A stretch of DNA of 64,000 nt, taken from positions 1,934-65,933 of the IMG/VR virus record IMGVR_UViG_3300021288_000002; one strand, 5' to 3'. The DNA is from a virus. Taxonomy: Duplodnaviria > Caudoviricetes. This document shows, piece by piece, positions 1-64,000 of this stretch. The translations under genes and the position numbers were made by a program. Positions within the stretch are counted from its first letter, which is position 1, and each line of letters begins with the position of its first letter. The notes below the pieces were generated by a model. The model did not search any database. It saw nothing but the letters and a program-made list of their open reading frames with translations, and was not told the origin of the DNA.

Positions 1-221
1 ATCTTTATAGCATACTGTAATATCCTACTAAAGATAGGTACTACTTCTACCAAATCATCCTGTATAAATTTCATGTTCATATTTCATACCCCATAATTTC
101 CATTGCCTTTTCTGCAATCATCTTGTCTATTTGTTTGTTGTGGGTGTTGATTTCAACAACAACCTTGTCAAGTACAAAATCGTAGATTTCAACACCTGGA
201 GTGAATTTTGAATCAATAATT

Positions 222-488
222 TTATGCCTCGGATTCCTCATCTTCAATCAACTCTTCATCTTCAAAAGCATCTTCATCATATTTTAAACGGTTGAGAATG
301 CGAATTTTTTTATCAGGTTCAACTAATTCCATTCCTAATGGATATACTGCGTAATTTTCATATTCGCTTGTTTTGATTGATTCTCCTAATTTTTGTGTTA
401 TTTCATCAATGTTTTTGTAGATTTTACTTCCTCTTTCGTCAGGTATTCTTAATATTACTGCAAATAATACATCATAATTATTGCTCAT
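222..488 (-). CDS. hypothetical protein, acidic C-terminus
   Basis: ORF tightly coupled in the minus-strand early operon. Confidence 0.6.
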   Translation of the reverse strand: MSNNYDVLFAVILRIPDERGSKIYKNIDEITQKLGESIKTSEYENYAVYPLGMELVEPDKKIRILNRLKYDEDAFEDEELIEDEESEA

Positions 489-880
489 TTTTTAAACTCC
501 TCTAATTCTTTTTCTAACCATTCTTTAAATTCAATTGCATCTTCTTTATGAGTAAATCTGAATATCTTGCCATTATTGTCAGTAATATCCCAGTTACCAT
601 ACCAGTCAGATTTAGTGAGTGTGAAACTATTGACTTCCTGGAATAATGTCTTTTGAAATCCACAGATTTTCTCAAAATAATCCTGCAACCGTTCTGCATG
701 ATATTGGTCATTACATACCCAACCGTGAATGTAGCAGACTTTATGTATTATCATTGTCAAAGGCATTCTCTTTAAAGTGTCAATGAGTACAGGAGTATCA
801 AGGATATTACAGTATTTTATGACAAATCTTTGTTTCATTTCTTTGCCTCTTTGAATATGCTGCCTATTGGTGCAAAACAT
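485..880 (-). CDS. hypothetical protein (likely true start at 838, MKQRF)
   Basis: ORF track; ATGA overlap with the upstream small ORF at 835-838. Confidence 0.55.
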   Translation of the reverse strand: MFCTNRQHIQRGKEMKQRFVIKYCNILDTPVLIDTLKRMPLTMIIHKVCYIHGWVCNDQYHAERLQDYFEKICGFQKTLFQEVNSFTLTKSDWYGNWDITDNNGKIFRFTHKEDAIEFKEWLEKELEEFKK

Positions 881-1014
881 TCAACAAAAGCTGGTTCGGT
901 ATCCTCCCAGAATTCTCCCTAATTGGTACATTCATATTCCTTATGGTCATACCAGTCACAGTCATTATGCTGCTTGGTCGGGTGAATATGAAGATCATCT
1001 GGATTGAGTTTCAT
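835..1014 (-). pseudogene. small ORF interrupted by one in-frame TAG (919-921)
   Basis: MKLNPDDLHIHPTKQHNDCDWYDHKEYECTN*GEFWEDTEPAFVECFAPIGSIFKEAKK*; ATGA-coupled to neighbours at both ends. Confidence 0.45.
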
Positions 1015-1718
1015 TCTATCACCTTTTTAGCTGATTCCATGTCTCCTTGATAAATGTGTAAACTGCTTGAATTGTAGTTTATACCCTCAAATTCAAGGTT
1101 AGGATACTCTTCTTTCAATGCTTCAACCAGTTTGATTCCAATGTAACTGATGAAAAGCATATTTGAAGGGAAAGCGCTGTAACAATCATTACTGCGGAAA
1201 AATATATGTAAAACAAGTTTATTGTTTCGGATTGTGGCCTGTACAACTTGCAAACATGGGATATGTTGTTCTGTTGCATCCAATCCGCAGTTATATAATG
1301 TTGCTACTGCACGGTTGCTTCCAGAATGTTCAAGTAACCGGTACTCCATGATTTCTAATTGGTTTGCATCTATTTCTTCATCAAATCTGTCAATAGTATG
1401 ATAACAGCATAATCTCTGAGGGTATGTATAGACGAAATCTCCTCCATCAATCATGTATGGATCATCAAGACTTTCCACATATTCAGCAAGTGCAAGGTCT
1501 TTGATAGGGTACCCATCTATATTAAAAACCCCTTTACGAATCATACTAATAAACATTTTACTTGTAATATTTTGACCGCCAAATTGTTTTAATGGACTGT
1601 CAATAAAACAATGATTAATTAATGATTCCAATAGTACATCACCATCGTCCTTTTCGTGCTTTTCTCCATTTTCAATTATTTCTTTCAAGAATTTTTTCCA
1701 TGCATCTTCAAGTTTCAT
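1011..1718 (-). CDS. thyA: thymidylate synthase (archaeal ThyA type)
   Basis: Catalytic PCLQ motif; FRSND...PSN motif with the dUMP-specifying Asn. Confidence 0.85.
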   Translation of the reverse strand: MKLEDAWKKFLKEIIENGEKHEKDDGDVLLESLINHCFIDSPLKQFGGQNITSKMFISMIRKGVFNIDGYPIKDLALAEYVESLDDPYMIDGGDFVYTYPQRLCCYHTIDRFDEEIDANQLEIMEYRLLEHSGSNRAVATLYNCGLDATEQHIPCLQVVQATIRNNKLVLHIFFRSNDCYSAFPSNMLFISYIGIKLVEALKEEYPNLEFEGINYNSSSLHIYQGDMESAKKVIE

Positions 1719-1900
1719 TTTCTCATCTCTTTTTCAGTTAATGTTCGACCTGCACATAACCCTAAGAATAGGAATGAAAAACATGTAACCATAATCTGGA
1801 ACACATTCCTCTCCAATCTCCAATCAATGAACAAAGAACAAATAAATAATATGGTCATAATCGCTAGGATTAACCATACTATTTTAAAGAAAGTATTCAT
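1715..1900 (-). CDS. small membrane protein (2 TM)
   Basis: Two hydrophobic stretches; coupled to neighbours. Confidence 0.55.
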   Translation of the reverse strand: MNTFFKIVWLILAIMTILFICSLFIDWRLERNVFQIMVTCFSFLFLGLCAGRTLTEKEMRK

Positions 1901-2262
1901 CCTTTTACACGCTCCTTGTAGATATGATTATTCCGTGTATGTGGAATGCGAGTAATCCCTAACCTATGGCAGATATTGTCCACTTGGTCTTGTTTCCAAC
2001 CGGTGCGGATTAACTCATCACGTACCCTTTGAGCATCCTGTAAAGTAGCATACCTACCATAATAATAAGTGATCCAATTAATTTTCTTTTTAATATAGAA
2101 TCCACTTGGTTTTTCCTCAATGTGTTTTCGTTCGCTATCTGGGTTGATAGTTTCAGGATAATTGCTTTTGAATAAAGTTGTGAGGTTAGTACCATGCTTT
2201 ATTAGACATTCTTCTAACCCCATGCCGTTTCTTAAGTCTTCAGTTATTTCTATTGGTATCAT
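1897..2262 (-). CDS. AP2-like DNA-binding domain protein
   Basis: FYIKKKINWITYYYGRYATLQDAQRVRD matches the AP2/integrase-like Y/FGxF/YxTxxEA pattern. Confidence 0.5.
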   Translation of the reverse strand: MIPIEITEDLRNGMGLEECLIKHGTNLTTLFKSNYPETINPDSERKHIEEKPSGFYIKKKINWITYYYGRYATLQDAQRVRDELIRTGWKQDQVDNICHRLGITRIPHTRNNHIYKERVKG

Positions 2263-2267
2263 CTCTT

Positions 2268-2753
2268 TTAGTCCTCGAATGTCCAGTCTTCACATTTCCC
2301 TGTTAAACTCACATTTTCTTCAAGATTATTGTAGTAGCCCTCATATTTATCATCAGGAATAGGTTCACAAGAACTACATGACTCGCAACATGGGACATTA
2401 GTTCTTGCACCTTCTAAATATAAAGGGTATTTAGTCATGTTGATTTGACCATAACTGCAGTCTCGGTGTTTGTCACAGAATGTTTGTGCTAATGTTTCAT
2501 CATCAACAAAAGCTACATGTTCCCAAGTTTCATCTAATCTTCTGCTGATTTCAAAAACTGGTGCTTTTTTAACTGTTTTTAGGTGTCTGTTCTCTGCTCT
2601 TAGTCTTCTGATTGTTTTAACATAGTTGTTCAGTTTATGTGATAAAGTGTTGGCCACGTCCTTTGATGGGCAGTAATATGATCTGTCATGAATACTGTCC
2701 ACTATGATGTAGTGGTGGTTATTCTCCAGTTCTGCCCAATATTCTCCGCTCAT
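2268..2753 (-). CDS. hypothetical protein, C-terminal Cys cluster
   Basis: ORF in operon; CCESCSSC...C. Confidence 0.55.
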   Translation of the reverse strand: MSGEYWAELENNHHYIIVDSIHDRSYYCPSKDVANTLSHKLNNYVKTIRRLRAENRHLKTVKKAPVFEISRRLDETWEHVAFVDDETLAQTFCDKHRDCSYGQINMTKYPLYLEGARTNVPCCESCSSCEPIPDDKYEGYYNNLEENVSLTGKCEDWTFED

Positions 2754-3283
2754 TTTAATTCCTCTCCATATTTTGCTAGTGTTTTTTCTACTTCTTTTTG
2801 TGTTGTTAAACCAAAGTGTTTATTGTATTTTCCTTGTGTGTTGATGAAATGGTTTAATTCATTAAATCTGATGTCATATAACTCTTTAGGTAACCCATAA
2901 TAGGCGTCTCCCATTAATTGGGTTAATGTTTCTAGGGATTCCCTGAGTTTAGTGCTTGGGATATTGATATCATCATTATCACCAGATGCATCTCTGAATA
3001 TTTCCAGTTTATCTGGTAATGTCATTCCTGCAAATCCATGAACATGCAATAAATCAGCTGCCATTGAATCCGCATCATTCCAATTGAATTTACCTGCTTT
3101 AACATATTTTTCATAATTACTGGAATAACATAAATGTGAAATAAATTGGAATGGTTTCAGAATCAGATCACTACAATGATTACCCATACATTTGACAATC
3201 TTGTCATGTTTTAAACATTTCATATCACATTTATTCTTGTCTATAATTTCAGAATAAACACAATCATTACAACGATAAGTCAT
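2750..3283 (-). CDS. hypothetical protein, N-terminal Cys cluster
   Basis: ORF in operon; CNDC...C...C...C. Confidence 0.55.
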   Translation of the reverse strand: MTYRCNDCVYSEIIDKNKCDMKCLKHDKIVKCMGNHCSDLILKPFQFISHLCYSSNYEKYVKAGKFNWNDADSMAADLLHVHGFAGMTLPDKLEIFRDASGDNDDINIPSTKLRESLETLTQLMGDAYYGLPKELYDIRFNELNHFINTQGKYNKHFGLTTQKEVEKTLAKYGEELK

Positions 3284-3611
3284 TCAACTCACTTCCTGCA
3301 CATCCCTTTAAATTAAGCAAAATTGGATAAACCTTTTTACCCATATCAGTTAATTTATATAATCTACCTTTACGTGCTTCCTCATTAATACAAACAACAA
3401 GTTCTTTTTCTTTTAATTCACCTAAAACTTTACTAACATGATTTGGCCTAAATCCAGCATTCGCTGCAATGAATTTAGGAGTCATTGCGCCATTGTTAAA
3501 TAATACAGTCATTGTTCTCTCACGATAACTTGAGATTAAAACATATGCTGCTAAACTCATTAACTCATCACTTGAATTATAATTCTGATTCAAAAATTCT
3601 GTTTTATTCAT
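3267..3611 (-). CDS. winged-helix (MarR/ArsR-like) transcription regulator
   Basis: MTPKFIA...HVSKVLGELKEKELVVC...RGRLYKLTDMG wHTH pattern. Confidence 0.8.
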   Translation of the reverse strand: MNKTEFLNQNYNSSDELMSLAAYVLISSYRERTMTVLFNNGAMTPKFIAANAGFRPNHVSKVLGELKEKELVVCINEEARKGRLYKLTDMGKKVYPILLNLKGCAGSELNDLSL

Positions 3612-3988
3612 GCTTCCATCTCCACTATTAAATCATAATCCCAATTACAGGCTAAACAGATATCTCTTTCATGTTGTGCATCTTTGAGTTTATCAAATGA
3701 ACCGAAGTATTGTTGTTTACCATCAATCTCTTTAATAACAAGGAATTTCCCTCCTTGTCTGCGGATATATTCTGTTGCTCTGAAACTTGGATTTGCATTC
3801 CAATTTTTACCCATGTAGTATGCTCTCCACATTCGTGCTTCTTCAAGTGTGATGAAACTACCCCAATATTGGAGTATTCCACCGATTCTTTTTCTTATTT
3901 CAAATCTCCTGTTCTTTTTGTTTTGATAAATGTATGATGGGAGTTTTGTGAAAACTCCATCATAGTAAATGTATTTCACCATTCCCAT
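3608..3988 (-). CDS. tandem AP2-like domain protein
   Basis: Two repeats: IRKRIGGILQYWGSFITLEEA and IKEIDGKQQYFGSFDKLKDA. Confidence 0.6.
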   Translation of the reverse strand: MGMVKYIYYDGVFTKLPSYIYQNKKNRRFEIRKRIGGILQYWGSFITLEEARMWRAYYMGKNWNANPSFRATEYIRRQGGKFLVIKEIDGKQQYFGSFDKLKDAQHERDICLACNWDYDLIVEMEA

Positions 3989-4114
3989 AACCCCACAGTT
4001 ATTGTAATTATCGGTATTTCCACATCGTCTTCATGGAGAATAGGTTTACAATACTTACGTGTTGGACGTGGGTATTGAAACCTTGCAACATTTATATAAA
4101 AATTTGGATTAAAT

Positions 4115-4438
4115 TTATAATTCTCTGACTTTCTGATCTTCTTTAAAATGAAATTTCCAATAGTCTTTAACATTGCCTTCACCAGGAATTACAGTTGCAG
4201 AATAAAACATTCGTACACATTTTAATCCAAATTCTTTTTCAAATTCATCAATATGGCTTTTGAAATCTTTTGAAGAAGTGATACGGACATTATCCATTGT
4301 TAAAGTAGGTTCTACATGTACTGGTTGTAACAATGGTAATTGTTGTTTTTCCATCCATTCATCAATAGCCATTTTGACAGCTAATTCTTTGCTAATTAAA
4401 TCTGCTTTTGCATCTAAATAATCGGAATATAAACTCAT
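4115..4438 (-). CDS. hypothetical protein
   Basis: ORF in operon, ATAA/ATGA-type coupling. Confidence 0.55.
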   Translation of the reverse strand: MSLYSDYLDAKADLISKELAVKMAIDEWMEKQQLPLLQPVHVEPTLTMDNVRITSSKDFKSHIDEFEKEFGLKCVRMFYSATVIPGEGNVKDYWKFHFKEDQKVREL

Positions 4439-4860
4439 AAATAATCCTCCAAATTTGTTTGGTTAATATCTGGTTCTGTTTTCATGTCTTTTAAGTACAA
4501 TATCACACGAATCATGATATGAAATAAAAATTTACGGTCTTCTTCAGATAACCAAAAGTTTTTTCTGGATGTGACATCACAACTAGTTTCCATATAAAGG
4601 ACCTGATCTTGATACCCTTTTTCATGATTCATACATCTGATTTCCAAATGATTGGTGTAGTTTCTCCAGTTATTCCAACTGATATTTAATTCACTGTCTT
4701 TATCTAATTGGAATGTGTGTTCATGTTCACCACAATCCGCACAACCACAACAATCATTCCAACAACTTGCCCAATTTAAAACTTTCCCATTTCTTAATTC
4801 ATCAGTATTTGCACCTTCAATTAAGTTAGGGAATATGTTATCAATGTCAATAAGATTCAT
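4435..4860 (-). CDS. hypothetical protein with Cys/His cluster
   Basis: CWNDCCGCADCGEH. Confidence 0.55.
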   Translation of the reverse strand: MNLIDIDNIFPNLIEGANTDELRNGKVLNWASCWNDCCGCADCGEHEHTFQLDKDSELNISWNNWRNYTNHLEIRCMNHEKGYQDQVLYMETSCDVTSRKNFWLSEEDRKFLFHIMIRVILYLKDMKTEPDINQTNLEDYL

Positions 4861-4871
4861 ACTAATTCATC

Positions 4872-4994
4872 TCATCTAAAATCATGCATGAAACAACTGC
4901 AGTTATCTTCAATCAATTCATCAAACAATGTGCAAAGGGATTTCCATTTGTGCTTACAATTCATACAGCATTTAGATTTTTCTTTAACTTTCAC
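4872..4994 (-). CDS. 40-aa Cys-rich microprotein (not in ORF track)
   Basis: GTG start 10 nt after GGAG; MKVKEKSKCCMNCKHKWKSLCTLFDELIEDNCSCFMHDFR. Confidence 0.55.
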   Translation of the reverse strand: MKVKEKSKCCMNCKHKWKSLCTLFDELIEDNCSCFMHDFR

Positions 4995-5019
4995 ACTTTC
5001 ACGACTCCAAGCATAAAAT

Positions 5020-5403
5020 TTATTTTCTTAATTTTAACTGCATAACATATTTTTCAAGACTAATACGATTATCTAATAGTTCAATGCCTTTTCTAATAAG
5101 ACTTGAATTATTTTTAGCCAATTCCATAGTATCATATTCAGTCTTTAATTGTTCAACAATAAATGCTTCTTTCATTTTACTGGTTGGTCTTGATTCACCA
5201 GTTGCTTCTTTAACTTTATCAGTTAAATCCGCTGAAAGTAACTGCTCATTAAATTTATGTTCATAATCTAATTTTGCACTAACTTCAGAATTAACAGCAT
5301 CTTTCAATTCTTGAATCTTTACTGCTTTCTGTTCAAGTAGATCATCAAACAACTCAGTACAATCAACACCAAAATGTGTTCTTAACCTTTTTTCTCCAGA
5401 CAT
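5020..5403 (-). CDS. hypothetical coiled-coil protein
   Basis: ORF in operon. Confidence 0.55.
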   Translation of the reverse strand: MSGEKRLRTHFGVDCTELFDDLLEQKAVKIQELKDAVNSEVSAKLDYEHKFNEQLLSADLTDKVKEATGESRPTSKMKEAFIVEQLKTEYDTMELAKNNSSLIRKGIELLDNRISLEKYVMQLKLRK

Positions 5404-5753
5404 TCAATTTCCTCCACAGGAATTATTTTTTTACCAAAAAATATTCCATTATCCAATTCAAACCACAAGCTTTCAGGTTCGGCTAAAATAGGTTTAATAT
5501 GATTTGGCCTTTCATTCATTTCATATTTAACTTGAACATATTGTCCTTCAATTTGATTAAATCCTTTTATTCCTAATAAATCCAATAAGTCAGGGATTTT
5601 TGCAGGATTCATATCAACTGAACAAATACTTTTATTTGCTAATTCTAATTCCATTCTTACAATGAAATTAGGCATATCTGCAGCAATTTTAAAAAATCCT
5701 AATAAGCAACTTTGTATTTTTGCATTCATCACTGTCATTGTTTTATTCCTCAC
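5382..5753 (-). CDS. hypothetical protein
   Basis: ORF in operon. Confidence 0.5.
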   Translation of the reverse strand: MRNKTMTVMNAKIQSCLLGFFKIAADMPNFIVRMELELANKSICSVDMNPAKIPDLLDLLGIKGFNQIEGQYVQVKYEMNERPNHIKPILAEPESLWFELDNGIFFGKKIIPVEEIECLEKKG

Positions 5754-6111
5754 TTGTTTTCATTAATTCATCTTTAACTCTAACAATAAGCACATTTTCA
5801 AAGAAATTTTTTTTATGTTGCTTTACAGTTTCAATTAAATCATCAATAGGTGTAACTTCAAAAATATCCGGAGGATACATGTAAATGTCAAGACTTAAAT
5901 CTTGTAATGCTTTTACAATGTTTTCTTCACCTTCTTTTTCATATTTTTGAATAGTTTTAAGAATTGATAATTTAATATCAAACTCACTTATACTTTCAGC
6001 AACTTTCAAATGATATTCTAAATCCTCTGTTTTTTCTTCATAAGATTTTACTACTTTCAACAAATCTTCTTTAGTCAAATCCTCTTCAGGAATTAACTTA
6101 TATTCCATCAT
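5743..6111 (-). CDS. hypothetical protein
   Basis: ORF in operon. Confidence 0.55.
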   Translation of the reverse strand: MMEYKLIPEEDLTKEDLLKVVKSYEEKTEDLEYHLKVAESISEFDIKLSILKTIQKYEKEGEENIVKALQDLSLDIYMYPPDIFEVTPIDDLIETVKQHKKNFFENVLIVRVKDELMKTSEE

Positions 6112-6157
6112 TTTATATCACTCCCATAACATGTCTACTCCATTAACCCATCAATTT

Positions 6158-6604
6158 TTATGAAAATACTTCTGATAATATGTCTTCAACATCCAACTCA
6201 TCATGATCTATATCTTCTTTCATTTCTGAAAGAATACGAATCCACTTATGTGTTTTCATTCCTTTCCTAATGTTATGATTAGTATATTTTTTATGAAGAA
6301 TTGCATGAGCTTGCTCTAAAGAATATCCTTCCCATATTAAATCATCTAATTCTTCCTTAACAGAATGCAATTCCATATAATGGAATGAACCTATTTTGCC
6401 ACATCCAATATCAACTTGAAATGAAAATTTACCAGTTTTATATATCTTAAATGAAACTCTATTCAATTCAAATAGAATATCTCTAGGAATTTGTTGTTCC
6501 ATATCCTTTTTAATTGAAGAAACCTCATCAAGTTCTAATTTATTTTCAAAACAAGATTGGAATTCATTAAACTTTTCTGTAATGTAATTACGATTATACG
6601 CCAT
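6158..6604 (-). CDS. hypothetical protein
   Basis: ORF with GGAGG RBS upstream. Confidence 0.6.
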   Translation of the reverse strand: MAYNRNYITEKFNEFQSCFENKLELDEVSSIKKDMEQQIPRDILFELNRVSFKIYKTGKFSFQVDIGCGKIGSFHYMELHSVKEELDDLIWEGYSLEQAHAILHKKYTNHNIRKGMKTHKWIRILSEMKEDIDHDELDVEDILSEVFS

Positions 6605-6618
6605 TCTAAAATCCTCCT

Positions 6619-7284
6619 TTATTTATATCTTTTAAGTACATCCATGGACTCATACATGGTTTCCTGCATACCTCCTCTACAATTAGCACCATATCCATTG
6701 AAACCATATCCATTTATTTTAAACATTCTTTCGACATGTTCTTTTCTTTCAGTATTACTACCATTTTCTAAAACAAAATGCTCAATTCTATGGCAATTAG
6801 CACATAAAGTAATCTGATTAATAGGACTATCAATAAACTCTTTATCAAAGAATGGAGAAACTCTTGGTATAATATGATGAACATTCAAAGTCCTAATATC
6901 AGATTCACCACATAATTGACAGCAATTATTATCTCTTTCTTTGATTTTTTTAGAAGCAGTTGATTTAGTAATCTCCTTATTTTTTAATAATTTTTTTAAC
7001 TGGGGAATTGTAATTTCAATATAAGGAGTAACCCAACTTTGAATATAATTTTTTCCAACTCTCCAAGGAGCCCTTAAAAGCAACCCTTTTTTTAAATCAT
7101 AAATTGAATAAACCAAATCCATTTCACCTAAATAAATTAAATTATTAGATGAATATGGTTCAAAATGATGATTATTTGCTATATCCTTATAATCATCAAT
7201 AACTAAAAATTCTTTTTCAGATAAATCCTTTTTAACATAAGACATGTCTCTTATAATATTTCTGGACCTATCCAACCCAATCAT
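6619..7284 (-). CDS. HNH endonuclease
   Basis: CQLCG...VHHIIP...NQITLCANCHRIEH. Confidence 0.85.
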   Translation of the reverse strand: MIGLDRSRNIIRDMSYVKKDLSEKEFLVIDDYKDIANNHHFEPYSSNNLIYLGEMDLVYSIYDLKKGLLLRAPWRVGKNYIQSWVTPYIEITIPQLKKLLKNKEITKSTASKKIKERDNNCCQLCGESDIRTLNVHHIIPRVSPFFDKEFIDSPINQITLCANCHRIEHFVLENGSNTERKEHVERMFKINGYGFNGYGANCRGGMQETMYESMDVLKRYK

Positions 7285-7285
7285 T

Positions 7286-7681
7286 TTAGAATCCTCCTTT
7301 TTTTGTTTTTAACTCATGTAAATCCCTATAAGATTTACTAATACTCTTCTTAATCACCGCTCTTCTAACCCTATTTTCCTTAGGATTAAAACCAACATAA
7401 AACTCTGAATAATCCTTATCCGGAAACTCCTTCTTTAGCTCCATTGCATCATCATAAATCCTTTCCAACTTATTCACATAATCACGCTCCCACCTGATTT
7501 TACCCTTCAAATATTGGAAATCTTCATTTAACACACAATGATCCGGATGTGTGCAGAGGTCATGACCACTTCCAGGACAATAATAACAAGTGGATTCATC
7601 AACAAATTTATTGTGAACCCTATCCCGTTTATGTTGGGAAATTTCCTTGTTAATTTTTTTGTAGTCAATCATATGCTGCAT
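7286..7681 (-). CDS. hypothetical protein
   Basis: ORF directly below the repeat region. Confidence 0.5.
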   Translation of the reverse strand: MQHMIDYKKINKEISQHKRDRVHNKFVDESTCYYCPGSGHDLCTHPDHCVLNEDFQYLKGKIRWERDYVNKLERIYDDAMELKKEFPDKDYSEFYVGFNPKENRVRRAVIKKSISKSYRDLHELKTKKGGF

Positions 7682-7701
7682 ACCATCCTAAAAAAAATTT
7701 C

Positions 7702-8178
7702 ATTGCCAGTTCATTGCCAAAAAAATTTGGCAATAAGAATCTCTCTTTAAATTGTTTAGTTTTGCAAAATAAGCCCAATGAAACCTTGTTTAAAAATTGG
7801 TAATTTTTCATTGCCAAAATGAATTTTTCATTGCCTAATTAAAACCAAGACTTCACAAGACATTACAAGCCAAACCAAACATTCACAAAGCTTATTCAAA
7901 TTTTGATTGCCACATTGCCAAAAACATGTACATGAAATAAAAGAAGTTAATTCAAATTCATTAGCTTCCAAAATTCAATGACATTTTGGCAATGAAAAAA
8001 ATATCAAAAATTGAATAAACTCATATCACTCCCCTTTCACAAAATAAACCATTTTCCATGCTTTTCTTTATTGCCATTTTTAATTGGCAATGAAAAACAG
8101 GTTTTGGCAATTTGGCAATGAAACAAAAAAACCATGAAAACAATACTAAAATTCATCAGAAACACCTCGTTTATTGCC
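7702..8178. repeat. iteron-like array of ATTGCC/GGCAAT (extended consensus TTTCATTGCCAAAA); candidate replication origin
   Basis: 13 exact hexamers: ATTGCC at 7702, 7713, 7810, 7830, 7906, 7914, 8070, 8173; GGCAAT at 7729, 7988, 8086, 8106, 8114; non-coding, immediately 3' of the P-loop replication gene. Confidence 0.7.
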
Positions 8179-8188
8179 ACTACCAAAA

Positions 8189-9937
8189 CTACTCCTTATC
8201 ATAATCCAACCAAAATGGTTTAAGAACATCATCACTCTGATTCAAAATGCTGCATTCCTCATCAATAATAACATCATTTAAAACAATATAATCCACAATA
8301 TCAGATGGATATTCATACTCTAAACGACGCTTACCAGAATCAGATAAAACCAGCATCTCATTCTGAGGAACCTCATCAACATGTTCTACCAAAGCATACA
8401 TGTTACTTTTACCATGTTTACCGACAACTTTCAAAAAACCTTCCTGATTTAACTCAGTGAAATAACGATATAATGATCTCTTAGCAATATTGACATTACC
8501 CTCTTCAATATAATCATTAATAGTAAATCCAAAATCTTCACCAGAATCAAACTTATAACTTGAATCTGCTTGATAAATCCATTCATGACTATTTTCAACA
8601 ATATCATCAAGTAATTCAGCTGCTTTCTTAGATAAATTCCTTGTAATACTAGCCATATACGGCCGGAGTAATGTAACAAAGTACTGTAAATCTTCAGGAC
8701 TAGTGAAAATAACTTTTTCACCATTAATCTCATGAATTTCACGATTAGCACTATTAAAAGCAGTAATAACTTTCAGTATCCCATTATATTTATCATAATC
8801 CCTTTTATAATATTCAGATGCACCAATCAAATTCAATATAGCATCAGAATAAGGATTAACAATATTAATATCACTAAATTTGTATCTTAAACCAAGAACC
8901 ATTTTTTGAATATCTGTTTTAAAACTAAGCATAGATTGATATATTTGTTCTGTTTTGCCTCCTTTTAACTCCAAATAAGATTTACGAGCATTAAACACTG
9001 CTCTATTATCAGTTCTAGGTGTGAAAATAAAACTACGAGATAACTCCTGACTATCAAAGTTATAATTTGGAACAGTAGTGTAAGTTAAACAAGGAAAACC
9101 TTTCAAGATTAGATCAACAACTTGGAATTCCCCATCCACTTTTATTGTAATGGGCCTTGCCAAGTAACCGTCAGTCTGTAACTCTTTCAGAAGATTTTTT
9201 GTATCTTCAACCTCATCTTGGTCACTATTACCTCCAAGGTCCCCATACACTACAATTTTACCATCATAATATCTTTGATTTTCTTCAGCACGACGGAACA
9301 TAGAAGCCATAGTAGGTTTCTTCTCATATCTAATGAAATCTTCAGGAATCATAGATAAAGCTACATTCTCAATATGAGTTTTCCCACTACTACCATCACC
9401 TAAACCAATAACACTAATTGGATTTTTTAGGATAACTTGACTACAATAACATAAGAAAGTAATCATGATGTTAGTTCTTTCACCAGCAGTATACCAGTCA
9501 ACTAATGATGCTGTATAAATCAAAGGTCTGTATTGCTTATTGAAGATTTCTAAACCTTCCTCATAAGCTTGTTTGTTCTGAGCTAACTCTTCTTGTTCAT
9601 TCTGTTTTTGAGTTTCAATTTCAACTTCAACATATTCATCAACAAAACTGTTCATTGCAACTTTCAGATCATCAAACAATTTGGTGACACCCAATTTGTT
9701 TAATGTTCCAGCAGGGTTTAAGTGTTTCTTGATTTCAACTCCAACAGTTGACCTTTCAGTTATGCTTAATGGTGTTTCACCTTTTAATTCATTGATTAAC
9801 TTCTTATCCTCATTAAAAAAGTCATATATACATCCTTTCTTAAAAGGAACTGGTTTAACTGTAAAACCATCAGCTAATTTAATCCCATAGTCAAGACTCC
9901 ATAATGATTCAACTTCAGGTGCAGCTCCTAATCCCAT
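8189..9937 (-). CDS. P-loop NTPase with C-terminal winged helix; probable replicative helicase/initiator
   Basis: Walker A GDGSSGKT, Walker B-like VVYGD, C-terminal wHTH (KRSLYRYFTELNQEGFL...Y); GGGGTG RBS. Confidence 0.65.
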   Translation of the reverse strand: MGLGAAPEVESLWSLDYGIKLADGFTVKPVPFKKGCIYDFFNEDKKLINELKGETPLSITERSTVGVEIKKHLNPAGTLNKLGVTKLFDDLKVAMNSFVDEYVEVEIETQKQNEQEELAQNKQAYEEGLEIFNKQYRPLIYTASLVDWYTAGERTNIMITFLCYCSQVILKNPISVIGLGDGSSGKTHIENVALSMIPEDFIRYEKKPTMASMFRRAEENQRYYDGKIVVYGDLGGNSDQDEVEDTKNLLKELQTDGYLARPITIKVDGEFQVVDLILKGFPCLTYTTVPNYNFDSQELSRSFIFTPRTDNRAVFNARKSYLELKGGKTEQIYQSMLSFKTDIQKMVLGLRYKFSDINIVNPYSDAILNLIGASEYYKRDYDKYNGILKVITAFNSANREIHEINGEKVIFTSPEDLQYFVTLLRPYMASITRNLSKKAAELLDDIVENSHEWIYQADSSYKFDSGEDFGFTINDYIEEGNVNIAKRSLYRYFTELNQEGFLKVVGKHGKSNMYALVEHVDEVPQNEMLVLSDSGKRRLEYEYPSDIVDYIVLNDVIIDEECSILNQSDDVLKPFWLDYDKE

Positions 9938-9986
9938 AGTTTTTCACCCCCTGGTCCAGTTGATAAAAAATGTTAATCACCAACAT

Positions 9987-10565
9987 TTATTGAATGCTGG
10001 TGATTTTGAAAGTAGGATAATCACTATCCATAACTTCAACTTGCTCAATGCTAACTCTTTTACCTTCAATGAATTCTGCAACATTTTTCAAGTTAATTTT
10101 CTTAATAATGTTAATTTCATCACCGGTTTTAGGGTCAATGAGACTTTTAGGGTCAACAACCATCATAATACCAGTTACGAAATTCCAGCAGTTACGGTGG
10201 AAGTCAAATCTTTCATTTGGTTTTTGAATACGTGTACAAATACCATTGTCTGAAAATTTAGGACAGTTTAAGTAAATGTCTAAGAATTCTCCAACTTCAA
10301 CTTCATCATCAACCATTTTAGGTTCAGCATGTTCATCAATTAAACGTACTCTGATTTGACTGTAGTTTTTAACTACTTCTTTACCAGTGTTGTCTACTTT
10401 TTTGACTACTGGGAAAAATTCAACATCGGCTTCACCGCTGAATGATTGTCCTTCTACCATGTCAGATAAGTAGTAACGTTTGTAGTCTTCTAAGTTATTT
10501 TCTTCTGTTCCAGTTTCCATTCCAAATAATTTATTTAAATCAGTTTTTGCCATAAATTTCACCAT
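9987..10565 (-). CDS. hypothetical protein (possible ssDNA-binding protein)
   Basis: Acidic, beta-rich, lies between SSAP-like and helicase-like genes; function inferred from synteny only. Confidence 0.35.
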   Translation of the reverse strand: MVKFMAKTDLNKLFGMETGTEENNLEDYKRYYLSDMVEGQSFSGEADVEFFPVVKKVDNTGKEVVKNYSQIRVRLIDEHAEPKMVDDEVEVGEFLDIYLNCPKFSDNGICTRIQKPNERFDFHRNCWNFVTGIMMVVDPKSLIDPKTGDEINIIKKINLKNVAEFIEGKRVSIEQVEVMDSDYPTFKITSIQ

Positions 10566-10600
10566 TATTATTTTAATTAAAAAAAATTTAATAGGAGGAT

Positions 10601-11365
10601 TTAATGTCCTCCAGTCATGCTTTCAGGCATTTCTTCATAAGGTGTTGAAGAGTAGCCAGCTAATTCCATGATCCATGCAAGTGATAGTCTGAAGGCCTTT
10701 CCAGTTGCCCTTGTGATTGCCATACTATATACTGCATGCTCTTCTTTTTGCCTACCACTACTGGTTGCGATTGCTTGACCTTCACCAACTTTTACACCAC
10801 GACCATCGATTAACTCAACTTTGGCAAGGTAACCAAAACGGGCTTTAGTTGGGAATGGTTCCACACTTACAATTTCAACACGTATACCAATCATTGTTCC
10901 AAGAGTGGACCAACCACTAACAGTAACATAATCATTTTCACCAATACGCTGAATCAAATGTTGAGATTCAAGTACTGATTTTAATGCATCGGCTACACGA
11001 GTAGCAATAACCACACGGTTAGCTACACTAATCATTGGATTTAATACATCAGCATCAATCAATTGACTAGGCTGATTATTAACTTGCACTAATTCTCCAT
11101 TCTCATCAAGATTATTCTTTACATGTTCTTCAATGCTATCATCAATGACAGCTTCAAAGATTTCCTCATCAGAAGGATCATGTTCGGTGATTACTTCAAC
11201 TTTTGCCCCACCAGTCTCACTAAAATCAATTGTATCTTTATGCAATTGTTTTTCCTCTTTAACTTCTTCGACAATGATTTCATTGTCAGATTTTTCATCT
11301 ACAGTAAAATCACCCACATCTTCAAGGGTGTTTTGTATAGTTGTTGGTTCTTCTCCCATACCCAT
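10601..11365 (-). CDS. putative single-strand annealing/recombination protein with acidic N-terminus
   Basis: YVTVSGW...SMAITRATGKAFR...GYSSTPYEEM resembles Rad52/Erf-like phage annealases. Confidence 0.5.
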   Translation of the reverse strand: MGMGEEPTTIQNTLEDVGDFTVDEKSDNEIIVEEVKEEKQLHKDTIDFSETGGAKVEVITEHDPSDEEIFEAVIDDSIEEHVKNNLDENGELVQVNNQPSQLIDADVLNPMISVANRVVIATRVADALKSVLESQHLIQRIGENDYVTVSGWSTLGTMIGIRVEIVSVEPFPTKARFGYLAKVELIDGRGVKVGEGQAIATSSGRQKEEHAVYSMAITRATGKAFRLSLAWIMELAGYSSTPYEEMPESMTGGH

Positions 11366-11368
11366 GAT

Positions 11369-11713
11369 TTATTCCTCCATTAAAATTTCTTCTTCACGAA
11401 TCAAAGGAGTTTCAGACTCCAAGATTTGATAACAATAAAATTCAAGTACAATTCCTTGCGGTAACTCTTCCACATCATTAGGTAATCTTTTACCTTTGAG
11501 ATGAGCTACCAGCAATACATCATTTGGTCTTAAACTAATATGTTCAGGATTATATTCTACTCCAAGAATCTTTGCAAGATTCTCTTGATTGATGCAGGAA
11601 TGAGCGTCATAACATAAGAATTTAAATTCTTCTTCAGTTATTTTATGACAGCGCATATCCCATTCATTAATTGATACCATATTTGGGGACCATGAAGTTC
11701 CTATAAATTTCAT
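11369..11713 (-). CDS. DUF1874 (STIV B116 / AcrIII-1)-like protein, divergent active site
   Basis: SWSPNM ~ AFSxNM; KITEEEF; LGVEYN; DVLLVAHLKGKRLPNDVEELPQG ~ GDxxxVxQxxGxRLPEGxxxLPEG; GH replaced by NQ. Confidence 0.6.
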   Translation of the reverse strand: MKFIGTSWSPNMVSINEWDMRCHKITEEEFKFLCYDAHSCINQENLAKILGVEYNPEHISLRPNDVLLVAHLKGKRLPNDVEELPQGIVLEFYCYQILESETPLIREEEILMEE

Positions 11714-11719
11714 AAAAAT

Positions 11720-11917
11720 TCACCATCCTATAACTTGATCCATAACAAGTTTCTCTTCACCTTTGAGATTAGCAGTTTTTGCTGCTAATCTTTCATCAAA
11801 GGTTAAACCATCTAATGGTTTTCCGTTTTCGTCAAGTTCTTGGTTACTGTCCCAACAACTGACGATTAGTTCGGTCATGTTATCACATGCCTTTTTAAAT
11901 TCACTCATATTAATCAC
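11720..11917 (-). CDS. hypothetical protein
   Basis: ORF in operon. Confidence 0.5.
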   Translation of the reverse strand: MINMSEFKKACDNMTELIVSCWDSNQELDENGKPLDGLTFDERLAAKTANLKGEEKLVMDQVIGW

Positions 11918-11941
11918 TCAAAATTTATAAAATTATTAAAA

Positions 11942-12211
11942 TTATACTATCTTGTCCATATGATTATAGACAAGACCAGAGTCCACCGCAGATGGACCAA
12001 TAGATAATACTGCAACTACTACTAAAACAATAAACATTGCTAAAAGAAATACTGCTATGCAGAAACCATAATATCTTTTTACAAAACAGTCTATTGTTCT
12101 AATATGATCTTCTCTTGTTGGTTTCTTTCTGAGGTCATGAACTGGTTGTACAGTTCTTGCACCTACAAGTAACACAATTAGCATTTGAATTAATTGGAAT
12201 ATTGGGTTCAT
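11942..12211 (-). CDS. small membrane protein
   Basis: Two hydrophobic segments. Confidence 0.55.
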   Translation of the reverse strand: MNPIFQLIQMLIVLLVGARTVQPVHDLRKKPTREDHIRTIDCFVKRYYGFCIAVFLLAMFIVLVVVAVLSIGPSAVDSGLVYNHMDKIV

Positions 12212-12393
12212 ACTTCCACCTCTTTACTATAATCCATCATTATAAGATGGCCTGATACAGATTTGCATAATGCAAAGTCTCCATTATCTGCATTGTTACA
12301 GAAGTTATTCTGCTTTTTTGCAGCTTCAATTCCTCTGTCTGTTTTCACAAAAACATGTGATTCTTCTGTTCTGACAATTGGTAACCATTTCAT
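12208..12393 (-). CDS. hypothetical protein
   Basis: Coupled ORF. Confidence 0.5.
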   Translation of the reverse strand: MKWLPIVRTEESHVFVKTDRGIEAAKKQNNFCNNADNGDFALCKSVSGHLIMMDYSKEVEV

Positions 12394-12397
12394 AAAA

Positions 12398-12901
12398 CTA
12401 CCACCCTACCTGAGGATTACTTCTAATGAGTTCTAGGTTTTCTTCAAAATCAGTCATGTTATCCAGTAGCCCAGGACATATTAGTACTGCTTCAGTTAAA
12501 CTTATGGTTGACAGGGAATGTGATTGTAAAAACGCGATTTGGTTTTTATCGGACATTCCTTGTAGGAATTTGTAGACTTTAACTTTGGCTTCGTGTCTTG
12601 GGAGTTCACCATCACGGATTGCTTCTAATTTACTGACTTCCCAGTGGAGTTTGCTGATTTTTTCTTCGGTTTTGAAGAATTCATCTTTGATGTCAGCTAT
12701 TCGTGGGTCATCGAAGTTGACTTGATCTATTATCCATAATGGATATGATGAGATGGTGTCTCTTACTCGGTATCCTATTTCAGCTGCTAGATGGTCTCTC
12801 TTGTGTTTTAATGCGCGGAGTGTTGCTTTTTTTTCTTCTAGCTCTGAGGTTTTTGGAGTGCTACCGGTTTCCATTTCAAAAAGAGTATTGATGGAGGACA
12901 T
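12398..12901 (-). CDS. hypothetical coiled-coil protein
   Basis: ORF with GGAGG RBS. Confidence 0.55.
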   Translation of the reverse strand: MSSINTLFEMETGSTPKTSELEEKKATLRALKHKRDHLAAEIGYRVRDTISSYPLWIIDQVNFDDPRIADIKDEFFKTEEKISKLHWEVSKLEAIRDGELPRHEAKVKVYKFLQGMSDKNQIAFLQSHSLSTISLTEAVLICPGLLDNMTDFEENLELIRSNPQVGW

Positions 12902-12904
12902 ATT

Positions 12905-13018
12905 TTATTCCTCCTCTCCAATATGCATGTTGACGTTGAGTCTTACGATGATGTCATCGCAGATGCAATGGTCGACTAACTCTTTGTCTATGCAGTTACG
13001 ACAAGCAATGCAGTTCAT
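12905..13018 (-). CDS. 37-aa Cys-rich microprotein (not in ORF track)
   Basis: MNCIACRNCIDKELVDHCICDDIIVRLNVNMHIGEEE; fills the gap between neighbours. Confidence 0.5.
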   Translation of the reverse strand: MNCIACRNCIDKELVDHCICDDIIVRLNVNMHIGEEE

Positions 13019-13019
13019 G

Positions 13020-13436
13020 TTATTCATCCTCCATGTAACTGCCCATTGCATTTACGGTTTCTGCTTCATATTCTTCACTTGCAGATTCTGCTGCTAAGAA
13101 TTCACGTAATTCCTTGTCGATTGGTTCCATGGTGTAACCAATGAAATGTATATTATCGTCAAAGAGTTTTGTGACTTTCATGCCTGCGAGTTCAGCCAAC
13201 ATTGCCATGAATGTTTCATTATCGGCTTCATAATTGTCAGGTTTCACAGGTACGCACAGTCTGCTGAATCCTGCATATGAATCTTCAATGTCGATTGGTG
13301 CATTGCTTACTTTTCTTGCAGCTTTGATTGCATCTGGTATTTCGTATGCTGCACCGATGGTTTGATCGTGTTGGTCAACTACATGAAACTTGCTGTCGTT
13401 TTTGAATTTTAAAAATAGTTTGGTTGGTGCTGCCAT
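13020..13436 (-). CDS. hypothetical protein
   Basis: TAATG-coupled to the upstream small ORF. Confidence 0.6.
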   Translation of the reverse strand: MAAPTKLFLKFKNDSKFHVVDQHDQTIGAAYEIPDAIKAARKVSNAPIDIEDSYAGFSRLCVPVKPDNYEADNETFMAMLAELAGMKVTKLFDDNIHFIGYTMEPIDKELREFLAAESASEEYEAETVNAMGSYMEDE

Positions 13437-13573
13437 TATGCATCACCACCTTTTCCAAAAGTAGCTTTTGTTTCGTCATATTTGATTGCTTTGTCGAAGA
13501 TTTCAAGTAATCTTTCTTCGTTACCTATACAAAAGTCGTCTATGAATAATTTCTGATCTCTTATTTCTAACAT
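13436..13573 (-). CDS. 45-aa protein, first gene of the leftward early operon (not in ORF track)
   Basis: MLEIRDQKLFIDDFCIGNEERLLEIFDKAIKYDETKATFGKGGDA; GGAG RBS. Confidence 0.55.
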   Translation of the reverse strand: MLEIRDQKLFIDDFCIGNEERLLEIFDKAIKYDETKATFGKGGDA

Positions 13574-13796
13574 CGCTTTCACGACTCCATTTTTTTTGTG
13601 AAGTACTGTTTTTCATGTCCGCCAAAACATGAAGTTTTGTACTTCTTGATTAAACATTGGTTTTTGCTATATATAAAGTTTACTATATTATCTTAAAATC
13701 TTAAAATATTATTATAATCAATATAATTAACTTTAAATAATGTTACTAACAAATATAACACATAGATATTACTAAAAATAAGAAAGGAGGAATCTT

Positions 13797-13937
13797 ATGA
13801 CCACAGTAAGAATGGTATTTGATATAGATGAAGATTTACGAACTGAAATCAACATCATTGCAAAGAGACAGAAAACAACTGTCAAAGCTATCATGAACCA
13901 ACTTGTTGAAGATTATGTTCGTGAAAATAAGGAGTAA
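13797..13937 (+). CDS. ribbon-helix-helix DNA-binding protein (46 aa; not in ORF track)
   Basis: AGGAGG RBS; MTTVRMVFDIDEDLRTEINIIAKRQKTTVKAIMNQLVEDYVRENKE; divergent from the early operon. Confidence 0.75.
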   Translation: MTTVRMVFDIDEDLRTEINIIAKRQKTTVKAIMNQLVEDYVRENKE

Positions 13938-13975
13938 AAAATTACAATTATTATATTTTTTTACAAAATTAAAAC

Positions 13976-14018
13976 AGGTTTAAATTAGCGATAGCATTCG
14001 CTAATATTATTTAAACCT
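13976..14018 (+). terminator. long hairpin downstream of the RHH gene
   Basis: AGGTTTAAAT/ATTTAAACCT enclosing TAGCGA/TCGCTA. Confidence 0.4.
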
Positions 14019-14110
14019 CGCATTTCATCTGCGACTATTTTAAATTTATCTAAATTTGATTTAACAAATAAAGATAAACTTAAATAGTATTTTAACCATA
14101 TATAATAAAT

Positions 14111-14212
14111 GGTTACAAAGATACTTTCACGACTCCAAGTGACTATTTTTAGTAACCAGCAATAGAAGTAAGTGATGATGTGCCAACATCAAATGAACTT
14201 ACTTTATATTGC
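14111..14212 (+). ncRNA. candidate two-hairpin sRNA with anti-RBS loop and K-turn
   Basis: BRE/TATA-like AAAGATAAAC-TTAAATA (TATA-like part at 14080-14086); hairpin 1 GGTTAC..GTAACC with loop GACTCCAA; hairpin 2 AAGTAAGT-GA-TGATGT/ACATCA-AAT-GA-ACTTACTT is a canonical kink-turn geometry. Confidence 0.5.
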
Positions 14213-14570
14213 AAATGCTACAATTATAATATCTATTTTTTCAAATATTTATAATCTTGTTTTACAATATATTTTTCATGGATTCTATTGTAAAATTTCA
14301 CCACTGGTGAATGGTGATCTATTTCCTGAGAGATGATTTCATTAGTGGTTAATAATAAATTAGTCAAATGAATATATAAACATTTCTATTTAATTAAATT
14401 AAACAATATTCAATAAATTTTAGTATAAAATAGTTAATTGTCTACCGAAAATCGAAAAAACACATGGCTTATGGATACAAAAAATCCACAAAAAAATAGT
14501 GAAATGTATAAAAAAAAAATTACAAAAAATAATGCAAAAAAATAAAGAAAAAATGAAAATGAAAAACTAA

Positions 14571-15668
14571 TCATTCCATCTCCAAATACTCATTTACAAC
14601 ACTTAAAATACGTTCCTTATAATTATAAAGCTCAGAAACATTTTCAATATCTACTTTCTCACCTTTCTTACCACCATTTGAAGTTAAAGTGATTTCATCA
14701 TAAAATTCAACACGAAGATGATCTTCATTATTGAAATAGAATCTCACTATTGGGAAACGCTGATTATTATCATACAAAATATTGCAATAATGTTTCCTGT
14801 CACGAATTGCTACTTTGTCAGGGTCCAATATTTCAGAAGCAATGGACCTAACAATAAAGTAACCTTCCTTCTCAATATCAGTAGTAATAATACCATCTTC
14901 AGAAATTATTTCCTCTTCAGCTTCAATATTATTATTGTCTTCCTGCTCTTCTTCATTACTTGCTACTGCATTGGCTAATGTTTTGTTAACTCTTTCATTA
15001 ATGATTTCATTAATTGCAATGCTAATAATATTTCCGAACTTTTCTTTTATTCCAGGAGTTAGTTTTCCATCATAAACTTGACGTCCAATTGCTTTGACAA
15101 ACTCATCGGTGGGTTGTTCAAATTCAGATATTAATGTTTTTTTGATGAGGTTACGATATTTGAGATTGTCTGCTCTGGAAACAACTTCATCAATGTCAAA
15201 ATTAACTTTCTTGAATTTTTCAAGTTCTTTCATATCTTTTTTAGTTAAGTTTAACAGATCAATGTCGAGGAATGGTTTTTCATCCATTCTGTTGTTGTCT
15301 TCTCCGGTTGTGAAGAATTTGTATTCTACCCCATTTGTGAGAATTCCTATTTGGATGTCTGTTATGCTGAAGTATCTGTACAATTGTGAGATGTTGTCTG
15401 TGGTTAATTCATTGGATGCGGATTTGCATTCTATGAATATTGTTGGTTCTCCGTCTTGGATGATTGCAAAGTCTACTTTTTCTCCTTGTTTTGTTCCTAC
15501 GTCTGCGGTGTATTCTGCTTTTACTTCTGCGGGATTTGTTGTATCATAACCCATTAATCGTAAAAATGGAGTTATTAATGCGATTTTACTTGTTTCTTCA
15601 CTGTCTATGTGTTCCAGTTTGTTGGGAATTGTTTTTGAGAATTCTTTTATTTCATCTTCAAAAGTCAT
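14571..15668 (-). CDS. type I restriction enzyme HsdR N-terminal (PD-(D/E)xK) domain protein
   Basis: EETSK...PFLRLMGYD...EY...KVDFAI...IECK...LTNG.EYKFF; no helicase domain. Confidence 0.75.
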   Translation of the reverse strand: MTFEDEIKEFSKTIPNKLEHIDSEETSKIALITPFLRLMGYDTTNPAEVKAEYTADVGTKQGEKVDFAIIQDGEPTIFIECKSASNELTTDNISQLYRYFSITDIQIGILTNGVEYKFFTTGEDNNRMDEKPFLDIDLLNLTKKDMKELEKFKKVNFDIDEVVSRADNLKYRNLIKKTLISEFEQPTDEFVKAIGRQVYDGKLTPGIKEKFGNIISIAINEIINERVNKTLANAVASNEEEQEDNNNIEAEEEIISEDGIITTDIEKEGYFIVRSIASEILDPDKVAIRDRKHYCNILYDNNQRFPIVRFYFNNEDHLRVEFYDEITLTSNGGKKGEKVDIENVSELYNYKERILSVVNEYLEME

Positions 15669-15855
15669 AGTTTCACTCCATGAATTTTTTTTATTGTATC
15701 AGTATTTATTATGTTTATTGTTTGTGGGTATAAATAGTTAATAGAATTTTCTATTGGATGTGATGCTGTATTGTTGTTGAATAGAATAATATTATTTATT
15801 ATAAAAAAAGTATTACTGTATTTTTGAAAAAAAATAATAGAAGAAAAAAATAACA

Positions 15856-16668
15856 CTATTTCTTCTTAACAACAATTTTAGATGACTTCTTAATAAAATA
15901 CTTACTATTAGCACTACTAATCTTAACTTTATGAGTACCAACTTTCAAGGATTTTGTACTTAACTTCACAACACCTTTTTTGTTAGTAGTTACCTTATAT
16001 GTCTTAACCTTTTTACCAGTCCAAACCTTAACTTTCAATTTCAAACCTTTCACTAATTTCTTACCATTTTTCACAGTAATCTTGAAAAACTTCTTTGCCT
16101 TGAATTTTACCTTAACCACAGGTGCCTTCACAGCAGGTTTGATAATCTTTGAGGTCCCACTACTTGAAGTTGATGGATTTTTTGATTGTATAGTAATCTG
16201 AGTATACTTACTAGTTGTACTATCACCAAACACATCAATTTCAACACCATGCACACCAACAGGAATAATAGGACTATTAATCTTAACTGTACCAACACCA
16301 TTACTGTCAGTTGTACCATAATATGAACCAATGAAATCTTCACCAGATTGATAACCAATAATCACTTGAAAATCAACCCCACTAATAGGTTGATTATTAT
16401 TATGAACCTTAAAAGTATACTCATATTCCTGAGTAGTATACTCTTTAGTAACTGGATCAACAACAATAGTATTCTCACCAGTACCAATTACCTCAGATTC
16501 ACTTTCACTTATTACATTATCCTCCGCTACAGATAATACATTATCATCAACATCTTGACTAGCCACAACATCATCTGTAATATTTTCGTTTGCAGTAACT
16601 TGACAAATGCCCAATGTTAAAATAAACAACGATAAAATTAACAATAATATCTTCTTATCATGTTTCAT
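15856..16668 (-). CDS. secreted adhesin-like protein
   Basis: Signal peptide, acidic linker, Ig-like segment, Lys-rich C-terminal domain (FKITVKNGKK...VWTGKKVKTY..TNKKG...LKVGTHKV) typical of Methanobrevibacter adhesin-like proteins. Confidence 0.7.
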   Translation of the reverse strand: MKHDKKILLLILSLFILTLGICQVTANENITDDVVASQDVDDNVLSVAEDNVISESESEVIGTGENTIVVDPVTKEYTTQEYEYTFKVHNNNQPISGVDFQVIIGYQSGEDFIGSYYGTTDSNGVGTVKINSPIIPVGVHGVEIDVFGDSTTSKYTQITIQSKNPSTSSSGTSKIIKPAVKAPVVKVKFKAKKFFKITVKNGKKLVKGLKLKVKVWTGKKVKTYKVTTNKKGVVKLSTKSLKVGTHKVKISSANSKYFIKKSSKIVVKKK

Positions 16669-16748
16669 TTTTAATCACCACTAATATACTATTTTGGTGA
16701 AGATATTATATTAAATTTATTCTATAAAAACATTAAAAAAAAGGGGTA

Positions 16749-17040
16749 GTTTAACCCGGAAAATAGGGTATTTTTTAAATAATTTTTTTCTTTTTATTTA
16801 AATTAAAAGGATTTAATTATTTCTTCCCTCAATTATCATGTGATTTTCTAAAAATTGTGGATACAATATTATATTAATTCATATTTTTATAAAGAGTGAA
16901 ACTTTATGCTTTTTTAGATAAAACACAAAATAATCCATCTCTGAGTATAAAGAAGAGCTGTTGTAAGGAAAAAATATTATTTTTAATAAAATAAAAAAAA
17001 TAAAATATTTTTATTTAACATCTTCTTTTCCGGGTTAAAC
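16749..17040. repeat. perfect 15-bp inverted repeat pair; candidate integrase arm sites / attP
   Basis: GTTTAACCCGGAAAA at 16749-16763 and TTTTCCGGGTTAAAC at 17026-17040, just 3' of the integrase. Confidence 0.6.
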
Positions 17041-17083
17041 ATTAATTTTATAATTCATTTTATTGTATTGTAACAAACAAAAT

Positions 17084-18463
17084 TTATTTTTCACTAATCT
17101 TTTCAAGAATACTATTACGAGTAATTGGTTTGTCATCTATCTCATCCAATCTTTTTTCAATGACATTCATACGAGATTCCATTTCCACAACTTCAGCGTC
17201 TTTTTCTTCGATTTGTTTTTCGAGCATGTTAATCTTTGCTTCCATCTCTCTGCGGACATCTGAAGTGTAAACTTTTACATCAGTATTTTCCAAACTTAAG
17301 TCAGGAATGGCAGCCATATATGCTTCTTTAATTTCCTTAACATCCAATCGAATGTAACTATCATCTGTTCTTAATGGGGATGTATGACCCTCAAGGATAG
17401 CACATATCCGAATGTTCCCACAATTCCGAGCGATTTGAGTGCTGAAGAATTTTCGGAGAGAATGAGCGTGAAATTTCGGTATTTTTTCAACTTCATTGTC
17501 AAAGTCCTCTTCCGCCAATTCACCATTGTTGATTTTCTCCTTGATGATGTTGATTCGATGTTCCCTCAACTTTTTGTTTTTCTTGTTGAAGAGATCGGAT
17601 ATGGTGTGTGTTGTTATCTGTCCTTTGAAATTTTTCCTCTGATTTCCAAACAATGCATCTTCTTTCGATAGTTCAAGTCCATATTGGGGCAGGTATTCGT
17701 TTTTGATTCTCCTTAAATTTTGCAAAATCAAGTTCGATGCCTCTCCATCTATAAATGTAATGCATTCTAAATCATATCTTTGGGTCTTGCTTGGATTAAA
17801 TTGCAATGTGCATATCATATCTGATGAGGCATTGTCAATGAATTCATTTACTGACACGAAATTATGATAATCTGATGTGCCTTTGATGAAGTCCCCAATG
17901 CTAAGGTCAAGAGCATCTTTGATTCTCAAACCGGATGCTCTCAAAGTGCTGATGAGGGATTGATGGGTCAATGTTGAATCTTGCATCACGAACCGAATGT
18001 CCTCTTTGGTGAGTGGATGCCATTGTTGTTTGTCTGCAGGTAACCTTTTCCAGTTAGGCAGCTCCACATGGTAATGTTGCAGGAAGATTGAAATCAAATC
18101 TAAGTTGTTGTTGATTGTGTTGTTACTGTTGCCTTTCTCCTTGCAATATTGAATGTGATTGTCGATGAATTGGCTAATGTATGAATCTGGTTTGTTGACA
18201 TCAAATTCAATGACTTCTTTTTCAATGATTTCCTCATTCTCATTATTGGTGGTTTTGATGATTTTTTCAATGACACGATTTTGTTCGGATTTGCAACGCT
18301 CAACTATCTCCGACAATTCAAGATCATTAGCAACTGAAAATTTCATCAATGCATATTTGTAATTTTCGTAACTTGCATCCGAGAGTGCAGGTCGGCTTCG
18401 GATGAAGTTGGTGAATAGTTTGTCTTCTGTTATGTGATAGTTTTTCATAGTAGAACCTCTCAA
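17084..18463 (-). CDS. tyrosine recombinase/integrase (canonical catalytic residues)
   Basis: SGLRIKD (R), SKT (K), HSLR (HxxR), LEGH, SY (Y). Confidence 0.9.
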   Translation of the reverse strand: MRGSTMKNYHITEDKLFTNFIRSRPALSDASYENYKYALMKFSVANDLELSEIVERCKSEQNRVIEKIIKTTNNENEEIIEKEVIEFDVNKPDSYISQFIDNHIQYCKEKGNSNNTINNNLDLISIFLQHYHVELPNWKRLPADKQQWHPLTKEDIRFVMQDSTLTHQSLISTLRASGLRIKDALDLSIGDFIKGTSDYHNFVSVNEFIDNASSDMICTLQFNPSKTQRYDLECITFIDGEASNLILQNLRRIKNEYLPQYGLELSKEDALFGNQRKNFKGQITTHTISDLFNKKNKKLREHRINIIKEKINNGELAEEDFDNEVEKIPKFHAHSLRKFFSTQIARNCGNIRICAILEGHTSPLRTDDSYIRLDVKEIKEAYMAAIPDLSLENTDVKVYTSDVRREMEAKINMLEKQIEEKDAEVVEMESRMNVIEKRLDEIDDKPITRNSILEKISEK

Positions 18464-18647
18464 TATATTATATATTGGAGCATTTATTTTAATTTTTTCA
18501 TAATGTTCGGTTAAAATAAGACATTTGGTGTGTTAATGTTTTTGTTCAACCGTACATTAGAAAAGAAAATAATACAATATAAAATGATTAGAATAACCAG
18601 CTCATAAACACTAAAAATAAATGTTCGCAACTATCAAAACGAACAAA

Positions 18648-18845
18648 TTATTTCAATAAAACCTTCTTATTTTCAACATCAATTTCAACAGTACCTGGTG
18701 AAATTTCAACATTCAAATTCTTAACCAGGACATCAAAATCATCAGGCACATTTTCAAGTAAGCATTTCAAGGTTTCCACATTCATAAATAATAATATGAA
18801 TAAACTATTATAAAAAAAGAGTATATAAAAAGTCACAGTCATCAT
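18648..18845 (-). CDS. small hypothetical protein (likely start ~18784, MNVETL)
   Basis: ORF track; plausible composition in the C-terminal 45 aa. Confidence 0.4.
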   Translation of the reverse strand: MMTVTFYILFFYNSLFILLFMNVETLKCLLENVPDDFDVLVKNLNVEISPGTVEIDVENKKVLLK

Positions 18846-19025
18846 TCACCCTACAAAGGAAAACATCCGAAAAAGACATTATTGTTAACCATCACCAAAT
18901 TACAAAAAAAGAATAATGTCCAAAAAAAGATAGTATCCTTTATTAAAATAACTGTGACTTCAATTAATATATTGATAACTACTAGTATAATACTCTTATG
19001 AGAGAGCATTTGGAAAGTAATATGT

Positions 19026-20063
19026 ATGTATAATAGCAGACTATTCCAAAAATTCTGTAAAGACAGAAATGTCAAAAAAAGTACAAAGAAAGGTTATGAA
19101 TCCGCATTAAAAAATTATACAAAGTTTCATAACTTAACGATTGAAGAACTAATAAAAGAAGCCCAAAAAGAAGAACAAGAAAAAATAATATTAAAAGACA
19201 GACAAATCAAAACGAGATTATTGAAATACAGAACATACTTATTCAACAGCAACAAATCCCCAAACACCATCAAAACATATTTCACCAAAATCAAAACATT
19301 CTACCAACACCACGAAATCGAAATACCAAAAATACCAGACGCCAAATATGATAAATTATATGAAACTAACTATATGGACTTACCTACCAAAGACCATATC
19401 AGAAAAGTATTGGAAATTGTAACCGTAGACCTACGCAGCATAATTCTTTTCATGAGCTCAAGTGGAACAGCCAAAGCCGAAACTTTAAGCCTTACCATAG
19501 AATCATTCATCCTTGCTACTCAAGAATACCACAATGGAGGAAGCATTAAAGAAATACTAGACACATTAAGCAAAAAAGACAATATAATACCAACATTTTA
19601 TTTGAAACGGATAAAAACAGACAAATATTATTACACTTTCTGTTCACCTGAAGCAGCATCTGAAATAGTGAAATATTTACAAGTGAGAGATGATCTAAAA
19701 TTATCTGATAAATTATTTGACTTCACACCATCAACATTATTGACCAGGTTCCAGGAAATTAATGACCAGATGAACTGGGGATTCAAAGGTAACTACAGAT
19801 TCTTCAGAAGTCATACACTACGGAAATTTCATGCAAGTAATATAGGATTACCTGCTGAATACATTGACAGTCTGCAAGGCCGTAGTAAAAATGAAATACA
19901 CGAAACATATATTAAAACCAATCCTGAAAAGTTAAAGGAAATCTATAGAACAGCAATGCATAATGTAATGATATACAATAATGAAAAGAATGAAATTATT
20001 AATCAAGAATTTACAATAGTAATCAATGTATTTTTGAGCGGTAAGGAGTATAATATTTTTTAA
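19026..20063 (+). CDS. tyrosine recombinase, atypical active site; candidate invertase of the fibre shufflon
   Basis: SAM-like N-terminus; SGTAKAE (Arg-I position is Ala), RIKT, HTLR, LQGR, TY. Confidence 0.85.
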   Translation: MYNSRLFQKFCKDRNVKKSTKKGYESALKNYTKFHNLTIEELIKEAQKEEQEKIILKDRQIKTRLLKYRTYLFNSNKSPNTIKTYFTKIKTFYQHHEIEIPKIPDAKYDKLYETNYMDLPTKDHIRKVLEIVTVDLRSIILFMSSSGTAKAETLSLTIESFILATQEYHNGGSIKEILDTLSKKDNIIPTFYLKRIKTDKYYYTFCSPEAASEIVKYLQVRDDLKLSDKLFDFTPSTLLTRFQEINDQMNWGFKGNYRFFRSHTLRKFHASNIGLPAEYIDSLQGRSKNEIHETYIKTNPEKLKEIYRTAMHNVMIYNNEKNEIINQEFTIVINVFLSGKEYNIF

Positions 20064-20072
20064 AAAAAAATA

Positions 20073-20107
20073 TGGCCAACCCATGACAAAATGTCACAAG
20101 TTGGCCA
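20073..20107 (+). terminator. hairpin downstream of recombinase
   Basis: TGGCCAAC...GTTGGCCA enclosing TGAC/GTCA. Confidence 0.4.
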
Positions 20108-20323
20108 GGGCCTTATTAAAATACTCTTTTATTTTTTTACTCAAACTATGAAGATAAAAAAATACATGGATAACAAATATTTAAATTAACGTAGGAAAAT
20201 TGATTTATTCTAATTTTTTTAGTTTTACATCCAATATTTTCACATTCTCTGCTACTTCAACTAGATGTTCTTTAACTTCAAAAGTAAATCATTGTAAAAA
20301 ACAAAAGAGTTATTTTATAAGAA

Positions 20324-20515
20324 TTATTGTACGTATTCTTCATAAACAAAATTGTTACTGTCAGGAATATCATGTTCATGTCTTAAAGCATTAACTTCAA
20401 TTTGTGCTTCAAGAACTTCATCAGATAATCCTTCTTTTTCATATTTTTTATCAACAATTCTTTGCTTATTTTTTATTTGAATAATTTTAAGAAATCTTTT
20501 TGCTTTATCCATCAT
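20324..20515 (-). CDS. hypothetical protein downstream of endolysin
   Basis: ORF coupled to the endolysin. Confidence 0.55.
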   Translation of the reverse strand: MMDKAKRFLKIIQIKNKQRIVDKKYEKEGLSDEVLEAQIEVNALRHEHDIPDSNNFVYEEYVQ

Positions 20516-20517
20516 AA

Positions 20518-21519
20518 TTACCCTCTTTTAACAACTAAAACAGATTTTTGACTAATTCCATTAATGTAACTTCTAAACTCTGAAGTTGATCTATCTTCAA
20601 CATATCCACAGTAACAAGAACCACATCCACTAGACCCTAAACTGTTTTGTACTTTCACATTACTACCAGAGACACTATTAACTACTTCATAATGTCCCCA
20701 TTTATTCCTGTAAAGATTATGAATGATACAATCTTTATCAGATGATTTAAGTATTTTATTTAGTTTAGTCCATCCAATGTCTGAGAAGTTATACCATTTG
20801 CAAGTTAATTTTACTCCAGTTTTTTTTGATGCTTTGGCAATTGCAGTTTCTAAACCTTGATGGTCAGTACCACTACTGGTGGTTCCTGCCCAGGAAGCTA
20901 ATGTTGATTGTTTAATAACTTTACCCGTAAGATTCCTGATAACCTCTTGCATACTGTGAGGACCACAATCTACTGAGTTATTTTGTCCTCTGTTGTCACA
21001 TCCACTTTTAGTTGCATGACCATATTTCTTATTAGTTGCCTTTTTTGTACTATTTGATGTAGATGTACTTGTTACTTTTTTAGTAACTTCACTGGTTTTA
21101 AATCCACATGTGTTAGGTAATCTTCCTTCTTCATCATAAAATACAATGATTTTACTGAATGAATAAATGAATACTCTTTGTTTGATTTTTTTACCGAAAC
21201 CTGAAAGATAATTAGGTAATCTTCTGTTCTCTTTTTTTGACATGAAATTACTTAATTTTTTAGCTAATGATTGATATGATGTTTTGGTTAATTTCAAATC
21301 AACGTTTTCACCTGTTGGGTTAGGTGCAAGATTACATTTGAGGGAGGTTACACTTTTACCTGGATTTTGAACTGCTTTACTGATTAAATATGCTGCATCT
21401 TGAATAGTGTATGTTTCATTATCAACAGTTACTTTTCCAGGAAGTTTAGTTTCTTTTTCAACATATGTTTTAATTTTCTTTGATATTTTTACAATAGTTT
21501 TAAATTTTATTTCTGTCAT
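20518..21519 (-). CDS. endolysin: pseudomurein-binding repeats + C39-like cysteine peptidase (PeiR-like)
   Basis: PMBR-like ...RRLPNY / GRLPN repeats; QNNSVDCGPHS...GHYEVV catalytic motifs. Confidence 0.8.
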   Translation of the reverse strand: MTEIKFKTIVKISKKIKTYVEKETKLPGKVTVDNETYTIQDAAYLISKAVQNPGKSVTSLKCNLAPNPTGENVDLKLTKTSYQSLAKKLSNFMSKKENRRLPNYLSGFGKKIKQRVFIYSFSKIIVFYDEEGRLPNTCGFKTSEVTKKVTSTSTSNSTKKATNKKYGHATKSGCDNRGQNNSVDCGPHSMQEVIRNLTGKVIKQSTLASWAGTTSSGTDHQGLETAIAKASKKTGVKLTCKWYNFSDIGWTKLNKILKSSDKDCIIHNLYRNKWGHYEVVNSVSGSNVKVQNSLGSSGCGSCYCGYVEDRSTSEFRSYINGISQKSVLVVKRG

Positions 21520-21563
21520 GATCTTTTACCTCAAAAAGATATTTTATTAAAAAAATGATTGTA

Positions 21564-21887
21564 TATTCAACAAATAGTAATAGTATTCATATTAGAGGAA
21601 CTGGATTCAAAGAAGTGATAAATTCCAATCAATCTTACAAATATGATGATAAACTGGTGGATTTTTATATCCATTTTGGAAACAACGTAACAGCAACTAC
21701 TTCTTGGAAAGATTTTGGGAAAGTGATACCTCAACATATATTCCCAAAAAATACTATTCAATTTATGGAGCAATTTGGAGCAATAATTCTAAGAATTAAA
21801 TCTGATGGTATTCTACAATATAGAAGCATAACTGGAGGTAATGTTGATGCTTCAAGTCTTGTTGCCCATACCACTTGGATCATTTAA
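21564..21887 (+). other. silent tail-fibre tip cassette C1
   Basis: Begins at TATTCAACAAATA (YSTNSNSIHIRGTGFK); 324 nt in frame to stop; in-frame ATG at 21555. Confidence 0.85.
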
Positions 21888-21889
21888 TG

Positions 21890-22240
21890 TATTCAACAAA
21901 TACTTCCAGTATACAGATTAATGGGAAAGGGTGGAAAACCTATTATCATAAGTCTGCAAGTAATGGTTGGTATGTAACTGTCTTATATAATGAAACAACT
22001 GCCAAATGTATCGTTAATGACCCTGCAAATGTTTCATTCACTACAAGCGAAACAAATTATCTTACTGATTGTTTAACTGACTCTTGGATTACACCACAAG
22101 AACCAGTTGCAAATAATTTTACTTTTACAAGGAGATTGATAATTAGACCGAGTTCTGCAACAATTTACAAACAAGGAACTGCGAGTGGGACTGGAACTAT
22201 TTATACTCAATTCAGTTGGGAACACAGAGGCCTCCCTTAA
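21890..22240 (+). other. silent tail-fibre tip cassette C2
   Basis: TATTCAACAAATA (YSTNTSSIQINGKGWK); 351 nt; 2 nt after the C1 stop. Confidence 0.85.
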
Positions 22241-22242
22241 AT

Positions 22243-22596
22243 TATTCAACAAATAATACCAATATTCAAATTAAAGTAAGTGGGTTGAAATTAATTAAAG
22301 ATACTTCCCAATGGAGCGATGTAACTTATGAACTCTATGTGGATGAATCCACTCATAGTGCAACACTCAAAATGGGTATAGCAAATAAAAACATTGCTCC
22401 TGGAATGAGCAATTACGAAATGACTGGTTGGATACCATCAGATTACCGACCAAAATCAAACAAGTACAGTCAAGGTTATCGTGGAAACAATAACCTATTC
22501 TATGTTTGGGGTAATGGAAATATCGGTGTATCCAATCTTACATCATCAACACAGACTGGGGCGTATCTTTCTTGTCAGATTGACTGGAATTATTAA
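22243..22596 (+). other. silent tail-fibre tip cassette C3
   Basis: TATTCAACAAATA (YSTNNTNIQIKVSGLK); 354 nt; closest to the expressed tip (VTYxLYVDESTH, IPxxYRPK). Confidence 0.9.
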
Positions 22597-22601
22597 ATAC
22601 G

Positions 22602-22943
22602 TATTCAACAAAGACCCACAACACATCTATAAACGTTACTGGTTGGAAAAGAGTAGTGAATCAAGCTGATGGGAAAATACAAGTATACTGTGATGGTGAA
22701 ACTTGTCAATTTAGCTGCCAAGGAACCCAAACCATCCGTGCAAATGGAACAACTACTTTAGGCACAATTCCCTCACAGTACAGTCCTCAATATATTATAA
22801 CTATCCCAGTTCATTTTCAAGCAAATAATATATTATGCAGGATTACAGAAACTGGAGTGGTGGAAGTTCATAATAATTCCAGTGCCACAAACGTCCTGAT
22901 GAGAGTACTAGTAACTTATTCCTTGAAAAGTAAAATAATCTAA
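22602..22943 (+). other. silent tail-fibre tip cassette C4
   Basis: TATTCAACAAAGA (YSTKTHNTSINVTGWK), in frame with ORF 22656-22943; 342 nt. Confidence 0.85.
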
Positions 22944-22962
22944 TTAAGAGAGGAGTAAATTA

Positions 22963-23310
22963 TTAAATCGCAAATTCCACTGTTCCATATAATGTTATGC
23001 CCCCACTACTTGAATAGGTAGTACGAGATATGATGAGTTTAATTGAACCATCAGTACTAATCCGTATAAACCCATAATGCCCTCCATTATCTCCTATACT
23101 GGAAGTGGGGACCGCCACTATATTTTGTGGCCTATAATTACTATTAAGTGTACCTAATTCATATTCTGTCCCCACGTTTCCACTATTACTTTGTTGATTG
23201 CAACGAACAGAAACCATTCGTCCATTTGATTTTGCAGTAAATCTAGCAGTGGTTTGAACTGTTTTCCATCCTCCCACCTTAATTTGCATATTGGTACTAT
23301 TTGTTGAATA
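22963..23310 (-). other. silent tail-fibre tip cassette C5
   Basis: TATTCAACAAATA on the minus strand at 23310-23298 (YSTNSTNMQIKVGGWK); 348 nt; 6 nt after the fibre stop. Confidence 0.85.
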
Positions 23311-23316
23311 TATGAG

Positions 23317-24198
23317 TTAATAATGCCATTCGTGAATGAAATTGAATGAGTAATTTGTTACTGTGTTCCCTAAATTTGTTATTCCAATCTTCCCATCATT
23401 ATTCACATAATTTAAGAACTGGTTATTTCTCATAATCTCAGCAATAGAAGTATTCTTTGGTCGGTACTTTGTAGGTATGACAAAATCAGAATAAATAAAA
23501 CTATGTCCGGATACGATAGTTACACCAGTTCTAACTGCTCTTATTTGTGCAGTATGGGTGGATTCATCAACATACAAAGCATATGTAACATTTGATTGGA
23601 TTAATTTAAATCCATCTACTTTGATTTGGAGATTATTGTTATTTGTTGAAAACATGACTAAACCCCATGTGTCTGCGGTATAAGTCAATGAAAAAGTACC
23701 ATTAACACCAGTTGTTCCAGACCGCCAGACTTCATTATCTTTCAGGACAGGAACATTAACCCCCACTACAGGGTTACCCTGTTGGTTAGTAACTTTAACA
23801 GTAATGGTAACATCTGTATCTATATCCACATTATATTTACTTGCAGTAATTTGGTAATTGTATAAATCAGTAATCTGATTTTTCGTATGATTATGGCTCA
23901 ATGGTGCATAATTAGATAATTGACTAACCTTTGCAAAATCAGATGATAAGAATCCTGATAAAGTTGTTGCATTAATTGGAGTGTTTTCATTAGTATTTGC
24001 CAGTATTGCTTGTAATCTTGCTTCTGTGAAGTATGTTTCATCAATTACTGCTAATTGTGCTTGCATTTCCTCTAATGTTTCCGCATCTGCTACACTAATG
24101 TTTCCTATTTTATTTCCACTGTCACTGTATACGGTTATTTCTGCTCCGATGATTTTACCGTCATCTTCACTGAATATTCTTGTATTAAAATCAACCAT
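23317..24198 (-). CDS. tail fibre / receptor-binding protein with exchangeable C-terminal tip (expressed cassette C0 = 23317-23652)
   Basis: Fibre-like SHNH motif, Ig-like segment, then FSTNNNNLQIKVDGFK encoded over TTTTCAACAAATA (23652-23640). Confidence 0.85.
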   Translation of the reverse strand: MVDFNTRIFSEDDGKIIGAEITVYSDSGNKIGNISVADAETLEEMQAQLAVIDETYFTEARLQAILANTNENTPINATTLSGFLSSDFAKVSQLSNYAPLSHNHTKNQITDLYNYQITASKYNVDIDTDVTITVKVTNQQGNPVVGVNVPVLKDNEVWRSGTTGVNGTFSLTYTADTWGLVMFSTNNNNLQIKVDGFKLIQSNVTYALYVDESTHTAQIRAVRTGVTIVSGHSFIYSDFVIPTKYRPKNTSIAEIMRNNQFLNYVNNDGKIGITNLGNTVTNYSFNFIHEWHY

Positions 24199-24204
24199 AA
24201 AATA

Positions 24205-26631
24205 TCACACCTTGTATTCTATCCAGTTTTGTTTAATAGTTACTTGTTTATCCGTATTTTCTCCACGTGTGCAAGTGTAACCCAAAGCAATTCCAACGTC
24301 CTCAAGGTTTGGAGTGTATACCACTTCAAGTGTATCGTTTGCATTTAATATAGTGGAGTAATCATCATCACTAACAATATCAAATATTAATAATCCCTTA
24401 GTATAATCTACTGTGAAATCAGTATCCTCAATTAATTCCCTTTCAAGGTCAGTATCCTTATTCAATATTACACTACGTAATGGATCTACTGGTGACACAC
24501 GTAAAGGTACTTGTCTTGTCTCCAGGATTTTATCTTCCACTATGAAATCCTGTTTAAAATAATCAATAACTAGTGGATTATTAACATATTTACCTGTAGT
24601 GTTATTGTATACTCTGCCTACCTCTGATTGTACTAGGTCTTGTACGAATACTGGATTATATGTGAATGTAATGCTTCCTGCAGGTAATTCTAGTATAAGG
24701 TCTTCAGCTAAAACAATAGTGTCATCAGTATAATCTACAATGTAATCATACCATTCACCAGGGTTGAATACTCCTTCATCTCCTCTAGGTTGAATTTGAC
24801 ATTCAAGTATTGGATAAGCAGGACTATTCTTTAAAGTGAATGGAGTGTAAACTTTATTTTCTTCTTCATCTAATGTCCAGAAACTTAAACCATGAACAGT
24901 TTCCTCTTCATCCTCCCATGGCAAGACATATACTCTTTGTTCACGGAGTAATTCTAAAGCTGTTGGATTATCAATAAGATACTGGTATCTTACAGTCAAA
25001 TCATCATCTGTGATTTTATCCAAATCAAGGCCATCAATCCAGGTGAATTCATCTAATTCTTCAGCGGTGATTATTTGGAAATGGTCCACTACTTGTTTTT
25101 CCTGGATGATTTCAATCTTACAATCAGTAGATGGATCAATATTCACTGGTGCAAAAATACGGCCCCAATGACTTGCTCCAAGCATAGGTGAAACTTTCGG
25201 ATAATAGAAATGAGTACGAACATACATTTGTTTAGGTAACACATTAGTGAAGTTGACTGTAATGGATTGTATTGCTGGACTTTTAGTTTCATCAGTTGTC
25301 CACATTTTCACACGTATGAATAATGTTCTTGGATAATTACCTTCACTATCCTGACTGAATGCTCTTTCATGATTAACCAGGTCATACCATGTTCGACCAT
25401 CACTTGACACTTGATATTGTAATTTACCTGGATAACTTGCAGCGTCTCCACTATCAGTACATGATAATATTACTTTACTGAATGGATTGGTATGTATTGG
25501 TTTTAAGTAAAGATAATGGTCTCCAGTTACGTAAGTGGTTGAGTCTTGGCGTATGTTTAATTGGAATGCGAAATCGGATGGTGTTAAACGGCCGAGATAG
25601 TATTCTACTTTTAAATCGTTACGTCCGTATCTTTCCCATGTACGGCCATTATTGTTACTGAAGAATGCATCTCCTTGCATGTATTTGCTGTTGGCACAGT
25701 TTCGGCCCCATCCTCCAATTCTTGGACAATGACTCCAATTTGAGAGAGGGGACATGAATATTAATGCATATGATTCTCCTTCTTCTAATCTTGGAGGTTG
25801 TGGGAATGCAATGGATACGAATCCTGGTTCAATTTTTGATGGGTCAAAAGTAGTTTCCGCTATAGGAGTATAAGGGTTACCATCAGGCCATGATATGTTT
25901 TCATTACCTCCAGCTGGAGTGTTCTTTTTAGTACGGTTATTCCAGTTCATTTTTGGTACGGTAACTGTTTTGGTTTTCCATAATTGGACTGTTAAAGCAC
26001 TCCCCCAACTTCCCCAAACAGTACCATTATTTGCTAAGTGAATGCTAACTGCTTCTAGTGTTCCACCTTTCCCCTCTGGTACGGTGAATGTTTGTGCTCT
26101 GCAGACTGAAGGAATCTCTGATAATTTAGGGTCTTTAATCCAATTAGGCCTAACCTGGTAAGTTTCATTTTTATCATAACCAACATACCAATGAGTGTTA
26201 ATCTGATTGTTTACTGTCCAATTCTTAACTGTCTGGTCCAATTCTCCAGGAGTATTAGGTAGGACTGCCTGGTCAACAATAGTTCCAGTATCTGTATCAA
26301 CATAATGTGCAATAACTGCACTTGATTTATCCCTGTCAATTAAACTATCATCATTAAAGTCAATGGTAACTGATTTATTAGTATCAGTATCAAAGATTAT
26401 TTCATTATTAGTAGTTTCCATAAAACCATAACTGACTTTAGGGTCAATTGGTATTGGGTTGAATCTTTTACGTACTGCTGGAGGACTTAAATATCCTAAT
26501 TCTTCTAATTGTTGTTTCAGGTATTCATCGTTTTGGCAGATTTGCCTGAATAATTCCACAGTAGGATACATTTGTTCACTGAAACTTTGTATCCTGTTTA
26601 AATTCCTATATTTAGGTTCACAATTAACCAT
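24205..26631 (-). CDS. large tail/baseplate-associated structural protein
   Basis: 808 aa, beta-rich, lies in the fibre cluster. Confidence 0.6.
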   Translation of the reverse strand: MVNCEPKYRNLNRIQSFSEQMYPTVELFRQICQNDEYLKQQLEELGYLSPPAVRKRFNPIPIDPKVSYGFMETTNNEIIFDTDTNKSVTIDFNDDSLIDRDKSSAVIAHYVDTDTGTIVDQAVLPNTPGELDQTVKNWTVNNQINTHWYVGYDKNETYQVRPNWIKDPKLSEIPSVCRAQTFTVPEGKGGTLEAVSIHLANNGTVWGSWGSALTVQLWKTKTVTVPKMNWNNRTKKNTPAGGNENISWPDGNPYTPIAETTFDPSKIEPGFVSIAFPQPPRLEEGESYALIFMSPLSNWSHCPRIGGWGRNCANSKYMQGDAFFSNNNGRTWERYGRNDLKVEYYLGRLTPSDFAFQLNIRQDSTTYVTGDHYLYLKPIHTNPFSKVILSCTDSGDAASYPGKLQYQVSSDGRTWYDLVNHERAFSQDSEGNYPRTLFIRVKMWTTDETKSPAIQSITVNFTNVLPKQMYVRTHFYYPKVSPMLGASHWGRIFAPVNIDPSTDCKIEIIQEKQVVDHFQIITAEELDEFTWIDGLDLDKITDDDLTVRYQYLIDNPTALELLREQRVYVLPWEDEEETVHGLSFWTLDEEENKVYTPFTLKNSPAYPILECQIQPRGDEGVFNPGEWYDYIVDYTDDTIVLAEDLILELPAGSITFTYNPVFVQDLVQSEVGRVYNNTTGKYVNNPLVIDYFKQDFIVEDKILETRQVPLRVSPVDPLRSVILNKDTDLERELIEDTDFTVDYTKGLLIFDIVSDDDYSTILNANDTLEVVYTPNLEDVGIALGYTCTRGENTDKQVTIKQNWIEYKV

Positions 26632-26650
26632 CTATATACACCTTACCATT

Positions 26651-27313
26651 TTATTTTGTTTCTATGATAATATTCTCAAGATTAGGGTTACTATTACGTG
26701 TAGTATGAATATACAAGTTTTTAGTACTGAGACTATAATAATAAGAACCGATAACAGATTCTACTTCATCAATACTACTTACACTTCTAAGACCACAATT
26801 AGTATCTTTCTCAGTTACACCAACAACAAGACTTGGCTCTGCAATCCAATAAGTGTAATCCTTATCAGCGACTTTATTGAAGTCTTTACGGATACTTCCT
26901 GTTGTTAATTCAAAAGTATACTCTACATCAACAGTACCAATACTATCCTCCAGGAATGTACTGGTCATTTTCTCATAGATATCATGACTAATTAATATAT
27001 CATCATTCGCTACACCTATTTCACATGTGCCTAATACTTCACCTGCTTCAAAGGTAGCTTTTAGAATGATTTTCTTATTTGTTAGATCAACACTTGATTC
27101 AACTTGTTTTTTCACAGTTAAATTTCCAAGGTTTACATCAGATTTTTTAGGCCTGCTATTACTGGAACCTAACACAATATATTGTATTGGGTCAAAATGT
27201 TGATTAACAGCACGATTCATAAAAAAAGATTCGCCTAATAGGGTTATAATATTATTCCCAGTTAGGAGTATCTTATCTTTCTGTTTAAACACATAACTTC
27301 CATGTATTTTCAT
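26651..27313 (-). CDS. baseplate/tail-fibre attachment protein
   Basis: NIITLLG...IVLGSS...CEIGV pattern of fibre N-terminal (gpH-like) domains. Confidence 0.55.
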   Translation of the reverse strand: MKIHGSYVFKQKDKILLTGNNIITLLGESFFMNRAVNQHFDPIQYIVLGSSNSRPKKSDVNLGNLTVKKQVESSVDLTNKKIILKATFEAGEVLGTCEIGVANDDILISHDIYEKMTSTFLEDSIGTVDVEYTFELTTGSIRKDFNKVADKDYTYWIAEPSLVVGVTEKDTNCGLRSVSSIDEVESVIGSYYYSLSTKNLYIHTTRNSNPNLENIIIETK

Positions 27314-27573
27314 AATAAATTCACATCCTTACCATCCACTTTTAAACAAGTATGGATTTCCAGGTCATTTTTTTCACTAAATTCAGTAGTTGATAAATTA
27401 ACATGAATCCTTGAGGATAAAGGCATTAATTTTTGTAATCTTTTCTGCAAACTATCACTGGATTCCGTTTGAATATTACTGGGAATCTGTGAGGGGTTGA
27501 AACTGATTTCATAATTATTAGGTGTCCAATCAGGTTCATGATGGATTATTTTACAATTCGTATTCCTTGGCAT
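27310..27573 (-). CDS. hypothetical protein (baseplate region)
   Basis: Coupled ORF. Confidence 0.45.
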   Translation of the reverse strand: MPRNTNCKIIHHEPDWTPNNYEISFNPSQIPSNIQTESSDSLQKRLQKLMPLSSRIHVNLSTTEFSEKNDLEIHTCLKVDGKDVNLL

Positions 27574-27587
27574 AATATATTACATCC

Positions 27588-27707
27588 TTATTCTATTTTT
27601 TTCTGTTTGAGTAAGCATTCTCTTTGTACAAGGTAGCAGCATTTTTCAAGGTCATGATTACATGTTCTGCGGTAGCAGCAGCCATCACAGAATTCTTCTT
27701 TTTTCAT
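27588..27707 (-). CDS. 39-aa Cys-rich microprotein (not in ORF track)
   Basis: GGAG RBS; MKKEEFCDGCCYRRTCNHDLEKCCYLVQRECLLKQKKIE (7 Cys). Confidence 0.55.
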   Translation of the reverse strand: MKKEEFCDGCCYRRTCNHDLEKCCYLVQRECLLKQKKIE

Positions 27708-27741
27708 TGGGAACAACTCCTAAAAAAATTTTGTAGATTAA

Positions 27742-28398
27742 ATTTATAAGTATGAATATTTCTTTGGAGAGGGTGTTGGTGACTTATATATAAAAGCTAT
27801 ATGTGGGTTATCAGCAGTAACATACAGTATTGAAGACTGTTTAAGATATGATAATGCTTCATCAGACAATACTTCTAAATACAGTAGTGTGAATTTGAAC
27901 AGTTTAAGTTGGGATACAGACCATTATGTCGCTACTCGTAGTTTAACTGGTAGTTCTGCAAGTACATATTACAGTCAAATCTATATTGAAGAAGATTTAC
28001 CCTCTGATTATGAAATTAGCATGGATATATGGGCAAGTAATGTAGCAGATATTCAAAGTGGTATCTGTATCAGTAATGCTCACCCACAGACTTATTCAGG
28101 CACTAATCAAGCGATGTTAGTGTATCAAGGGCAACAGAAAGGTTTATTGTATCGTGTGAATGGTAGTTTGTCAAGATGGGATAATACCCCAGCGATTGCA
28201 AGAGAAACTTGGTTCACATTTACTTTAAGAGTTCAAGGAACAAGTGTAATTGCCATAATCACCGACACCAATAACGATGAAGTGTATTCCACCACACAAA
28301 CACTTTCAAGTATTAGTTCTTGGCATAAGTGGAATATCCAGTTAGGGAACAAAGCACACTACTTACATTGGAAAAACTTCAAAATCAAAGCATTATAA
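27742..28398 (+). other. start-less alternative C-terminal (lectin-like) cassette for the large fibre/adhesin
   Basis: Open frame extends upstream of 27889 without ATG: GEGVGDLYI...SIEDCLRYDNASS...LSWDTDHY aligns to GKGTGNLYI...SVADCVRYDSASS...MSWSTDHY of 28393-31620; stop codons overlap. Confidence 0.75.
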
Positions 28399-31300
28399 TC
28401 GTTTGACTTTAATCTGTTTGATTTGTATACTCACATTCCAAGAACTCATTAATCTTGCTTTTGTGAAATTAGCGACTGTTTGAGTCCAATTTCCAAAAAC
28501 AGTACCATCTAATGTTTCAATTGTTCCAGTATAAGTTGAATCATTTTTAATAAGGGTATACTTATACCATTGATTGTTAGTCAATGTTGTAGAATTTCTG
28601 TTGGAATTATATCCTCCACCATTGTTAAATATAACTCCAGTTCCACTTGACACTCCATACAATCCAATTAAATGAGTATCATCATTACAAATACTTAATC
28701 CCATATTACGATTTGATGCGTTGATTAAAGCACTAAATTCAAAATCATCTGAACCTATTTCGGCAAAATCAATGAATCTCTTGCTTTGAGAAGTGGAACT
28801 GATATTATAATGGTCTGTACTCCAAGACATACTTAATCCACTCGGCATAGTATAATCACTAACCCTATTACTGCTTGCACTATCATACCGTACACAATCA
28901 GCAACGGATATTTCTGATACAATTATACGATCACTAGAAAAAGATTGAATATATAAATTCCCCGTACCTTTTCCTAAGTAAGATACAGTAGCCACACCAG
29001 AACTATTAGTATCTGCAGTTAAAGTTTCAACCAATGAATCATCACCGGTTTTACGAACCTCAAATGTGACAGTTTCCCCTGCAATTGCTACAGGGGTTGT
29101 TCCTGACATTAATTGAGCTGTAAGTGTTGCAGATTCCTCATCATATGCTGAGAGAATATCCTTGTCAGAGGTCAATTCTATTGCATCAAAGCTTGGAGCA
29201 TCTGAGACAGTTACAGTTACATTACCACTAGTTACTCCAGTATATGTGGTTGTTGCATCAAAGACCACATGATATGTGAATGTGCCTTCAGCAGTTGAGG
29301 TTATTGTCTTGCTGAATGTACCATCATTAGCAGTTGTTATAGTGTCAATTACAGATTGGCCTTGATATAATTTTACAGAGGCATTCGCTACACCTGTTCC
29401 ATTATAGAGTAATGCTCCTGATAATATATAGGAATCTCCTGTAATGACACTTGATTTACTTGTAAGTAAACTGATTGTTGGAGTTCTTTTAGTGATTGTA
29501 ACATTCACATTACTTGATGTTGCTGATTCATAAGTTGCATTCCCATTATAAACTGCGTGGAATGATTTTGATTCAACAGTTTCCGCAGTTATGGTTTTAC
29601 TGAATGTACCATTGGAAAGTGTTGTTACTGTATCGAGTAATGTTTCCCCATCGTAGATTTCAATACTTGCGGAACCAATATTGGTGCTAGCTTGTTTTAA
29701 GGTACCTGTTAATGTGATTGTTTCACCAAGTACATAACTTGCCTTGTTGGATGAGAATGTGATTGTAACTGGTTTTTTGTTAACAGTTATGTTCACATTG
29801 GCCATACTGCTGCGGTAATCTTCGTCTCCGTCGAATACTGCTCTGATGGTTACATTGCCACTTGTTTCTACGGTTACATTTTTGCTGAATGTTCCGTTGT
29901 TTAGTGTTGTCACTGTATCTACCAATTCATTATTAACATAAATTTTTATACTTTTACCTGATAATGTGGTTTCTTCATCGTCAGTTAATAATCCAGTTAT
30001 CTGTACTGTTTCACCAATAGTGTAAACGGATTTATCAGTGTTTAATGTGAGATATGTGAGTGTTTTGTTTGCTCCTTCACTTATCACTACATATAATGGA
30101 TTATTGTTTTTATTGTTGTTGATCCAGTTATGGTTTGTTATGATTTCACTACTGGTATCATGAGTTAATGTTAAATCCTGTAAGTTTAATCTTTGATTCT
30201 GTGCGATTTTAAAGAATTTGTAATTTGTAGTATTTTCAATTATAGCATTACCACATCCAAGTACTGTAGAAGATGTATTAACTGACAAAGGATTGTTAAT
30301 AGTGTATGTTCCACTTGTCAAGACGATTAGGTTTTGTTCCCCATTAACCATAGTTAATGCTTTGTTGATTGTTCGGAATGGAGTGTTGATTGTTGTTCCA
30401 TCATTGGTATCATCTCCTGTTGATGGGTTTACATACCAATCTGCACTGTTACATCCTCTAACTGTAACGGTTAATTCTTCAGTTGCAAAAAGGTCTTGTC
30501 CGATATATGCTTCGAATCTGAAGATGTTTGGTTCATCATCACTGATTAAATCACTTGTTACTGTGTAAGTACTGCTTGTATAATCAGTGGTTAATGGTGT
30601 TTCTGCATCGTTTAGGTATATTGTTACATTATAATCTCCAGTTAGTTTTTCAGCCAGCATGTTCAGGTATTGGAAATTGAATATTACTGATTGGTTTTTT
30701 ACTGGTAATAATGTGTTTGCAGATACGAAGAAGAATCTTCCTAGGTCTGGTGTTAAGTTACATAATTTGTCTTTATGTTCCCATGGCATGGGAGTCCAGT
30801 CACCGACAAGGCCTGTTTCTTCATCATATGGATGCATTGTTTCATCAAACATCTTGAGCAGGTATTCTTCTCTGTTTATCATGTCGCTGAAGATGCCGTA
30901 TATTTTCCATATTTCCAGGACAGGCAATGGAGTGTCATGCACTCTAAGAACATAATTGATGATACGATTCATGTAATGATAATCATCTTCAGTTAACCTG
31001 TTATTGTATGTAGGTTCAGTGTTGGCATAGTCTTCTGTTGGGATGTATGTTTTTCTTGGTATGCCGTTTAATGCTCCGATTTCATCCAAGCTAGTGTCAT
31101 GGTCATAAATGTCACCTGTTAGTTCATCGTTTTCGGGAAATCCTTTTTTGATTATGATTTCATCATATGATTCTGCGATTATGTGAAATGTGTCTTCGGG
31201 TATGATAGGAATTTCAATTTCACTATCATCTCCTTGATTTTCCTCCTCATTATCTTCACTATTATCATCCACAATCGTATTATCTTCACTGCTATCATAA

Positions 31301-31620
31301 GAATAAATAAAAGAACTGACATTATCCTCTTCCAAGTATTCTTCCATGTAGATTAATGTATCATTTTTATAACATTTCACACTTTTCAACTGAGGATAAT
31401 TCACAACAAAATTAATAACATAATCATAAGGCACACTCTGCTCCTTCCAAATACAACAACGCTTCCTTAATCTAAAACTATCAGAAACATCACTAATACT
31501 TTGAAAAATCCCCTTAAAAACATTATTAGTAACACTCTGAGATTTAAAGAAATTACTTGTCTCCGACTTATCAAAAAAATGAGGAAACATCTTGATTAAA
31601 CTTTGCATACTATTTTTCAT
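28393..31620 (-). CDS. baseplate-anchored adhesin/tail fibre: baseplate-like N-terminus, beta-helix-start motif, ~4 Ig-like repeats, ConA/LamG-like tip
   Basis: WYVNPSTGDDTNDG..PFRTINKAL; repeated ~95-aa Ig-like units (K.SY..GET..LTG.L...TVTT..NGTFS...AV..G...Y). Confidence 0.75.
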   Translation of the reverse strand: MKNSMQSLIKMFPHFFDKSETSNFFKSQSVTNNVFKGIFQSISDVSDSFRLRKRCCIWKEQSVPYDYVINFVVNYPQLKSVKCYKNDTLIYMEEYLEEDNVSSFIYSYDSSEDNTIVDDNSEDNEEENQGDDSEIEIPIIPEDTFHIIAESYDEIIIKKGFPENDELTGDIYDHDTSLDEIGALNGIPRKTYIPTEDYANTEPTYNNRLTEDDYHYMNRIINYVLRVHDTPLPVLEIWKIYGIFSDMINREEYLLKMFDETMHPYDEETGLVGDWTPMPWEHKDKLCNLTPDLGRFFFVSANTLLPVKNQSVIFNFQYLNMLAEKLTGDYNVTIYLNDAETPLTTDYTSSTYTVTSDLISDDEPNIFRFEAYIGQDLFATEELTVTVRGCNSADWYVNPSTGDDTNDGTTINTPFRTINKALTMVNGEQNLIVLTSGTYTINNPLSVNTSSTVLGCGNAIIENTTNYKFFKIAQNQRLNLQDLTLTHDTSSEIITNHNWINNNKNNNPLYVVISEGANKTLTYLTLNTDKSVYTIGETVQITGLLTDDEETTLSGKSIKIYVNNELVDTVTTLNNGTFSKNVTVETSGNVTIRAVFDGDEDYRSSMANVNITVNKKPVTITFSSNKASYVLGETITLTGTLKQASTNIGSASIEIYDGETLLDTVTTLSNGTFSKTITAETVESKSFHAVYNGNATYESATSSNVNVTITKRTPTISLLTSKSSVITGDSYILSGALLYNGTGVANASVKLYQGQSVIDTITTANDGTFSKTITSTAEGTFTYHVVFDATTTYTGVTSGNVTVTVSDAPSFDAIELTSDKDILSAYDEESATLTAQLMSGTTPVAIAGETVTFEVRKTGDDSLVETLTADTNSSGVATVSYLGKGTGNLYIQSFSSDRIIVSEISVADCVRYDSASSNRVSDYTMPSGLSMSWSTDHYNISSTSQSKRFIDFAEIGSDDFEFSALINASNRNMGLSICNDDTHLIGLYGVSSGTGVIFNNGGGYNSNRNSTTLTNNQWYKYTLIKNDSTYTGTIETLDGTVFGNWTQTVANFTKARLMSSWNVSIQIKQIKVKRL

Positions 31621-31621
31621 A

Positions 31622-32773
31622 TTAGATCATCTCAATTGTAATATCATTACTAACCCCAATTTCCTCATCAAGAATAGTTATATAATTCAATGGATAATTG
31701 AAAGTGATATTTTTTAATTCTGGAATCTCATCATCTAAAAACACAGCCAATTTATGTGGAATAAAATCCTCACCAAGTAATAATCCTGGATAATAAGTAT
31801 CATCAGTAGTATATCCACCATCAATAAACACTTTAATACTTGATATGATTCTTGCTTTAATTTTCTCTTTCTCTACATCACTATAAGGATTTAACTGGTC
31901 AATATCAACATTAACCACCGCATAAATATCAATAAGTTTCCTTACTGGTGCAAACATTGTAATATCTTCTTTCATTTGAGCAACTTTACCCTGCAAATCA
32001 TTATAAGCACGCAGTAATTGTTCCGGAGTACCCGGATCAAGAATTACTTTTATTGTCCCAGTACCATTCCAACAAGGAACAATCTTATACGAATCAATAC
32101 CGTCAAAAGATGCAAAATATTCCTCATAAGCCTCAGTAGAACCCTTCAAGTTAATTTCTTTCCAATGCATTAACAGATACCTGTATTCATCATCAGTATA
32201 CTCTTCAGTACCACCAGTACTTGCATTATCATTATTACATGACAAATTAACTTCCAATTCAGTTTCAATATTAACCAAAGTATTTTCAACAATCTTACTA
32301 GTCACACCAGCTTCAACGGCCATGCATGAAACAGTAGTACTGGTTTCACCTGCAGGAATGAAAATATTCTCCAACGTACGATATTCAATACCAGTATCAG
32401 TTGACAAAAACACTTCAGGACTAATATTAACATCCTCATCAAGAGCAACATCCAAAGTAAAAGTAACATCAACATAAGCATAAGTAGCTTCAGGCCTAGG
32501 AATACCTACCACATCACCAATATTCTCATCCAAATCATCATTCTCTGCATACTCAACTTTTGCAGATTCATAAACCGGAGTTATCGCTTCTTGATAAATT
32601 CGTTCACCAAATAATGCAAGAACAGACTTATCCATCACATAATAATTACTAATATCTTCCTGATTCTCAATATAAGAAGGAAACTCTTCAGCATGACTTA
32701 TCAATCCTTTTTCAAGACTGTCCTGCAACACTTCTTCAAAAAGCTCAGCATAATCTTTTTCAACATAATTCAT
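31622..32773 (-). CDS. baseplate J-like protein
   Basis: D...DVVGIPR..AT.A...VTF...GGTEEYTDDEYR...GS...YEEY...GT..V. Confidence 0.85.
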   Translation of the reverse strand: MNYVEKDYAELFEEVLQDSLEKGLISHAEEFPSYIENQEDISNYYVMDKSVLALFGERIYQEAITPVYESAKVEYAENDDLDENIGDVVGIPRPEATYAYVDVTFTLDVALDEDVNISPEVFLSTDTGIEYRTLENIFIPAGETSTTVSCMAVEAGVTSKIVENTLVNIETELEVNLSCNNDNASTGGTEEYTDDEYRYLLMHWKEINLKGSTEAYEEYFASFDGIDSYKIVPCWNGTGTIKVILDPGTPEQLLRAYNDLQGKVAQMKEDITMFAPVRKLIDIYAVVNVDIDQLNPYSDVEKEKIKARIISSIKVFIDGGYTTDDTYYPGLLLGEDFIPHKLAVFLDDEIPELKNITFNYPLNYITILDEEIGVSNDITIEMI

Positions 32774-33204
32774 AAAACAACACTACCTTTAATTATCTCA
32801 TCATTAACACTTGTAATATCAAATTCAACTTTAAACTTGTAAACATCAGTTTGAAGAATATTCACCGAATTAACAGATTTAACTCTTCTAATATTGTTTA
32901 AAGTATCAGCAATATAAGTTTCAAGTTTAAAAAAGAACATTTTGTTCTGATTATCTTTTATTAATTCATGAACATGACAACCAAAACCTTGATAAGTTGG
33001 ATTGTTATTTAATTCATCATATCTTGTCATTATTGCAATTATACACGCATTCAACAATGATTTATGACCTGTAACATTAACATAATCCCCATTTTCCATA
33101 TGTATATCAAAGGCCCCATATTCATCACTAATTAATTCAACATCTTCATTCAAAGTTTTATTAAATTTATAATCAATGCTGGATGTATCTACGGGTAGTG
33201 TCAT
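32770..33204 (-). CDS. baseplate wedge / sheath initiator (gp25/W-like)
   Basis: D...VTG..L...I...TR..E...Y..FG..L; position upstream of J. Confidence 0.7.
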   Translation of the reverse strand: MTLPVDTSSIDYKFNKTLNEDVELISDEYGAFDIHMENGDYVNVTGHKSLLNACIIAIMTRYDELNNNPTYQGFGCHVHELIKDNQNKMFFFKLETYIADTLNNIRRVKSVNSVNILQTDVYKFKVEFDITSVNDEIIKGSVVL

Positions 33205-33206
33205 TT

Positions 33207-33893
33207 TTATTCATCTCCTAAAGCTTCCGCAATGGCTTTGCTTATTAATTCATCAACTTCTTCTTTTGTGTACACTTCCGTTTTATTGTAAACTTCTTGT
33301 TTAGTGTAAACATTAGTTGAATCTGCATAATCCACTTCTTCCATGTTTTTATCCATATCCCCCACGTTTGTTGTGGCTGTGTTAGGTAATCTGAGGTCTA
33401 ATCCATCTGCACCGAATTTAATCCAGAACTGATTTGTTCCACCAATACTAACAATCTTGAAGTTGCCCGGCGCTGCAGGATTTAATTCAACCAATTCTTC
33501 ATTTTGATAAAATCCAAGTAACAGAAATTCTTCACTATCACTATCATGAATGTTAATTATAAGACAGTTTAAGGAACATCTTGGAATTATGCATGGTTCA
33601 TGTAAATCATCACAATATTCAATTGAATCTGCGCTTGGTGTGTATAAGTCTATTAATTCTCCACCAAAACGATGCAATATTTTACATAATACTGTTTCAT
33701 CAGTATTGTCTAGTTCCACTAATGCTTTATCAAGATAATGGTAGAATTTTAGGACTCGTCCTGTTCTGATTTTTTCTTCATCAACTGTTGTTTCTATTTG
33801 ATGAGTGATTTGTGGTAATGCTCTGTTAGTTACTGCATTGTCTAATGCTTGTTTTAATCTGCCTTTGGTGGGTGTTATATCATTAGTGTTCAT
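33207..33893 (-). CDS. baseplate spike (gpV-like)
   Basis: OB-like N-terminus, position upstream of W/J, C-terminal VYTK.EV repeats. Confidence 0.55.
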   Translation of the reverse strand: MNTNDITPTKGRLKQALDNAVTNRALPQITHQIETTVDEEKIRTGRVLKFYHYLDKALVELDNTDETVLCKILHRFGGELIDLYTPSADSIEYCDDLHEPCIIPRCSLNCLIINIHDSDSEEFLLLGFYQNEELVELNPAAPGNFKIVSIGGTNQFWIKFGADGLDLRLPNTATTNVGDMDKNMEEVDYADSTNVYTKQEVYNKTEVYTKEEVDELISKAIAEALGDE

Positions 33894-33925
33894 TTGTTAT
33901 CACTACTCTTTGATTTATTTAGATT

Positions 33926-35026
33926 TTATTTGGATTTACTGGATGTTGAACTAGTGTCTCCACCGAAACTTGGAGGATAATCAACCAAAGTCAAACTAGC
34001 AGTCCAAGGACCATTACCATCCTCATCATGAGAACATTTACTAACATACATATAATCATCAATGAAATAAGAAGGCAAATATACTCTAACCCAAACACCC
34101 TCTCTCCATTTTGTATTTCCTACAACTTTACATTCAACACTTCGACCATCATTACGCCTAATTTTGTTAAATTCTCTTTGTAAAAATGCTTCCGCTTCTT
34201 TTAAAGATTTAATATTTGAAGGACAAGCGATTTTCTTTTTAATTTTACCAAATCTTTTTATCAACAGATCATCTTTTAATGTTAACTCGTATTTTTTATA
34301 AGTACATGTTAAATGATTAATAGTTCCAGGATTAACATCTGTAACATTAACATTATCATATAATGCATTGTCATATTCATTTATGACAAGGTTTGTACTT
34401 GTTGGATTGGGAATTTTATTAACATGTACCGTATCTCCAACTAATCGGATTTCCACTTCCCCATCCCATTTACTAACTGCTTTTTTCAAAGCTTCTTTAA
34501 TACTGGAACCTGTGGACCCTGAAGATTTAGAAGATGATGAACTATCCACTTCACCACCCATGGCCTTGATAAGTTCATTAGCCATCTCTTCACCATTTGT
34601 ACCAAAAACAATATGACATCTTTTTTTACAAATTTTATTCATTTCAGGGAAAGTTTTACCTTTAATTTGATTACAAATACCTGTACAATCTGCATCTGCA
34701 CCTATAGGCCTTGTCTCAAAATCTTTACGAGTTTTCATCCTTGCACGGCCAAGGTCACCTCTTATAATAAAATAACAGTATTTGAACCCATTACTATTAT
34801 TATAATGGTCTGCAATACTGAAAATACCATCTGCAATAATATAAACCCCTATTTTACCGGAAGGATTTTTACCATGTTTTCTCCAGTCATAATTTGCAAA
34901 ATATCCTGGCCCAATAGTTAATTTTTCTACTTTATGACCTTGTTTTTCTAATGCTTTACAGACAGCATTCTGGACTTTATGGTCATTACCATTATTTGTA
35001 TCACAACCAACTACTACAGTAGACAT
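33926..35026 (-). CDS. baseplate hub-like protein (C-terminal hub domain)
   Basis: C-terminal AEAFL.REF.K...ECKVVG...G.WVRV...Y.V.K.SH pattern. Confidence 0.5.
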   Translation of the reverse strand: MSTVVVGCDTNNGNDHKVQNAVCKALEKQGHKVEKLTIGPGYFANYDWRKHGKNPSGKIGVYIIADGIFSIADHYNNSNGFKYCYFIIRGDLGRARMKTRKDFETRPIGADADCTGICNQIKGKTFPEMNKICKKRCHIVFGTNGEEMANELIKAMGGEVDSSSSSKSSGSTGSSIKEALKKAVSKWDGEVEIRLVGDTVHVNKIPNPTSTNLVINEYDNALYDNVNVTDVNPGTINHLTCTYKKYELTLKDDLLIKRFGKIKKKIACPSNIKSLKEAEAFLQREFNKIRRNDGRSVECKVVGNTKWREGVWVRVYLPSYFIDDYMYVSKCSHDEDGNGPWTASLTLVDYPPSFGGDTSSTSSKSK

Positions 35027-35046
35027 TCAATATCCTCCCCTTTTTT

Positions 35047-36072
35047 TTAACAATCTGGGTTTTTACCATTTTTACTATCCCAGTTTCCACCTCGAGAATC
35101 ACATGATCTTCTGTCTCCTTGTGAATACCATATAGTATTCCAATCTGAACCAGACCCTGTTTGGTCACTTGCATATATTTTACCATCAATTTTAATAAGA
35201 CACCAGAAATGACCGTTGGCATGTGACCTGTGAACAACCCATGCATCTAATCCTGCACTGCTCATCATAGCACGTGTTAATCTTGCAGTATCAGCACAAT
35301 TAAGAGCATGTTTGTGTTTTAAACATTCTTCAGCAGAATGATATCTTGAACATGAATATCCGGCATATCGGACATTTTCTTTTAACCATTGATGGACAAG
35401 TTTTGCTTTCTTTAACTCATTAGTTTCACTACCAACAATCTTAGCAACTAATTCATCAATTGTTTTTCCTTCTCCACCTGCAAGGTCACTATTACTATCA
35501 CTTGTTTTGTTGCTTCCGCTACTGGAAATATTAGTAAAGTCACATACATCATCAACAAGACCAGTTACATCAACTTTGGCTTTTAAACCACTTGCTTTGA
35601 TTATTTCCTTAACAATTTTTGACCTTTTGGTTTTTTTAAAACTGAATTTCTTTTCCACGTCAAGTAAGACATTCATTCCATTGATTTTGATATCTGCTTT
35701 TTCACGGTTCCAAGTTATTTCAGAAACAAAACCAGTAACAACAGTATCCATATCACTCCATTTATTTACAGTTTTGGAGCGGTTTCCTTCTTTTTTAAAG
35801 GATATTCTTTGACCTTTGTAGAATGAATTTAAATATTTGATTGGAACGGATATTGATGCATTACTGCTAATATCACTGTAATCTCCCTCAAAACTGTCAC
35901 TATACAATTCACCAATATAATTAACGTTAGTTATGTCTCCAGTTTGTAAAGTGAAATTATTACTGGTTTCACTATCACTATTACTGCTTGCATTATTGGA
36001 AATAGGATTTTTAACTGCTTCTGTAGTGTAAATTTCCAAACCCGCACGGGATATAGAATAAGTAACTACCAT
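35047..36072 (-). CDS. hub-like protein fused to transglutaminase-like Cys peptidase (virion-associated pseudomurein hydrolase)
   Basis: LNCAD...GHFW...ASD Cys-His-Asp triad as in PeiW/PeiP-type enzymes. Confidence 0.7.
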   Translation of the reverse strand: MVVTYSISRAGLEIYTTEAVKNPISNNASSNSDSETSNNFTLQTGDITNVNYIGELYSDSFEGDYSDISSNASISVPIKYLNSFYKGQRISFKKEGNRSKTVNKWSDMDTVVTGFVSEITWNREKADIKINGMNVLLDVEKKFSFKKTKRSKIVKEIIKASGLKAKVDVTGLVDDVCDFTNISSSGSNKTSDSNSDLAGGEGKTIDELVAKIVGSETNELKKAKLVHQWLKENVRYAGYSCSRYHSAEECLKHKHALNCADTARLTRAMMSSAGLDAWVVHRSHANGHFWCLIKIDGKIYASDQTGSGSDWNTIWYSQGDRRSCDSRGGNWDSKNGKNPDC

Positions 36073-36090
36073 AATACATCCCCCTCAAAT

Positions 36091-36654
36091 TCATTTATTC
36101 TTTTTCTTCGATTTACTTTTCTTAGAAACAGTTTTCTTTTTAGTTTTAGTTTTTGTTTTCTTAGATGTGGTTTTAGAAGAATTTTCTTTTTTAGAATTTT
36201 TATTAGTTACTTTCTTTTTAGTGATTTTTCTAGCAGCAGGAACAACAAAGTTTTCACCAGGAATAAGACTTTTAGAATCAGGAACTTCTTTTATACTGAT
36301 TTCTAATTTTAAAGAGTTGAAGGTTTCATGAACTGGTTTGACAATAACAATTGCTTCGAACGAACCTCCAATTTCAGGAGAAGTTACAGTTACCGGTTTG
36401 CTCATCATCTCTTGAAAAATTTGTTTGTGAACATCTGGTCTATTTGGATCAATAGGAATATGCGTAGTGATAGTGAAATCTAACCCTACATATTGTCCTG
36501 GTGTGACGATTTGTGTTCCACCAACAACACTATTAAAATTATATTCTCTTCGTCTGAATGCTTCATTTGGTGAAACATCTTCAGCATAAAAAGGATATCC
36601 CATAATTTCAAGATTACATCCATCAGTAGGTATATTATATAAGTTTTTAGCCAT
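36091..36654 (-). CDS. tail tube initiator-like protein, Lys-rich C-terminus
   Basis: Position directly after the tape measure gene. Confidence 0.5.
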   Translation of the reverse strand: MAKNLYNIPTDGCNLEIMGYPFYAEDVSPNEAFRRREYNFNSVVGGTQIVTPGQYVGLDFTITTHIPIDPNRPDVHKQIFQEMMSKPVTVTSPEIGGSFEAIVIVKPVHETFNSLKLEISIKEVPDSKSLIPGENFVVPAARKITKKKVTNKNSKKENSSKTTSKKTKTKTKKKTVSKKSKSKKKNK

Positions 36655-36660
36655 TATTAT

Positions 36661-39054
36661 TCACACTCCCGCAGGGTCGTCACTTAATGTTTCTAATGCA
36701 GTTATCACTACACTTGTTGCTTCTTTTGCGGTTAAATTATGAGCATTTAAAGGCATTGCGTTTTCATGAACATGTACAATTGTTGTATTACCATTACTTG
36801 TACTGTTAGGTGTATAATTAGCGTTTTCACGAATACTATTTACTGTTGGTAAGCTCATTTGAGGAGCATTAAATCCTTTTAGTATGTTTCCTGCATAGTC
36901 TCTTGCAGCACTATAAACATACCTGTTACTTTCACCAATACGACCAGGTATATCTTGAAATTCAACAGCAATCTTACGCTGAATAATACCTGGTGATGCA
37001 ATATGTAACGCATTTAATACTGCATCTTTAATTCCTGAACCGAAATTTGCTGCTGCACTTACCGCATTAGATACCGCACTATTAATTCGGCTTGGAATAT
37101 TCATGAACTCATTATAAACAGTATCTGCAATACCCATAATACCATTACGTACTGCATTCACAACTCCACTAGCAAGACTTACAGCCGCACCAACAGCCGC
37201 ACCTGCAGCACTTGCTATACGACCCGGAACTCTCATCATGAAAGTACCTACTTGTCCAGGGATTTGACGAACACGATTAACGATACCTTGAAGTATTCTT
37301 AATCCTGCTTGAACTGCAATTGTAGCCACTCTAGTTCTGAAACTAATGAACCTTGTTATAGCTTGAGTTAAAAATTGCCAAATTCTACCCGGCAATGGTC
37401 GTACTGCATTGATAATACTGTTCAGTATTGCTCTTCCGATTTGTAATGCAACTTGACCTACTCTGGTAGAGAAACCACTTAATCCTGATATGATAGTTGT
37501 TATTGCAGAAATTATTGCATCTTGCCATGACATACTACCATTCATAAGACTGGAGAAGATAGTTACTAGATTGGATAGCATAACCCATAATGGTGAAATT
37601 ACACTGAATACCGCTGTGAATCCTTGTTGTAATACTCCAAAGACTTGACTTGCAATGGATCCTAATTGTCCAAAGAAATTAATTATCTGTCCCACTACAT
37701 CAGGGCCTCCGCTTCCTGCACCTTCACTTTTGAATAAGTTATTCCATGCTGCACCAATCCAATCAAATATTGGTTTGACAAAACTCCATAATTGAGATAC
37801 GGCATTTTGTACTGCTGCAATGGCACCTTGCACCTGTGGACTGTTCATAAAAGCAGACCATAATCTTTGAACTCCGGCTTGGATTGCATCGAGCATTGTA
37901 CTGAAGTCAGTCCACCATCCAAGTGATTCTCCGATTTGTTCAACAATTACAACGAATGCTCCAACAGCTGCTGCAATTGCAAGTATTGGCCATAATGCTG
38001 CAAGTTCTGCTGCAGCCATACTCCAAAATCCACCACTTGCAGTTGTTGCTGCAAGGCCTTCAGCTTCTAATGCAATACCATTTGTGGCATGTGCTGCTGC
38101 TGCACCTAACTCTTCAGCAGATAATCCTGCTTGTGCAGCTGCTAATGCTAGTTCTTCACCAGTTAATGCTGCTGTTTCACCACCAAGAGCACCTAATAAT
38201 CCTCCAATTGTTGGTAATGTGAAACCTAATGTTTCCATCAAACCAATAACTGACATTAAAGGTCCGGCTATAATTCCTATTCCTGCACCAAGAGCAATCG
38301 CTGCAAAACCAACACTTTTAACAGGACCAGGTAAATTATTAATTACATCAAGGAATCCTTGCACAACAGGTATTAATGGAGTTATCGCATCCATTATTGC
38401 TGCACCAAAATCTGTCTTTAAACCCGCAAGTACATTATTCAATCTTTGGAATTTAGCAGTACTTGAATCAGCATATTTGTCCGCTGCACCACCAGTACGA
38501 TTAAGAATATCAGTTAATAATTTCTGTTTATCCACCGCACCAGTTGTTTCATCTTTATAATCTTTAATATCAAGACCAAGAGATTTCAATGCTTTACCAT
38601 TACCCATAAATGCCTTTTGTAATTGTCCTGCAGCTTGTTCTTGACTTAACCCCATTTGTGCAGCATAATTACTAGTGGCTTTCATTGCATCTTGAGAGTC
38701 TTTAAAAGACATTCCCATGCTCATATAGGTTGTCATTGCAGCTCTTGTATCTGCTACACTTCTACCCATTTCATTGGAATAATCTCTAACCCATTTTTTG
38801 ATTTCATCAGATTGTTTATCCCAATTACCACCATTTTTATCAACTGCATTACTGAACTTGTTCCATTCCTGTTCTGCAGTCATAGCTGAATCAACAGCAG
38901 ATTTCGCATAACTTAACATTGAAGCAGACATTGCAGTTACTGCTCCACCGACGGCAGTTTTCAAAGCACCTACTCTTTGTTGTGCGCTTCCAAAAGCACC
39001 TCCAGTGTTATCTTGTCCACGAATACGGAGTAATACATCTTCATATGAAACCAT
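36661..39054 (-). CDS. tape measure protein
   Basis: 797 aa, Ala/Gly-rich helical, hydrophobic segments, after tail chaperones. Confidence 0.9.
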   Translation of the reverse strand: MVSYEDVLLRIRGQDNTGGAFGSAQQRVGALKTAVGGAVTAMSASMLSYAKSAVDSAMTAEQEWNKFSNAVDKNGGNWDKQSDEIKKWVRDYSNEMGRSVADTRAAMTTYMSMGMSFKDSQDAMKATSNYAAQMGLSQEQAAGQLQKAFMGNGKALKSLGLDIKDYKDETTGAVDKQKLLTDILNRTGGAADKYADSSTAKFQRLNNVLAGLKTDFGAAIMDAITPLIPVVQGFLDVINNLPGPVKSVGFAAIALGAGIGIIAGPLMSVIGLMETLGFTLPTIGGLLGALGGETAALTGEELALAAAQAGLSAEELGAAAAHATNGIALEAEGLAATTASGGFWSMAAAELAALWPILAIAAAVGAFVVIVEQIGESLGWWTDFSTMLDAIQAGVQRLWSAFMNSPQVQGAIAAVQNAVSQLWSFVKPIFDWIGAAWNNLFKSEGAGSGGPDVVGQIINFFGQLGSIASQVFGVLQQGFTAVFSVISPLWVMLSNLVTIFSSLMNGSMSWQDAIISAITTIISGLSGFSTRVGQVALQIGRAILNSIINAVRPLPGRIWQFLTQAITRFISFRTRVATIAVQAGLRILQGIVNRVRQIPGQVGTFMMRVPGRIASAAGAAVGAAVSLASGVVNAVRNGIMGIADTVYNEFMNIPSRINSAVSNAVSAAANFGSGIKDAVLNALHIASPGIIQRKIAVEFQDIPGRIGESNRYVYSAARDYAGNILKGFNAPQMSLPTVNSIRENANYTPNSTSNGNTTIVHVHENAMPLNAHNLTAKEATSVVITALETLSDDPAGV

Positions 39055-39071
39055 TTTTCATCACTTCTTCT

Positions 39072-39257
39072 TTAGGACTCTTTTAATTTTTCTTTTAACT
39101 CTTTATCTTGTTTGATTTCATTTCTTATTTCATTACTATACTTGAAAATTAGGAACTTGATATTTGGATCATGTTTCTTTTTGATGACATCGAATGGTAA
39201 CATTCCCAAATGTTTACTTACTCTGAAGTAAACTTCACCAAAGAAACTATTAGCCAT
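39072..39257 (-). CDS. tail assembly chaperone (small, GT-like position)
   Basis: Overlaps the end of the upstream chaperone and precedes the TMP. Confidence 0.55.
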   Translation of the reverse strand: MANSFFGEVYFRVSKHLGMLPFDVIKKKHDPNIKFLIFKYSNEIRNEIKQDKELKEKLKES

Positions 39258-39984
39258 CTGGAAATAATTTCTCGTTTGCGGTTTCAGTTAATCCAAGTCT
39301 TTCTTCTACTTTACCGACAACAGCCCATTTTTCAAGGAATGGGAATTTTTTCCAGAAAAATAATCTGTCATTATAATCTTGACTGGATTCTGGGAGTCTT
39401 AGTTGACTTGCGAGGAATCCATCTATAAGTTTTGCTTTTTCTTGACCTGCTAACGCATTGAGGTCTTTTGTCATTTTTTCAACCATTGCTTGTTCTTCAG
39501 GAGTTAATTCTTCTCCTTCTTGTGCTTTGTTGAAAAGTTGTTTTTCGTCTTCACTGTAATCTTTGAATAAGTCGATGTTCATTTCCATATAGTCAACTAT
39601 ACGGGAGTCATCAACTGGTAATATTTCAAAATTAAATTCGTAAACTTGACCTTGATATGTTAAATGAACTCTTAGCATTTTGTTACTTTCATCATTAAGT
39701 ATGTCTAAGAATTCTTTTTCTGTGTTAATTATCGTTACAGTATTTTCCATTGCTTCAATTGTTTCGGTTGGTCTATATTTAGTAATGTATTCACGGTATT
39801 TCTGTAAGGTTTTCTTTAGTAATGTGAACTCATCATCAGTTAATTCAACATGATCCATACACTTAAAGACCACAATCCTTTCCTCTTGAGTCAATGCTTC
39901 TAGAGGCAATTCTTCACATTCAAGTGGGAATTGTGTTTTAAGTAAATGTTTTTCCATTTTTGCTGCTTTTTCATCAGGATTCAT
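39250..39984 (-). CDS. tail assembly chaperone
   Basis: Synteny between tube and TMP; acidic helical. Confidence 0.6.
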   Translation of the reverse strand: MNPDEKAAKMEKHLLKTQFPLECEELPLEALTQEERIVVFKCMDHVELTDDEFTLLKKTLQKYREYITKYRPTETIEAMENTVTIINTEKEFLDILNDESNKMLRVHLTYQGQVYEFNFEILPVDDSRIVDYMEMNIDLFKDYSEDEKQLFNKAQEGEELTPEEQAMVEKMTKDLNALAGQEKAKLIDGFLASQLRLPESSQDYNDRLFFWKKFPFLEKWAVVGKVEERLGLTETANEKLFPDG

Positions 39985-40116
39985 ATGCTACACTCCAAAA
40001 AAAAATAAATTAATTTTCTAATCTAAAAAAGAAAATAAATATTCAAAAATCATAAAAAAAAATAAAAAAAATAAAGAAACAAAAATAAAAAAAATAATTT
40101 ATGAAAACTCTCTTTT

Positions 40117-40503
40117 TTAATTTTGTTTCTTATGGTTCCTTGCTTTGATTTTAATACTAAAAGGCTCATTACCATTCTCTTTACTGAGTTCAGTAATACG
40201 AGCACCATACAATACATCATCTTCAATAAGATTACCAGTATCCTCATCAAAATCATAAGACGCAAGAGTACCTTTAACTTTCTTATCATACAATGCTTTA
40301 ATAGGTTTTCTTAAAGCCGGGTCAATATCAGATGCTTCAGCTTCAACAGTTTCTTTACCATCTTGACTATCATAAGCATTACTACTATTAGTAGCAGTTA
40401 AATCAGTAGATTCAGTTTTGAAACTAGTTTTAAAACCACCACATACAATTTCAAGATCATCAAACATTAAAACAGCTTGACTATATCTTACAGTATCAGC
40501 CAT
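40117..40503 (-). CDS. tail tube protein
   Basis: 128 aa beta-rich, directly after the sheath. Confidence 0.7.
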   Translation of the reverse strand: MADTVRYSQAVLMFDDLEIVCGGFKTSFKTESTDLTATNSSNAYDSQDGKETVEAEASDIDPALRKPIKALYDKKVKGTLASYDFDEDTGNLIEDDVLYGARITELSKENGNEPFSIKIKARNHKKQN

Positions 40504-40545
40504 CGTTAATCATCTCCATTTTCTTCTAAAAGAAATATAAAATTT

Positions 40546-41697
40546 TTAATTAGCACTTTTAACAAGCGGATTTCTAATTCTAGCTTTAACATTAATCGCA
40601 TGAGTAGAGTTAACACAAAGAATATCTCCAATTAACTCCATATCATAAGGATTCTGATTAGATTCAACTAATGTCAATTTAGTACCTTCACCAGTATCAC
40701 TGTTATAACCAATGATTCTTTCAGCTTCAACTTCTGCATCAATAATAGCATCAACACGAGTTTGACTTTTAACAATCTGAGAAGCTACCTCATTATTTTT
40801 TACTTGAGGATAAACCGCTTTGAAAATTTCACGAAGCAAATGGTCCGCATTAAATCTGCAATGACCAAGAGCATCAGCAGGTTTCTTTGTAGCTGCATAA
40901 GCAGTTGAAACGGATAAATTGATTCTGCAATAAACATCAGTATCAACAACTTCATCACAATTAATAACAACACCTGCAGCTTGTAAAGCTTCAATTTCTG
41001 CATTAGTTCTTTCCTTGAAAGTTCCAGGTTTCACGGTACGATAAGGTAAGAATCCTGGTTCAACCCAATAAGGTGTAGTACAGAATCTAGCAACAGTTTT
41101 ACCAAATTCTAATGGTTCACAAAGGAAACATCTACTATCTAATATTCCTCCACTAGGAGGGTTTAATGCTATTAATTGTGCATCAGTAGCATCTTCTTTA
41201 GTGAAGAATGCAGTACGTAAGTTTAAATTAGTAGTTTCAGTAGCAATACTTGCCATTGCACCACTAATGAATGCAGATAAAGTGTAATCAGTAATATTAT
41301 CCGCACCAACATAAACTTCCACAATGGCCTTGTTTAATTTTTTAGCATTTGTTAACGCAGTTAACCAACTGGTTTTTGTAGTTCCATCTCCAACGTCAAT
41401 AACATAAATAAAAGGAACACCTAAATCTTCAGTTGTTCTTGGTTCTGATTCCTCAAAGAACTTTTCTAAGAAAGCTAACACTTTATTAGTACTGGTATCT
41501 GTTCCAATACCACCATTAGCAATACTTCGATTAGCTTCTTCAAAGTTTCTGAAAGTTTGAATATTAGTACCATCAACAGGATAAGTTTGTGTACCAGAAT
41601 TTCCGGTTGCACCAATAACTACAGGGATTTTAGCACCAATTCCAACTAACTCTAATTCAGTTGTTTCATCAAAATAAACACCGGGTTTTTTAACCAT
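40546..41697 (-). CDS. tail sheath protein
   Basis: N-terminal KPGVYFDE motif, VVIG, C-terminal sheath-like region. Confidence 0.75.
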   Translation of the reverse strand: MVKKPGVYFDETTELELVGIGAKIPVVIGATGNSGTQTYPVDGTNIQTFRNFEEANRSIANGGIGTDTSTNKVLAFLEKFFEESEPRTTEDLGVPFIYVIDVGDGTTKTSWLTALTNAKKLNKAIVEVYVGADNITDYTLSAFISGAMASIATETTNLNLRTAFFTKEDATDAQLIALNPPSGGILDSRCFLCEPLEFGKTVARFCTTPYWVEPGFLPYRTVKPGTFKERTNAEIEALQAAGVVINCDEVVDTDVYCRINLSVSTAYAATKKPADALGHCRFNADHLLREIFKAVYPQVKNNEVASQIVKSQTRVDAIIDAEVEAERIIGYNSDTGEGTKLTLVESNQNPYDMELIGDILCVNSTHAINVKARIRNPLVKSAN

Positions 41698-41700
41698 AAT

Positions 41701-41910
41701 TTAACCCTCCACGATTTTATTAAATTCAGCTAATGTTAAAGAAGGAGTAATGTCTTCTTTACCATAAACTTCTAATTCATTTTTATATTGTTCTAATAAA
41801 CCAGCACGATGCAAATCCATAATTATTGATGGATAATGCACATCACTTGATTGCACTAACTCCACCAAAGTGAATTTTTCATCGGAGGTTTCTTTCTTTT
41901 TTTTACTCAT
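41701..41910 (-). CDS. small hypothetical neck/tail protein
   Basis: Coupled ORF. Confidence 0.5.
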   Translation of the reverse strand: MSKKKKETSDEKFTLVELVQSSDVHYPSIIMDLHRAGLLEQYKNELEVYGKEDITPSLTLAEFNKIVEG

Positions 41911-42587
41911 AATAATTCCTCATCAACACTTAAATCTTGACTAATAGCCCCACCGATAATATGATAATCATAATAACTGAAAGAAACACGAATAATACTT
42001 CTTAAAACCTGTGGATTCACGGTTGAATCATCCAAATCATAAGCAGGTTCAACATCAAAACTAGGACGAATAATATCATAAGTAGTGAAAATATTCTCAT
42101 AATGATAACCCATAGGGTCAGGGCATTGATGTTTAGCAGTACGTCCATTCTGTACAGTTAAAGCCCTACATTCAGAATCAAGAAAACTACAATTTCCATT
42201 ATGGTATTGTTTGCAGAAACTGTAATGATCTGATTGTATCTTGTTAAAAATAGTTGAGATTTGATTGATGATTTCCTCTCTTTCATCTTGAGAATTACAC
42301 CAGATATTCAGATTCAAACTGATGCTGCGTTCTTCACGTATCATCTGTTGTGAAATCATCCTGTCAGGATGTTCACTATCATATTGTGGATGGTCTTCAG
42401 GAATAACACTATCTTTATTGATAATGTTTTTCTGAATAGTACTGGTTCCACCACTATTATCAATAGTTAAACATGGAGTGTGGTCGTAAGGATAATCTCT
42501 TTTAACTATTTTCACAACAGTTCCATCTTCAAGCAGGACATTATTATAGAGTACTTTCAGTAACATCCTTATTGGTTTAGTTAACAT
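41907..42587 (-). CDS. tail terminator-like protein
   Basis: YPYDHTPCLTI...SLNLNIWC; synteny. Confidence 0.6.
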   Translation of the reverse strand: MLTKPIRMLLKVLYNNVLLEDGTVVKIVKRDYPYDHTPCLTIDNSGGTSTIQKNIINKDSVIPEDHPQYDSEHPDRMISQQMIREERSISLNLNIWCNSQDEREEIINQISTIFNKIQSDHYSFCKQYHNGNCSFLDSECRALTVQNGRTAKHQCPDPMGYHYENIFTTYDIIRPSFDVEPAYDLDDSTVNPQVLRSIIRVSFSYYDYHIIGGAISQDLSVDEELL

Positions 42588-42589
42588 AG

Positions 42590-42943
42590 TTATTCAAGCA
42601 CTCCCATTTTATGTAATTGTGTTTTAAAAGTCCTGCTCATGTAGTTCTCACTACTTAAGCCATTAGCAACTTTTTGAGGATAGTTACGTGCCTTCATTTT
42701 ACTGGTTCCAAAAACAACAAAAGTCCAATATTTAGCATTATTTTTAACCAGTCCCTCTTCATCGGAAATGTCACTTGAATGACTTCTCATCAAATTACCA
42801 GTCTCATAAGGACAAGTTTTTTTACAACGAGATTCTGCCTCAAGTGTAGTATTCTTGATAGTGATGGCTTCACATTTTTTAATAATGGATTTATCCAATT
42901 TCTTATAGAAACTCGGATTGATTTTAACCTCAATATCAATCAT
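42590..42943 (-). CDS. HK97 gp10-like neck/tail completion protein
   Basis: CPYETGNLMRS...YWTFVVFGTSKM. Confidence 0.8.
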   Translation of the reverse strand: MIDIEVKINPSFYKKLDKSIIKKCEAITIKNTTLEAESRCKKTCPYETGNLMRSHSSDISDEEGLVKNNAKYWTFVVFGTSKMKARNYPQKVANGLSSENYMSRTFKTQLHKMGVLE

Positions 42944-43341
42944 ACCATCACCTTTGTAGGTTTGCGTTGTTTTTTCAAAATGAGTTTTGTGTGTCGTGTA
43001 GGAGTAAAATGAGTATTAACCATTGGAGTTCCAACAATCTCATACGTATCAGGTTTGCCTTTAACTTTAACCAGCATTGACGGTTCAACAGTTACATTAT
43101 AATCAATGATTACTTTGTAAGTGTCAGTTAAAATCTCACCAAATTGTTTTAAAGAATCATTAGGACTCATTGGTTGGAAATTACATGGCACAGTATCCAT
43201 TAAATAATACTCTTTCAATGGTTCGTAGTAAGAGTTAAATTCTGTTGCAGATTCAATGTATTGGTATAATTCTAATTCTTCATTTGGGAAAAATACCATA
43301 AACACATCACAACCATTTAACTTTTGAAGAACAAGCACCAT
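42940..43341 (-). CDS. head closure protein
   Basis: Synteny; PCNFQP...YEIVG. Confidence 0.6.
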   Translation of the reverse strand: MVLVLQKLNGCDVFMVFFPNEELELYQYIESATEFNSYYEPLKEYYLMDTVPCNFQPMSPNDSLKQFGEILTDTYKVIIDYNVTVEPSMLVKVKGKPDTYEIVGTPMVNTHFTPTRHTKLILKKQRKPTKVMV

Positions 43342-43891
43342 ATTTTTTCAAAGATTCTAAACGAGCATATATACGATTACCAAGACTATTACTTGTATCA
43401 TAATTAATTGTAGTGTCCATTTCATGTATACTGGAAATGTTACCTTTACTGTTTTCATGATTAGTATCATTGAAAGCATAGAGTAACATGTCAACAATCA
43501 ATGGATCAATTTTAGATGTGACAAATTCTTGAGAAACACAATGCACATATTCAATAACCAACATACCATTGTGGCCATGGTTAAGATAAAAGATACCACT
43601 ATTTTCATCAAGAACATAATCATCACTTGTTAATTCAACATTGTTGATTTTAAAAGAATTAACAGCAGTTACAGGGTAAATGTTTGTTTCAAACAGATCA
43701 CTTTTAAAATGTCTGAGTATTTCTTTTCGAGTCACCGGTTTAATTGCCAAACCAGTCAACTCAATAATCTCATCAACTTTCAAATCAATCCAATCTTGCA
43801 AAACAGAATCATCAGTTAATAATGATTCATCCACGCCTTGTAACTTTAATTTGTTTTTAAGGTCAGTAGGAGTAATTAAATCCAAAGTCAA
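43307..43891 (-). CDS. head-tail adaptor
   Basis: LITPTDLK.KLKL...; synteny after the capsid gene. Confidence 0.65.
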   Translation of the reverse strand: MTLDLITPTDLKNKLKLQGVDESLLTDDSVLQDWIDLKVDEIIELTGLAIKPVTRKEILRHFKSDLFETNIYPVTAVNSFKINNVELTSDDYVLDENSGIFYLNHGHNGMLVIEYVHCVSQEFVTSKIDPLIVDMLLYAFNDTNHENSKGNISSIHEMDTTINYDTSNSLGNRIYARLESLKKYGACSSKVKWL

Positions 43892-44016
43892 ATATAATTC
43901 CTCCTTTTTATAATAATAAATTAAAAATTTAAAAATGTAGAAAAGAAAAAGAAATATTTTTCAATCTATCTACATCTTATTTTTTTTTAACTTTCTGAAT
44001 CCTGTTGGGAAGTATT

Positions 44017-44220
44017 TTATTGAGCATCTTCCAATGCTTTGAGACGTGCAAGGATAGTGCCTGCAGTTTCTTCATCACCAATAGCTTCTTCTAATGCTTC
44101 AACTTTAGTTGCAATAGTGGAATCACCAGCAACAGCAGCATCAATTTCATCAGAAAGAATATTAAATCTAGCTTTTTTATCAGTTTTTTCACTATCAGTT
44201 AAATCATTAAATTTAACCAT
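44017..44220 (-). CDS. small virion-associated protein
   Basis: ORF after the MCP with GGAAGTG RBS. Confidence 0.5.
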   Translation of the reverse strand: MVKFNDLTDSEKTDKKARFNILSDEIDAAVAGDSTIATKVEALEEAIGDEETAGTILARLKALEDAQ

Positions 44221-44263
44221 ATGGCTTCACTTCCTTTAAAAAAAATATTAAAAAGCAAAATCT

Positions 44264-45346
44264 TTATGAGTTAGATTTTGCATTTTTAGTGTAAGGTACA
44301 ACAATAGTGTCCTGGTCATAGTGGATTTTAGCATCCGCTTTAGCAAGACCAACAACTTTGTAACCTAATTCATCAATATCGAATTGGTTTAAGACATCCA
44401 TGTCTCTCATCATACCAAATACAACGTTGGAAGGTTCACCGATGAAAGCATATCTTAATTTGTCCACAGTAGCACCATTACCTTTTGGTAAACCAGTAGT
44501 GGAATCAAATTTCATACTGTCCCATCCGTGACGGGTGTTACGGAGGACATTGTCCTGTTTAACTTCCATACCCATAATCATAGGGATTTTACCATCTTTA
44601 AGAATGGTGTCACCATAATCAGATTCACGAGTTGCAATGTCCCTTACAACTTTACTGTACATTGCAGGAGGAACAATGATGTTAGCATTTTTCATGTTAC
44701 CATCTTGTTCAACATAAAGTTCAGCAGCATTTAATAAACCTTCCAATGCATTATTGGAATAGGTTAATGGTGCAAAACCAGCTGCGTCATTTGTGGCATC
44801 TGCAGCAATAGCTTTTAACTGTGCAAGTAATCCATTAGTCATGGTGAAACCAGTACCTTCACCAGTTTGAGTAGCTACACTAGTGTCGGCGTAGATACCG
44901 TATCTTTCCATAGCAGGACCCATTTCAGTACCAAGAAGACCAATCCATTTAGATAAGAAATCTTCACCTTCAATGTTTTCATCAATGAAGTTCATAGGAA
45001 TAATAGTTTTAGCTTGTAAAGGTTGAGCTAATAACTGTTTCCTTTTCATAATAGGTGCAGTTTCATTACTGGTTAAACCAGTACTTGCACCGGTGGAAGC
45101 GTTTCTTTGAGCATCGAAATCTAAGTCAATACCAAGGTCATCAATATCATGTTGTAATGATCTCATTTGGATTACACGAGATTGTTCTAAGAGTACTGGT
45201 TCATCAGTTACTCTTGTGAAGAAATCTTCAAAAGTTGGTTCAGCCCAACCAGGGTTAAGATCACCAGATGCACTGAATGCTGCATCAGCAAATTTCATAT
45301 TAAAACTGTCTTGATTTAAAATTTTATCTTCAATAGTTGTTGACAT
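44264..45346 (-). CDS. major capsid protein (HK97 fold)
   Basis: G.LNP....FF..V.DEPVLLE; size and synteny. Confidence 0.85.
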   Translation of the reverse strand: MSTTIEDKILNQDSFNMKFADAAFSASGDLNPGWAEPTFEDFFTRVTDEPVLLEQSRVIQMRSLQHDIDDLGIDLDFDAQRNASTGASTGLTSNETAPIMKRKQLLAQPLQAKTIIPMNFIDENIEGEDFLSKWIGLLGTEMGPAMERYGIYADTSVATQTGEGTGFTMTNGLLAQLKAIAADATNDAAGFAPLTYSNNALEGLLNAAELYVEQDGNMKNANIIVPPAMYSKVVRDIATRESDYGDTILKDGKIPMIMGMEVKQDNVLRNTRHGWDSMKFDSTTGLPKGNGATVDKLRYAFIGEPSNVVFGMMRDMDVLNQFDIDELGYKVVGLAKADAKIHYDQDTIVVPYTKNAKSNS

Positions 45347-45483
45347 AAAACATTAACTCCTTTTTCAGTTAATTTACATAAAAAAATGGTTTAAAATCCA
45401 CATTTCTCCTCTTAAAGAAGATGGAGAATTGTAAATATTAAAAAAAATACTTTGATTTTAAAAAAATTAAAAAAAAATAACTT

Positions 45484-46683
45484 TTAGATATATTTTAAGT
45501 TTCTACCAAAAGAATCACGCTTTGGTTTAATAGTTGATTCTTTTTTCTTTTTCTGAGATTCTTGGAATTTTTTGAATTTAGATGGAATAGACTTTTCATT
45601 CAATTGTTTTACAATTTCATCATGAATTTTTTGATTCAATGATTTTTCATCAATCACTTCATCTTCAGTTTCTTTCTCATCTTCTTCAACAATTTCCTCT
45701 TCAGTTTCTTTGGTGGTTTCCATTGAGTCTGTTTCAGGTTCTTTTATACCATCTTCAGATTTAACTTCTTCCTCATTGGTTTCTTCAGTAGTAGATTCAG
45801 TTTCAATGACTTCCTCTTCTTCCTCTTCTTCAGTTAAATCTTTTTCCTCAACAGTTTCCCCATCTTCTTGAACTTCATTAGTGGCCTTGATTTCAGCAAG
45901 AATCTTATCAGCAACTTTTTCAGCAGCTTTAGTTCCTGCAGCTTCAGCAACACCTTCAATTTTAGGTTCAATATTTTCAAGAATACGAGGTTCAATTTCA
46001 GCGCCAAATTCATTCATCATATTTTTAACTAAATCTGTAATTTGAGCAACTTGTTCATCAGAAAAACCAGCAATAGCTTTCTCATCTTTCACTGGGTCTT
46101 CTGGAACTTCCTCAATTTTTTCTTCTTTATTTTCCATATTCTCACCATCATGTATCGCATGATAACATGCACCAGTCAAACAATTGCTGGCTACTAAATT
46201 CAGAGATTTATATTCAACAGTTCCATAAGTATCCCAATTCATCGGAATATAAGTGAGAGTGATCTCTTTCAAATCATAATCCGTAATTAGGATACCATCA
46301 GGAGTTCGTTGTTTGCGTGGGAATCCAGATATGCTGAAACCAAAGTTCATTCCTATGTCTAGGCGTTCTTTGATTCCACTTGCAAACTCTTTGAGTACAC
46401 GAGCTTTTATCCAAAGCTCTTTATCTTTTACCCATGCTTCAACAATAGCTCCAATTCCACCTTCATAATGCCTATTATGGTCTCTGAATAGGTTGAGACC
46501 AGGAGCTTGTTGTGCTAATGATTCAAGTACTTCTTGTGATACTATCTCATTAGCATAATCTTTGTTGGTGGTTGAAGCAACTCCAATTATTGTTAAAGTA
46601 CCATCATCATTTGATTCATAGGATTTAGCATCTAAGGGCAATCCATAGACTTTGTATGATGTGGTGGTTGTTGCAGTTGACAT
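45484..46683 (-). CDS. prohead protease with acidic scaffold-like C-terminus
   Basis: IIGVAST...D...EIV...DH...GFSISG...LKEITL; Glu-rich tail. Confidence 0.85.
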   Translation of the reverse strand: MSTATTTTSYKVYGLPLDAKSYESNDDGTLTIIGVASTTNKDYANEIVSQEVLESLAQQAPGLNLFRDHNRHYEGGIGAIVEAWVKDKELWIKARVLKEFASGIKERLDIGMNFGFSISGFPRKQRTPDGILITDYDLKEITLTYIPMNWDTYGTVEYKSLNLVASNCLTGACYHAIHDGENMENKEEKIEEVPEDPVKDEKAIAGFSDEQVAQITDLVKNMMNEFGAEIEPRILENIEPKIEGVAEAAGTKAAEKVADKILAEIKATNEVQEDGETVEEKDLTEEEEEEEVIETESTTEETNEEEVKSEDGIKEPETDSMETTKETEEEIVEEDEKETEDEVIDEKSLNQKIHDEIVKQLNEKSIPSKFKKFQESQKKKKESTIKPKRDSFGRNLKYI

Positions 46684-47933
46684 AACGCATCACAAAAAAA
46701 ATTTTTTAAAAAGGTTTTGTTCTTCTCACTAATCTTTGAAAGTGATTATTTTTTTTAAAGAACATGCTGACTAAAACGAAAATTTTTTTTTATTCTCTTT
46801 ATTATATAGGAAAAAATGAAAGTTAATTTCCTATATAATTGGAAAGAGAATAAAAAATACACAAATAGCAAAGTTTTGTCGAAATAGTTTTTTTTAGACG
46901 GAGGTTTTATCTTTTCGAGAAAGAAAAAAGGAAAAATGAAGAAAAGAATATTTTTTAATATAGAAACTTGAAAAACAGTTTTTTTTGGAGGATTATATAT
47001 GCAGTACAAAAAAAGGATATTGGTGAAAAAAATATTTATCAATTATTTTTAGCGGTGATAAAATGAAAACAAAAAAATACAAATGTAATTGGAAAAGCAC
47101 AGACGCGAAAAAATGTTTTTTTTATACCTTTTTTCCACCCACTTTTTTTTATTGCATATATTATTATTTTTATCCTTTTCTTTTTTTTCCTTTCTTTTTT
47201 TTATAGAGGTTGCATACTTCATAGACTGACGAACATGTCACGAAAAGAATTTAGACTAGTTTAGCCACTTGGTCTAGGTGGAGTCTTAAAATAGCGAAAT
47301 GACTATGAAAAAAGAAATACTCTACGTTTTCTTTTACATTATTTTTTCCCCAGGAAAAAAAGAGGAACAAAATTTAATAAAAAAATAATGTTTTTATTCC
47401 TCATTTTTCTTTTCCAGGGAAAAAAATATCATGTCAGATATTTTTTCATATCGGAGATTAAAAAATATGGTAGATTAAACATGATCCTTTTTTTAAGAAA
47501 AAAAAATATGGGAAAGCAAAAAAAAGGAGATATTTTTATAATTGTTTTTTTCCTCTCCCATCCATTTTTTCCTTTTAAACTAACAGAAGAATTCTTTTTT
47601 TCACACCAATTTTTTCACAAATTTATACTTCACGTAGATTTTTTTTGTAGAAAAGAGGTAATTATAGGAAATTTTAAACCTAATATAATTACCATACGAC
47701 TAAATTAAATAATTTAAGGAAAAAAGAATAAAAGAAAAAAATTTTTTCTTTTTCCTGAGATTCTTTTTCCCATGTTTTACCCTCATACTCTTTTTTTTTA
47801 GGAGGTCAAAAAGTTTATAGGGATAAAAAAACTCTATATGGATTTTGAATGAAAATTTTTTTCATGTTAAATAGTAGTAAAACTACAAGTAATAATATAT
47901 CAAAAGTTTTATGGCATTGTAACAGTTTCTCTT

Positions 47934-48791
47934 TTATGCTTCCATTGGAGCAGTAGTCATTCTAGTCAAATCAACCACCACAGGAGTATCCTCAGGGAAC
48001 CATAAAGGTTTCTCAACAACAGGACCATAACTGCAACGACAATTAGGATGAACCGGAAGAAGATTCATAGCTTCCTCTAATGAGTAAGGATTATTCTCTT
48101 CCAACTCAATACAATCATCACAAACATTACTATCACCAACAGTAATGATTTCAACCTGCTCAACACCATAATTACTATAAGCTTGAAGTGTACCAGTATT
48201 AACAGCCCTCGCATGCTCAGTACGTGCAATCATACGAGCACGAGCACGAGAACTAATCAACCGGACAACCTCACCTTCTTTATTTTTAATAGGTAAAGGT
48301 TTAATTCCTAAAGCAAGAATATCACGAGTAGTTTCATCCGCACCTTGACCTGCAGCAACAGCATTAAATAATGTCTCCTGAATACCTTCAAACAAAGTAG
48401 TATTCAAATCACGGATTAATTCAAAATTATACTGAGTCACATGATACAAAGCTTCACGGTCAGCAATAGTATAAACAACTTTCTTATGAAGATCACCATA
48501 CCCCAGATGACTACCAACCTGATAAAACTTCCTAATCAAATCTTCACTATTATCAACATTCGAATTAATAATGGTTTGTAATTCTTCTCTAATACCACTA
48601 TTCTTAAAAAACTCATCAATATCAGCTTGACGAGTTCTGAAAAACCTTTTAGCTTCATCAGTACCTAACCACTCACTAACAGTTAACATCTGATTATCCA
48701 AACCATTCAAAAGTTCACGGAGGTATTGTTGCTCACCTCTGGTTAACTTCTTCATATTGGGAATATGCAATTCACTTATATTAGGTATCAT
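47934..48791 (-). CDS. minor head protein (SPP1 gp7 / Mu gpF-like)
   Basis: RARMIARTE...D..VCDDC...PVHPNCRC. Confidence 0.9.
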   Translation of the reverse strand: MIPNISELHIPNMKKLTRGEQQYLRELLNGLDNQMLTVSEWLGTDEAKRFFRTRQADIDEFFKNSGIREELQTIINSNVDNSEDLIRKFYQVGSHLGYGDLHKKVVYTIADREALYHVTQYNFELIRDLNTTLFEGIQETLFNAVAAGQGADETTRDILALGIKPLPIKNKEGEVVRLISSRARARMIARTEHARAVNTGTLQAYSNYGVEQVEIITVGDSNVCDDCIELEENNPYSLEEAMNLLPVHPNCRCSYGPVVEKPLWFPEDTPVVVDLTRMTTAPMEA

Positions 48792-48793
48792 AG

Positions 48794-50125
48794 TTAGAAC
48801 ATCCAGTTTTCAAGTAATCCAGATTTATATAAATTATTCTTATATCTGCGACCGTTCTCTAAGCTTTTCATTCCAAGGTCTTCAGTTAAAATATCCAAGT
48901 TATTATTATTGATTGGGTAATCTCCCCAGTCTACTGGGTCCCATCCGTAATCTTTACGCACTTCATTAACTGTACGTATACCATCACGGACTTGCATGCC
49001 TTCAATGTTAGCACGTTTCAACTCATCCTCAATATCCATTTCGTTAAATTCAAACACTTCATTAAAACCATTACTGCCTAATGCTTTATTGAATGCTGCT
49101 TCATAAAACTTAGCTTTGGCATTCATCACATTTCTGAATTGTTCCTTTTGAGCTTCACCATTACCAGACCCAAGATTTGCAGTTTCAATAATCCCCACAA
49201 TGCTTGGTGGAACACGGAACAATGATATTATCATATCTCTGCACATGTTCATCATATTAACATAATCCATATCCCTATTATTCAAGTTTGCAGATTGATA
49301 TGTTGCTCCTTTGGTGATTAACATTCCACCTTGCTTCCGCACTTGTGCCTGAAGCATGGCTTGCAATCTGCTAATCTCCGCTGCAAACATATCATCATCC
49401 ATATCATCAGGATAGGATAATAATGCTGTTGGATCAATACCTTCATTTTCCATTAGTTTCTGATTATACTCCAATCCAAGAAACATCATGAGTAATGGTT
49501 TCTGTATTTTTTCCAATTTACTGACACCGAATTTTGATTCTCGGAATTCAGTTGATGGTTCATAAATATGAATCAGTTCATCCGGTTCATAACGGATGTT
49601 AGGTTTGTTACGGAATCCATATTGTTCTGTATCATCAAACCAACGGAGTAAACTGGCTGGTACATATTGTAAACCATTGATGATCTGGTAATTATTATGG
49701 TCATAATCAAATTTTTCATAATTGATTTCAATAAAAGTATCTCCAACAAGTTCTTGACTGTTAACTATTTGTTTAATGAAAACTGGGAATGTTAATGATG
49801 ATTCATTACTTTCAGGATGATTAAACAAATTAGTTAAATATCTTACATTGTTAATATTTGCTTGGAATTCATCAGGATTTTTTATCCGGAAACCATTCAC
49901 CAGGAAAGTATCACTGATAGCGTTAACACATGCGTAGACATATGGATTATCTTGAGCTTCTCTGAAGAAACTATAATGCCCTGCAGTTTTATTAGCAATA
50001 TTGAAAAGGAAACGGTAGTCACGAACATATTGTTGGAATAGACTATCCGAATATGGTTTTCGGATTACCGGCATAATTGCATTCCTGAATCTTGATTTTA
50101 AGTTCATTGTAAAATTGTTTAACAT
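48794..50125 (-). CDS. portal protein
   Basis: NPYVYACVNAIS..., LIHI...GVS.L, FRVPPSIVG. Confidence 0.9.
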   Translation of the reverse strand: MLNNFTMNLKSRFRNAIMPVIRKPYSDSLFQQYVRDYRFLFNIANKTAGHYSFFREAQDNPYVYACVNAISDTFLVNGFRIKNPDEFQANINNVRYLTNLFNHPESNESSLTFPVFIKQIVNSQELVGDTFIEINYEKFDYDHNNYQIINGLQYVPASLLRWFDDTEQYGFRNKPNIRYEPDELIHIYEPSTEFRESKFGVSKLEKIQKPLLMMFLGLEYNQKLMENEGIDPTALLSYPDDMDDDMFAAEISRLQAMLQAQVRKQGGMLITKGATYQSANLNNRDMDYVNMMNMCRDMIISLFRVPPSIVGIIETANLGSGNGEAQKEQFRNVMNAKAKFYEAAFNKALGSNGFNEVFEFNEMDIEDELKRANIEGMQVRDGIRTVNEVRKDYGWDPVDWGDYPINNNNLDILTEDLGMKSLENGRRYKNNLYKSGLLENWMF

Positions 50126-50144
50126 TATACATTTCTCCTATTTT

Positions 50145-51482
50145 TTAGAAGTAGATTACACCTAATGGTGTTACTGGTACAGTTTTTTCTCTTGGTCCAT
50201 ATAGTCCGCCTCTCCACATGTCGGGGCAGTGGTCGTTTATTTTTAGGGGTTTGTCTTCTCCGCGTTGTTGGGCTTTTTTATCCCAACTATAGGTTTGTGC
50301 TTGACTTATGCTGTTGGTGCAGTCTTGATGTATAAGGAATCTGTTATTGTTGAATAGGTCTTGTGTTTTCTTGATGTCCTCATATGTATCTGGGGCATAA
50401 GTCTTGACTTTCAATTTTAACCGACTATCTTTTTGACAAGCGGTCTTTAAACTTGCTGCATCATGAGGTAGGAATAATGTACTGTTCTCATTTAACTCGT
50501 ACTTATCCTGTAAAACTATGATATCATCAACACGCTCACTATCAGACTGGGTTACACCAATGTCTTCAGCGTCATAGTAGGTTTCCTCAAGGAGATAATA
50601 TTTGTTCCCTTGATTGATGTCTCTGTGAATACCCATAACACCAAAAGTAGTCACAGTTGAAACACCATAATCACAGCAGATGTTGATTTCATGGAGTTGT
50701 TGATCTGTTGGGAATTCATTCTTCAGATAATTCCAACTAAACACATTCTGAGTAGTGTCAAAGCTATCATAAATAGCTCCTTCAGCTATTACCCATTCAC
50801 CCAAAATATTCCGTTTATAAAATACTTCAGATTTCTGGTTAACACGCTTCAACTCTTCAACATACTCGGCCGGTAAATTCGGATTATCATCCAACAAGAA
50901 CTTCCAAGTCTTAACAGTACCGGCCTGCAATAATTCATGATTGTTAATGTAATTAGTGAAAATATAATGATAAGGCGAATCAGGGTTAGTGTTCCAGAAC
51001 ATCTTAGCCCCAACATCACTGCAACGACTGATGGCCATGTCTACCGCAGATTTAGGACACCTTGCAATCTCATCCGCAAGCCATCCACCAACACTCATAC
51101 CGGCAATAACATCAACAGCTTTCTCATCATTGAACCCCATACAGTAACAGGTCTTACCATCAATGATTAATTCACCATCATGAGCACGGAAATCATAAGG
51201 TATATCCTCAGTATTCATCATTGCCATTAAAGGTTTCAAAACATTACGTTTCAATGATTGTGATGTTTTACCAGATATGAGGAATTCATCAGATTTGGAT
51301 TCTGCAAGAAAAGTTAACCATCTGGCATTACATGTAATAGTTTTACCTGACCTTACTGATCCGAATGCAATGTTAATCCAAGCATCACTATTGCGGAAGA
51401 AATCTACTGCGGTACGACCAAACTCACCATATTCAAAATATGTTTTAGTCTCCTTCATCTTCTCGCCTGTGCTTATCTTCAC
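50145..51482 (-). CDS. terL: terminase large subunit
   Basis: GSVRSGKT Walker A, WLADE Walker B, TNP, DYG, DHCPD nuclease motifs. Confidence 0.95.
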   Translation of the reverse strand: MKISTGEKMKETKTYFEYGEFGRTAVDFFRNSDAWINIAFGSVRSGKTITCNARWLTFLAESKSDEFLISGKTSQSLKRNVLKPLMAMMNTEDIPYDFRAHDGELIIDGKTCYCMGFNDEKAVDVIAGMSVGGWLADEIARCPKSAVDMAISRCSDVGAKMFWNTNPDSPYHYIFTNYINNHELLQAGTVKTWKFLLDDNPNLPAEYVEELKRVNQKSEVFYKRNILGEWVIAEGAIYDSFDTTQNVFSWNYLKNEFPTDQQLHEINICCDYGVSTVTTFGVMGIHRDINQGNKYYLLEETYYDAEDIGVTQSDSERVDDIIVLQDKYELNENSTLFLPHDAASLKTACQKDSRLKLKVKTYAPDTYEDIKKTQDLFNNNRFLIHQDCTNSISQAQTYSWDKKAQQRGEDKPLKINDHCPDMWRGGLYGPREKTVPVTPLGVIYF

Positions 51483-51852
51483 TTGATTTTATAGCATCAG
51501 CAAGACCTGATAAACCTTTGTGATTAACATCAGCTTCAATTTTTTCTTTCTTACCATACATGTCAGGATGTCTTCTTTCTAACATCCATGCTGCTGCTTG
51601 CCAATGTTCCATACTAGCTGAAACAATGACTTGTTCAAAATTGAATAATGCTTTCTTTTTGGATGTTTCAACACATTCTTTGAATTTGACAAATTTAGTT
51701 TTAGTCTTTGCTTCCTCTGCTCTATGAATCCAATTATAATAAGTTTTTTCAGTTATTCCAACATGCCCACAAGCACCTAATATGCTCGCTCCATTTTCTA
51801 AAGCTTTACAAAACTCTTCTTGCAATTGTGGAGTTAATTTAGTCTTTGCCAT
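51445..51852 (-). CDS. terS: terminase small subunit
   Basis: N-terminal HTH (GITEKTYYNW), WQAAAWMLERR. Confidence 0.8.
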   Translation of the reverse strand: MAKTKLTPQLQEEFCKALENGASILGACGHVGITEKTYYNWIHRAEEAKTKTKFVKFKECVETSKKKALFNFEQVIVSASMEHWQAAAWMLERRHPDMYGKKEKIEADVNHKGLSGLADAIKSSEDKHRREDEGD

Positions 51853-51910
51853 AAGGAATAACCTCCCTTTTTTTATATACTATAAAATCCTATAAAAGAA
51901 TAAAAAAAAA

Positions 51911-52928
51911 TTATTCAATTTTATCAAGAATATTATACCTGATGTGCTCTGCAATAGCTTTCATCAGGTTGGGTGGTACACTATTTCCAATTCTTTCTTT
52001 GATTTGATTATCCGAACCTATCCACTTGAAAGTGTTAGGAGGATAAGTGAAAGATTGAAGTATACTGAGTTCCTGCACATCAAGTTCCCTATTTTCTTTG
52101 TAATGGACCAATTGTGGTTTTCGTGTGATTGTTGGACATGGTCTATTGGGTCTTACCCTATTAAATATCCCGAGTCTTTGTTGGAAAATGTGGTAACTCA
52201 CCGGATTTTTGACCTGGTCTCAAGTAATGTGCATATCTTGTAATACTTGAATTATTAGGTTTAATTTTATTTTCCAAATGTCCAATTGCTTCACGAACAG
52301 TGATTGGTTTGCTTGTTGGTTTAGGATGACTTGCCGGTATGCCTAAATCCTTCCTAACTCCAATAAAAATCATCCTTTGCCTTGAAGTAGGACAATTATA
52401 ATATTGTGCATTCATTAATTTTGCACGAACATCATAACCTGATGCTTTTAATTGGGTTAATATGTCTTTGAATATGATTTTCATATTACCTTTAATCATT
52501 CCAGAGACATTCTCCATTACGAATGTCTTAGGGTATAAACCACGAAGTAATCGAACATATTCATGGTACAATTGATTTTTTGTATCGCAGAAATCTCTAG
52601 CTCCTGCGGTACTGAACCCTTGACATGGTGGTGAACCATCAAACAGATCAAGTTCTCCAGGTATTAGTCCAGTTGTTTCCAGTACTTTTTCAACACTTAA
52701 CTTATGAATGTCACCATAGTATACTGGTGTTTTTGGGAAGTTTTTTTGATATGTTGCAACTGCATGTGTATCTATTTCAACTGCTAACAATACTTCATAT
52801 CCGGCTAACTTGTAACCGTAACTTGACCCTCCGCATCCGCTAAATGTTGATATGACTTTTGGTTTATGGTTATGAGTAGTCCTCTTTTGGGAGTTCATAG
52901 CCACACCTTGGACAAGTAATGGTTTCAA
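51911..52928 (-). pseudogene. DNA cytosine-5 methyltransferase split by a +1 frameshift (ORFs 52161-52928 and 51911-52201)
   Basis: Motifs I FSGCGG, IV PPCQGFS, VI ENV, VIII RQR in ORF1; IX-X (RELDVQE..LQSF, IGNSVPP) in ORF2. Confidence 0.8.
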
Positions 52929-53496
52929 TACTATCTGCTATGGATTCATCATATTCCGGTTCTTCTTCAGGTATTATCATTGATGAATCTAATGTTACTT
53001 CTTCATCTTCTTGTGCAAGTGTGTCATTGTTTAACTTGTTGTTTAATCCTGTGAAGCCGGTTATTTCAGAGTTGTCGAATCCGGTTAAACCCATTTGGTT
53101 AAATCCTGATTCTTGTAAGTCATTGAAGACTTGGTGTAATTTTTCTTCATTCCAGTCTCCACTTACACGATTCAGTACTAGGTTTAATGCTTTTTCCATA
53201 TCTTCAGAGTCTAATGTTTTGTCATTGTCTGGGAATACCCATCCGTAACTTTCATTTAATCTGAGTAGGTTTAGCTCTGCATATAAATCATTATCTAATA
53301 AGTGTTCATCGAATATTACATCGAATCTTTGATGTCCTCCGATGATACGATTATTGGATAGGTTGATTAGTATTGGTTCTACTATTCCAAAGTTGTCAAT
53401 ACTGTTTTTTAATTTGGTTTTTTCTTCTGGACTGATTTGTCTAGGGTTGTAATCTGCTGGTACTATGTCGGTTAGTTTTATTTTTTCGATTTTCAC
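52870..53496 (-). CDS. ParB-like N-terminal domain protein
   Basis: PADYNPR...FGIVEPI.IN....IIGGHQR. Confidence 0.85.
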   Translation of the reverse strand: MKIEKIKLTDIVPADYNPRQISPEEKTKLKNSIDNFGIVEPILINLSNNRIIGGHQRFDVIFDEHLLDNDLYAELNLLRLNESYGWVFPDNDKTLDSEDMEKALNLVLNRVSGDWNEEKLHQVFNDLQESGFNQMGLTGFDNSEITGFTGLNNKLNNDTLAQEDEEVTLDSSMIIPEEEPEYDESIADSIETITCPRCGYELPKEDYS

Positions 53497-53607
53497 TTTT
53501 ATTCACTTTCCTAACGCTTTTTATACCAAACCCTAAATATCATTTATATAATTTAAATGAACGTGAAAAAAATATAATATAAAATAATAAAATTTGGGAT
53601 GTTTTTT

Positions 53608-54036
53608 TTATAATCCCCAAAATTTCAATATTACTGTTACTACAAGTGTAACAATTGGTGTTCCTACACTAAAGATAGTTAACATAGTGTTACGGAAACT
53701 ATTAACACTACTTTTAAAATCAGTGAATCCTAATTTTAATGCAGTAATTTCATTTTTCAATCCTTCAATTTCATTGTCATTAGCTTCTCTTTCTTCTTGA
53801 GATTTTTTTAATAAAATTTTTAATTCTGTGACTTCGGTAAGCAATTTTATTTGAGTCTCCCTATCACGTATCAATTCCTTATTGATACTGTATATATCAT
53901 CTTTTTTTCCATCGACTCTTGCACTTAATTCAGCATTTTCAGCTTTCAAGTCTATGATTTCTTTTTCAAGAGATGTTATTTTTTCTTGTTGTATGCAGGG
54001 AATATTTTCATGACTTGGTGTCATCTTTATCACCAT
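53608..54036 (-). CDS. coiled-coil protein with C-terminal TM helix
   Basis: Heptad pattern, hydrophobic C-terminus. Confidence 0.6.
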   Translation of the reverse strand: MVIKMTPSHENIPCIQQEKITSLEKEIIDLKAENAELSARVDGKKDDIYSINKELIRDRETQIKLLTEVTELKILLKKSQEEREANDNEIEGLKNEITALKLGFTDFKSSVNSFRNTMLTIFSVGTPIVTLVVTVILKFWGL

Positions 54037-54104
54037 TTATGTTTTCATATTCTCCTGCAGGGTCAATGTCTTCTATAATGTTTTCATCATCATTATAGTT
54101 GTTT

Positions 54105-54473
54105 TTAGCATTCATCGTCTTCACCAACTATTTCATCTTCAATTACTTCAGGTTCAATTTCGATAGTTGGATCATCATCTTCAATTTTGGTTTCGATTAT
54201 TTCTGGAGTTTCATCTTCAGTATTGTCATCTTCAATTTCTTTATCAAATATTGATAATATTTTTTTGAAGTGTGTCCATCTGTAATCATTTTTGAAGTAT
54301 GAATCTAATACTGAATATATAAATCCTAAAACTATACCAAGATATCCTGCAAGTTCTACTTCATTGACTGGTAAGTTAATTCCTTTTGCTGCAAGCATTG
54401 CCAGGGTTTTTCCTGCGAACATGATTAGTAGGAATTTTCCTATTGTGGTTCCATTACCTTTAATATTTGCCAT
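54105..54473 (-). CDS. putative holin
   Basis: Two TM segments plus acidic tail; inference. Confidence 0.5.
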   Translation of the reverse strand: MANIKGNGTTIGKFLLIMFAGKTLAMLAAKGINLPVNEVELAGYLGIVLGFIYSVLDSYFKNDYRWTHFKKILSIFDKEIEDDNTEDETPEIIETKIEDDDPTIEIEPEVIEDEIVGEDDEC

Positions 54474-54593
54474 AATTATTTTCCCTCCTAAATAAATAGA
54501 GTTGAATCTTTTTTTTATTATCTTTAAAAAAGAATAAGAAAATGGATTTAAATGTGGAAATAATGAATCTTTTTAAGAAAAAAAATTAATTTT

Positions 54594-54782
54594 TTATAAT
54601 ATTAGTATACCGTAGGGAAGGTCGAGTCTTTGCCCAGCTGTGTATGCTATACTTGCCCTTGTGATTAATCCACATTTAGTACAGTATTCATATGATCTGT
54701 CTTCACTCAATTTGATTGTGAGTGTTTGACATTCTGGGCATTTTTCAATATTCTCATAAAATTCTTCGTCTTCCTCGCACAT
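54594..54782 (-). CDS. TFIIB-type zinc-ribbon protein
   Basis: CPEC...EYCTKCGLI. Confidence 0.7.
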   Translation of the reverse strand: MCEEDEEFYENIEKCPECQTLTIKLSEDRSYEYCTKCGLITRASIAYTAGQRLDLPYGILIL

Positions 54783-54999
54783 ATCTAATCTAAAAAAAAA
54801 CTGAAAAAATATTTTATCCTTTTCTATATTAGTAAGATGTGCCGTAGTGGAAACATAAAAAAAAGAGGAAAAAGGAAAAAAATATCAAGACTAGTCCTGA
54901 CTAGAAAATAATATATATTTATATACTAGTTAATATAGAAAATATATCAACTAAAAACTTTTTTTGTTTCTTTTTTAAAAAAAGAAAAAGTGACAAAAA

Positions 55000-55344
55000 T
55001 TAAAACCAATCATCATCATTCTTAGACGGAACAATCTTAATTTTAACACAATCCTCAAAATAACCAATCTCCAACTTAAAAACCATAGTAAACATCGAAG
55101 TCATATTAATAACCAACTCATCAGTCACCAAACCATCCTTAAAGAAATTATAGAAACTTGGCCTTCCCTCTATCTCTAACCTGCCATCAGGATAAACAAT
55201 CAAAGCATCAGGAAACAACATCTGCAAAAGAATATGACACTTCTCACCAGTATCCTTCTTTAAAAACTCAACATAACCATCATTACGATTACCCTCAATC
55301 TCTTTACAAGTTATTTTAATCATAATACGCACGCTCCCACTCAA
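55000..55344 (-). CDS. hypothetical protein
   Basis: ORF in operon. Confidence 0.5.
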   Translation of the reverse strand: MSGSVRIMIKITCKEIEGNRNDGYVEFLKKDTGEKCHILLQMLFPDALIVYPDGRLEIEGRPSFYNFFKDGLVTDELVINMTSMFTMVFKLEIGYFEDCVKIKIVPSKNDDDWF

Positions 55345-55675
55345 AAAAATAAAAAAACCTTTTATTCACTTTAACACGATGAACAACATCATCTACTAAA
55401 GTAAAAACTAAACAATCCTCATAAACATCCAATCGTTTTAATGTATTCAAAGGAAATGAAATATCTTTCCTTTTTTTACCAACATTTTCACCAAACCTGT
55501 TTTTAACAACTTCCCATTCATTACATGAAACAGTTAAATCAGCAAAATACACTACATTGGTTTGACTGAAGAACTCTGTTAAACTATTTATCAAACTGGT
55601 AACTTCATTGTTAACAACAGGACCATGCATATACAACATTGGTGGAGTTAAAGTAACATTATCTGCGGTTATCAT
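55316..55675 (-). CDS. hypothetical protein
   Basis: ORF in operon. Confidence 0.5.
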   Translation of the reverse strand: MITADNVTLTPPMLYMHGPVVNNEVTSLINSLTEFFSQTNVVYFADLTVSCNEWEVVKNRFGENVGKKRKDISFPLNTLKRLDVYEDCLVFTLVDDVVHRVKVNKRFFYFFEWERAYYD

Positions 55676-56163
55676 CTTTTACCCTCTCTCACTAATACTT
55701 CATGGTCACTTTTACCGTATTCTCTGGGTACAATAGGGCATCTTTCCATGAATCCTAATGTTAATCTGCATAATATTATTTCAAAAACATGATCTGTTAA
55801 TCCATATTCTTTGCAGACTTTCCAATTTGTGACTTTGGTTCTGCTGTCTTCAACTTTTTTCACAAAGAAAATAAATGCTAATATTATTGTTTCTTCGCTT
55901 GCTTGTTTATGCAGTTCTTTAAATCTGTTGTTGAAATCATAGATTAAATCTTTAACTAATCTGTATTGATTTGGAGTTAATGTTAATGGTTTGGATTCGT
56001 ATAATAATTCATCCAATAATAAATAACGGTTTTTCAATTTCCGGTTTTGTTTCATTTTCCTATTTCTTTCTCGACTTCTTCTTTCACCTTTAACATAATT
56101 ATTATCATAAGATGGGTTGTTTTCATATAAGTCTAATAGGAATTCTATTCCACGGTCTCCCAT
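55672..56163 (-). CDS. hypothetical protein, possible TFB cyclin-repeat-like domain
   Basis: ASEETIILAFIFFVKK...RTKV....CKEYGLT loosely resembles the TFB repeat. Confidence 0.35.
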   Translation of the reverse strand: MGDRGIEFLLDLYENNPSYDNNYVKGERRSRERNRKMKQNRKLKNRYLLLDELLYESKPLTLTPNQYRLVKDLIYDFNNRFKELHKQASEETIILAFIFFVKKVEDSRTKVTNWKVCKEYGLTDHVFEIILCRLTLGFMERCPIVPREYGKSDHEVLVREGKR

Positions 56164-56182
56164 GTTCTGTTTTCCCTCCTTT

Positions 56183-56833
56183 TTAATCTATTTTTTGTAT
56201 TTTCCATATTTTATTGTCTGTATCAAGTTTGCTTTGATATAAATCCATGTTGTCATTGCATTTTGTGGAGTGTGCTGCACATGCATAGATAGCGTTTGTT
56301 ACTTTGAATCTTGCTGAGTTTGAACGTGGTGGACTCATTAGCTTATAATGTATATTGCTACTAGTGTGTAAACTTCCGTATGCTATGTCTCTTGCAGTTC
56401 CACTTGCAAAATAATCGCTTGTTATTTCAATAATGCCTAAATTAAATTCAACAGAATACATTTTGTCCTGATATATGATTAGTAATTCCCAATCTACACC
56501 ATCAATTCCATTGAAATCTTGGATGAAATTGTATTTTCTAAGGTAACTGTTTAATGATGGGATTAAATTTTTATGTAAATATTTAAAGAATGTATCTTTA
56601 TCATCCATTGCAGGTGCTTTAAAAGTTTTCAATAATTCAAATAAACTATATACTCCACTGAAAGCTATAAGGAATTCATCTTCATCACTTGGAGGATTAA
56701 AGTGTATTATATTAAATTTTTTTATTAATATTTTTGAAGAGTTTTCATCCAGTATCATATTATCAGAGGTGACTCTTTTATCTGAACCTACAGTTATTCC
56801 GTTTTTATCTTTAACTGCAACTATAATAGTCAT
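56183..56833 (-). CDS. Ntn-hydrolase (proteasome beta/HslV-like) peptidase
   Basis: N-terminal Thr (MTIIVA), SDKRVT, AFSG, ASGT. Confidence 0.75.
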   Translation of the reverse strand: MTIIVAVKDKNGITVGSDKRVTSDNMILDENSSKILIKKFNIIHFNPPSDEDEFLIAFSGVYSLFELLKTFKAPAMDDKDTFFKYLHKNLIPSLNSYLRKYNFIQDFNGIDGVDWELLIIYQDKMYSVEFNLGIIEITSDYFASGTARDIAYGSLHTSSNIHYKLMSPPRSNSARFKVTNAIYACAAHSTKCNDNMDLYQSKLDTDNKIWKIQKID

Positions 56834-56850
56834 AAATATAACCTCCTATT

Positions 56851-57231
56851 TTATTTTAGGTTTAATTGTGACCTTATTCTATTGTTTAACATGTTTTTGA
56901 GCTCTATTGCTAATTGTTTGCAATCTTTTTCATTGAATATTTCATTTGGATATATATGTATGAATGGAGCATCGAAACATTCTAATTCTTGTATGGGGCC
57001 ATCATTATCTTTTATATCAACACGTATATCATTATAAATGTCATTTATTAGTTTTTCTCCATCTAATTTTAAAGTTACACTTTCATTGGTTATGTTTTTA
57101 ACATCTATGTATTCTTTTATCTTTGCTGAATCTAAATACACCATTTTTATAACTCTCCTATGCAGCGTCTTATTTTGCAAGAACTCCAAGTTTAACATAA
57201 TCATCCTTAAGATGTGGATTTTCATCCACAA
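56851..57231 (-). CDS. hypothetical protein (likely later start MVYLD)
   Basis: ORF track. Confidence 0.45.
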   Translation of the reverse strand: MWMKIHILRMIMLNLEFLQNKTLHRRVIKMVYLDSAKIKEYIDVKNITNESVTLKLDGEKLINDIYNDIRVDIKDNDGPIQELECFDAPFIHIYPNEIFNEKDCKQLAIELKNMLNNRIRSQLNLK

Positions 57232-57323
57232 CTTCCCGGATAATTCTTTTCACTTCATCTTTGTCAGCACATCGATAACTGTCCCAGCAGGTGCTAACAT
57301 ACATAATACTTTATCATATAACA

Positions 57324-57647
57324 TTATGAATCATCTACAACTTCAAATCTGTAATAGTAAATTCGGTCAAAATTATCTAATCTTGGATAAATTTTTAGTA
57401 ATGCTTCTTTTAACTCATTTAAATTATCATATCCTTCAAGCCTTGCATCTTCTTCATTTAAGTATTTGAATTGTTTATATCCAGCATCCGTAATCTTTAT
57501 CAATAATTCATTATTTGTTCCTGGAAATATCGCTTTTACAATTTCATCAACATTTAATCTTTTATTGTTTTTACGGATTGTTTGAGTTTTAATTCCATCA
57601 CTTATTGGTTGATAGTATTCTTTGTTGAATTTGATTAAGTTTAACAT
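57324..57647 (-). CDS. ASCH domain protein
   Basis: I.F..EY...I.DG.KTQTIR...ARLEG...L..LK..L..IY. Confidence 0.85.
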   Translation of the reverse strand: MLNLIKFNKEYYQPISDGIKTQTIRKNNKRLNVDEIVKAIFPGTNNELLIKITDAGYKQFKYLNEEDARLEGYDNLNELKEALLKIYPRLDNFDRIYYYRFEVVDDS

Positions 57648-57649
57648 TT

Positions 57650-57862
57650 TTAATGTCCTCTCCTTTTTTTAAAGTGTTGGCAGATTGGGTCATTGAATTT
57701 TAATTTGAGTGTTGGTGGAGCATTAGCTGGTGGTTCTTCACCCTCTGCCAAAGGTTCGGGTTGGTATATTTCATCAACTTTGCTGCAGTAATGGAAGAAA
57801 TTTCCTTGTTGATCTGTTTCACTTCTTGTGTAGTATTCACATTTTCCACAAATATTTACCAT
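57650..57862 (-). CDS. small Cys-rich protein
   Basis: CGKCEYY...C...C. Confidence 0.5.
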   Translation of the reverse strand: MVNICGKCEYYTRSETDQQGNFFHYCSKVDEIYQPEPLAEGEEPPANAPPTLKLKFNDPICQHFKKRRGH

Positions 57863-58299
57863 TTATTTTCCCCCTTTTTTACATCCTGGCCGTCCAATTG
57901 ATTTAATGTTACAAATGTTTCTTTTTTATCTGTTTTTAATTCTACAAGTTCCTCTTCAGTCATAGTGAAGAGTTCTAAGTAAAAGTTAATATAAGATTTT
58001 GCTTTAAGCAAATCTTTCACTGGGTTTTCTTTGTGTTCTGCACGAACAACATATTTGAGGATATTTCCTTTAAGAAATCCTATATACTCTTCTTCACTTA
58101 TTAAGCCTTGTTTCATTGCACCTATTGGTGATAATCCATTACCTGCATAGTAATCTGGTTCATTCATTATATGTTCCTCCATATGTTTAATTGAATAATT
58201 AAGAGCATCCAGTAAATGGTCTTCATTTACTGGTGGGTAAGGTATGCATCTGCAACGCCCCACTGGTTCAAATGATAATCCGCTGAATTTATCTATCAT
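57856..58299 (-). CDS. DUF3310-like phage protein
   Basis: HY...GFLKGNILKYVVRA..K.NP..DL.KA..Y. Confidence 0.7.
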   Translation of the reverse strand: MIDKFSGLSFEPVGRCRCIPYPPVNEDHLLDALNYSIKHMEEHIMNEPDYYAGNGLSPIGAMKQGLISEEEYIGFLKGNILKYVVRAEHKENPVKDLLKAKSYINFYLELFTMTEEELVELKTDKKETFVTLNQLDGQDVKKGENKW

Positions 58300-58302
58300 T
58301 TT

Positions 58303-58590
58303 TTAGATTGCCCCTAATTCAATTACATCTTCCTTATTAATAATAGAATATTCTAAGATGTTTTCAATCTTGAAAAATACATGAGTATTGTTCTTATAAA
58401 TAATTTCCAGTAAATCATCTGTGAAATTAATCTTATCCAATTGGTCTAAATTGAATATACTGTTAGCATCACGATAATCTAATTGTAAGCTTAAAACATA
58501 ATCTTTTGGATTTTCTAAGTTAGTAATTATTTTTTTTAGTTCTTCTCCAATATCGGAAGAATTTAAAAAATCAACTTTAATATTTACCAT
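58303..58590 (-). CDS. hypothetical protein
   Basis: ORF in operon. Confidence 0.5.
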   Translation of the reverse strand: MVNIKVDFLNSSDIGEELKKIITNLENPKDYVLSLQLDYRDANSIFNLDQLDKINFTDDLLEIIYKNNTHVFFKIENILEYSIINKEDVIELGAI

Positions 58591-58609
58591 AATTATTCAT
58601 ACTTCCTTT

Positions 58610-59131
58610 TTAATTCTTTTTCATCTTTTTTTTGGACAATATTGTTCCTTTGCTGTTTTGATAATGACTATTTAATCCACTACTACCATAAGGCCGGTTT
58701 ACTGGACTGGTTAGTGTGTGGAATACTATTTGTGCTATTGGCATATCTTTCTGTAATCTGAATGGTTCATCACTGAGGTTTGCCATTTCCAATGTGATGT
58801 TTCCATGAAAGCCAGCATCAATGTATCCTGCTGTTACATGTGCAGTTATTCCAAGACGGCCAAGGCTGCTTTTACCATCAACTACTGCAACAAGATCATC
58901 AGGTATTACAACATATTCTCTTGTACTTCCAAGTATGAAATCACCTGGTTCCAAAACAAGATAACTGTATGGTTTTAGATTATATTGTTGGCCTTGAATT
59001 GTTTTCAATTCTTCAGATAGATGTAAATCAATACTGCACGGTTGAATGTCATTATCATCTAAGGGTTCTATGATTAAATCTTTCTGTAATCGTATTCTTT
59101 CGAGAATTGTTTTATCAGATAATATGCTCAT
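58610..59131 (-). CDS. dcd: dCTP deaminase
   Basis: QPCSIDL, GKSSLGRLG, AGYIDAGFHGNITLE, IAQIVF. Confidence 0.9.
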   Translation of the reverse strand: MSILSDKTILERIRLQKDLIIEPLDDNDIQPCSIDLHLSEELKTIQGQQYNLKPYSYLVLEPGDFILGSTREYVVIPDDLVAVVDGKSSLGRLGITAHVTAGYIDAGFHGNITLEMANLSDEPFRLQKDMPIAQIVFHTLTSPVNRPYGSSGLNSHYQNSKGTILSKKKMKKN

Positions 59132-59808
59132 TTTTTCTTCCTCTTTCTTTTTATTGCTCTCATCACTATGCCTGCAGTTTTACTTCCAATTCCTTTAATT
59201 TCTTGTAATTTATTATTATTTAAATTTAAAAGGTCATCTAAGTCATAAACATCAAGAGCATTTACAATTAATTCTGCCGTATCATCACCAATGTGCTTAA
59301 CGCCCATTAAATAGTTGAATGCAGGATTATCTGTTTTTTGAGGTAATCTTTTCACAACACGTTTGTTATCTAAGCATTTCCTTGCTTGTATTCTCATGAA
59401 CATGATTGCTTGATGTTCTGTACTGGCTTCAATAACTGTGGTGTATGTGTTTAACCTTGCGATTGCTCCTTTGTATTGTTGCCATGTGAATTCTGGCCAT
59501 TCTGCATCATGGAATTGGTCATATAATTCTTTTTCGCTTGCAACAATTATTACAAAATGATAAGGGAAAGTTTTTGTTTGGTCGATTGCTTGGTTGAACA
59601 CTCTTGATTCTTTAACTGATTTAATGAAATCTTCTAATGTCTTATACTCGAATACTACTTGATTATTGAAGATATAATCACCAATGAGCAGTTCTTTTAT
59701 TTGGACATTATCTCCTTGGTTTTTGTAGTATTGTTTTGCTTTTTCTAATCGTGGAGTGTTTTCACGATGATCCATTAGAATGTTAAAGTTTTTTATTTTC
59801 ATCTGCAT
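59128..59808 (-). CDS. ERCC4/XPF-family nuclease with HhH
   Basis: DHRE, GDY, EYKTLEDF..S..RVFNQ, GIG HhH motifs. Confidence 0.85.
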   Translation of the reverse strand: MQMKIKNFNILMDHRENTPRLEKAKQYYKNQGDNVQIKELLIGDYIFNNQVVFEYKTLEDFIKSVKESRVFNQAIDQTKTFPYHFVIIVASEKELYDQFHDAEWPEFTWQQYKGAIARLNTYTTVIEASTEHQAIMFMRIQARKCLDNKRVVKRLPQKTDNPAFNYLMGVKHIGDDTAELIVNALDVYDLDDLLNLNNNKLQEIKGIGSKTAGIVMRAIKRKRKKK

Positions 59809-59964
59809 ACTCCTGTAATTCTTTCATAAATTGTTCATGACGATATTTTCGCATTTGCTCTTCCAGATTATAACCAAATAGTTCATAAGCTATAAAAAAC
59901 CCTATTAAGATTGATGTTAATGATATGATTACTGTTTCAATGTATCCAATAAGTATTATCATAT

Positions 59965-60699
59965 TTATTCCTCTTCAAGACGGGGTGCAAGCAAGTATTC
60001 TAAACAACCATCTCCGGTGATTAATGTGAAATTAATCTTTAATGGCATATCGTTACCAAGATAGATGTTGCATTGTTCGCTGAATTTATGTGCTTTCATG
60101 ATTTCCTGTAGTTTTGGTATGCTGAAACTTGATTTAACTACTTGAAGTATGTTTTCTCCGTGCAGGTATTCTGTTTCTGCTTCTCCTTTTTGACCGGAGG
60201 TTTTTACTTTGAAGTAGTTTTCATCAACAATGAAATCTAATTTGTCACTGAAGAATCCCATATCATCAATGTAATTTTTCAAGAGTGTACTTGGTATTGT
60301 TATTTTAGTTGGAAGGTCAATATTTGGAGGGGTTGGATTATCATACTCCATATCAATGAAAGGTAATTTGAATTTCCTTCTAGCATCACCATCAAAAGTA
60401 ATTAATATACTACTCTCATCTACACTAAGTTTCAAAATATCATCATTTTTGCACTTTTTCAGTATAGTATTGAAATCATCACAATCAATAGCCATCTTCT
60501 CAGGAACATCACACTCATACTCATCAAACAAAGTCTTATCTAAATCCAAAGTAACAAAAGTTATATGACTACTGTCCAATGCTCTTAAATGCATTCCTTC
60601 ACTATCTGCAGTTAATGTAATTTCATCAACGATTTTACTAATACTTTCAAAAGAATTTTTTATTACACTATTATTGCTTAACTCTACTTTAAAGGCCAT
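59965..60699 (-). CDS. pcn: PCNA sliding clamp
   Basis: ALDSSH...L.L...FDEY..., C-terminal YLLAPRLEEE. Confidence 0.95.
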   Translation of the reverse strand: MAFKVELSNNSVIKNSFESISKIVDEITLTADSEGMHLRALDSSHITFVTLDLDKTLFDEYECDVPEKMAIDCDDFNTILKKCKNDDILKLSVDESSILITFDGDARRKFKLPFIDMEYDNPTPPNIDLPTKITIPSTLLKNYIDDMGFFSDKLDFIVDENYFKVKTSGQKGEAETEYLHGENILQVVKSSFSIPKLQEIMKAHKFSEQCNIYLGNDMPLKINFTLITGDGCLEYLLAPRLEEE

Positions 60700-60938
60700 T
60701 TTTCCAGCTCCTCAATACTTGTTATAACATGATCCACATCATTATCTGTTAATTGTGCTGCGCTAATACTATCCAAACTAATTATCATATCCTCTGTTAC
60801 AATGGATTCTTTTTTTAGATCAACATTTTTGTCGGGTCCTATGAAATATGATGGTCGTGAGGATTTAGGTATTAGTTCAACAGTTTTGTTCTCTTTTTTT
60901 GCTTTGAATAGCAATTGACTGAGTAAATTATAATCCAT
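60684..60938 (-). CDS. hypothetical protein
   Basis: Coupled ORF. Confidence 0.5.
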   Translation of the reverse strand: MDYNLLSQLLFKAKKENKTVELIPKSSRPSYFIGPDKNVDLKKESIVTEDMIISLDSISAAQLTDNDVDHVITSIEELEKWPLK

Positions 60939-61119
60939 TGTTTATTCCACCTTTTTCTCTATTATCAGTAGTTGTGAATAGGTATCCTGTTTTGATTATT
61001 GTTGAATCGGTCATATGGTCTTCAGCATAGTGTTTAACTATGTCTAAAAAATTATTAAAAGTAGATTCCGATACATGTCCTCCACAATTAACTTCTAATA
61101 ATACTTTTTTAAAGCTCAT
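60928..61119 (-). CDS. hypothetical protein
   Basis: Coupled ORF. Confidence 0.5.
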   Translation of the reverse strand: MSFKKVLLEVNCGGHVSESTFNNFLDIVKHYAEDHMTDSTIIKTGYLFTTTDNREKGGINNGL

Positions 61120-63045
61120 AATAAATCCCCATTATATTCACCAAGTTTTTTTAATTTTAGTTTTAATTCAAAATTTTCTTTTTCAAAATTATGAATATAA
61201 TCACTTGCTTTGTCAGGTGATCTGCATAGTTCAGTGATTTCTTTTTCAATATCAGTATAATCCAGATTCATACTTTTCCATGTTAATTCTGTTAATTTCA
61301 TAGTTAATACACGATTTTCCATTCTTAAATGTCTATTTACTGCTTTTAATTCTATGCTGCGGATTAAATCGTTTTGTGTTCTTTTTGCCTCTATTTCCAG
61401 CATGTTTAGGATGCCACATATTTCTTCTAATGAGTATGTTTTGTCTGTGAATCTGTTTTTGATTTTATCATCTTCAACGTGATATTGGTTCATTCTAATT
61501 CAACTCCCAATTCCTTTGCAATATCCATAATACTTGCTCTTAATAGATTATATGCTTCATATACTATTATATCATCTATATTTTTATTCATCTGTTGTAT
61601 TGCATAATTGTAATGTTTTTTCAATTGTTCAGCAGTATCTAAACGATACTGAGTATCTCCATCCATAACTTCTTTGAGTAAATCACTTCTATCATGTAAT
61701 CTGTTAAATTCATTGCACACTTCCTTTGCCTGAGAATATGTTTCAATCCAAATAGGTTCCAGGATATTTAGATTATCATGAATATGCTCATCATCAATGT
61801 AAAATCTATTTTTAGTCATCGTTTAACTCCATTTTTTTTAAAGATTCAAAAAGAGTATCAATTAAAAAATCAGCGAAATTTGCAACTAACAATTTTTCAG
61901 AACGAGTTAAATCATCATGAAAATTAGTATACCATACGTATTTCTGATAAATAACTTCATTCACATTATCTTCACTCAAACCATTTAATAACAGATTATT
62001 TAATGATGCAATCCTATTTTTAGAAAATTCATTTTCATTATTTAAATTATTCATTTCATCAATCATTTCAAAAACATTCAAACCATCTTCTTTCTCATTA
62101 TCCCAAACTGGATTGAGGACATGAAACTTTTTAATATTTTTATTTAACCTATTCTCAAATCGTTTTCGAGTCATTCAAATATCTCCTTTCGCAATTCCTC
62201 GATTTCATCTTCATAATATAATGCTCTATCAACTTCATCACTTGTTACCCATAAACACTCTGATTTTGCTTCAAATAATTCCTTTTTTAGAGATTGGTTT
62301 TCTTCTTTAAGTTTCATTATTTGTGTTTCCAAGTCAGTGATGTTGTCTGATTGTTTTAATACCTGATTCTCTTCAATTATCTCATTTACATAATCAATAA
62401 ATTCCTGCATACTTTCACGGGCATGTTTACCACAGGCACTAAAAACTCCATGAGTACGGCTATTGTCAATGTCTTTAATAACAAACTCACATAAGTTACC
62501 TAAACCTATTATATGGAATTCAGTCATTTTATCACATCATTAAATGTAGGGTCTTCATTTAACTGTTTCATCTCATCCTCAATATCTATACTATTGTCAT
62601 AGGCTTCATGGATGTAGTTTTTTTCTGATTCATATAATCGTTTTTTCAATTCATAATTCTCTTTCTGCAATCCAATATTATCCTCTATGACTTTTTTATT
62701 CAGTTTAGATAAATTATTTAACCTATCCACAACCATTGTAGGAGTTATAATATGATTATCACTCCCTAATCGGATATGATGTAATGTGAAATTACCCCAT
62801 TCTCCATCTAAGAAATATTCATCATTATATCGGAGTATTTCATCCAAACTCATTTCCTTTCTTCTTAGTATCATAACTTCTTCAGTTAAATCGTTTAATT
62901 TATCACATAATGCTGGTGCAGCAGAAAAAGGATGGCAGCCTAAATCATTATAGATACAGACTGCATCGGTTCTTTTAGATTCAAAATTATCAACAATATG
63001 ACACATGTTGGTTTGTGGATCAACTTTTAATTCAAATGGTTTCAT
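61116..63045 (-). CDS. cluster of five short related early ORFs (61116-61493, 61490-61819, 61812-62174, 62171-62527, 62524-63045)
   Basis: ATGA-coupled; shared beta-rich start then LNxLxxENxxLK coiled coil. Confidence 0.55.
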
Positions 63046-63365
63046 TTCATCAATTCCTCCAAATAGATTACCTTGACACCATATGCTTTGGCAATCTCAT
63101 GCTCTAATTTACAGCCTCTTGCATTCTCCCAACCGAAACCCATAGCAAGAACATCTGCTTTACTCATGAAAAATATTGACTCGCTGAAACATTCCAATTC
63201 AGATTTCTTTTCAGGATTTTCAACAATGGAAGATATTATTTCACATGTCATATGGTCATACATGTCAAATATTACATCTACCATTTCTTTTTCTTCTTTT
63301 TCAATTTCTTCTCTTGTTTTTCCTTTCATTGGTCTTGAAAGCATTATTTTTATTTTTTCAGTCAT
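63042..63365 (-). CDS. DUF4406 / nucleoside deoxyribosyltransferase-like protein
   Basis: IMLSRPMKG...ADVLAM..GWE.ARGCKLEHEIA..YG. Confidence 0.7.
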   Translation of the reverse strand: MTEKIKIMLSRPMKGKTREEIEKEEKEMVDVIFDMYDHMTCEIISSIVENPEKKSELECFSESIFFMSKADVLAMGFGWENARGCKLEHEIAKAYGVKVIYLEELMK

Positions 63366-63816
63366 TCATAATCAATTCCTTTTTTAATTCTTCTAACGCT
63401 TCTATTCTACCATTCAAATAATCTTCGTAAGTCATTTCATAGTCTTGTTTATCTTTTTCAAGACTTTTATCAATCACTTCAAATACTTTCTGCATTAGTT
63501 TTTCACATTCCACTTCTACTGCAACTTCCTTATCATCTACTTTGGCTTTGAGTTCCTTGTTTTCTTTTTTAATCCCTTGATATTTCTTTTTTAATTCCAT
63601 AAAACTGTCTAATAATTTAGAATATTCTTTATTTTTAAATTCTCCATCTATTTTGAATCCTTTATTTTCTTCTTCTAACTCATTTATCTCTTTAATAAAT
63701 AATTCCATTTCATCTGCATTATTCACATAAAAACTATCAATTCCATTACAGAAATAAGGTTCTTCATTATATCCATTTTCATTATCAATATCAAATGTAA
63801 ATCTTTTTTCAGTCAA
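63358..63816 (-). CDS. hypothetical coiled-coil protein, related to the 61-63 kb family
   Basis: MTEKRF start, INELEEENK. Confidence 0.55.
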   Translation of the reverse strand: MTEKRFTFDIDNENGYNEEPYFCNGIDSFYVNNADEMELFIKEINELEEENKGFKIDGEFKNKEYSKLLDSFMELKKKYQGIKKENKELKAKVDDKEVAVEVECEKLMQKVFEVIDKSLEKDKQDYEMTYEDYLNGRIEALEELKKELIMND

Positions 63817-64000
63817 TTCTCAATCTCCTTTAATTTATTTTTATCCCAATTATTTTTGTTCAAAAATTCAACAACCCTTTCTGCTTCTTCTAATGTATCA
63901 TAACTTCCGAAATAAGTTCTGAAATTATGAACAACACGATTAATAGTATATTTTTTAGATTTTTTATTGTAATGTATCCATCGTGGATTTTTATGCCGAA
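63813..64000 (-). CDS. partial AP2-like domain protein (runs off the window end)
   Basis: IHYNKKSKKYTINR...YFGSYDTLEEA. Confidence 0.55.
   Translation of the reverse strand, partial: RHKNPRWIHYNKKSKKYTINRVVHNFRTYFGSYDTLEEAERVVEFLNKNNWDKNKLKEIEN

Follow-up and report, generated by a model that had tools for sequence, protein, structure and literature searches.

The window, as we call the 64,000-nucleotide stretch of viral DNA analysed here, contains a tail-fibre gene in which the constant part and the C-terminal tip, E6, meet at a 13-bp site lying within the reading frame (Table 1). Five silent cassettes of 107-117 aa, C1 to C5, lie downstream, each in frame and each opened by a copy of the same site. 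C5 is oriented like the fibre gene and begins 6 nt past the E6 stop codon. The Ig-like (Big_1/invasin-type) domain of the fibre is located at aa 110-190 and matches invasin and intimin domains at Z 9.0-9.5, while F183 and S184 at the start of the tip are invariant among 38 homologues. The lysin encoded beside the array resembles pseudomurein endoisopeptidases, which indicates a host among the Methanobacteriales; the hosts of the virus are gut methanogens of the genus Methanobrevibacter.

Table 1. Genes, cassettes and recombination sites at the locus (positions in the window)
Feature	Position	Strand	Product or size	Remarks
Second tyrosine recombinase	17084..18463	-	459 aa	canonical motifs and C-terminal coiled-coil tail
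Tyrosine recombinase rec345, candidate invertase	19026..20063	+	345 aa	phrog_1 integrase, E 1.6e-13
Lysin, pseudomurein endoisopeptidase-like	20518..21519	-		PMBR and C39-like domains; between recombinase and array
Silent cassette C1	21564..21887	+	107 aa	distal array end
Silent cassette C2	21890..22240	+	116 aa	most divergent tip
Silent cassette C3	22243..22596	+	117 aa	
Silent cassette C4	22602..22943	+	113 aa	site TATTCAACAAAGA; tail-to-tail with C5
Silent cassette C5	22963..23310	-	115 aa	site 23298-23310
Tail-fibre (receptor-binding protein) gene	23317-24198	-	293 aa	
Tip E6, expressed	23317..23652	-	111 aa + stop	
Expression site TTTTCAACAAATA	23640..23652	-		in frame, F183-S184-T185-N186 of the 293-aa fibre protein
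Fibre constant part	23653..24198	-	aa 1-182	N-terminal attachment region and Ig-like domain
Site starts	21564, 21890, 22243, 22602	+		
Site starts	23310, 23652	-		

The sequence-only reading had recognized six sites, one inside the fibre gene and five opening the cassettes, and a pattern scan bore this out: TWTTCAACAAAKA, that is T[A/T]TTCAACAAA[T/G]A, has exactly six exact matches in the whole 64 kb, compared with 0.08 expected by chance, and six or more copies arose in 0 of 100 shuffles. The 9-bp core TTCAACAAA is present in 10 copies in the window (3.4 expected), six of which are the array sites, and four of the sites follow the preceding stop codon by 2-6 nt. Within the core the Ser codon is TCA and the Thr codon ACA in all six copies, although these triplets account for 21% of Ser and 37% of Thr codons genome-wide. 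Since the codons for Gly14 and Ile10, which are equally invariant in the protein, vary synonymously across the six tips, the DNA of the core is conserved beyond what the protein needs. The core also varies between genomes and is uniform inside each, the synonymous base included: it reads TTCAACAAA in the window, L006, L011, L015 and L045, TTCAGCAA in L002 and L004, and TTCAGCGAA at all four sites of L003. TTT is found at the expression site in each of the seven array-bearing loci tabulated and always remains on the fibre side; the G of AAG moves with the C4-type tip, which is silent in the window, L011 and L045 and expressed in L006. This pattern agrees with the earlier placement of the crossover inside the shared 9 bp, and the exact exchange point would lie within TTCAACAAA.

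When aligned, the six tips show 18-25% identity, with S2, T3, I10, G14, K16 and P61 invariant. C3 and C4 had been described as having no ATG of their own; indeed, neither C4 nor C5 has an in-frame start upstream of its site, and the sole in-frame start of C3 is a TTG nine codons upstream. The predicted structure of E6 (pLDDT > 90) matches the receptor-binding protein (RBP) head of TP901-1 with Z 10.3 and an rmsd of 2.6 Å over 91 aa, and that of C2 (pLDDT 89.8) scores Z 8.5-8.7 against the RBP heads of TP901-1 and bIL170. E6, which is expressed, and C2, the silent tip that has diverged most, are both modelled as lactococcal-phage RBP heads, in keeping, for two of the six tips, with the expectation of a shared fold. 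These heads presumably bind different receptors.

A comparison of cassette order with related genomes, proposed in the sequence-only reading, revealed inversion-related arrangements. In L011, L045 and L006 the cassettes of the window recur, differently ordered and oriented, and all of the homology breakpoints fall on the core. Positions 6549-6916 of L011 correspond to window 22245-22612 inverted (91% identity) and positions 6905-7974 to window 23653-22588, both being core-to-core stretches. L045, with the order N/Ta Tb Tc E6 C5 -C4, shares 97% identity with the window in the part upstream of the site, and the blocks of homology between the two terminate at window 23650, 22602 and 21574, each on a core; the order in L006 is N/C4 -C5.... 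Related loci contain 4-8 sites each. The eight arrays of the 13-bp-site type (++----, +----, +---, +-----, +-------, +++-, ++++-- and +++++-) all have a single tail-to-tail junction, which is C5/C4 in all four loci with both types. One conserved junction of this kind (+...+ -...-) is the order predicted for inversion at sites located at 5' ends.

All five silent tip types were observed fused to a fibre N-part in other genomes. In L011 (P0009) the tip in use is of the C3 type (89% aa, 91% nt identity); in L006 (P0037) and in P0015 it is of the C4 type, the identity of the C4-type fusion being 68%. Tips of types C2, C5 and C1 are carried on the fibre N-part in P0118 (61% identity), P0036 (54%) and P0104 (53%), respectively. 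A fusion of this strain's own N-part to its own C1-C5 was absent from a collection of 5.8 billion protein sequences, in which the nearest fusions came from relatives. Many fibre pairs have N-parts that are 100% identical and tips that are ~20% identical, indicating recent swaps. The cassettes common to the window and its rearranged relatives are merely 81-91% identical, and the documented flips could therefore be old and not frequent. No match to window 19000-27400 emerged when 50,697 phage records were searched by megablast, and the exact junction pattern likewise gave nothing in IMG/VR. Scanning with a profile built from the fibre alignment recovered no contigs beyond the three already known, and an inverted-repeat search in L018 and L020-L022 yielded AT-rich noise only.

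Five runs from animal faeces contain the stretch, and four of these (X1, X2, X4 and X5) were compared as Logan contigs. No alternative junctions or strand-changing joints were present in these contigs, all of which have the window arrangement. Because contigs drop minority forms, the single arrangement is weak evidence. Switching inside a population is putative. One X4 contig stops at 22601, a base short of site S4, with 22438-22600 almost uncovered; this end may represent a branch of the assembly graph at that point. The break between contigs at 22408-22440, seen in all runs, is caused by a 33-nt word common to a more abundant relative.

With respect to the enzyme, no serine recombinase (PF00239) was detected in the 65.9-kb record, in a search for which control genomes were positive. 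The likely invertase among the two tyrosine recombinases is the one of 345 aa. Of the catalytic R-K-HxxR-[H/W]-Y residues, K197, H263, R266 and Y295 align and do not vary. The motif of the catalytic Arg-I reads GTAKAE, with Lys, across the whole clade, as opposed to GCARRE in the MSTV1 integrase, and the H/W position is Arg where the MSTV1 integrase has Lys; the clade is also without a C-terminal tail. The Pfam catalytic domain was not detected in rec345, and a sequence search of PDB chains returned chance matches only. Viruses of Methanobacteriales were the only matches to rec345 in a tblastn search of the 50,697 phage records. The link between this recombinase and the sites is one of association, comprising adjacency, co-occurrence and co-loss. 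The rec345 clade co-occurs with arrays in ten viruses, and in L003 the stop codon of the homologue abuts the last site. In L042, a close relative, the counterpart of window 19040-19947 is absent, so that rec345 is deleted, and the array has collapsed to one tip and two stumps. The annotated MSTV1 genome contains one recombinase and no opposite-strand cassettes beside the tail genes; similarly, vir080 gave one recombinase match and no such cassettes in the 18 kb around its fibre gene. G003 has a 58% identical rec345 homologue and no array in a record that is just 60% complete.

We consider it very probable that the locus is a shufflon-type multiple-inversion host-range switch in a tailed Methanobrevibacter virus. 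In this scheme the fibre gene would encode a constant baseplate-attachment region and Ig-like domain, followed by the in-frame site and a receptor-binding head of ~110 aa, with five further heads, promoterless and mostly start-less, held downstream behind the same site. Recombination, catalysed most probably by the 345-aa tyrosine recombinase, would join the expression site to any inverted site within TTCAACAAA, and the DNA between both sites would flip, fusing a new head in frame and parking the old one in the array. The order in the window, E6 C5 followed by inverted C4 C3 C2 C1, is one flip away from an order in which C4 is expressed. As expected of a shufflon, six sites (four on the plus strand and two on the minus) bound the cassettes, one of them in frame within a single expressed gene, and inversion-related arrangements exist between the window, L011, L045 and L006 genomes. 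The sequence-only reading, which had envisaged a choice of six tips, is thus strengthened by the order in relatives, the breakpoints, the concerted evolution of the sites, the natural fusions and the fold. It needs amending for C5, which is in direct orientation to the expression site and would therefore require two inversions to be expressed.

Several other explanations have to be weighed against the shufflon. The array could be real, shuffled in the past and now static, the differences among relatives reflecting rare evolutionary events. The one arrangement in four runs, with no strand-changing joints in contigs, would fit such a history, as would the 9-19% divergence of the rearranged relatives in shared cassettes and the Lys in place of Arg-I in the nearby recombinase. 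However, all six cassettes are intact frames with identical cores, the recombinase gene is intact in the window and has been kept at 58-91% identity across the clade, the sole relative that lacks it (L042) has a decayed array, and the common finding of 100% identical N-parts with unrelated tips points to recent swaps; we regard a static array as distinctly unlikely. It is hardly credible that homologous recombination or non-reciprocal, pilE/pilS-like gene conversion, and not site-specific inversion, accounts for the exchange of tips. Silent, start-less cassettes with a conserved lead-in do look like donors, but the exchanges are reciprocal, with the displaced tip kept in the array in reversed orientation; identity at the junctions is just 9-13 bp, with breakpoints exact at the core, and the +...+ -...- orientation rule holds in 8/8 arrays of the 13-bp-site type. 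We attach equally little probability to the cassettes being independent small genes, expressed separately as paralogous head proteins or chaperones. An ATG does occur a short way ahead of C1 and of C2, with a C1/C2 overlap of TAATG, so that these two could be translated separately. Nevertheless, an in-frame start ahead of the site is missing from 24 of the 32 silent cassettes of the seven loci, many of them with a stop 0-6 codons upstream, the ATG of the distal cassette reads ATA in L006 and L015, and for each cassette type there is a genome in which it is joined to the fibre. A diversity-generating retroelement was also considered and rejected: the tips differ over their full length, and no reverse transcriptase or template repeat was noticed, albeit with no dedicated search.

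A further question is whether inversion is real but catalysed by the 459-aa recombinase or a host enzyme, the 345-aa protein being the integrase. The 459-aa protein has canonical R...HxxR...H...Y motifs, and the 345-aa protein belongs to the family of the MSTV1 and psiM100 integrases (41% and 30% identity); moreover, in G001 and G002 a recombinase of ~400 aa lies ~8 kb from the array and the 345-aa homologue ~36 kb away. On the other hand, the second recombinase, although always present together with a rec345 homologue, varies in type and length (396, 441, 451 and 459 aa) among array-bearing relatives, all of which have a 345-aa recombinase steady at 69-91% identity. The ~400-aa recombinases match the MSTV1 integrase in length and in their C-terminal tail, the array-free viruses examined showed the ~400-aa type only, and L042 retains a homologue of the 459-aa gene, having lost the 345-aa gene and the array. 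We consider this assignment unlikely; the 459-aa recombinase is probably the integrase, as well as an alternative candidate for the invertase.

Of the systems already known, the proposed shufflon comes closest to the bifidophage Rin shufflon, R64 and Min of p15B. Like the R64/IncI shufflon (Rci, sfx, pilV), it would use multiple inversion by a tyrosine recombinase at short sites, in two orientations, at cassette boundaries, and shares with it one-sided sequence conservation at the site and a constant N-terminus with selectable adhesin C-termini; the target in R64 is a conjugative pilus tip, here a virus fibre. The asymmetry of the R64 sfx site blocks deletion. Min of p15B, Gin of Mu and Cin of P1 exchange tail-fibre C-termini by inversion, and Min has six crossover sites, as here. 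These are serine invertases acting on 26-bp sites with an enhancer; the 65.9-kb record contains no serine recombinase. The phiCh1 system has two convergent genes, clusters of longer repeats and the recombinase gene within the invertible segment, whereas here short sites occur singly, six to ten of them, in an array of cassettes. PhiCh1, a haloarchaeal myovirus and hence likewise an archaeal tailed virus, uses the tyrosine recombinase Int1 to invert DNA and so exchange the C-termini of the gp34/gp36 fibres, with differing adhesion specificity (PMC8651126, PMC10791045). A review of archaeal tyrosine recombinases detected no direct relation of these enzymes to Rci (PMC8371274). The Rin shufflon of Bifidobacterium prophages, the evidence for which came mainly from comparison of related prophages (Mavrich et al. 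2018, PMC6109161), also has a tyrosine recombinase adjoining the array and a short asymmetric site before each cassette (11 bp in Rin, 13 bp here). Both systems combine a constant N-part with variable C-termini (95-100 aa in Rin) of the TP901-1 RBP head fold, and both have one site in the gene and a second, direct site right past its 3' end. They differ in host (an actinobacterium versus an archaeon), in site sequence and in scale, with as many as 8 cassettes per array here and a second array type of 10 sites; the present recombinase belongs to an integrase family of Methanobacteriales viruses, with Lys at Arg-I, and the likeness is one of architecture.

A full-text literature search, covering work other than the main methanogen-virus catalogue of Medvedeva et al. 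2023 (Nat Microbiol 8:2170), found no inversion system in methanogen viruses, and the MSTV1 paper mentions none. Since fibre switching in phiCh1 and the near-identical architecture of Rin are known, the system is new for methanogen viruses, not in kind. It would carry the shufflon principle beyond bacteria and their phages, and beyond the simpler switch of phiCh1, into the viruses of methanogens. Very few methanogen viruses have been isolated, and their host choice is largely unknown. If the proposal is true, one provirus would release particles of several host ranges, and a library of six heads (elsewhere up to ten) would explain the extreme mosaicism of fibre genes in ruminant metagenomes. 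The heads would also form a defined set for receptor searches on the pseudomurein cell surface, and the recombinase, a small archaeal enzyme with a target of 13 bp, might serve as a genetic tool.

We lean towards the broader view that a distinct clade of integrase-derived tyrosine invertases, tail-less and with Lys for Arg-I, drives multi-cassette shufflons of receptor-binding heads in two or more Methanobrevibacter virus lineages, which would make this the first shufflon described in an archaeal virus and a main route by which methanogen viruses of the rumen and gut change host range. Two array types are found: one has 13-bp sites of the T[A/T]TTCAACAAA[T/G]A type and ~110-aa heads, the other 10-bp GT[G/A]AAAGATA sites, up to ten in number, and ~148-aa heads. 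Three viruses of 80-87 kb with the second type encode a rec345 homologue of 67-70% identity. Protein search revealed the arrays of G001 and G002.

The array beside the fibre gene is very probably a genuine shufflon, in which DNA inversion at 13-bp sites fuses alternative receptor-binding tips to one fibre gene. The six-copy site pattern described in the sequence-only reading held up: T[A/T]TTCAACAAA[T/G]A occurs six times against 0.08 expected, with one copy in frame inside the fibre gene (F183-N186 of the 293-aa protein) and the remaining five each starting a frame of 107-117 aa. Four of these five frames begin 2-6 nt past the preceding stop, and 24 of the 32 silent cassettes in the window and its relatives have no in-frame start ahead of the site. 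The six tips show 18-25% mutual identity, with the lead-in and one conserved Pro in common. All six site copies use the Ser codon TCA and the Thr codon ACA (genome-wide usage 21% and 37% respectively), whereas other invariant residues of the tips show synonymous variation. When 30 sites from five genomes were compared, conservation of at least 90% was limited to the 13 bp; the left flank was not conserved, and on the right conservation reached no further than the needs of the coding lead-in.

Relatives with the same tail module were drawn from IMG/VR (L002-L004), ENA/Logan (several contigs: L006-L011, L015 and L045-L050) and JGI (L042, L043). A comparison of cassette order among related genomes, proposed as a check at the outset, revealed rearrangement in L011, L045 and L006, whose shared cassettes diverge from the window by 9-19%. 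With N as the constant N-part, E6 as the tip now expressed in the window and C1-C5 as its silent cassettes, L011 reads N:C3 E6 C5 -C4, L045 reads N:Ta Tb Tc E6 C5 -C4 (Ta-Tc being its own tips) and L006 begins N:C4 -C5. A single inversion between the expression site and another site would turn the window, L011 or L045 into an order starting N:C4 -C5 -E6. The L011 C3 block (6549-6916) corresponds to window 22245-22612 inverted, at 91% identity, and its next block (6905-7974) to window 23653-22588; upstream of the site L045 matches the window at 97% identity, and its blocks of homology stop at window 23650, 22602 and 21574. In these alignments the breakpoints coincide with the site cores. One left flank, the end of C3, adjoins C4 in the window and E6 in L011, and one distal flank adjoins C1 in the window and C4 in L045. 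Since TTT stays on the fibre side and the G of AAG moves with the C4-type tip in every case, the crossover would lie inside TTCAACAAA, as had been predicted.

Where contigs are long enough, L042 and L043 apart, the fibre gene is followed by the cassette array, then by a pseudomurein endoisopeptidase-like (Pei) lysin and a tyrosine recombinase of 345 aa (rec345); in L003 the recombinase comes ahead of the lysin. Arrays hold four to eight tips, with orientations outward from the fibre gene of ++---- (window), +----, +---, +-----, +-------, +++-, ++++-- and +++++-. Each site is located at a cassette 5' end, so any inversion between opposite sites would preserve the "+…+ −…−" form and a single tail-to-tail junction; in the window, L011, L045 and L006 this junction is C5/C4. 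Five genomes have TTCAACAAA as their core, L002 and L004 have TTCAGCAA, and each of the four L003 sites has TTCAGCGAA; the change between GCA and GCG is synonymous, and the sites thus seem to evolve in concert within genomes. Among 142 fibre homologues, each silent tip type of the window occurs joined to a fibre N-part (C3 at 89% identity, C4 68%, C2 61%, C5 54%, C1 53%), and many fibre pairs combine N-parts identical over 182 aa with tips about 20% identical. L015 and L006 have almost no cassettes in common, yet their flanks are 96-98% identical; the content of arrays changes far more quickly than other parts of the genome. Some silent cassettes of relatives carry premature stops (C5-type to 75 aa, Tc to 68 aa; L011 7251, L047 1966), so silent copies can decay.

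The fibre model (38 homologues) has pLDDT above 90 at residues 200-293, which match the receptor-binding protein (RBP) heads of lactococcal phages (TP901-1, Z 10.3, rmsd 2.6 Å over 91 aa; p2, Z 9.6); residues 110-190 make up an invasin/intimin-type Ig domain (Z 9.0-9.5). The most divergent silent cassette, C2, was modelled at pLDDT 89.8 and matches the same heads (Z 8.5-8.7). Tips lacking a common fold would have spoken against the shufflon; in the models, E6 and C2 share the RBP-head fold, and the unit exchanged is therefore predicted to be the entire receptor-binding head.

Coordinates of features in the window and its relatives
Feature	Sequence	Positions	Strand	Remarks
Second recombinase	window	17084-18463	-	459 aa
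rec345	window	19026-20063		345 aa; PHROG integrase match, E 1.6e-13
Pei lysin	window	20518-21519	-	pseudomurein-binding repeat and C39-like peptidase domain
Fibre gene	window	23317-24198	-	N-part and E6
Tail protein	window	24205-26631		808 aa
Start-less frame	window	27742-28395	+	convergent with fibre-like protein gene
Fibre-like protein gene	window	28396-31620	-	1075 aa
Second recombinase	L004	18490-19680		396 aa
Second array type	L019	1093-5977
Second array type	G001	43587-47673
Second array type	G002	about 79300-83300

No serine recombinase was found in the 65.9-kb record, which encodes two tyrosine recombinases. We consider rec345 the probable invertase acting on the sites. Its identity is 41% with the MSTV1 integrase and 30% with the psiM100 integrase; all members of its clade have Lys at the catalytic Arg-I position (GTAKAE versus GCARRE in those integrases) and, in place of the C-terminal coiled-coil tail of family integrases, a conserved end, QEFTIVINVFLSGKEYNIF. 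LQGR is a family trait common to the clade and MSTV1. Homologues of rec345 (69-91% identity) are present in every array-bearing relative, and the second recombinase varies there in type and length (396, 441, 451 and 459 aa). In L003 the last site directly abuts the rec345 stop codon. The JGI contig L042 (Ga0247611_10009038; region 7471-10071), 97% identical to the window on either side, lacks window 19040-19947, most of rec345, and its array holds one full tip and stumps of 26 and 8 aa. MSTV1 has a single recombinase, of integrase type, and no opposite-strand cassettes beside the tail genes of its annotated genome; vir080 has a single recombinase match and no such cassettes in 18 kb around its fibre gene. 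A counter-example is G003, a record 60% complete, with a 58% rec345 homologue and no array. Separately, the second recombinases of the window and L004 have differing cores and C-terminal tails that are almost the same (ESRMNVIEKRLDEIDDKP...ILE[KR]ISEK), a pattern suggestive of integrases exchanging modules.

Assembled Logan contigs from four runs holding the window's DNA contained no strand-changing joints and all show the window's arrangement, assembly being a step at which minority forms are dropped. In all four runs the contigs break at window 22408-22440, a 33-nt word common to a relative that is 2-9 times more abundant and bears a C3-like cassette.

The Rin shufflon of bifidobacterial prophages matches the present system in mechanism and layout (tyrosine recombinase, short asymmetric sites, constant N-part and selectable C-parts), and its variable tips have the same RBP-head fold (PMC6109161). 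The R64 shufflon shares these elements and the layout; p15B Min is analogous but uses a serine invertase. The phiCh1 switch differs in having two genes and longer repeats. Among archaeal viruses, tyrosine-recombinase fibre switching is known for one group, that of phiCh1 (PMC8651126, PMC10791045). The literature searched, which did not extend to the main methanogen-virus catalogue, held no description of an inversion system in a methanogen virus. Multi-tip inversion is thus known in kind, and this form appears new for methanogen viruses as far as we found.

The source record (IMG/VR; linear, 74% complete by CheckV; window, bases 1934-65933) carries nearly all long genes of the window on the minus strand. 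The host is most likely a Methanobrevibacter, given the lysin, whose domain combination is a hallmark of Methanobacteriales-virus lysins, relatives of the 808-aa tail protein (37-46% identity) in Methanobrevibacter genome assemblies of ruminant-gut origin, and the origin of close relatives in gut metagenomes of bovine and other animals.

Three complete viruses of 80-87 kb (G001, G002, G004), with rec345 homologues at 67-70% identity, have a different array type, whose sites read GT[G/A]AAAGATA and whose cassettes are about 148 aa long. The L019 array of this type is joined to a protein of 421 aa and has ten sites, of which nine share a strand and the tenth is on the opposite one; in G001 at least six were mapped on one strand and at least two on the other. 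The distance between the rec345 homologue and the array is 2 kb in G004 but about 36 kb in G001 and G002. Lead-in DNA of this array type, AAAGATAACAATAAC, is similar to that of the window, ACAAATAACAATAAT, and the two site types may therefore share ancestry. Elsewhere in the window, the start-less frame shows 26% identity (E 6e-12) to the final ~195 aa of the 1075-aa fibre-like protein, and the stop codons of the two almost abut. Only TTATATAT is common to the two at the homology boundary; the pair could represent another tip switch, with two states, or the decayed remains of such a switch.

Follow-up and report, generated by a model that had tools for sequence, protein, structure and literature searches.

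The stretch of DNA analysed here, called the window, is 64,000 nucleotides long and belongs to a tailed virus, a myovirus, of rumen methane-producing archaea, its host group being Methanobrevibacter. The minus strand carries a tail-fibre gene directly downstream of a gene with a Baseplate_J domain (31622-32773), and the 3' end of the fibre gene is met from the other side by a frame that encodes a second tip. The features of the locus are as follows.

28393-31620, minus strand: tail-fibre gene, an ORF of 1075 aa
28982-31620, minus strand: fibre residues 1 to ~880, the constant part, not included in the putative switchable module
28949-28981, minus strand: junction site 1, stalk copy, a match to a 33-nt motif, encoding YLGKGTGNLYI
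28906-28920, minus strand: junction site 2, stalk copy GTATCAGAAATATCC, encoding VSEIS, a breakpoint of module replacement
28396-28905, minus strand: body of tip A, the expressed tip, a ConA-like lectin jelly roll in the predicted model
28393-28398, both strands: overlapping convergent stops TTATAA, the centre of the tail-to-tail module
27841-28395, plus strand: body of tip B, the silent tip, a ConA-like lectin jelly roll in the predicted model
27808-27825, plus strand: junction site 2, silent-cassette copy TTATCAGCAGTAACATAC, the other breakpoint of module replacement
27759-27791, plus strand: junction site 1, silent-cassette copy, encoding FFGEGVGDLYI, with no mismatches to the family motif
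27742-28398, plus strand: silent, start-less cassette frame of 218 codons with outer head, linker and tip B, homologous to tip A

The fibre consists of an N-terminal baseplate-proximal part, a series of Ig-like repeats (Big_3_5 domain match, E 1.7e-18) and the C-terminal tip A. Among its 389 homologues, the typical pattern is conservation over ~85% of the length followed by divergence. For instance, P0124 is 100% identical to the window fibre over residues 1-903 and ends in a different tip, and the same arrangement of constant stalk and different tip recurs in other 90% clusters; where the stalk is the same, the sets of linker and tip are combinatorial.

The frame opposite the fibre gene is translated into 218 residues without a stop, a run of open codons with a chance probability of ~2e-7 at this composition, and ranks third in length among the open plus-strand frames of the window. 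An earlier, sequence-only reading of this DNA had described the frame as having no ATG, which is literally incorrect, as ATG codons are present at codons 94 and 125; what holds is that the first 49 codons lack ATG, GTG and TTG, the first start being the GTG at 27889 (codon 50). The same reading had noted homology to the last ~190 aa of the fibre, and the alignment agrees, with the silent frame matching fibre residues 881-1075 (~195 C-terminal aa) at 26% identity (E 2e-13). It begins at GEGVGDLYI in the frame and GKGTGNLYI in the fibre, runs through DC(L/V)RYD.ASS and SW.TDHY, and ends at a common K.K.L. The two stop codons do overlap as TTATAA, as had been seen, although the frames meet tail-to-tail and not head-to-head.

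Domains of the tip-B type form the expressed C-termini of P0024, P0081, P0003 and P0004, the tip B body having 69% identity with the P0003 C-terminus and 46% with that of the P0024 fibre, and full-length proteins match the silent frame from residue 11 on. The pN/pS values of tip B against P0003 are 0.20/0.59, and no sister contig shows a difference in the tip B body (codons 26-218); tip A differs from its sister contigs at 10-11 positions, every one of them nonsynonymous. Both tips had been expected to be lectin-like, and jelly rolls are indeed predicted for both. The tip A model (pLDDT 82, pTM 0.80) has fold matches that include CBM66 and other lectin-like jelly rolls, and the tip B model (pLDDT 83, pTM 0.81) has matches that include legume lectins, GH16 and CBM66.

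Junction sites at the two ends of the module

Leu-Tyr-Ile is encoded in the same phase by the octamer TTATATAT (27784-27791) and by its complement (28949-28956). This inverted pair had been singled out as the longest DNA shared at the homology boundary, and no exact in-register match of the site pair is longer, with 27 of the 40 surrounding positions in agreement and 8 nt exact. The octamer is embedded in the 33-nt motif TTNCTTNGGANANGGTNNNGGNGANTTATATAT, which is conserved at the DNA level in the stalks and silent cassettes of four viruses. In the window, this motif is found exactly twice, in inverted orientation at 27759-27791 (plus) and 28949-28981 (minus), and 0 times in 100 shuffles, the consensus itself being derived in part from the two window sites.

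A single junction site had been proposed, but each side carries two. The stalk copy of site 2 occupies the position homologous to a 15-bp crossover core in the related sequences L005 and L032 (see below), and the stretch common to the two window copies of site 2 is only TATCAG (6 nt). Two expressed fibres, P0007 and P0008, have GEGVGDLYIKAICGL, the outer head of the silent cassette, within their own reading frame. As had been stated, the sites are unrelated to the six-cassette motif, TATTCAACAAATA being absent there at up to two mismatches; the figure of 12 virion types once derived from combining the two systems is arithmetic and not evidence. With 8 exact nucleotides at site 1 and 6 at site 2, the site pairs of the window are the weakest of the family, as compared with 11-28 nt in relatives.

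Inversion in a sister virus and module replacement in the window lineage

The number of silent tips in relatives is one (L006, L020), three (L007) or five (L005 and the P0005 contig). Their orientation alternates, and every one of them is open and ends in K.K.L with an overlapping TTATAA. In the case of L005, the TTATAA overlap is found in all three tail-to-tail pairs, and site 1 is a 35-nt inverted repeat (97%). Comparison of L005 with L032 (sister virus) reveals a clean, reciprocal 1.03-kb inversion at the stalk/tip boundary: positions 843-1875 of L032 correspond to 9710-8678 of L005, inverted and 100% identical, and the flanking positions 1-865 and 1853-3529 are collinear with 7836-8700 and 9688-11364 of L005. 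The two junctions of a reciprocal exchange can both be seen, with the crossover in TATTTTCCGAAATAT, in a 15-bp dyad core. Inversion at this boundary, as the sequence-only reading had envisaged, is thus a natural event in the sister virus, where it takes place at site 2. The flipped state is also present in an independent ENA assembly, P0173, with a stalk identical to that of the L005 fibre at 897 of 900 positions, a tip that is the silent C2 cassette of L005 (99.5%), and unchanged offsets of the downstream genes. The flip in the sister virus probably alters which cells the virus attaches to.

Other pairs were rejected as clean inversions. L026 and L027 have the stalk in common and no cassettes in common, and L019 shares its stalk with L040 and L041, with cassettes that are replaced or only 76-85% alike. 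A megablast of the locus against a phage database and a tblastn-based search of viral contigs with tip B gave no match.

In the lineage of the window itself, tip B is silent in 6/6 assemblies that carry it (the window, an identical copy and four contigs), a small sample in which assemblies show the majority orientation only. The inverted copy expected by the earlier reading was found neither there nor as a protein with stalk and tip B fused, and exact matches to the predicted junction of stalk and tip B were lacking in viral contigs and in JGI metagenome contigs. The parental junction, used as a control, is absent from the viral contigs as well, and the junction scans therefore cannot count against inversion.

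In this lineage, no change was seen other than replacement of the two-tip module as a unit, its breakpoints lying at site 2. In the flanks of the module, L020 and L021 match the window at 99.99% and 99.8% identity, and between these conserved flanks carry a different tail-to-tail pair, tips C and D; the sequence of L020 departs from that of the window at ~27813 and ~28911, in each case at TATCA(G). Conversely, the pair of tips A and B is found at 99% identity on a different stalk, in L024 and L025 with a different flank also.

Interpretation of the window module

The window locus is a real member of the family of invertible fibre tips, known in kind from Mu G, the shufflon and phiCh1. The reading that we favour, and judge to be reasonably probable, is that its module is an invertible two-tip fibre switch with a silent tail-to-tail half, flipped by site recombination, with a tyrosine recombinase as candidate enzyme. 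Here, the constant residues 1 to ~880 of the fibre would be transcribed with the baseplate genes. At their end is a short linker flanked by site 1 (G.G.GDLYI) and site 2 (SE(I/T)Y), and an inverted copy of each site lies ahead of the start-less tip B. By conservative recombination between two oppositely oriented sites, a module of ~1.1-1.2 kb would flip, fusing tip B in frame to the stalk (a predicted 1092 aa) and parking tip A as the silent copy; with its tips exchanged, the virion would have a different receptor specificity. The original description of the frame as a silent alternative tip survives, in that inversion would join it in phase to the Ig-repeat stalk. Tips A and B presumably bind different receptors, and the window virus would still flip, in all likelihood at a low rate with an identical core of 8 nt.

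The two-tip module may instead be a locked archive, that is, a member of the invertible family whose sites have drifted and which no longer flips, with tip B as a passenger that is expressed via recombination with co-infecting viruses or proviruses exchanging whole modules at the conserved junction. We consider this unlikely, if far from negligible. The near-identical flanks of L020/L021 around a different tip pair, the presence of the tip A/tip B pair at 99% on another stalk, and the common stalk with unlike cassettes in L026/L027 are all consistent with such exchange. The shortness of the window repeats, the shortest in the family, points the same way, but the recombinase may need the 8-bp core alone, and tyrosine recombinases require identity over an overlap of 6-8 bp. 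Similarly, the flipped state was not found in six assemblies, among proteins, or in viral and metagenome contigs, but the assemblies are few and show only the majority orientation. Against drift, too, stands a tip B that is perfectly intact and preceded by a site 1 that fits the family motif with 0 mismatches.

Intactness bears equally on the idea that the frame is a paralogue without function, in decay since some ancient duplication or recombination event, which we regard as very improbable. The low identity to tip A (only 26%) and the weak repeats would suit decay, but not the 218 open codons, the lack of any difference in the tip B body among sister contigs, the absence of stops and frameshifts in close relatives, a pN well below pS against P0003, a confidently predicted fold, and a layout conserved in many viruses with every cassette open. 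Least probable of all is a stand-alone gene for a 169-aa lectin-like protein, for instance an accessory tail protein, translated from the GTG at 27889. Gene callers do list this ORF; however, no Shine-Dalgarno-like sequence is found ahead of the GTG, the conserved domain begins 40 residues before it, in a segment conserved in full-length proteins, and the homologues of known context are all either C-termini of long fibres or start-less inverted cassettes.

If the invertible switch is true, a heritable and reversible choice of lectin-like tip would represent a host-range or phase-variation device in viruses of Methanobrevibacter, the leading source of methane in the rumen and in the human gut, whose viruses, to our knowledge, have been studied in very few cases. 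Such a tip switch, together with whole-module exchange between viruses, would explain the tracking of variable cell-wall glycans. With L005/L032, there is a concrete crossover site, defined at the level of sequence, and the window would be a minimal, directly testable two-state version of the switch. More tentatively, and with a good deal of doubt, the junction sites may serve double duty, with one recombinase reaction both flipping the module and swapping modules between co-infecting viruses with unrelated stalks. The tips would then be a mobile pool of receptor-binding domains common to Methanobrevibacter viruses, and the reaction would be catalysed by a viral tyrosine-recombinase paralogue, conserved and with its box I Arg replaced by Lys. 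Such a reaction would resemble recombinase-mediated cassette exchange between two inverted sites. In the literature searched, fibre switching is described for haloarchaeal viruses and not for methanogen viruses, and the MSTV1 paper does not mention inversion; a 2023 compendium of methanogen viruses, outside the search, may hold a prior description.

Candidate recombinases and known invertible systems

Two tyrosine recombinases are encoded by the virus, both of them candidates for a role in the tip switch.

19026-20063, plus strand: 345-aa tyrosine-recombinase paralogue, the putative invertase
17084-18463, minus strand: canonical tyrosine integrase (Phage_integrase, E 2.4e-7), the alternative candidate

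A tyrosine recombinase would be expected to do the flipping, with the 345-aa paralogue as first candidate. Its entire sequence can be aligned with the 459-aa integrase, HxLRKF, GR and the Tyr being kept and Lys standing at the position of the box I Arg; its Pfam matches are weak and SAM-like only, and PDB sequences gave no match. Orthologues that are 91/85/69/50% identical are found in 4/4 related records at least 79% complete, and the integrase is less conserved among relatives. The 65.9-kb record, estimated to be 74% complete, has no match to serine recombinases (PF00239) at E up to 1, nor to reverse transcriptases (PF00078). A diversity-generating retroelement was rejected, given the lack of a PF00078 match and tip A substitutions that are not confined to adenines. 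As to a likeness of the junction sites to the chromosomal dif site of the host, a search of five Methanobrevibacter genomes with two guessed dyad patterns, used in place of the real Methanobrevibacter dif sequence, gave only background-level matches, and one shared match lies inside a conserved gene.

In the Mu G (Gin) and P1 C (Cin) segments, a constant N-terminal fibre part lies outside the invertible segment and two alternative C-terminal parts converge inside it, so that inversion fuses one or the other receptor-binding part in frame and changes host range; these systems have an adjacent serine invertase gene, 34-bp repeats and a Fis-dependent enhancer. The window shares with them, and with phiCh1, the constant N-terminal part outside, the opposed alternative C-termini and the start-less spare. 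Invertible segments have inverted repeats in phase at both ends; at the module ends of the window lies the in-phase 33-nt motif pair, but with only 8 identical nt and 27/40 in agreement. It differs from Mu and P1 in having no serine recombinase in its record, an archaeal host, two tiers of sites, and an identical core of 8-15 bp instead of 34-bp repeats.

The haloarchaeal viruses phiCh1 and phiH1 are archaeal myoviruses like the window virus, which also encodes tyrosine recombinases. In their Int1 module, a start is coupled to one of two fibre genes but not to its inverted partner, and inversion by the tyrosine recombinase switches the fibre protein (PMC6210493; Rossler et al. 2004 as cited in PMC8371274). 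The gene for the recombinase is flanked by the fibre genes, whose clustered short repeats are where exchange takes place. In the window, by contrast, the tips abut, the overlap of the stop codons at 28393-28398 leaving no room for an intervening gene; the candidate recombinase gene lies at a distance of 7.7 kb, and a repeat cluster is absent.

The relatives with several segments (L005, L007 and the P0005 contig) are reminiscent of the R64/IncI shufflon (Rci) and p15B Min, in that short sites could flip the segments singly or in groups and present alternative C-termini on one constant protein. By analogy with Rci, the multi-segment switch of these relatives is likely to depend on a tyrosine recombinase; no Rci orthologue was identified. 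Unlike the shufflon, the window holds a single module instead of several segments, its sites are of two classes, each at a fixed place in the protein linker, instead of one sfx family, and the target is a virion fibre and not a pilus adhesin.

The fibre gene and its silent tip

The IMG/VR virus record (65.9 kb, ~32% G+C), almost all of which is covered by the window, carries on its minus strand a contractile-tail baseplate module that includes Baseplate_J and a sheath-initiator-like gene, among others. The gene after Baseplate_J encodes a tail fibre, and among its 389 homologues the close ones are alike over ~85% of their length and divergent beyond. The pseudomurein-binding peptidase points to a Methanobacteriales host, and related fibres were found in Methanobrevibacter and Methanosphaera assemblies from rumen and gut.

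Features of the window
17084-18463, canonical tyrosine integrase, 459 aa, candidate enzyme
19026-20063, tyrosine-recombinase paralogue, 345 aa, candidate enzyme
20518-21519, pseudomurein-binding C39 peptidase
27742-28398, plus strand, frame holding the silent tip (tip B)
28393-31620, minus strand, fibre gene, 1075 aa, with Big_3_5 Ig repeats
28396-28905, minus strand, expressed tip of the fibre (tip A)
31622-32773, minus strand, Baseplate_J gene, domain match

The plus-strand frame runs for 218 codons without a stop, a length with a chance probability of ~2e-7 at this base composition. The sequence-only reading had matched it to the fibre end, and the homology holds (fibre residues 881-1075, 26% identity, E 2e-13), as do the overlap of the two stop codons in TTATAA (28393-28398) and the presence of TTATATAT at 27784-27791 with its complement at 28949-28956, in a common phase whereby both copies read Leu-Tyr-Ile. 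The frame is also start-less, as had been claimed, its earliest potential start being GTG 27889 (codon 50), but 'no ATG' was loose wording, since ATGs are present, solely at codons 94 and 125.

Initiation at GTG 27889 would make the frame a stand-alone gene. We reject this reading because the match to two full-length proteins, P0003 (69% identity) and P0004 (43%), begins at residue 11 of the frame, 40 residues upstream of the GTG, because no Shine-Dalgarno-like sequence was found before that codon, and because domains of the tip B type end long fibres, as in P0081 and P0024 (a homologous 1070-aa fibre, 46%). A decaying copy is likewise rejected, given the open frame, a pN/pS of 0.20/0.59 against P0003, and a tip B body (codons 26-218) that is unchanged in every sister contig.

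Both tips had been expected to be lectin-like, and the predicted structures bear this out at the level of the fold. The AlphaFold models are beta jelly rolls (tip A, pLDDT 82, pTM 0.80; tip B, pLDDT 83, pTM 0.81), with legume lectins, GH16 glucanases, CBM66 and further ConA-like modules as their best PDB matches (TM ~0.55-0.63). A domain of the tip B type (69% identity) also ends a 507-aa protein with Ig repeats, encoded in contig L003 (10001-11524) directly after the tape-measure-like gene; this virus has a non-contractile tail (Phage_tube_2), so the tip module moves between virus morphotypes.

Cassettes and junction sites

Silent tips lie downstream of the fibre in related viruses, numbering one in L006 and L020, three in L007, and five in L005 and the P0005 contig. 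They alternate in orientation and form tail-to-tail pairs with the TTATAA overlap seen in the window; all are open, with K.K.L at every end. Each tip of such a pair closes with K(N/D).K(I/V)K.L before its stop codon, and with the two stops converging and overlapping in TTATAA the module centre is an imperfect palindrome of ~25-40 nt (window 28372-28419; L005 9103-9143, 10253-10300 and 11383-11423).

Two junction sites mark the boundary between tip and constant stalk, each with an inverted copy before tip B. Site 1 reads (Y/F).G.G.GDL.I at the protein level and is conserved as DNA across four viruses, in stalks and minus-oriented cassettes; its 33-nt consensus has exactly two matches in the window, inverted, at both predicted places. 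Site 2 lies ~15 codons beyond, at SE(I/T)Y. The outermost head, YKYEYF.G.GVGDLYIKA.CGL, occupies the identical location in all four viruses, adjoining an 87-aa gene, and the window's outer head, GEGVGDLYIKAICGL, is present in frame in P0007 and P0008, two fibres that are expressed. Of all the family's site pairs, those of the window are weakest (an exact match of 8 nt at site 1, TATCAG at site 2; 11-28 nt in relatives). In L005, a 35-nt inverted repeat (8622-8656 / 10822-10856, 97%) at site 1, between stalk and fourth cassette, is far more alike than the coding sequence around it, suggestive of recent exchange or of constraint on the DNA itself. An insertion in contig L027 (10051-12511, P0184 lineage), made up of small genes and a gene for an N6/N4 DNA methyltransferase, separates the cassette array from the conserved 87-aa gene.

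Inversion in a sister virus

The junction between the stalk and the body of one silent cassette (C2) was predicted from L005 and sought in JGI metagenome contigs, where it had a single match, in L032 from a sister sample. Here, L032 1-865 equals L005 7836-8700, L032 843-1875 equals L005 9710-8678 reversed (100%), and L032 1853-3529 equals L005 9688-11364, such that both reciprocal junctions are seen. The crossover falls inside a 15-bp identical core, TATTTTCCGAAATAT, of dyad form ATATTT-TCCG-AAATAT. An assembly artefact is unlikely because 15 bp is much shorter than the k-mers used by assemblers and each state was recovered from a different sample. In addition, the 1088-aa protein P0173, from an independent ENA assembly, has a stalk identical to the L005 fibre at 897 of 900 residues and C2 as its tip (99.5%), with the offsets of downstream genes unaltered. 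Fibre-tip inversion is real in this sister virus. Across the population, a single stalk (at least 97% identical) is found with combinatorial sets of linker and tip, the outcome predicted by two tiers of sites.

Module exchange and candidate enzymes in the window's lineage

The window's module belongs, with good support, to the invertible fibre-tip family, a known kind. It is alike in kind to Mu G/Gin, P1 C/Cin and the shufflons, and to the Int1 module of archaeal phiCh1/phiH1 (PMC6210493, PMC8371274). Unlike the Mu/P1 family, the record lacks a serine invertase; unlike the phiCh1 family, no recombinase lies inside the segment; and unlike a shufflon, the window itself is not multi-segment. No account of such switching in methanogen viruses was found in the papers that were searched.

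Whether the window's own virus switches at present has about even to moderate odds. The sequence-only reading called for a search for the inverted junction, which had no match in JGI metagenome contigs; the flipped state of this virus was not seen, tip B being silent in all six assemblies that carry it, and the protein collection holds no stalk with tip B. What is seen is replacement of the module. Contig L022 is a copy of the window (100% identical), whereas L020 and L021 (99.99% identical over 39620-28908, 99.8% over 27840-20333) hold between the matching flanks ~1.06 kb with another tail-to-tail pair, in which D is the silent tip and C the expressed one (window 27814-28910 versus L020 10714-11771). 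The related fibre P0124 is 100% identical to that of the window over residues 1-903. Allowing for end mismatches of the alignments, the breakpoints (~27813 and ~28911) each fall at site 2, TATCA(G), and the replacement resembles an exchange of cassettes between two inverted sites. Three short contigs (L023-L025) have the tip A/tip B pair, ~99% identical, on another stalk, with a different flank as well in L024 and L025. Together, these arrangements indicate that viruses trade entire modules at the junction.

Compared with L023, L024 and L025, the window differs at 10-11 nucleotides, all of them in tip A (28396-28905) and each changing an amino acid, against none in the tip B body and one in the 10.7-kb flank common with L020, a pattern suggestive of diversifying selection acting on the tip that is expressed. 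Three of these changes occur on the window's own stalk in P0125.

As a mechanism, conservative inversion at the inverted site pairs has the best support. It would join stalk residues 1-891, in phase, to the C-terminal 201 residues encoded by the silent frame in a predicted 1092-aa fibre, and would park tip A as the silent copy. Short-homology recombination is a possible alternative. Neither a serine recombinase nor a reverse transcriptase was found in the 65.9-kb record, and the candidate enzymes are the two tyrosine recombinases. The site had been judged unrelated to the motif of the neighbouring six-cassette system (21564-23652, TATTCAACAAATA sites), and that motif is indeed absent from the second-switch sites. 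Window and L020 are collinear across the six-cassette region, so this lineage shows no rearrangement of it.

The 345-aa paralogue aligns over its full length with the integrase and keeps HxLRKF, GR and Tyr, with Lys at the expected box I Arg position; its counterparts in all four reasonably complete related records share 50-91% identity with it. Among related viruses it is far better conserved than the 459-aa integrase, and two or three copies are present in some of them. In box I it has GTAKAE, versus GCARKE in paralogues of other viruses.
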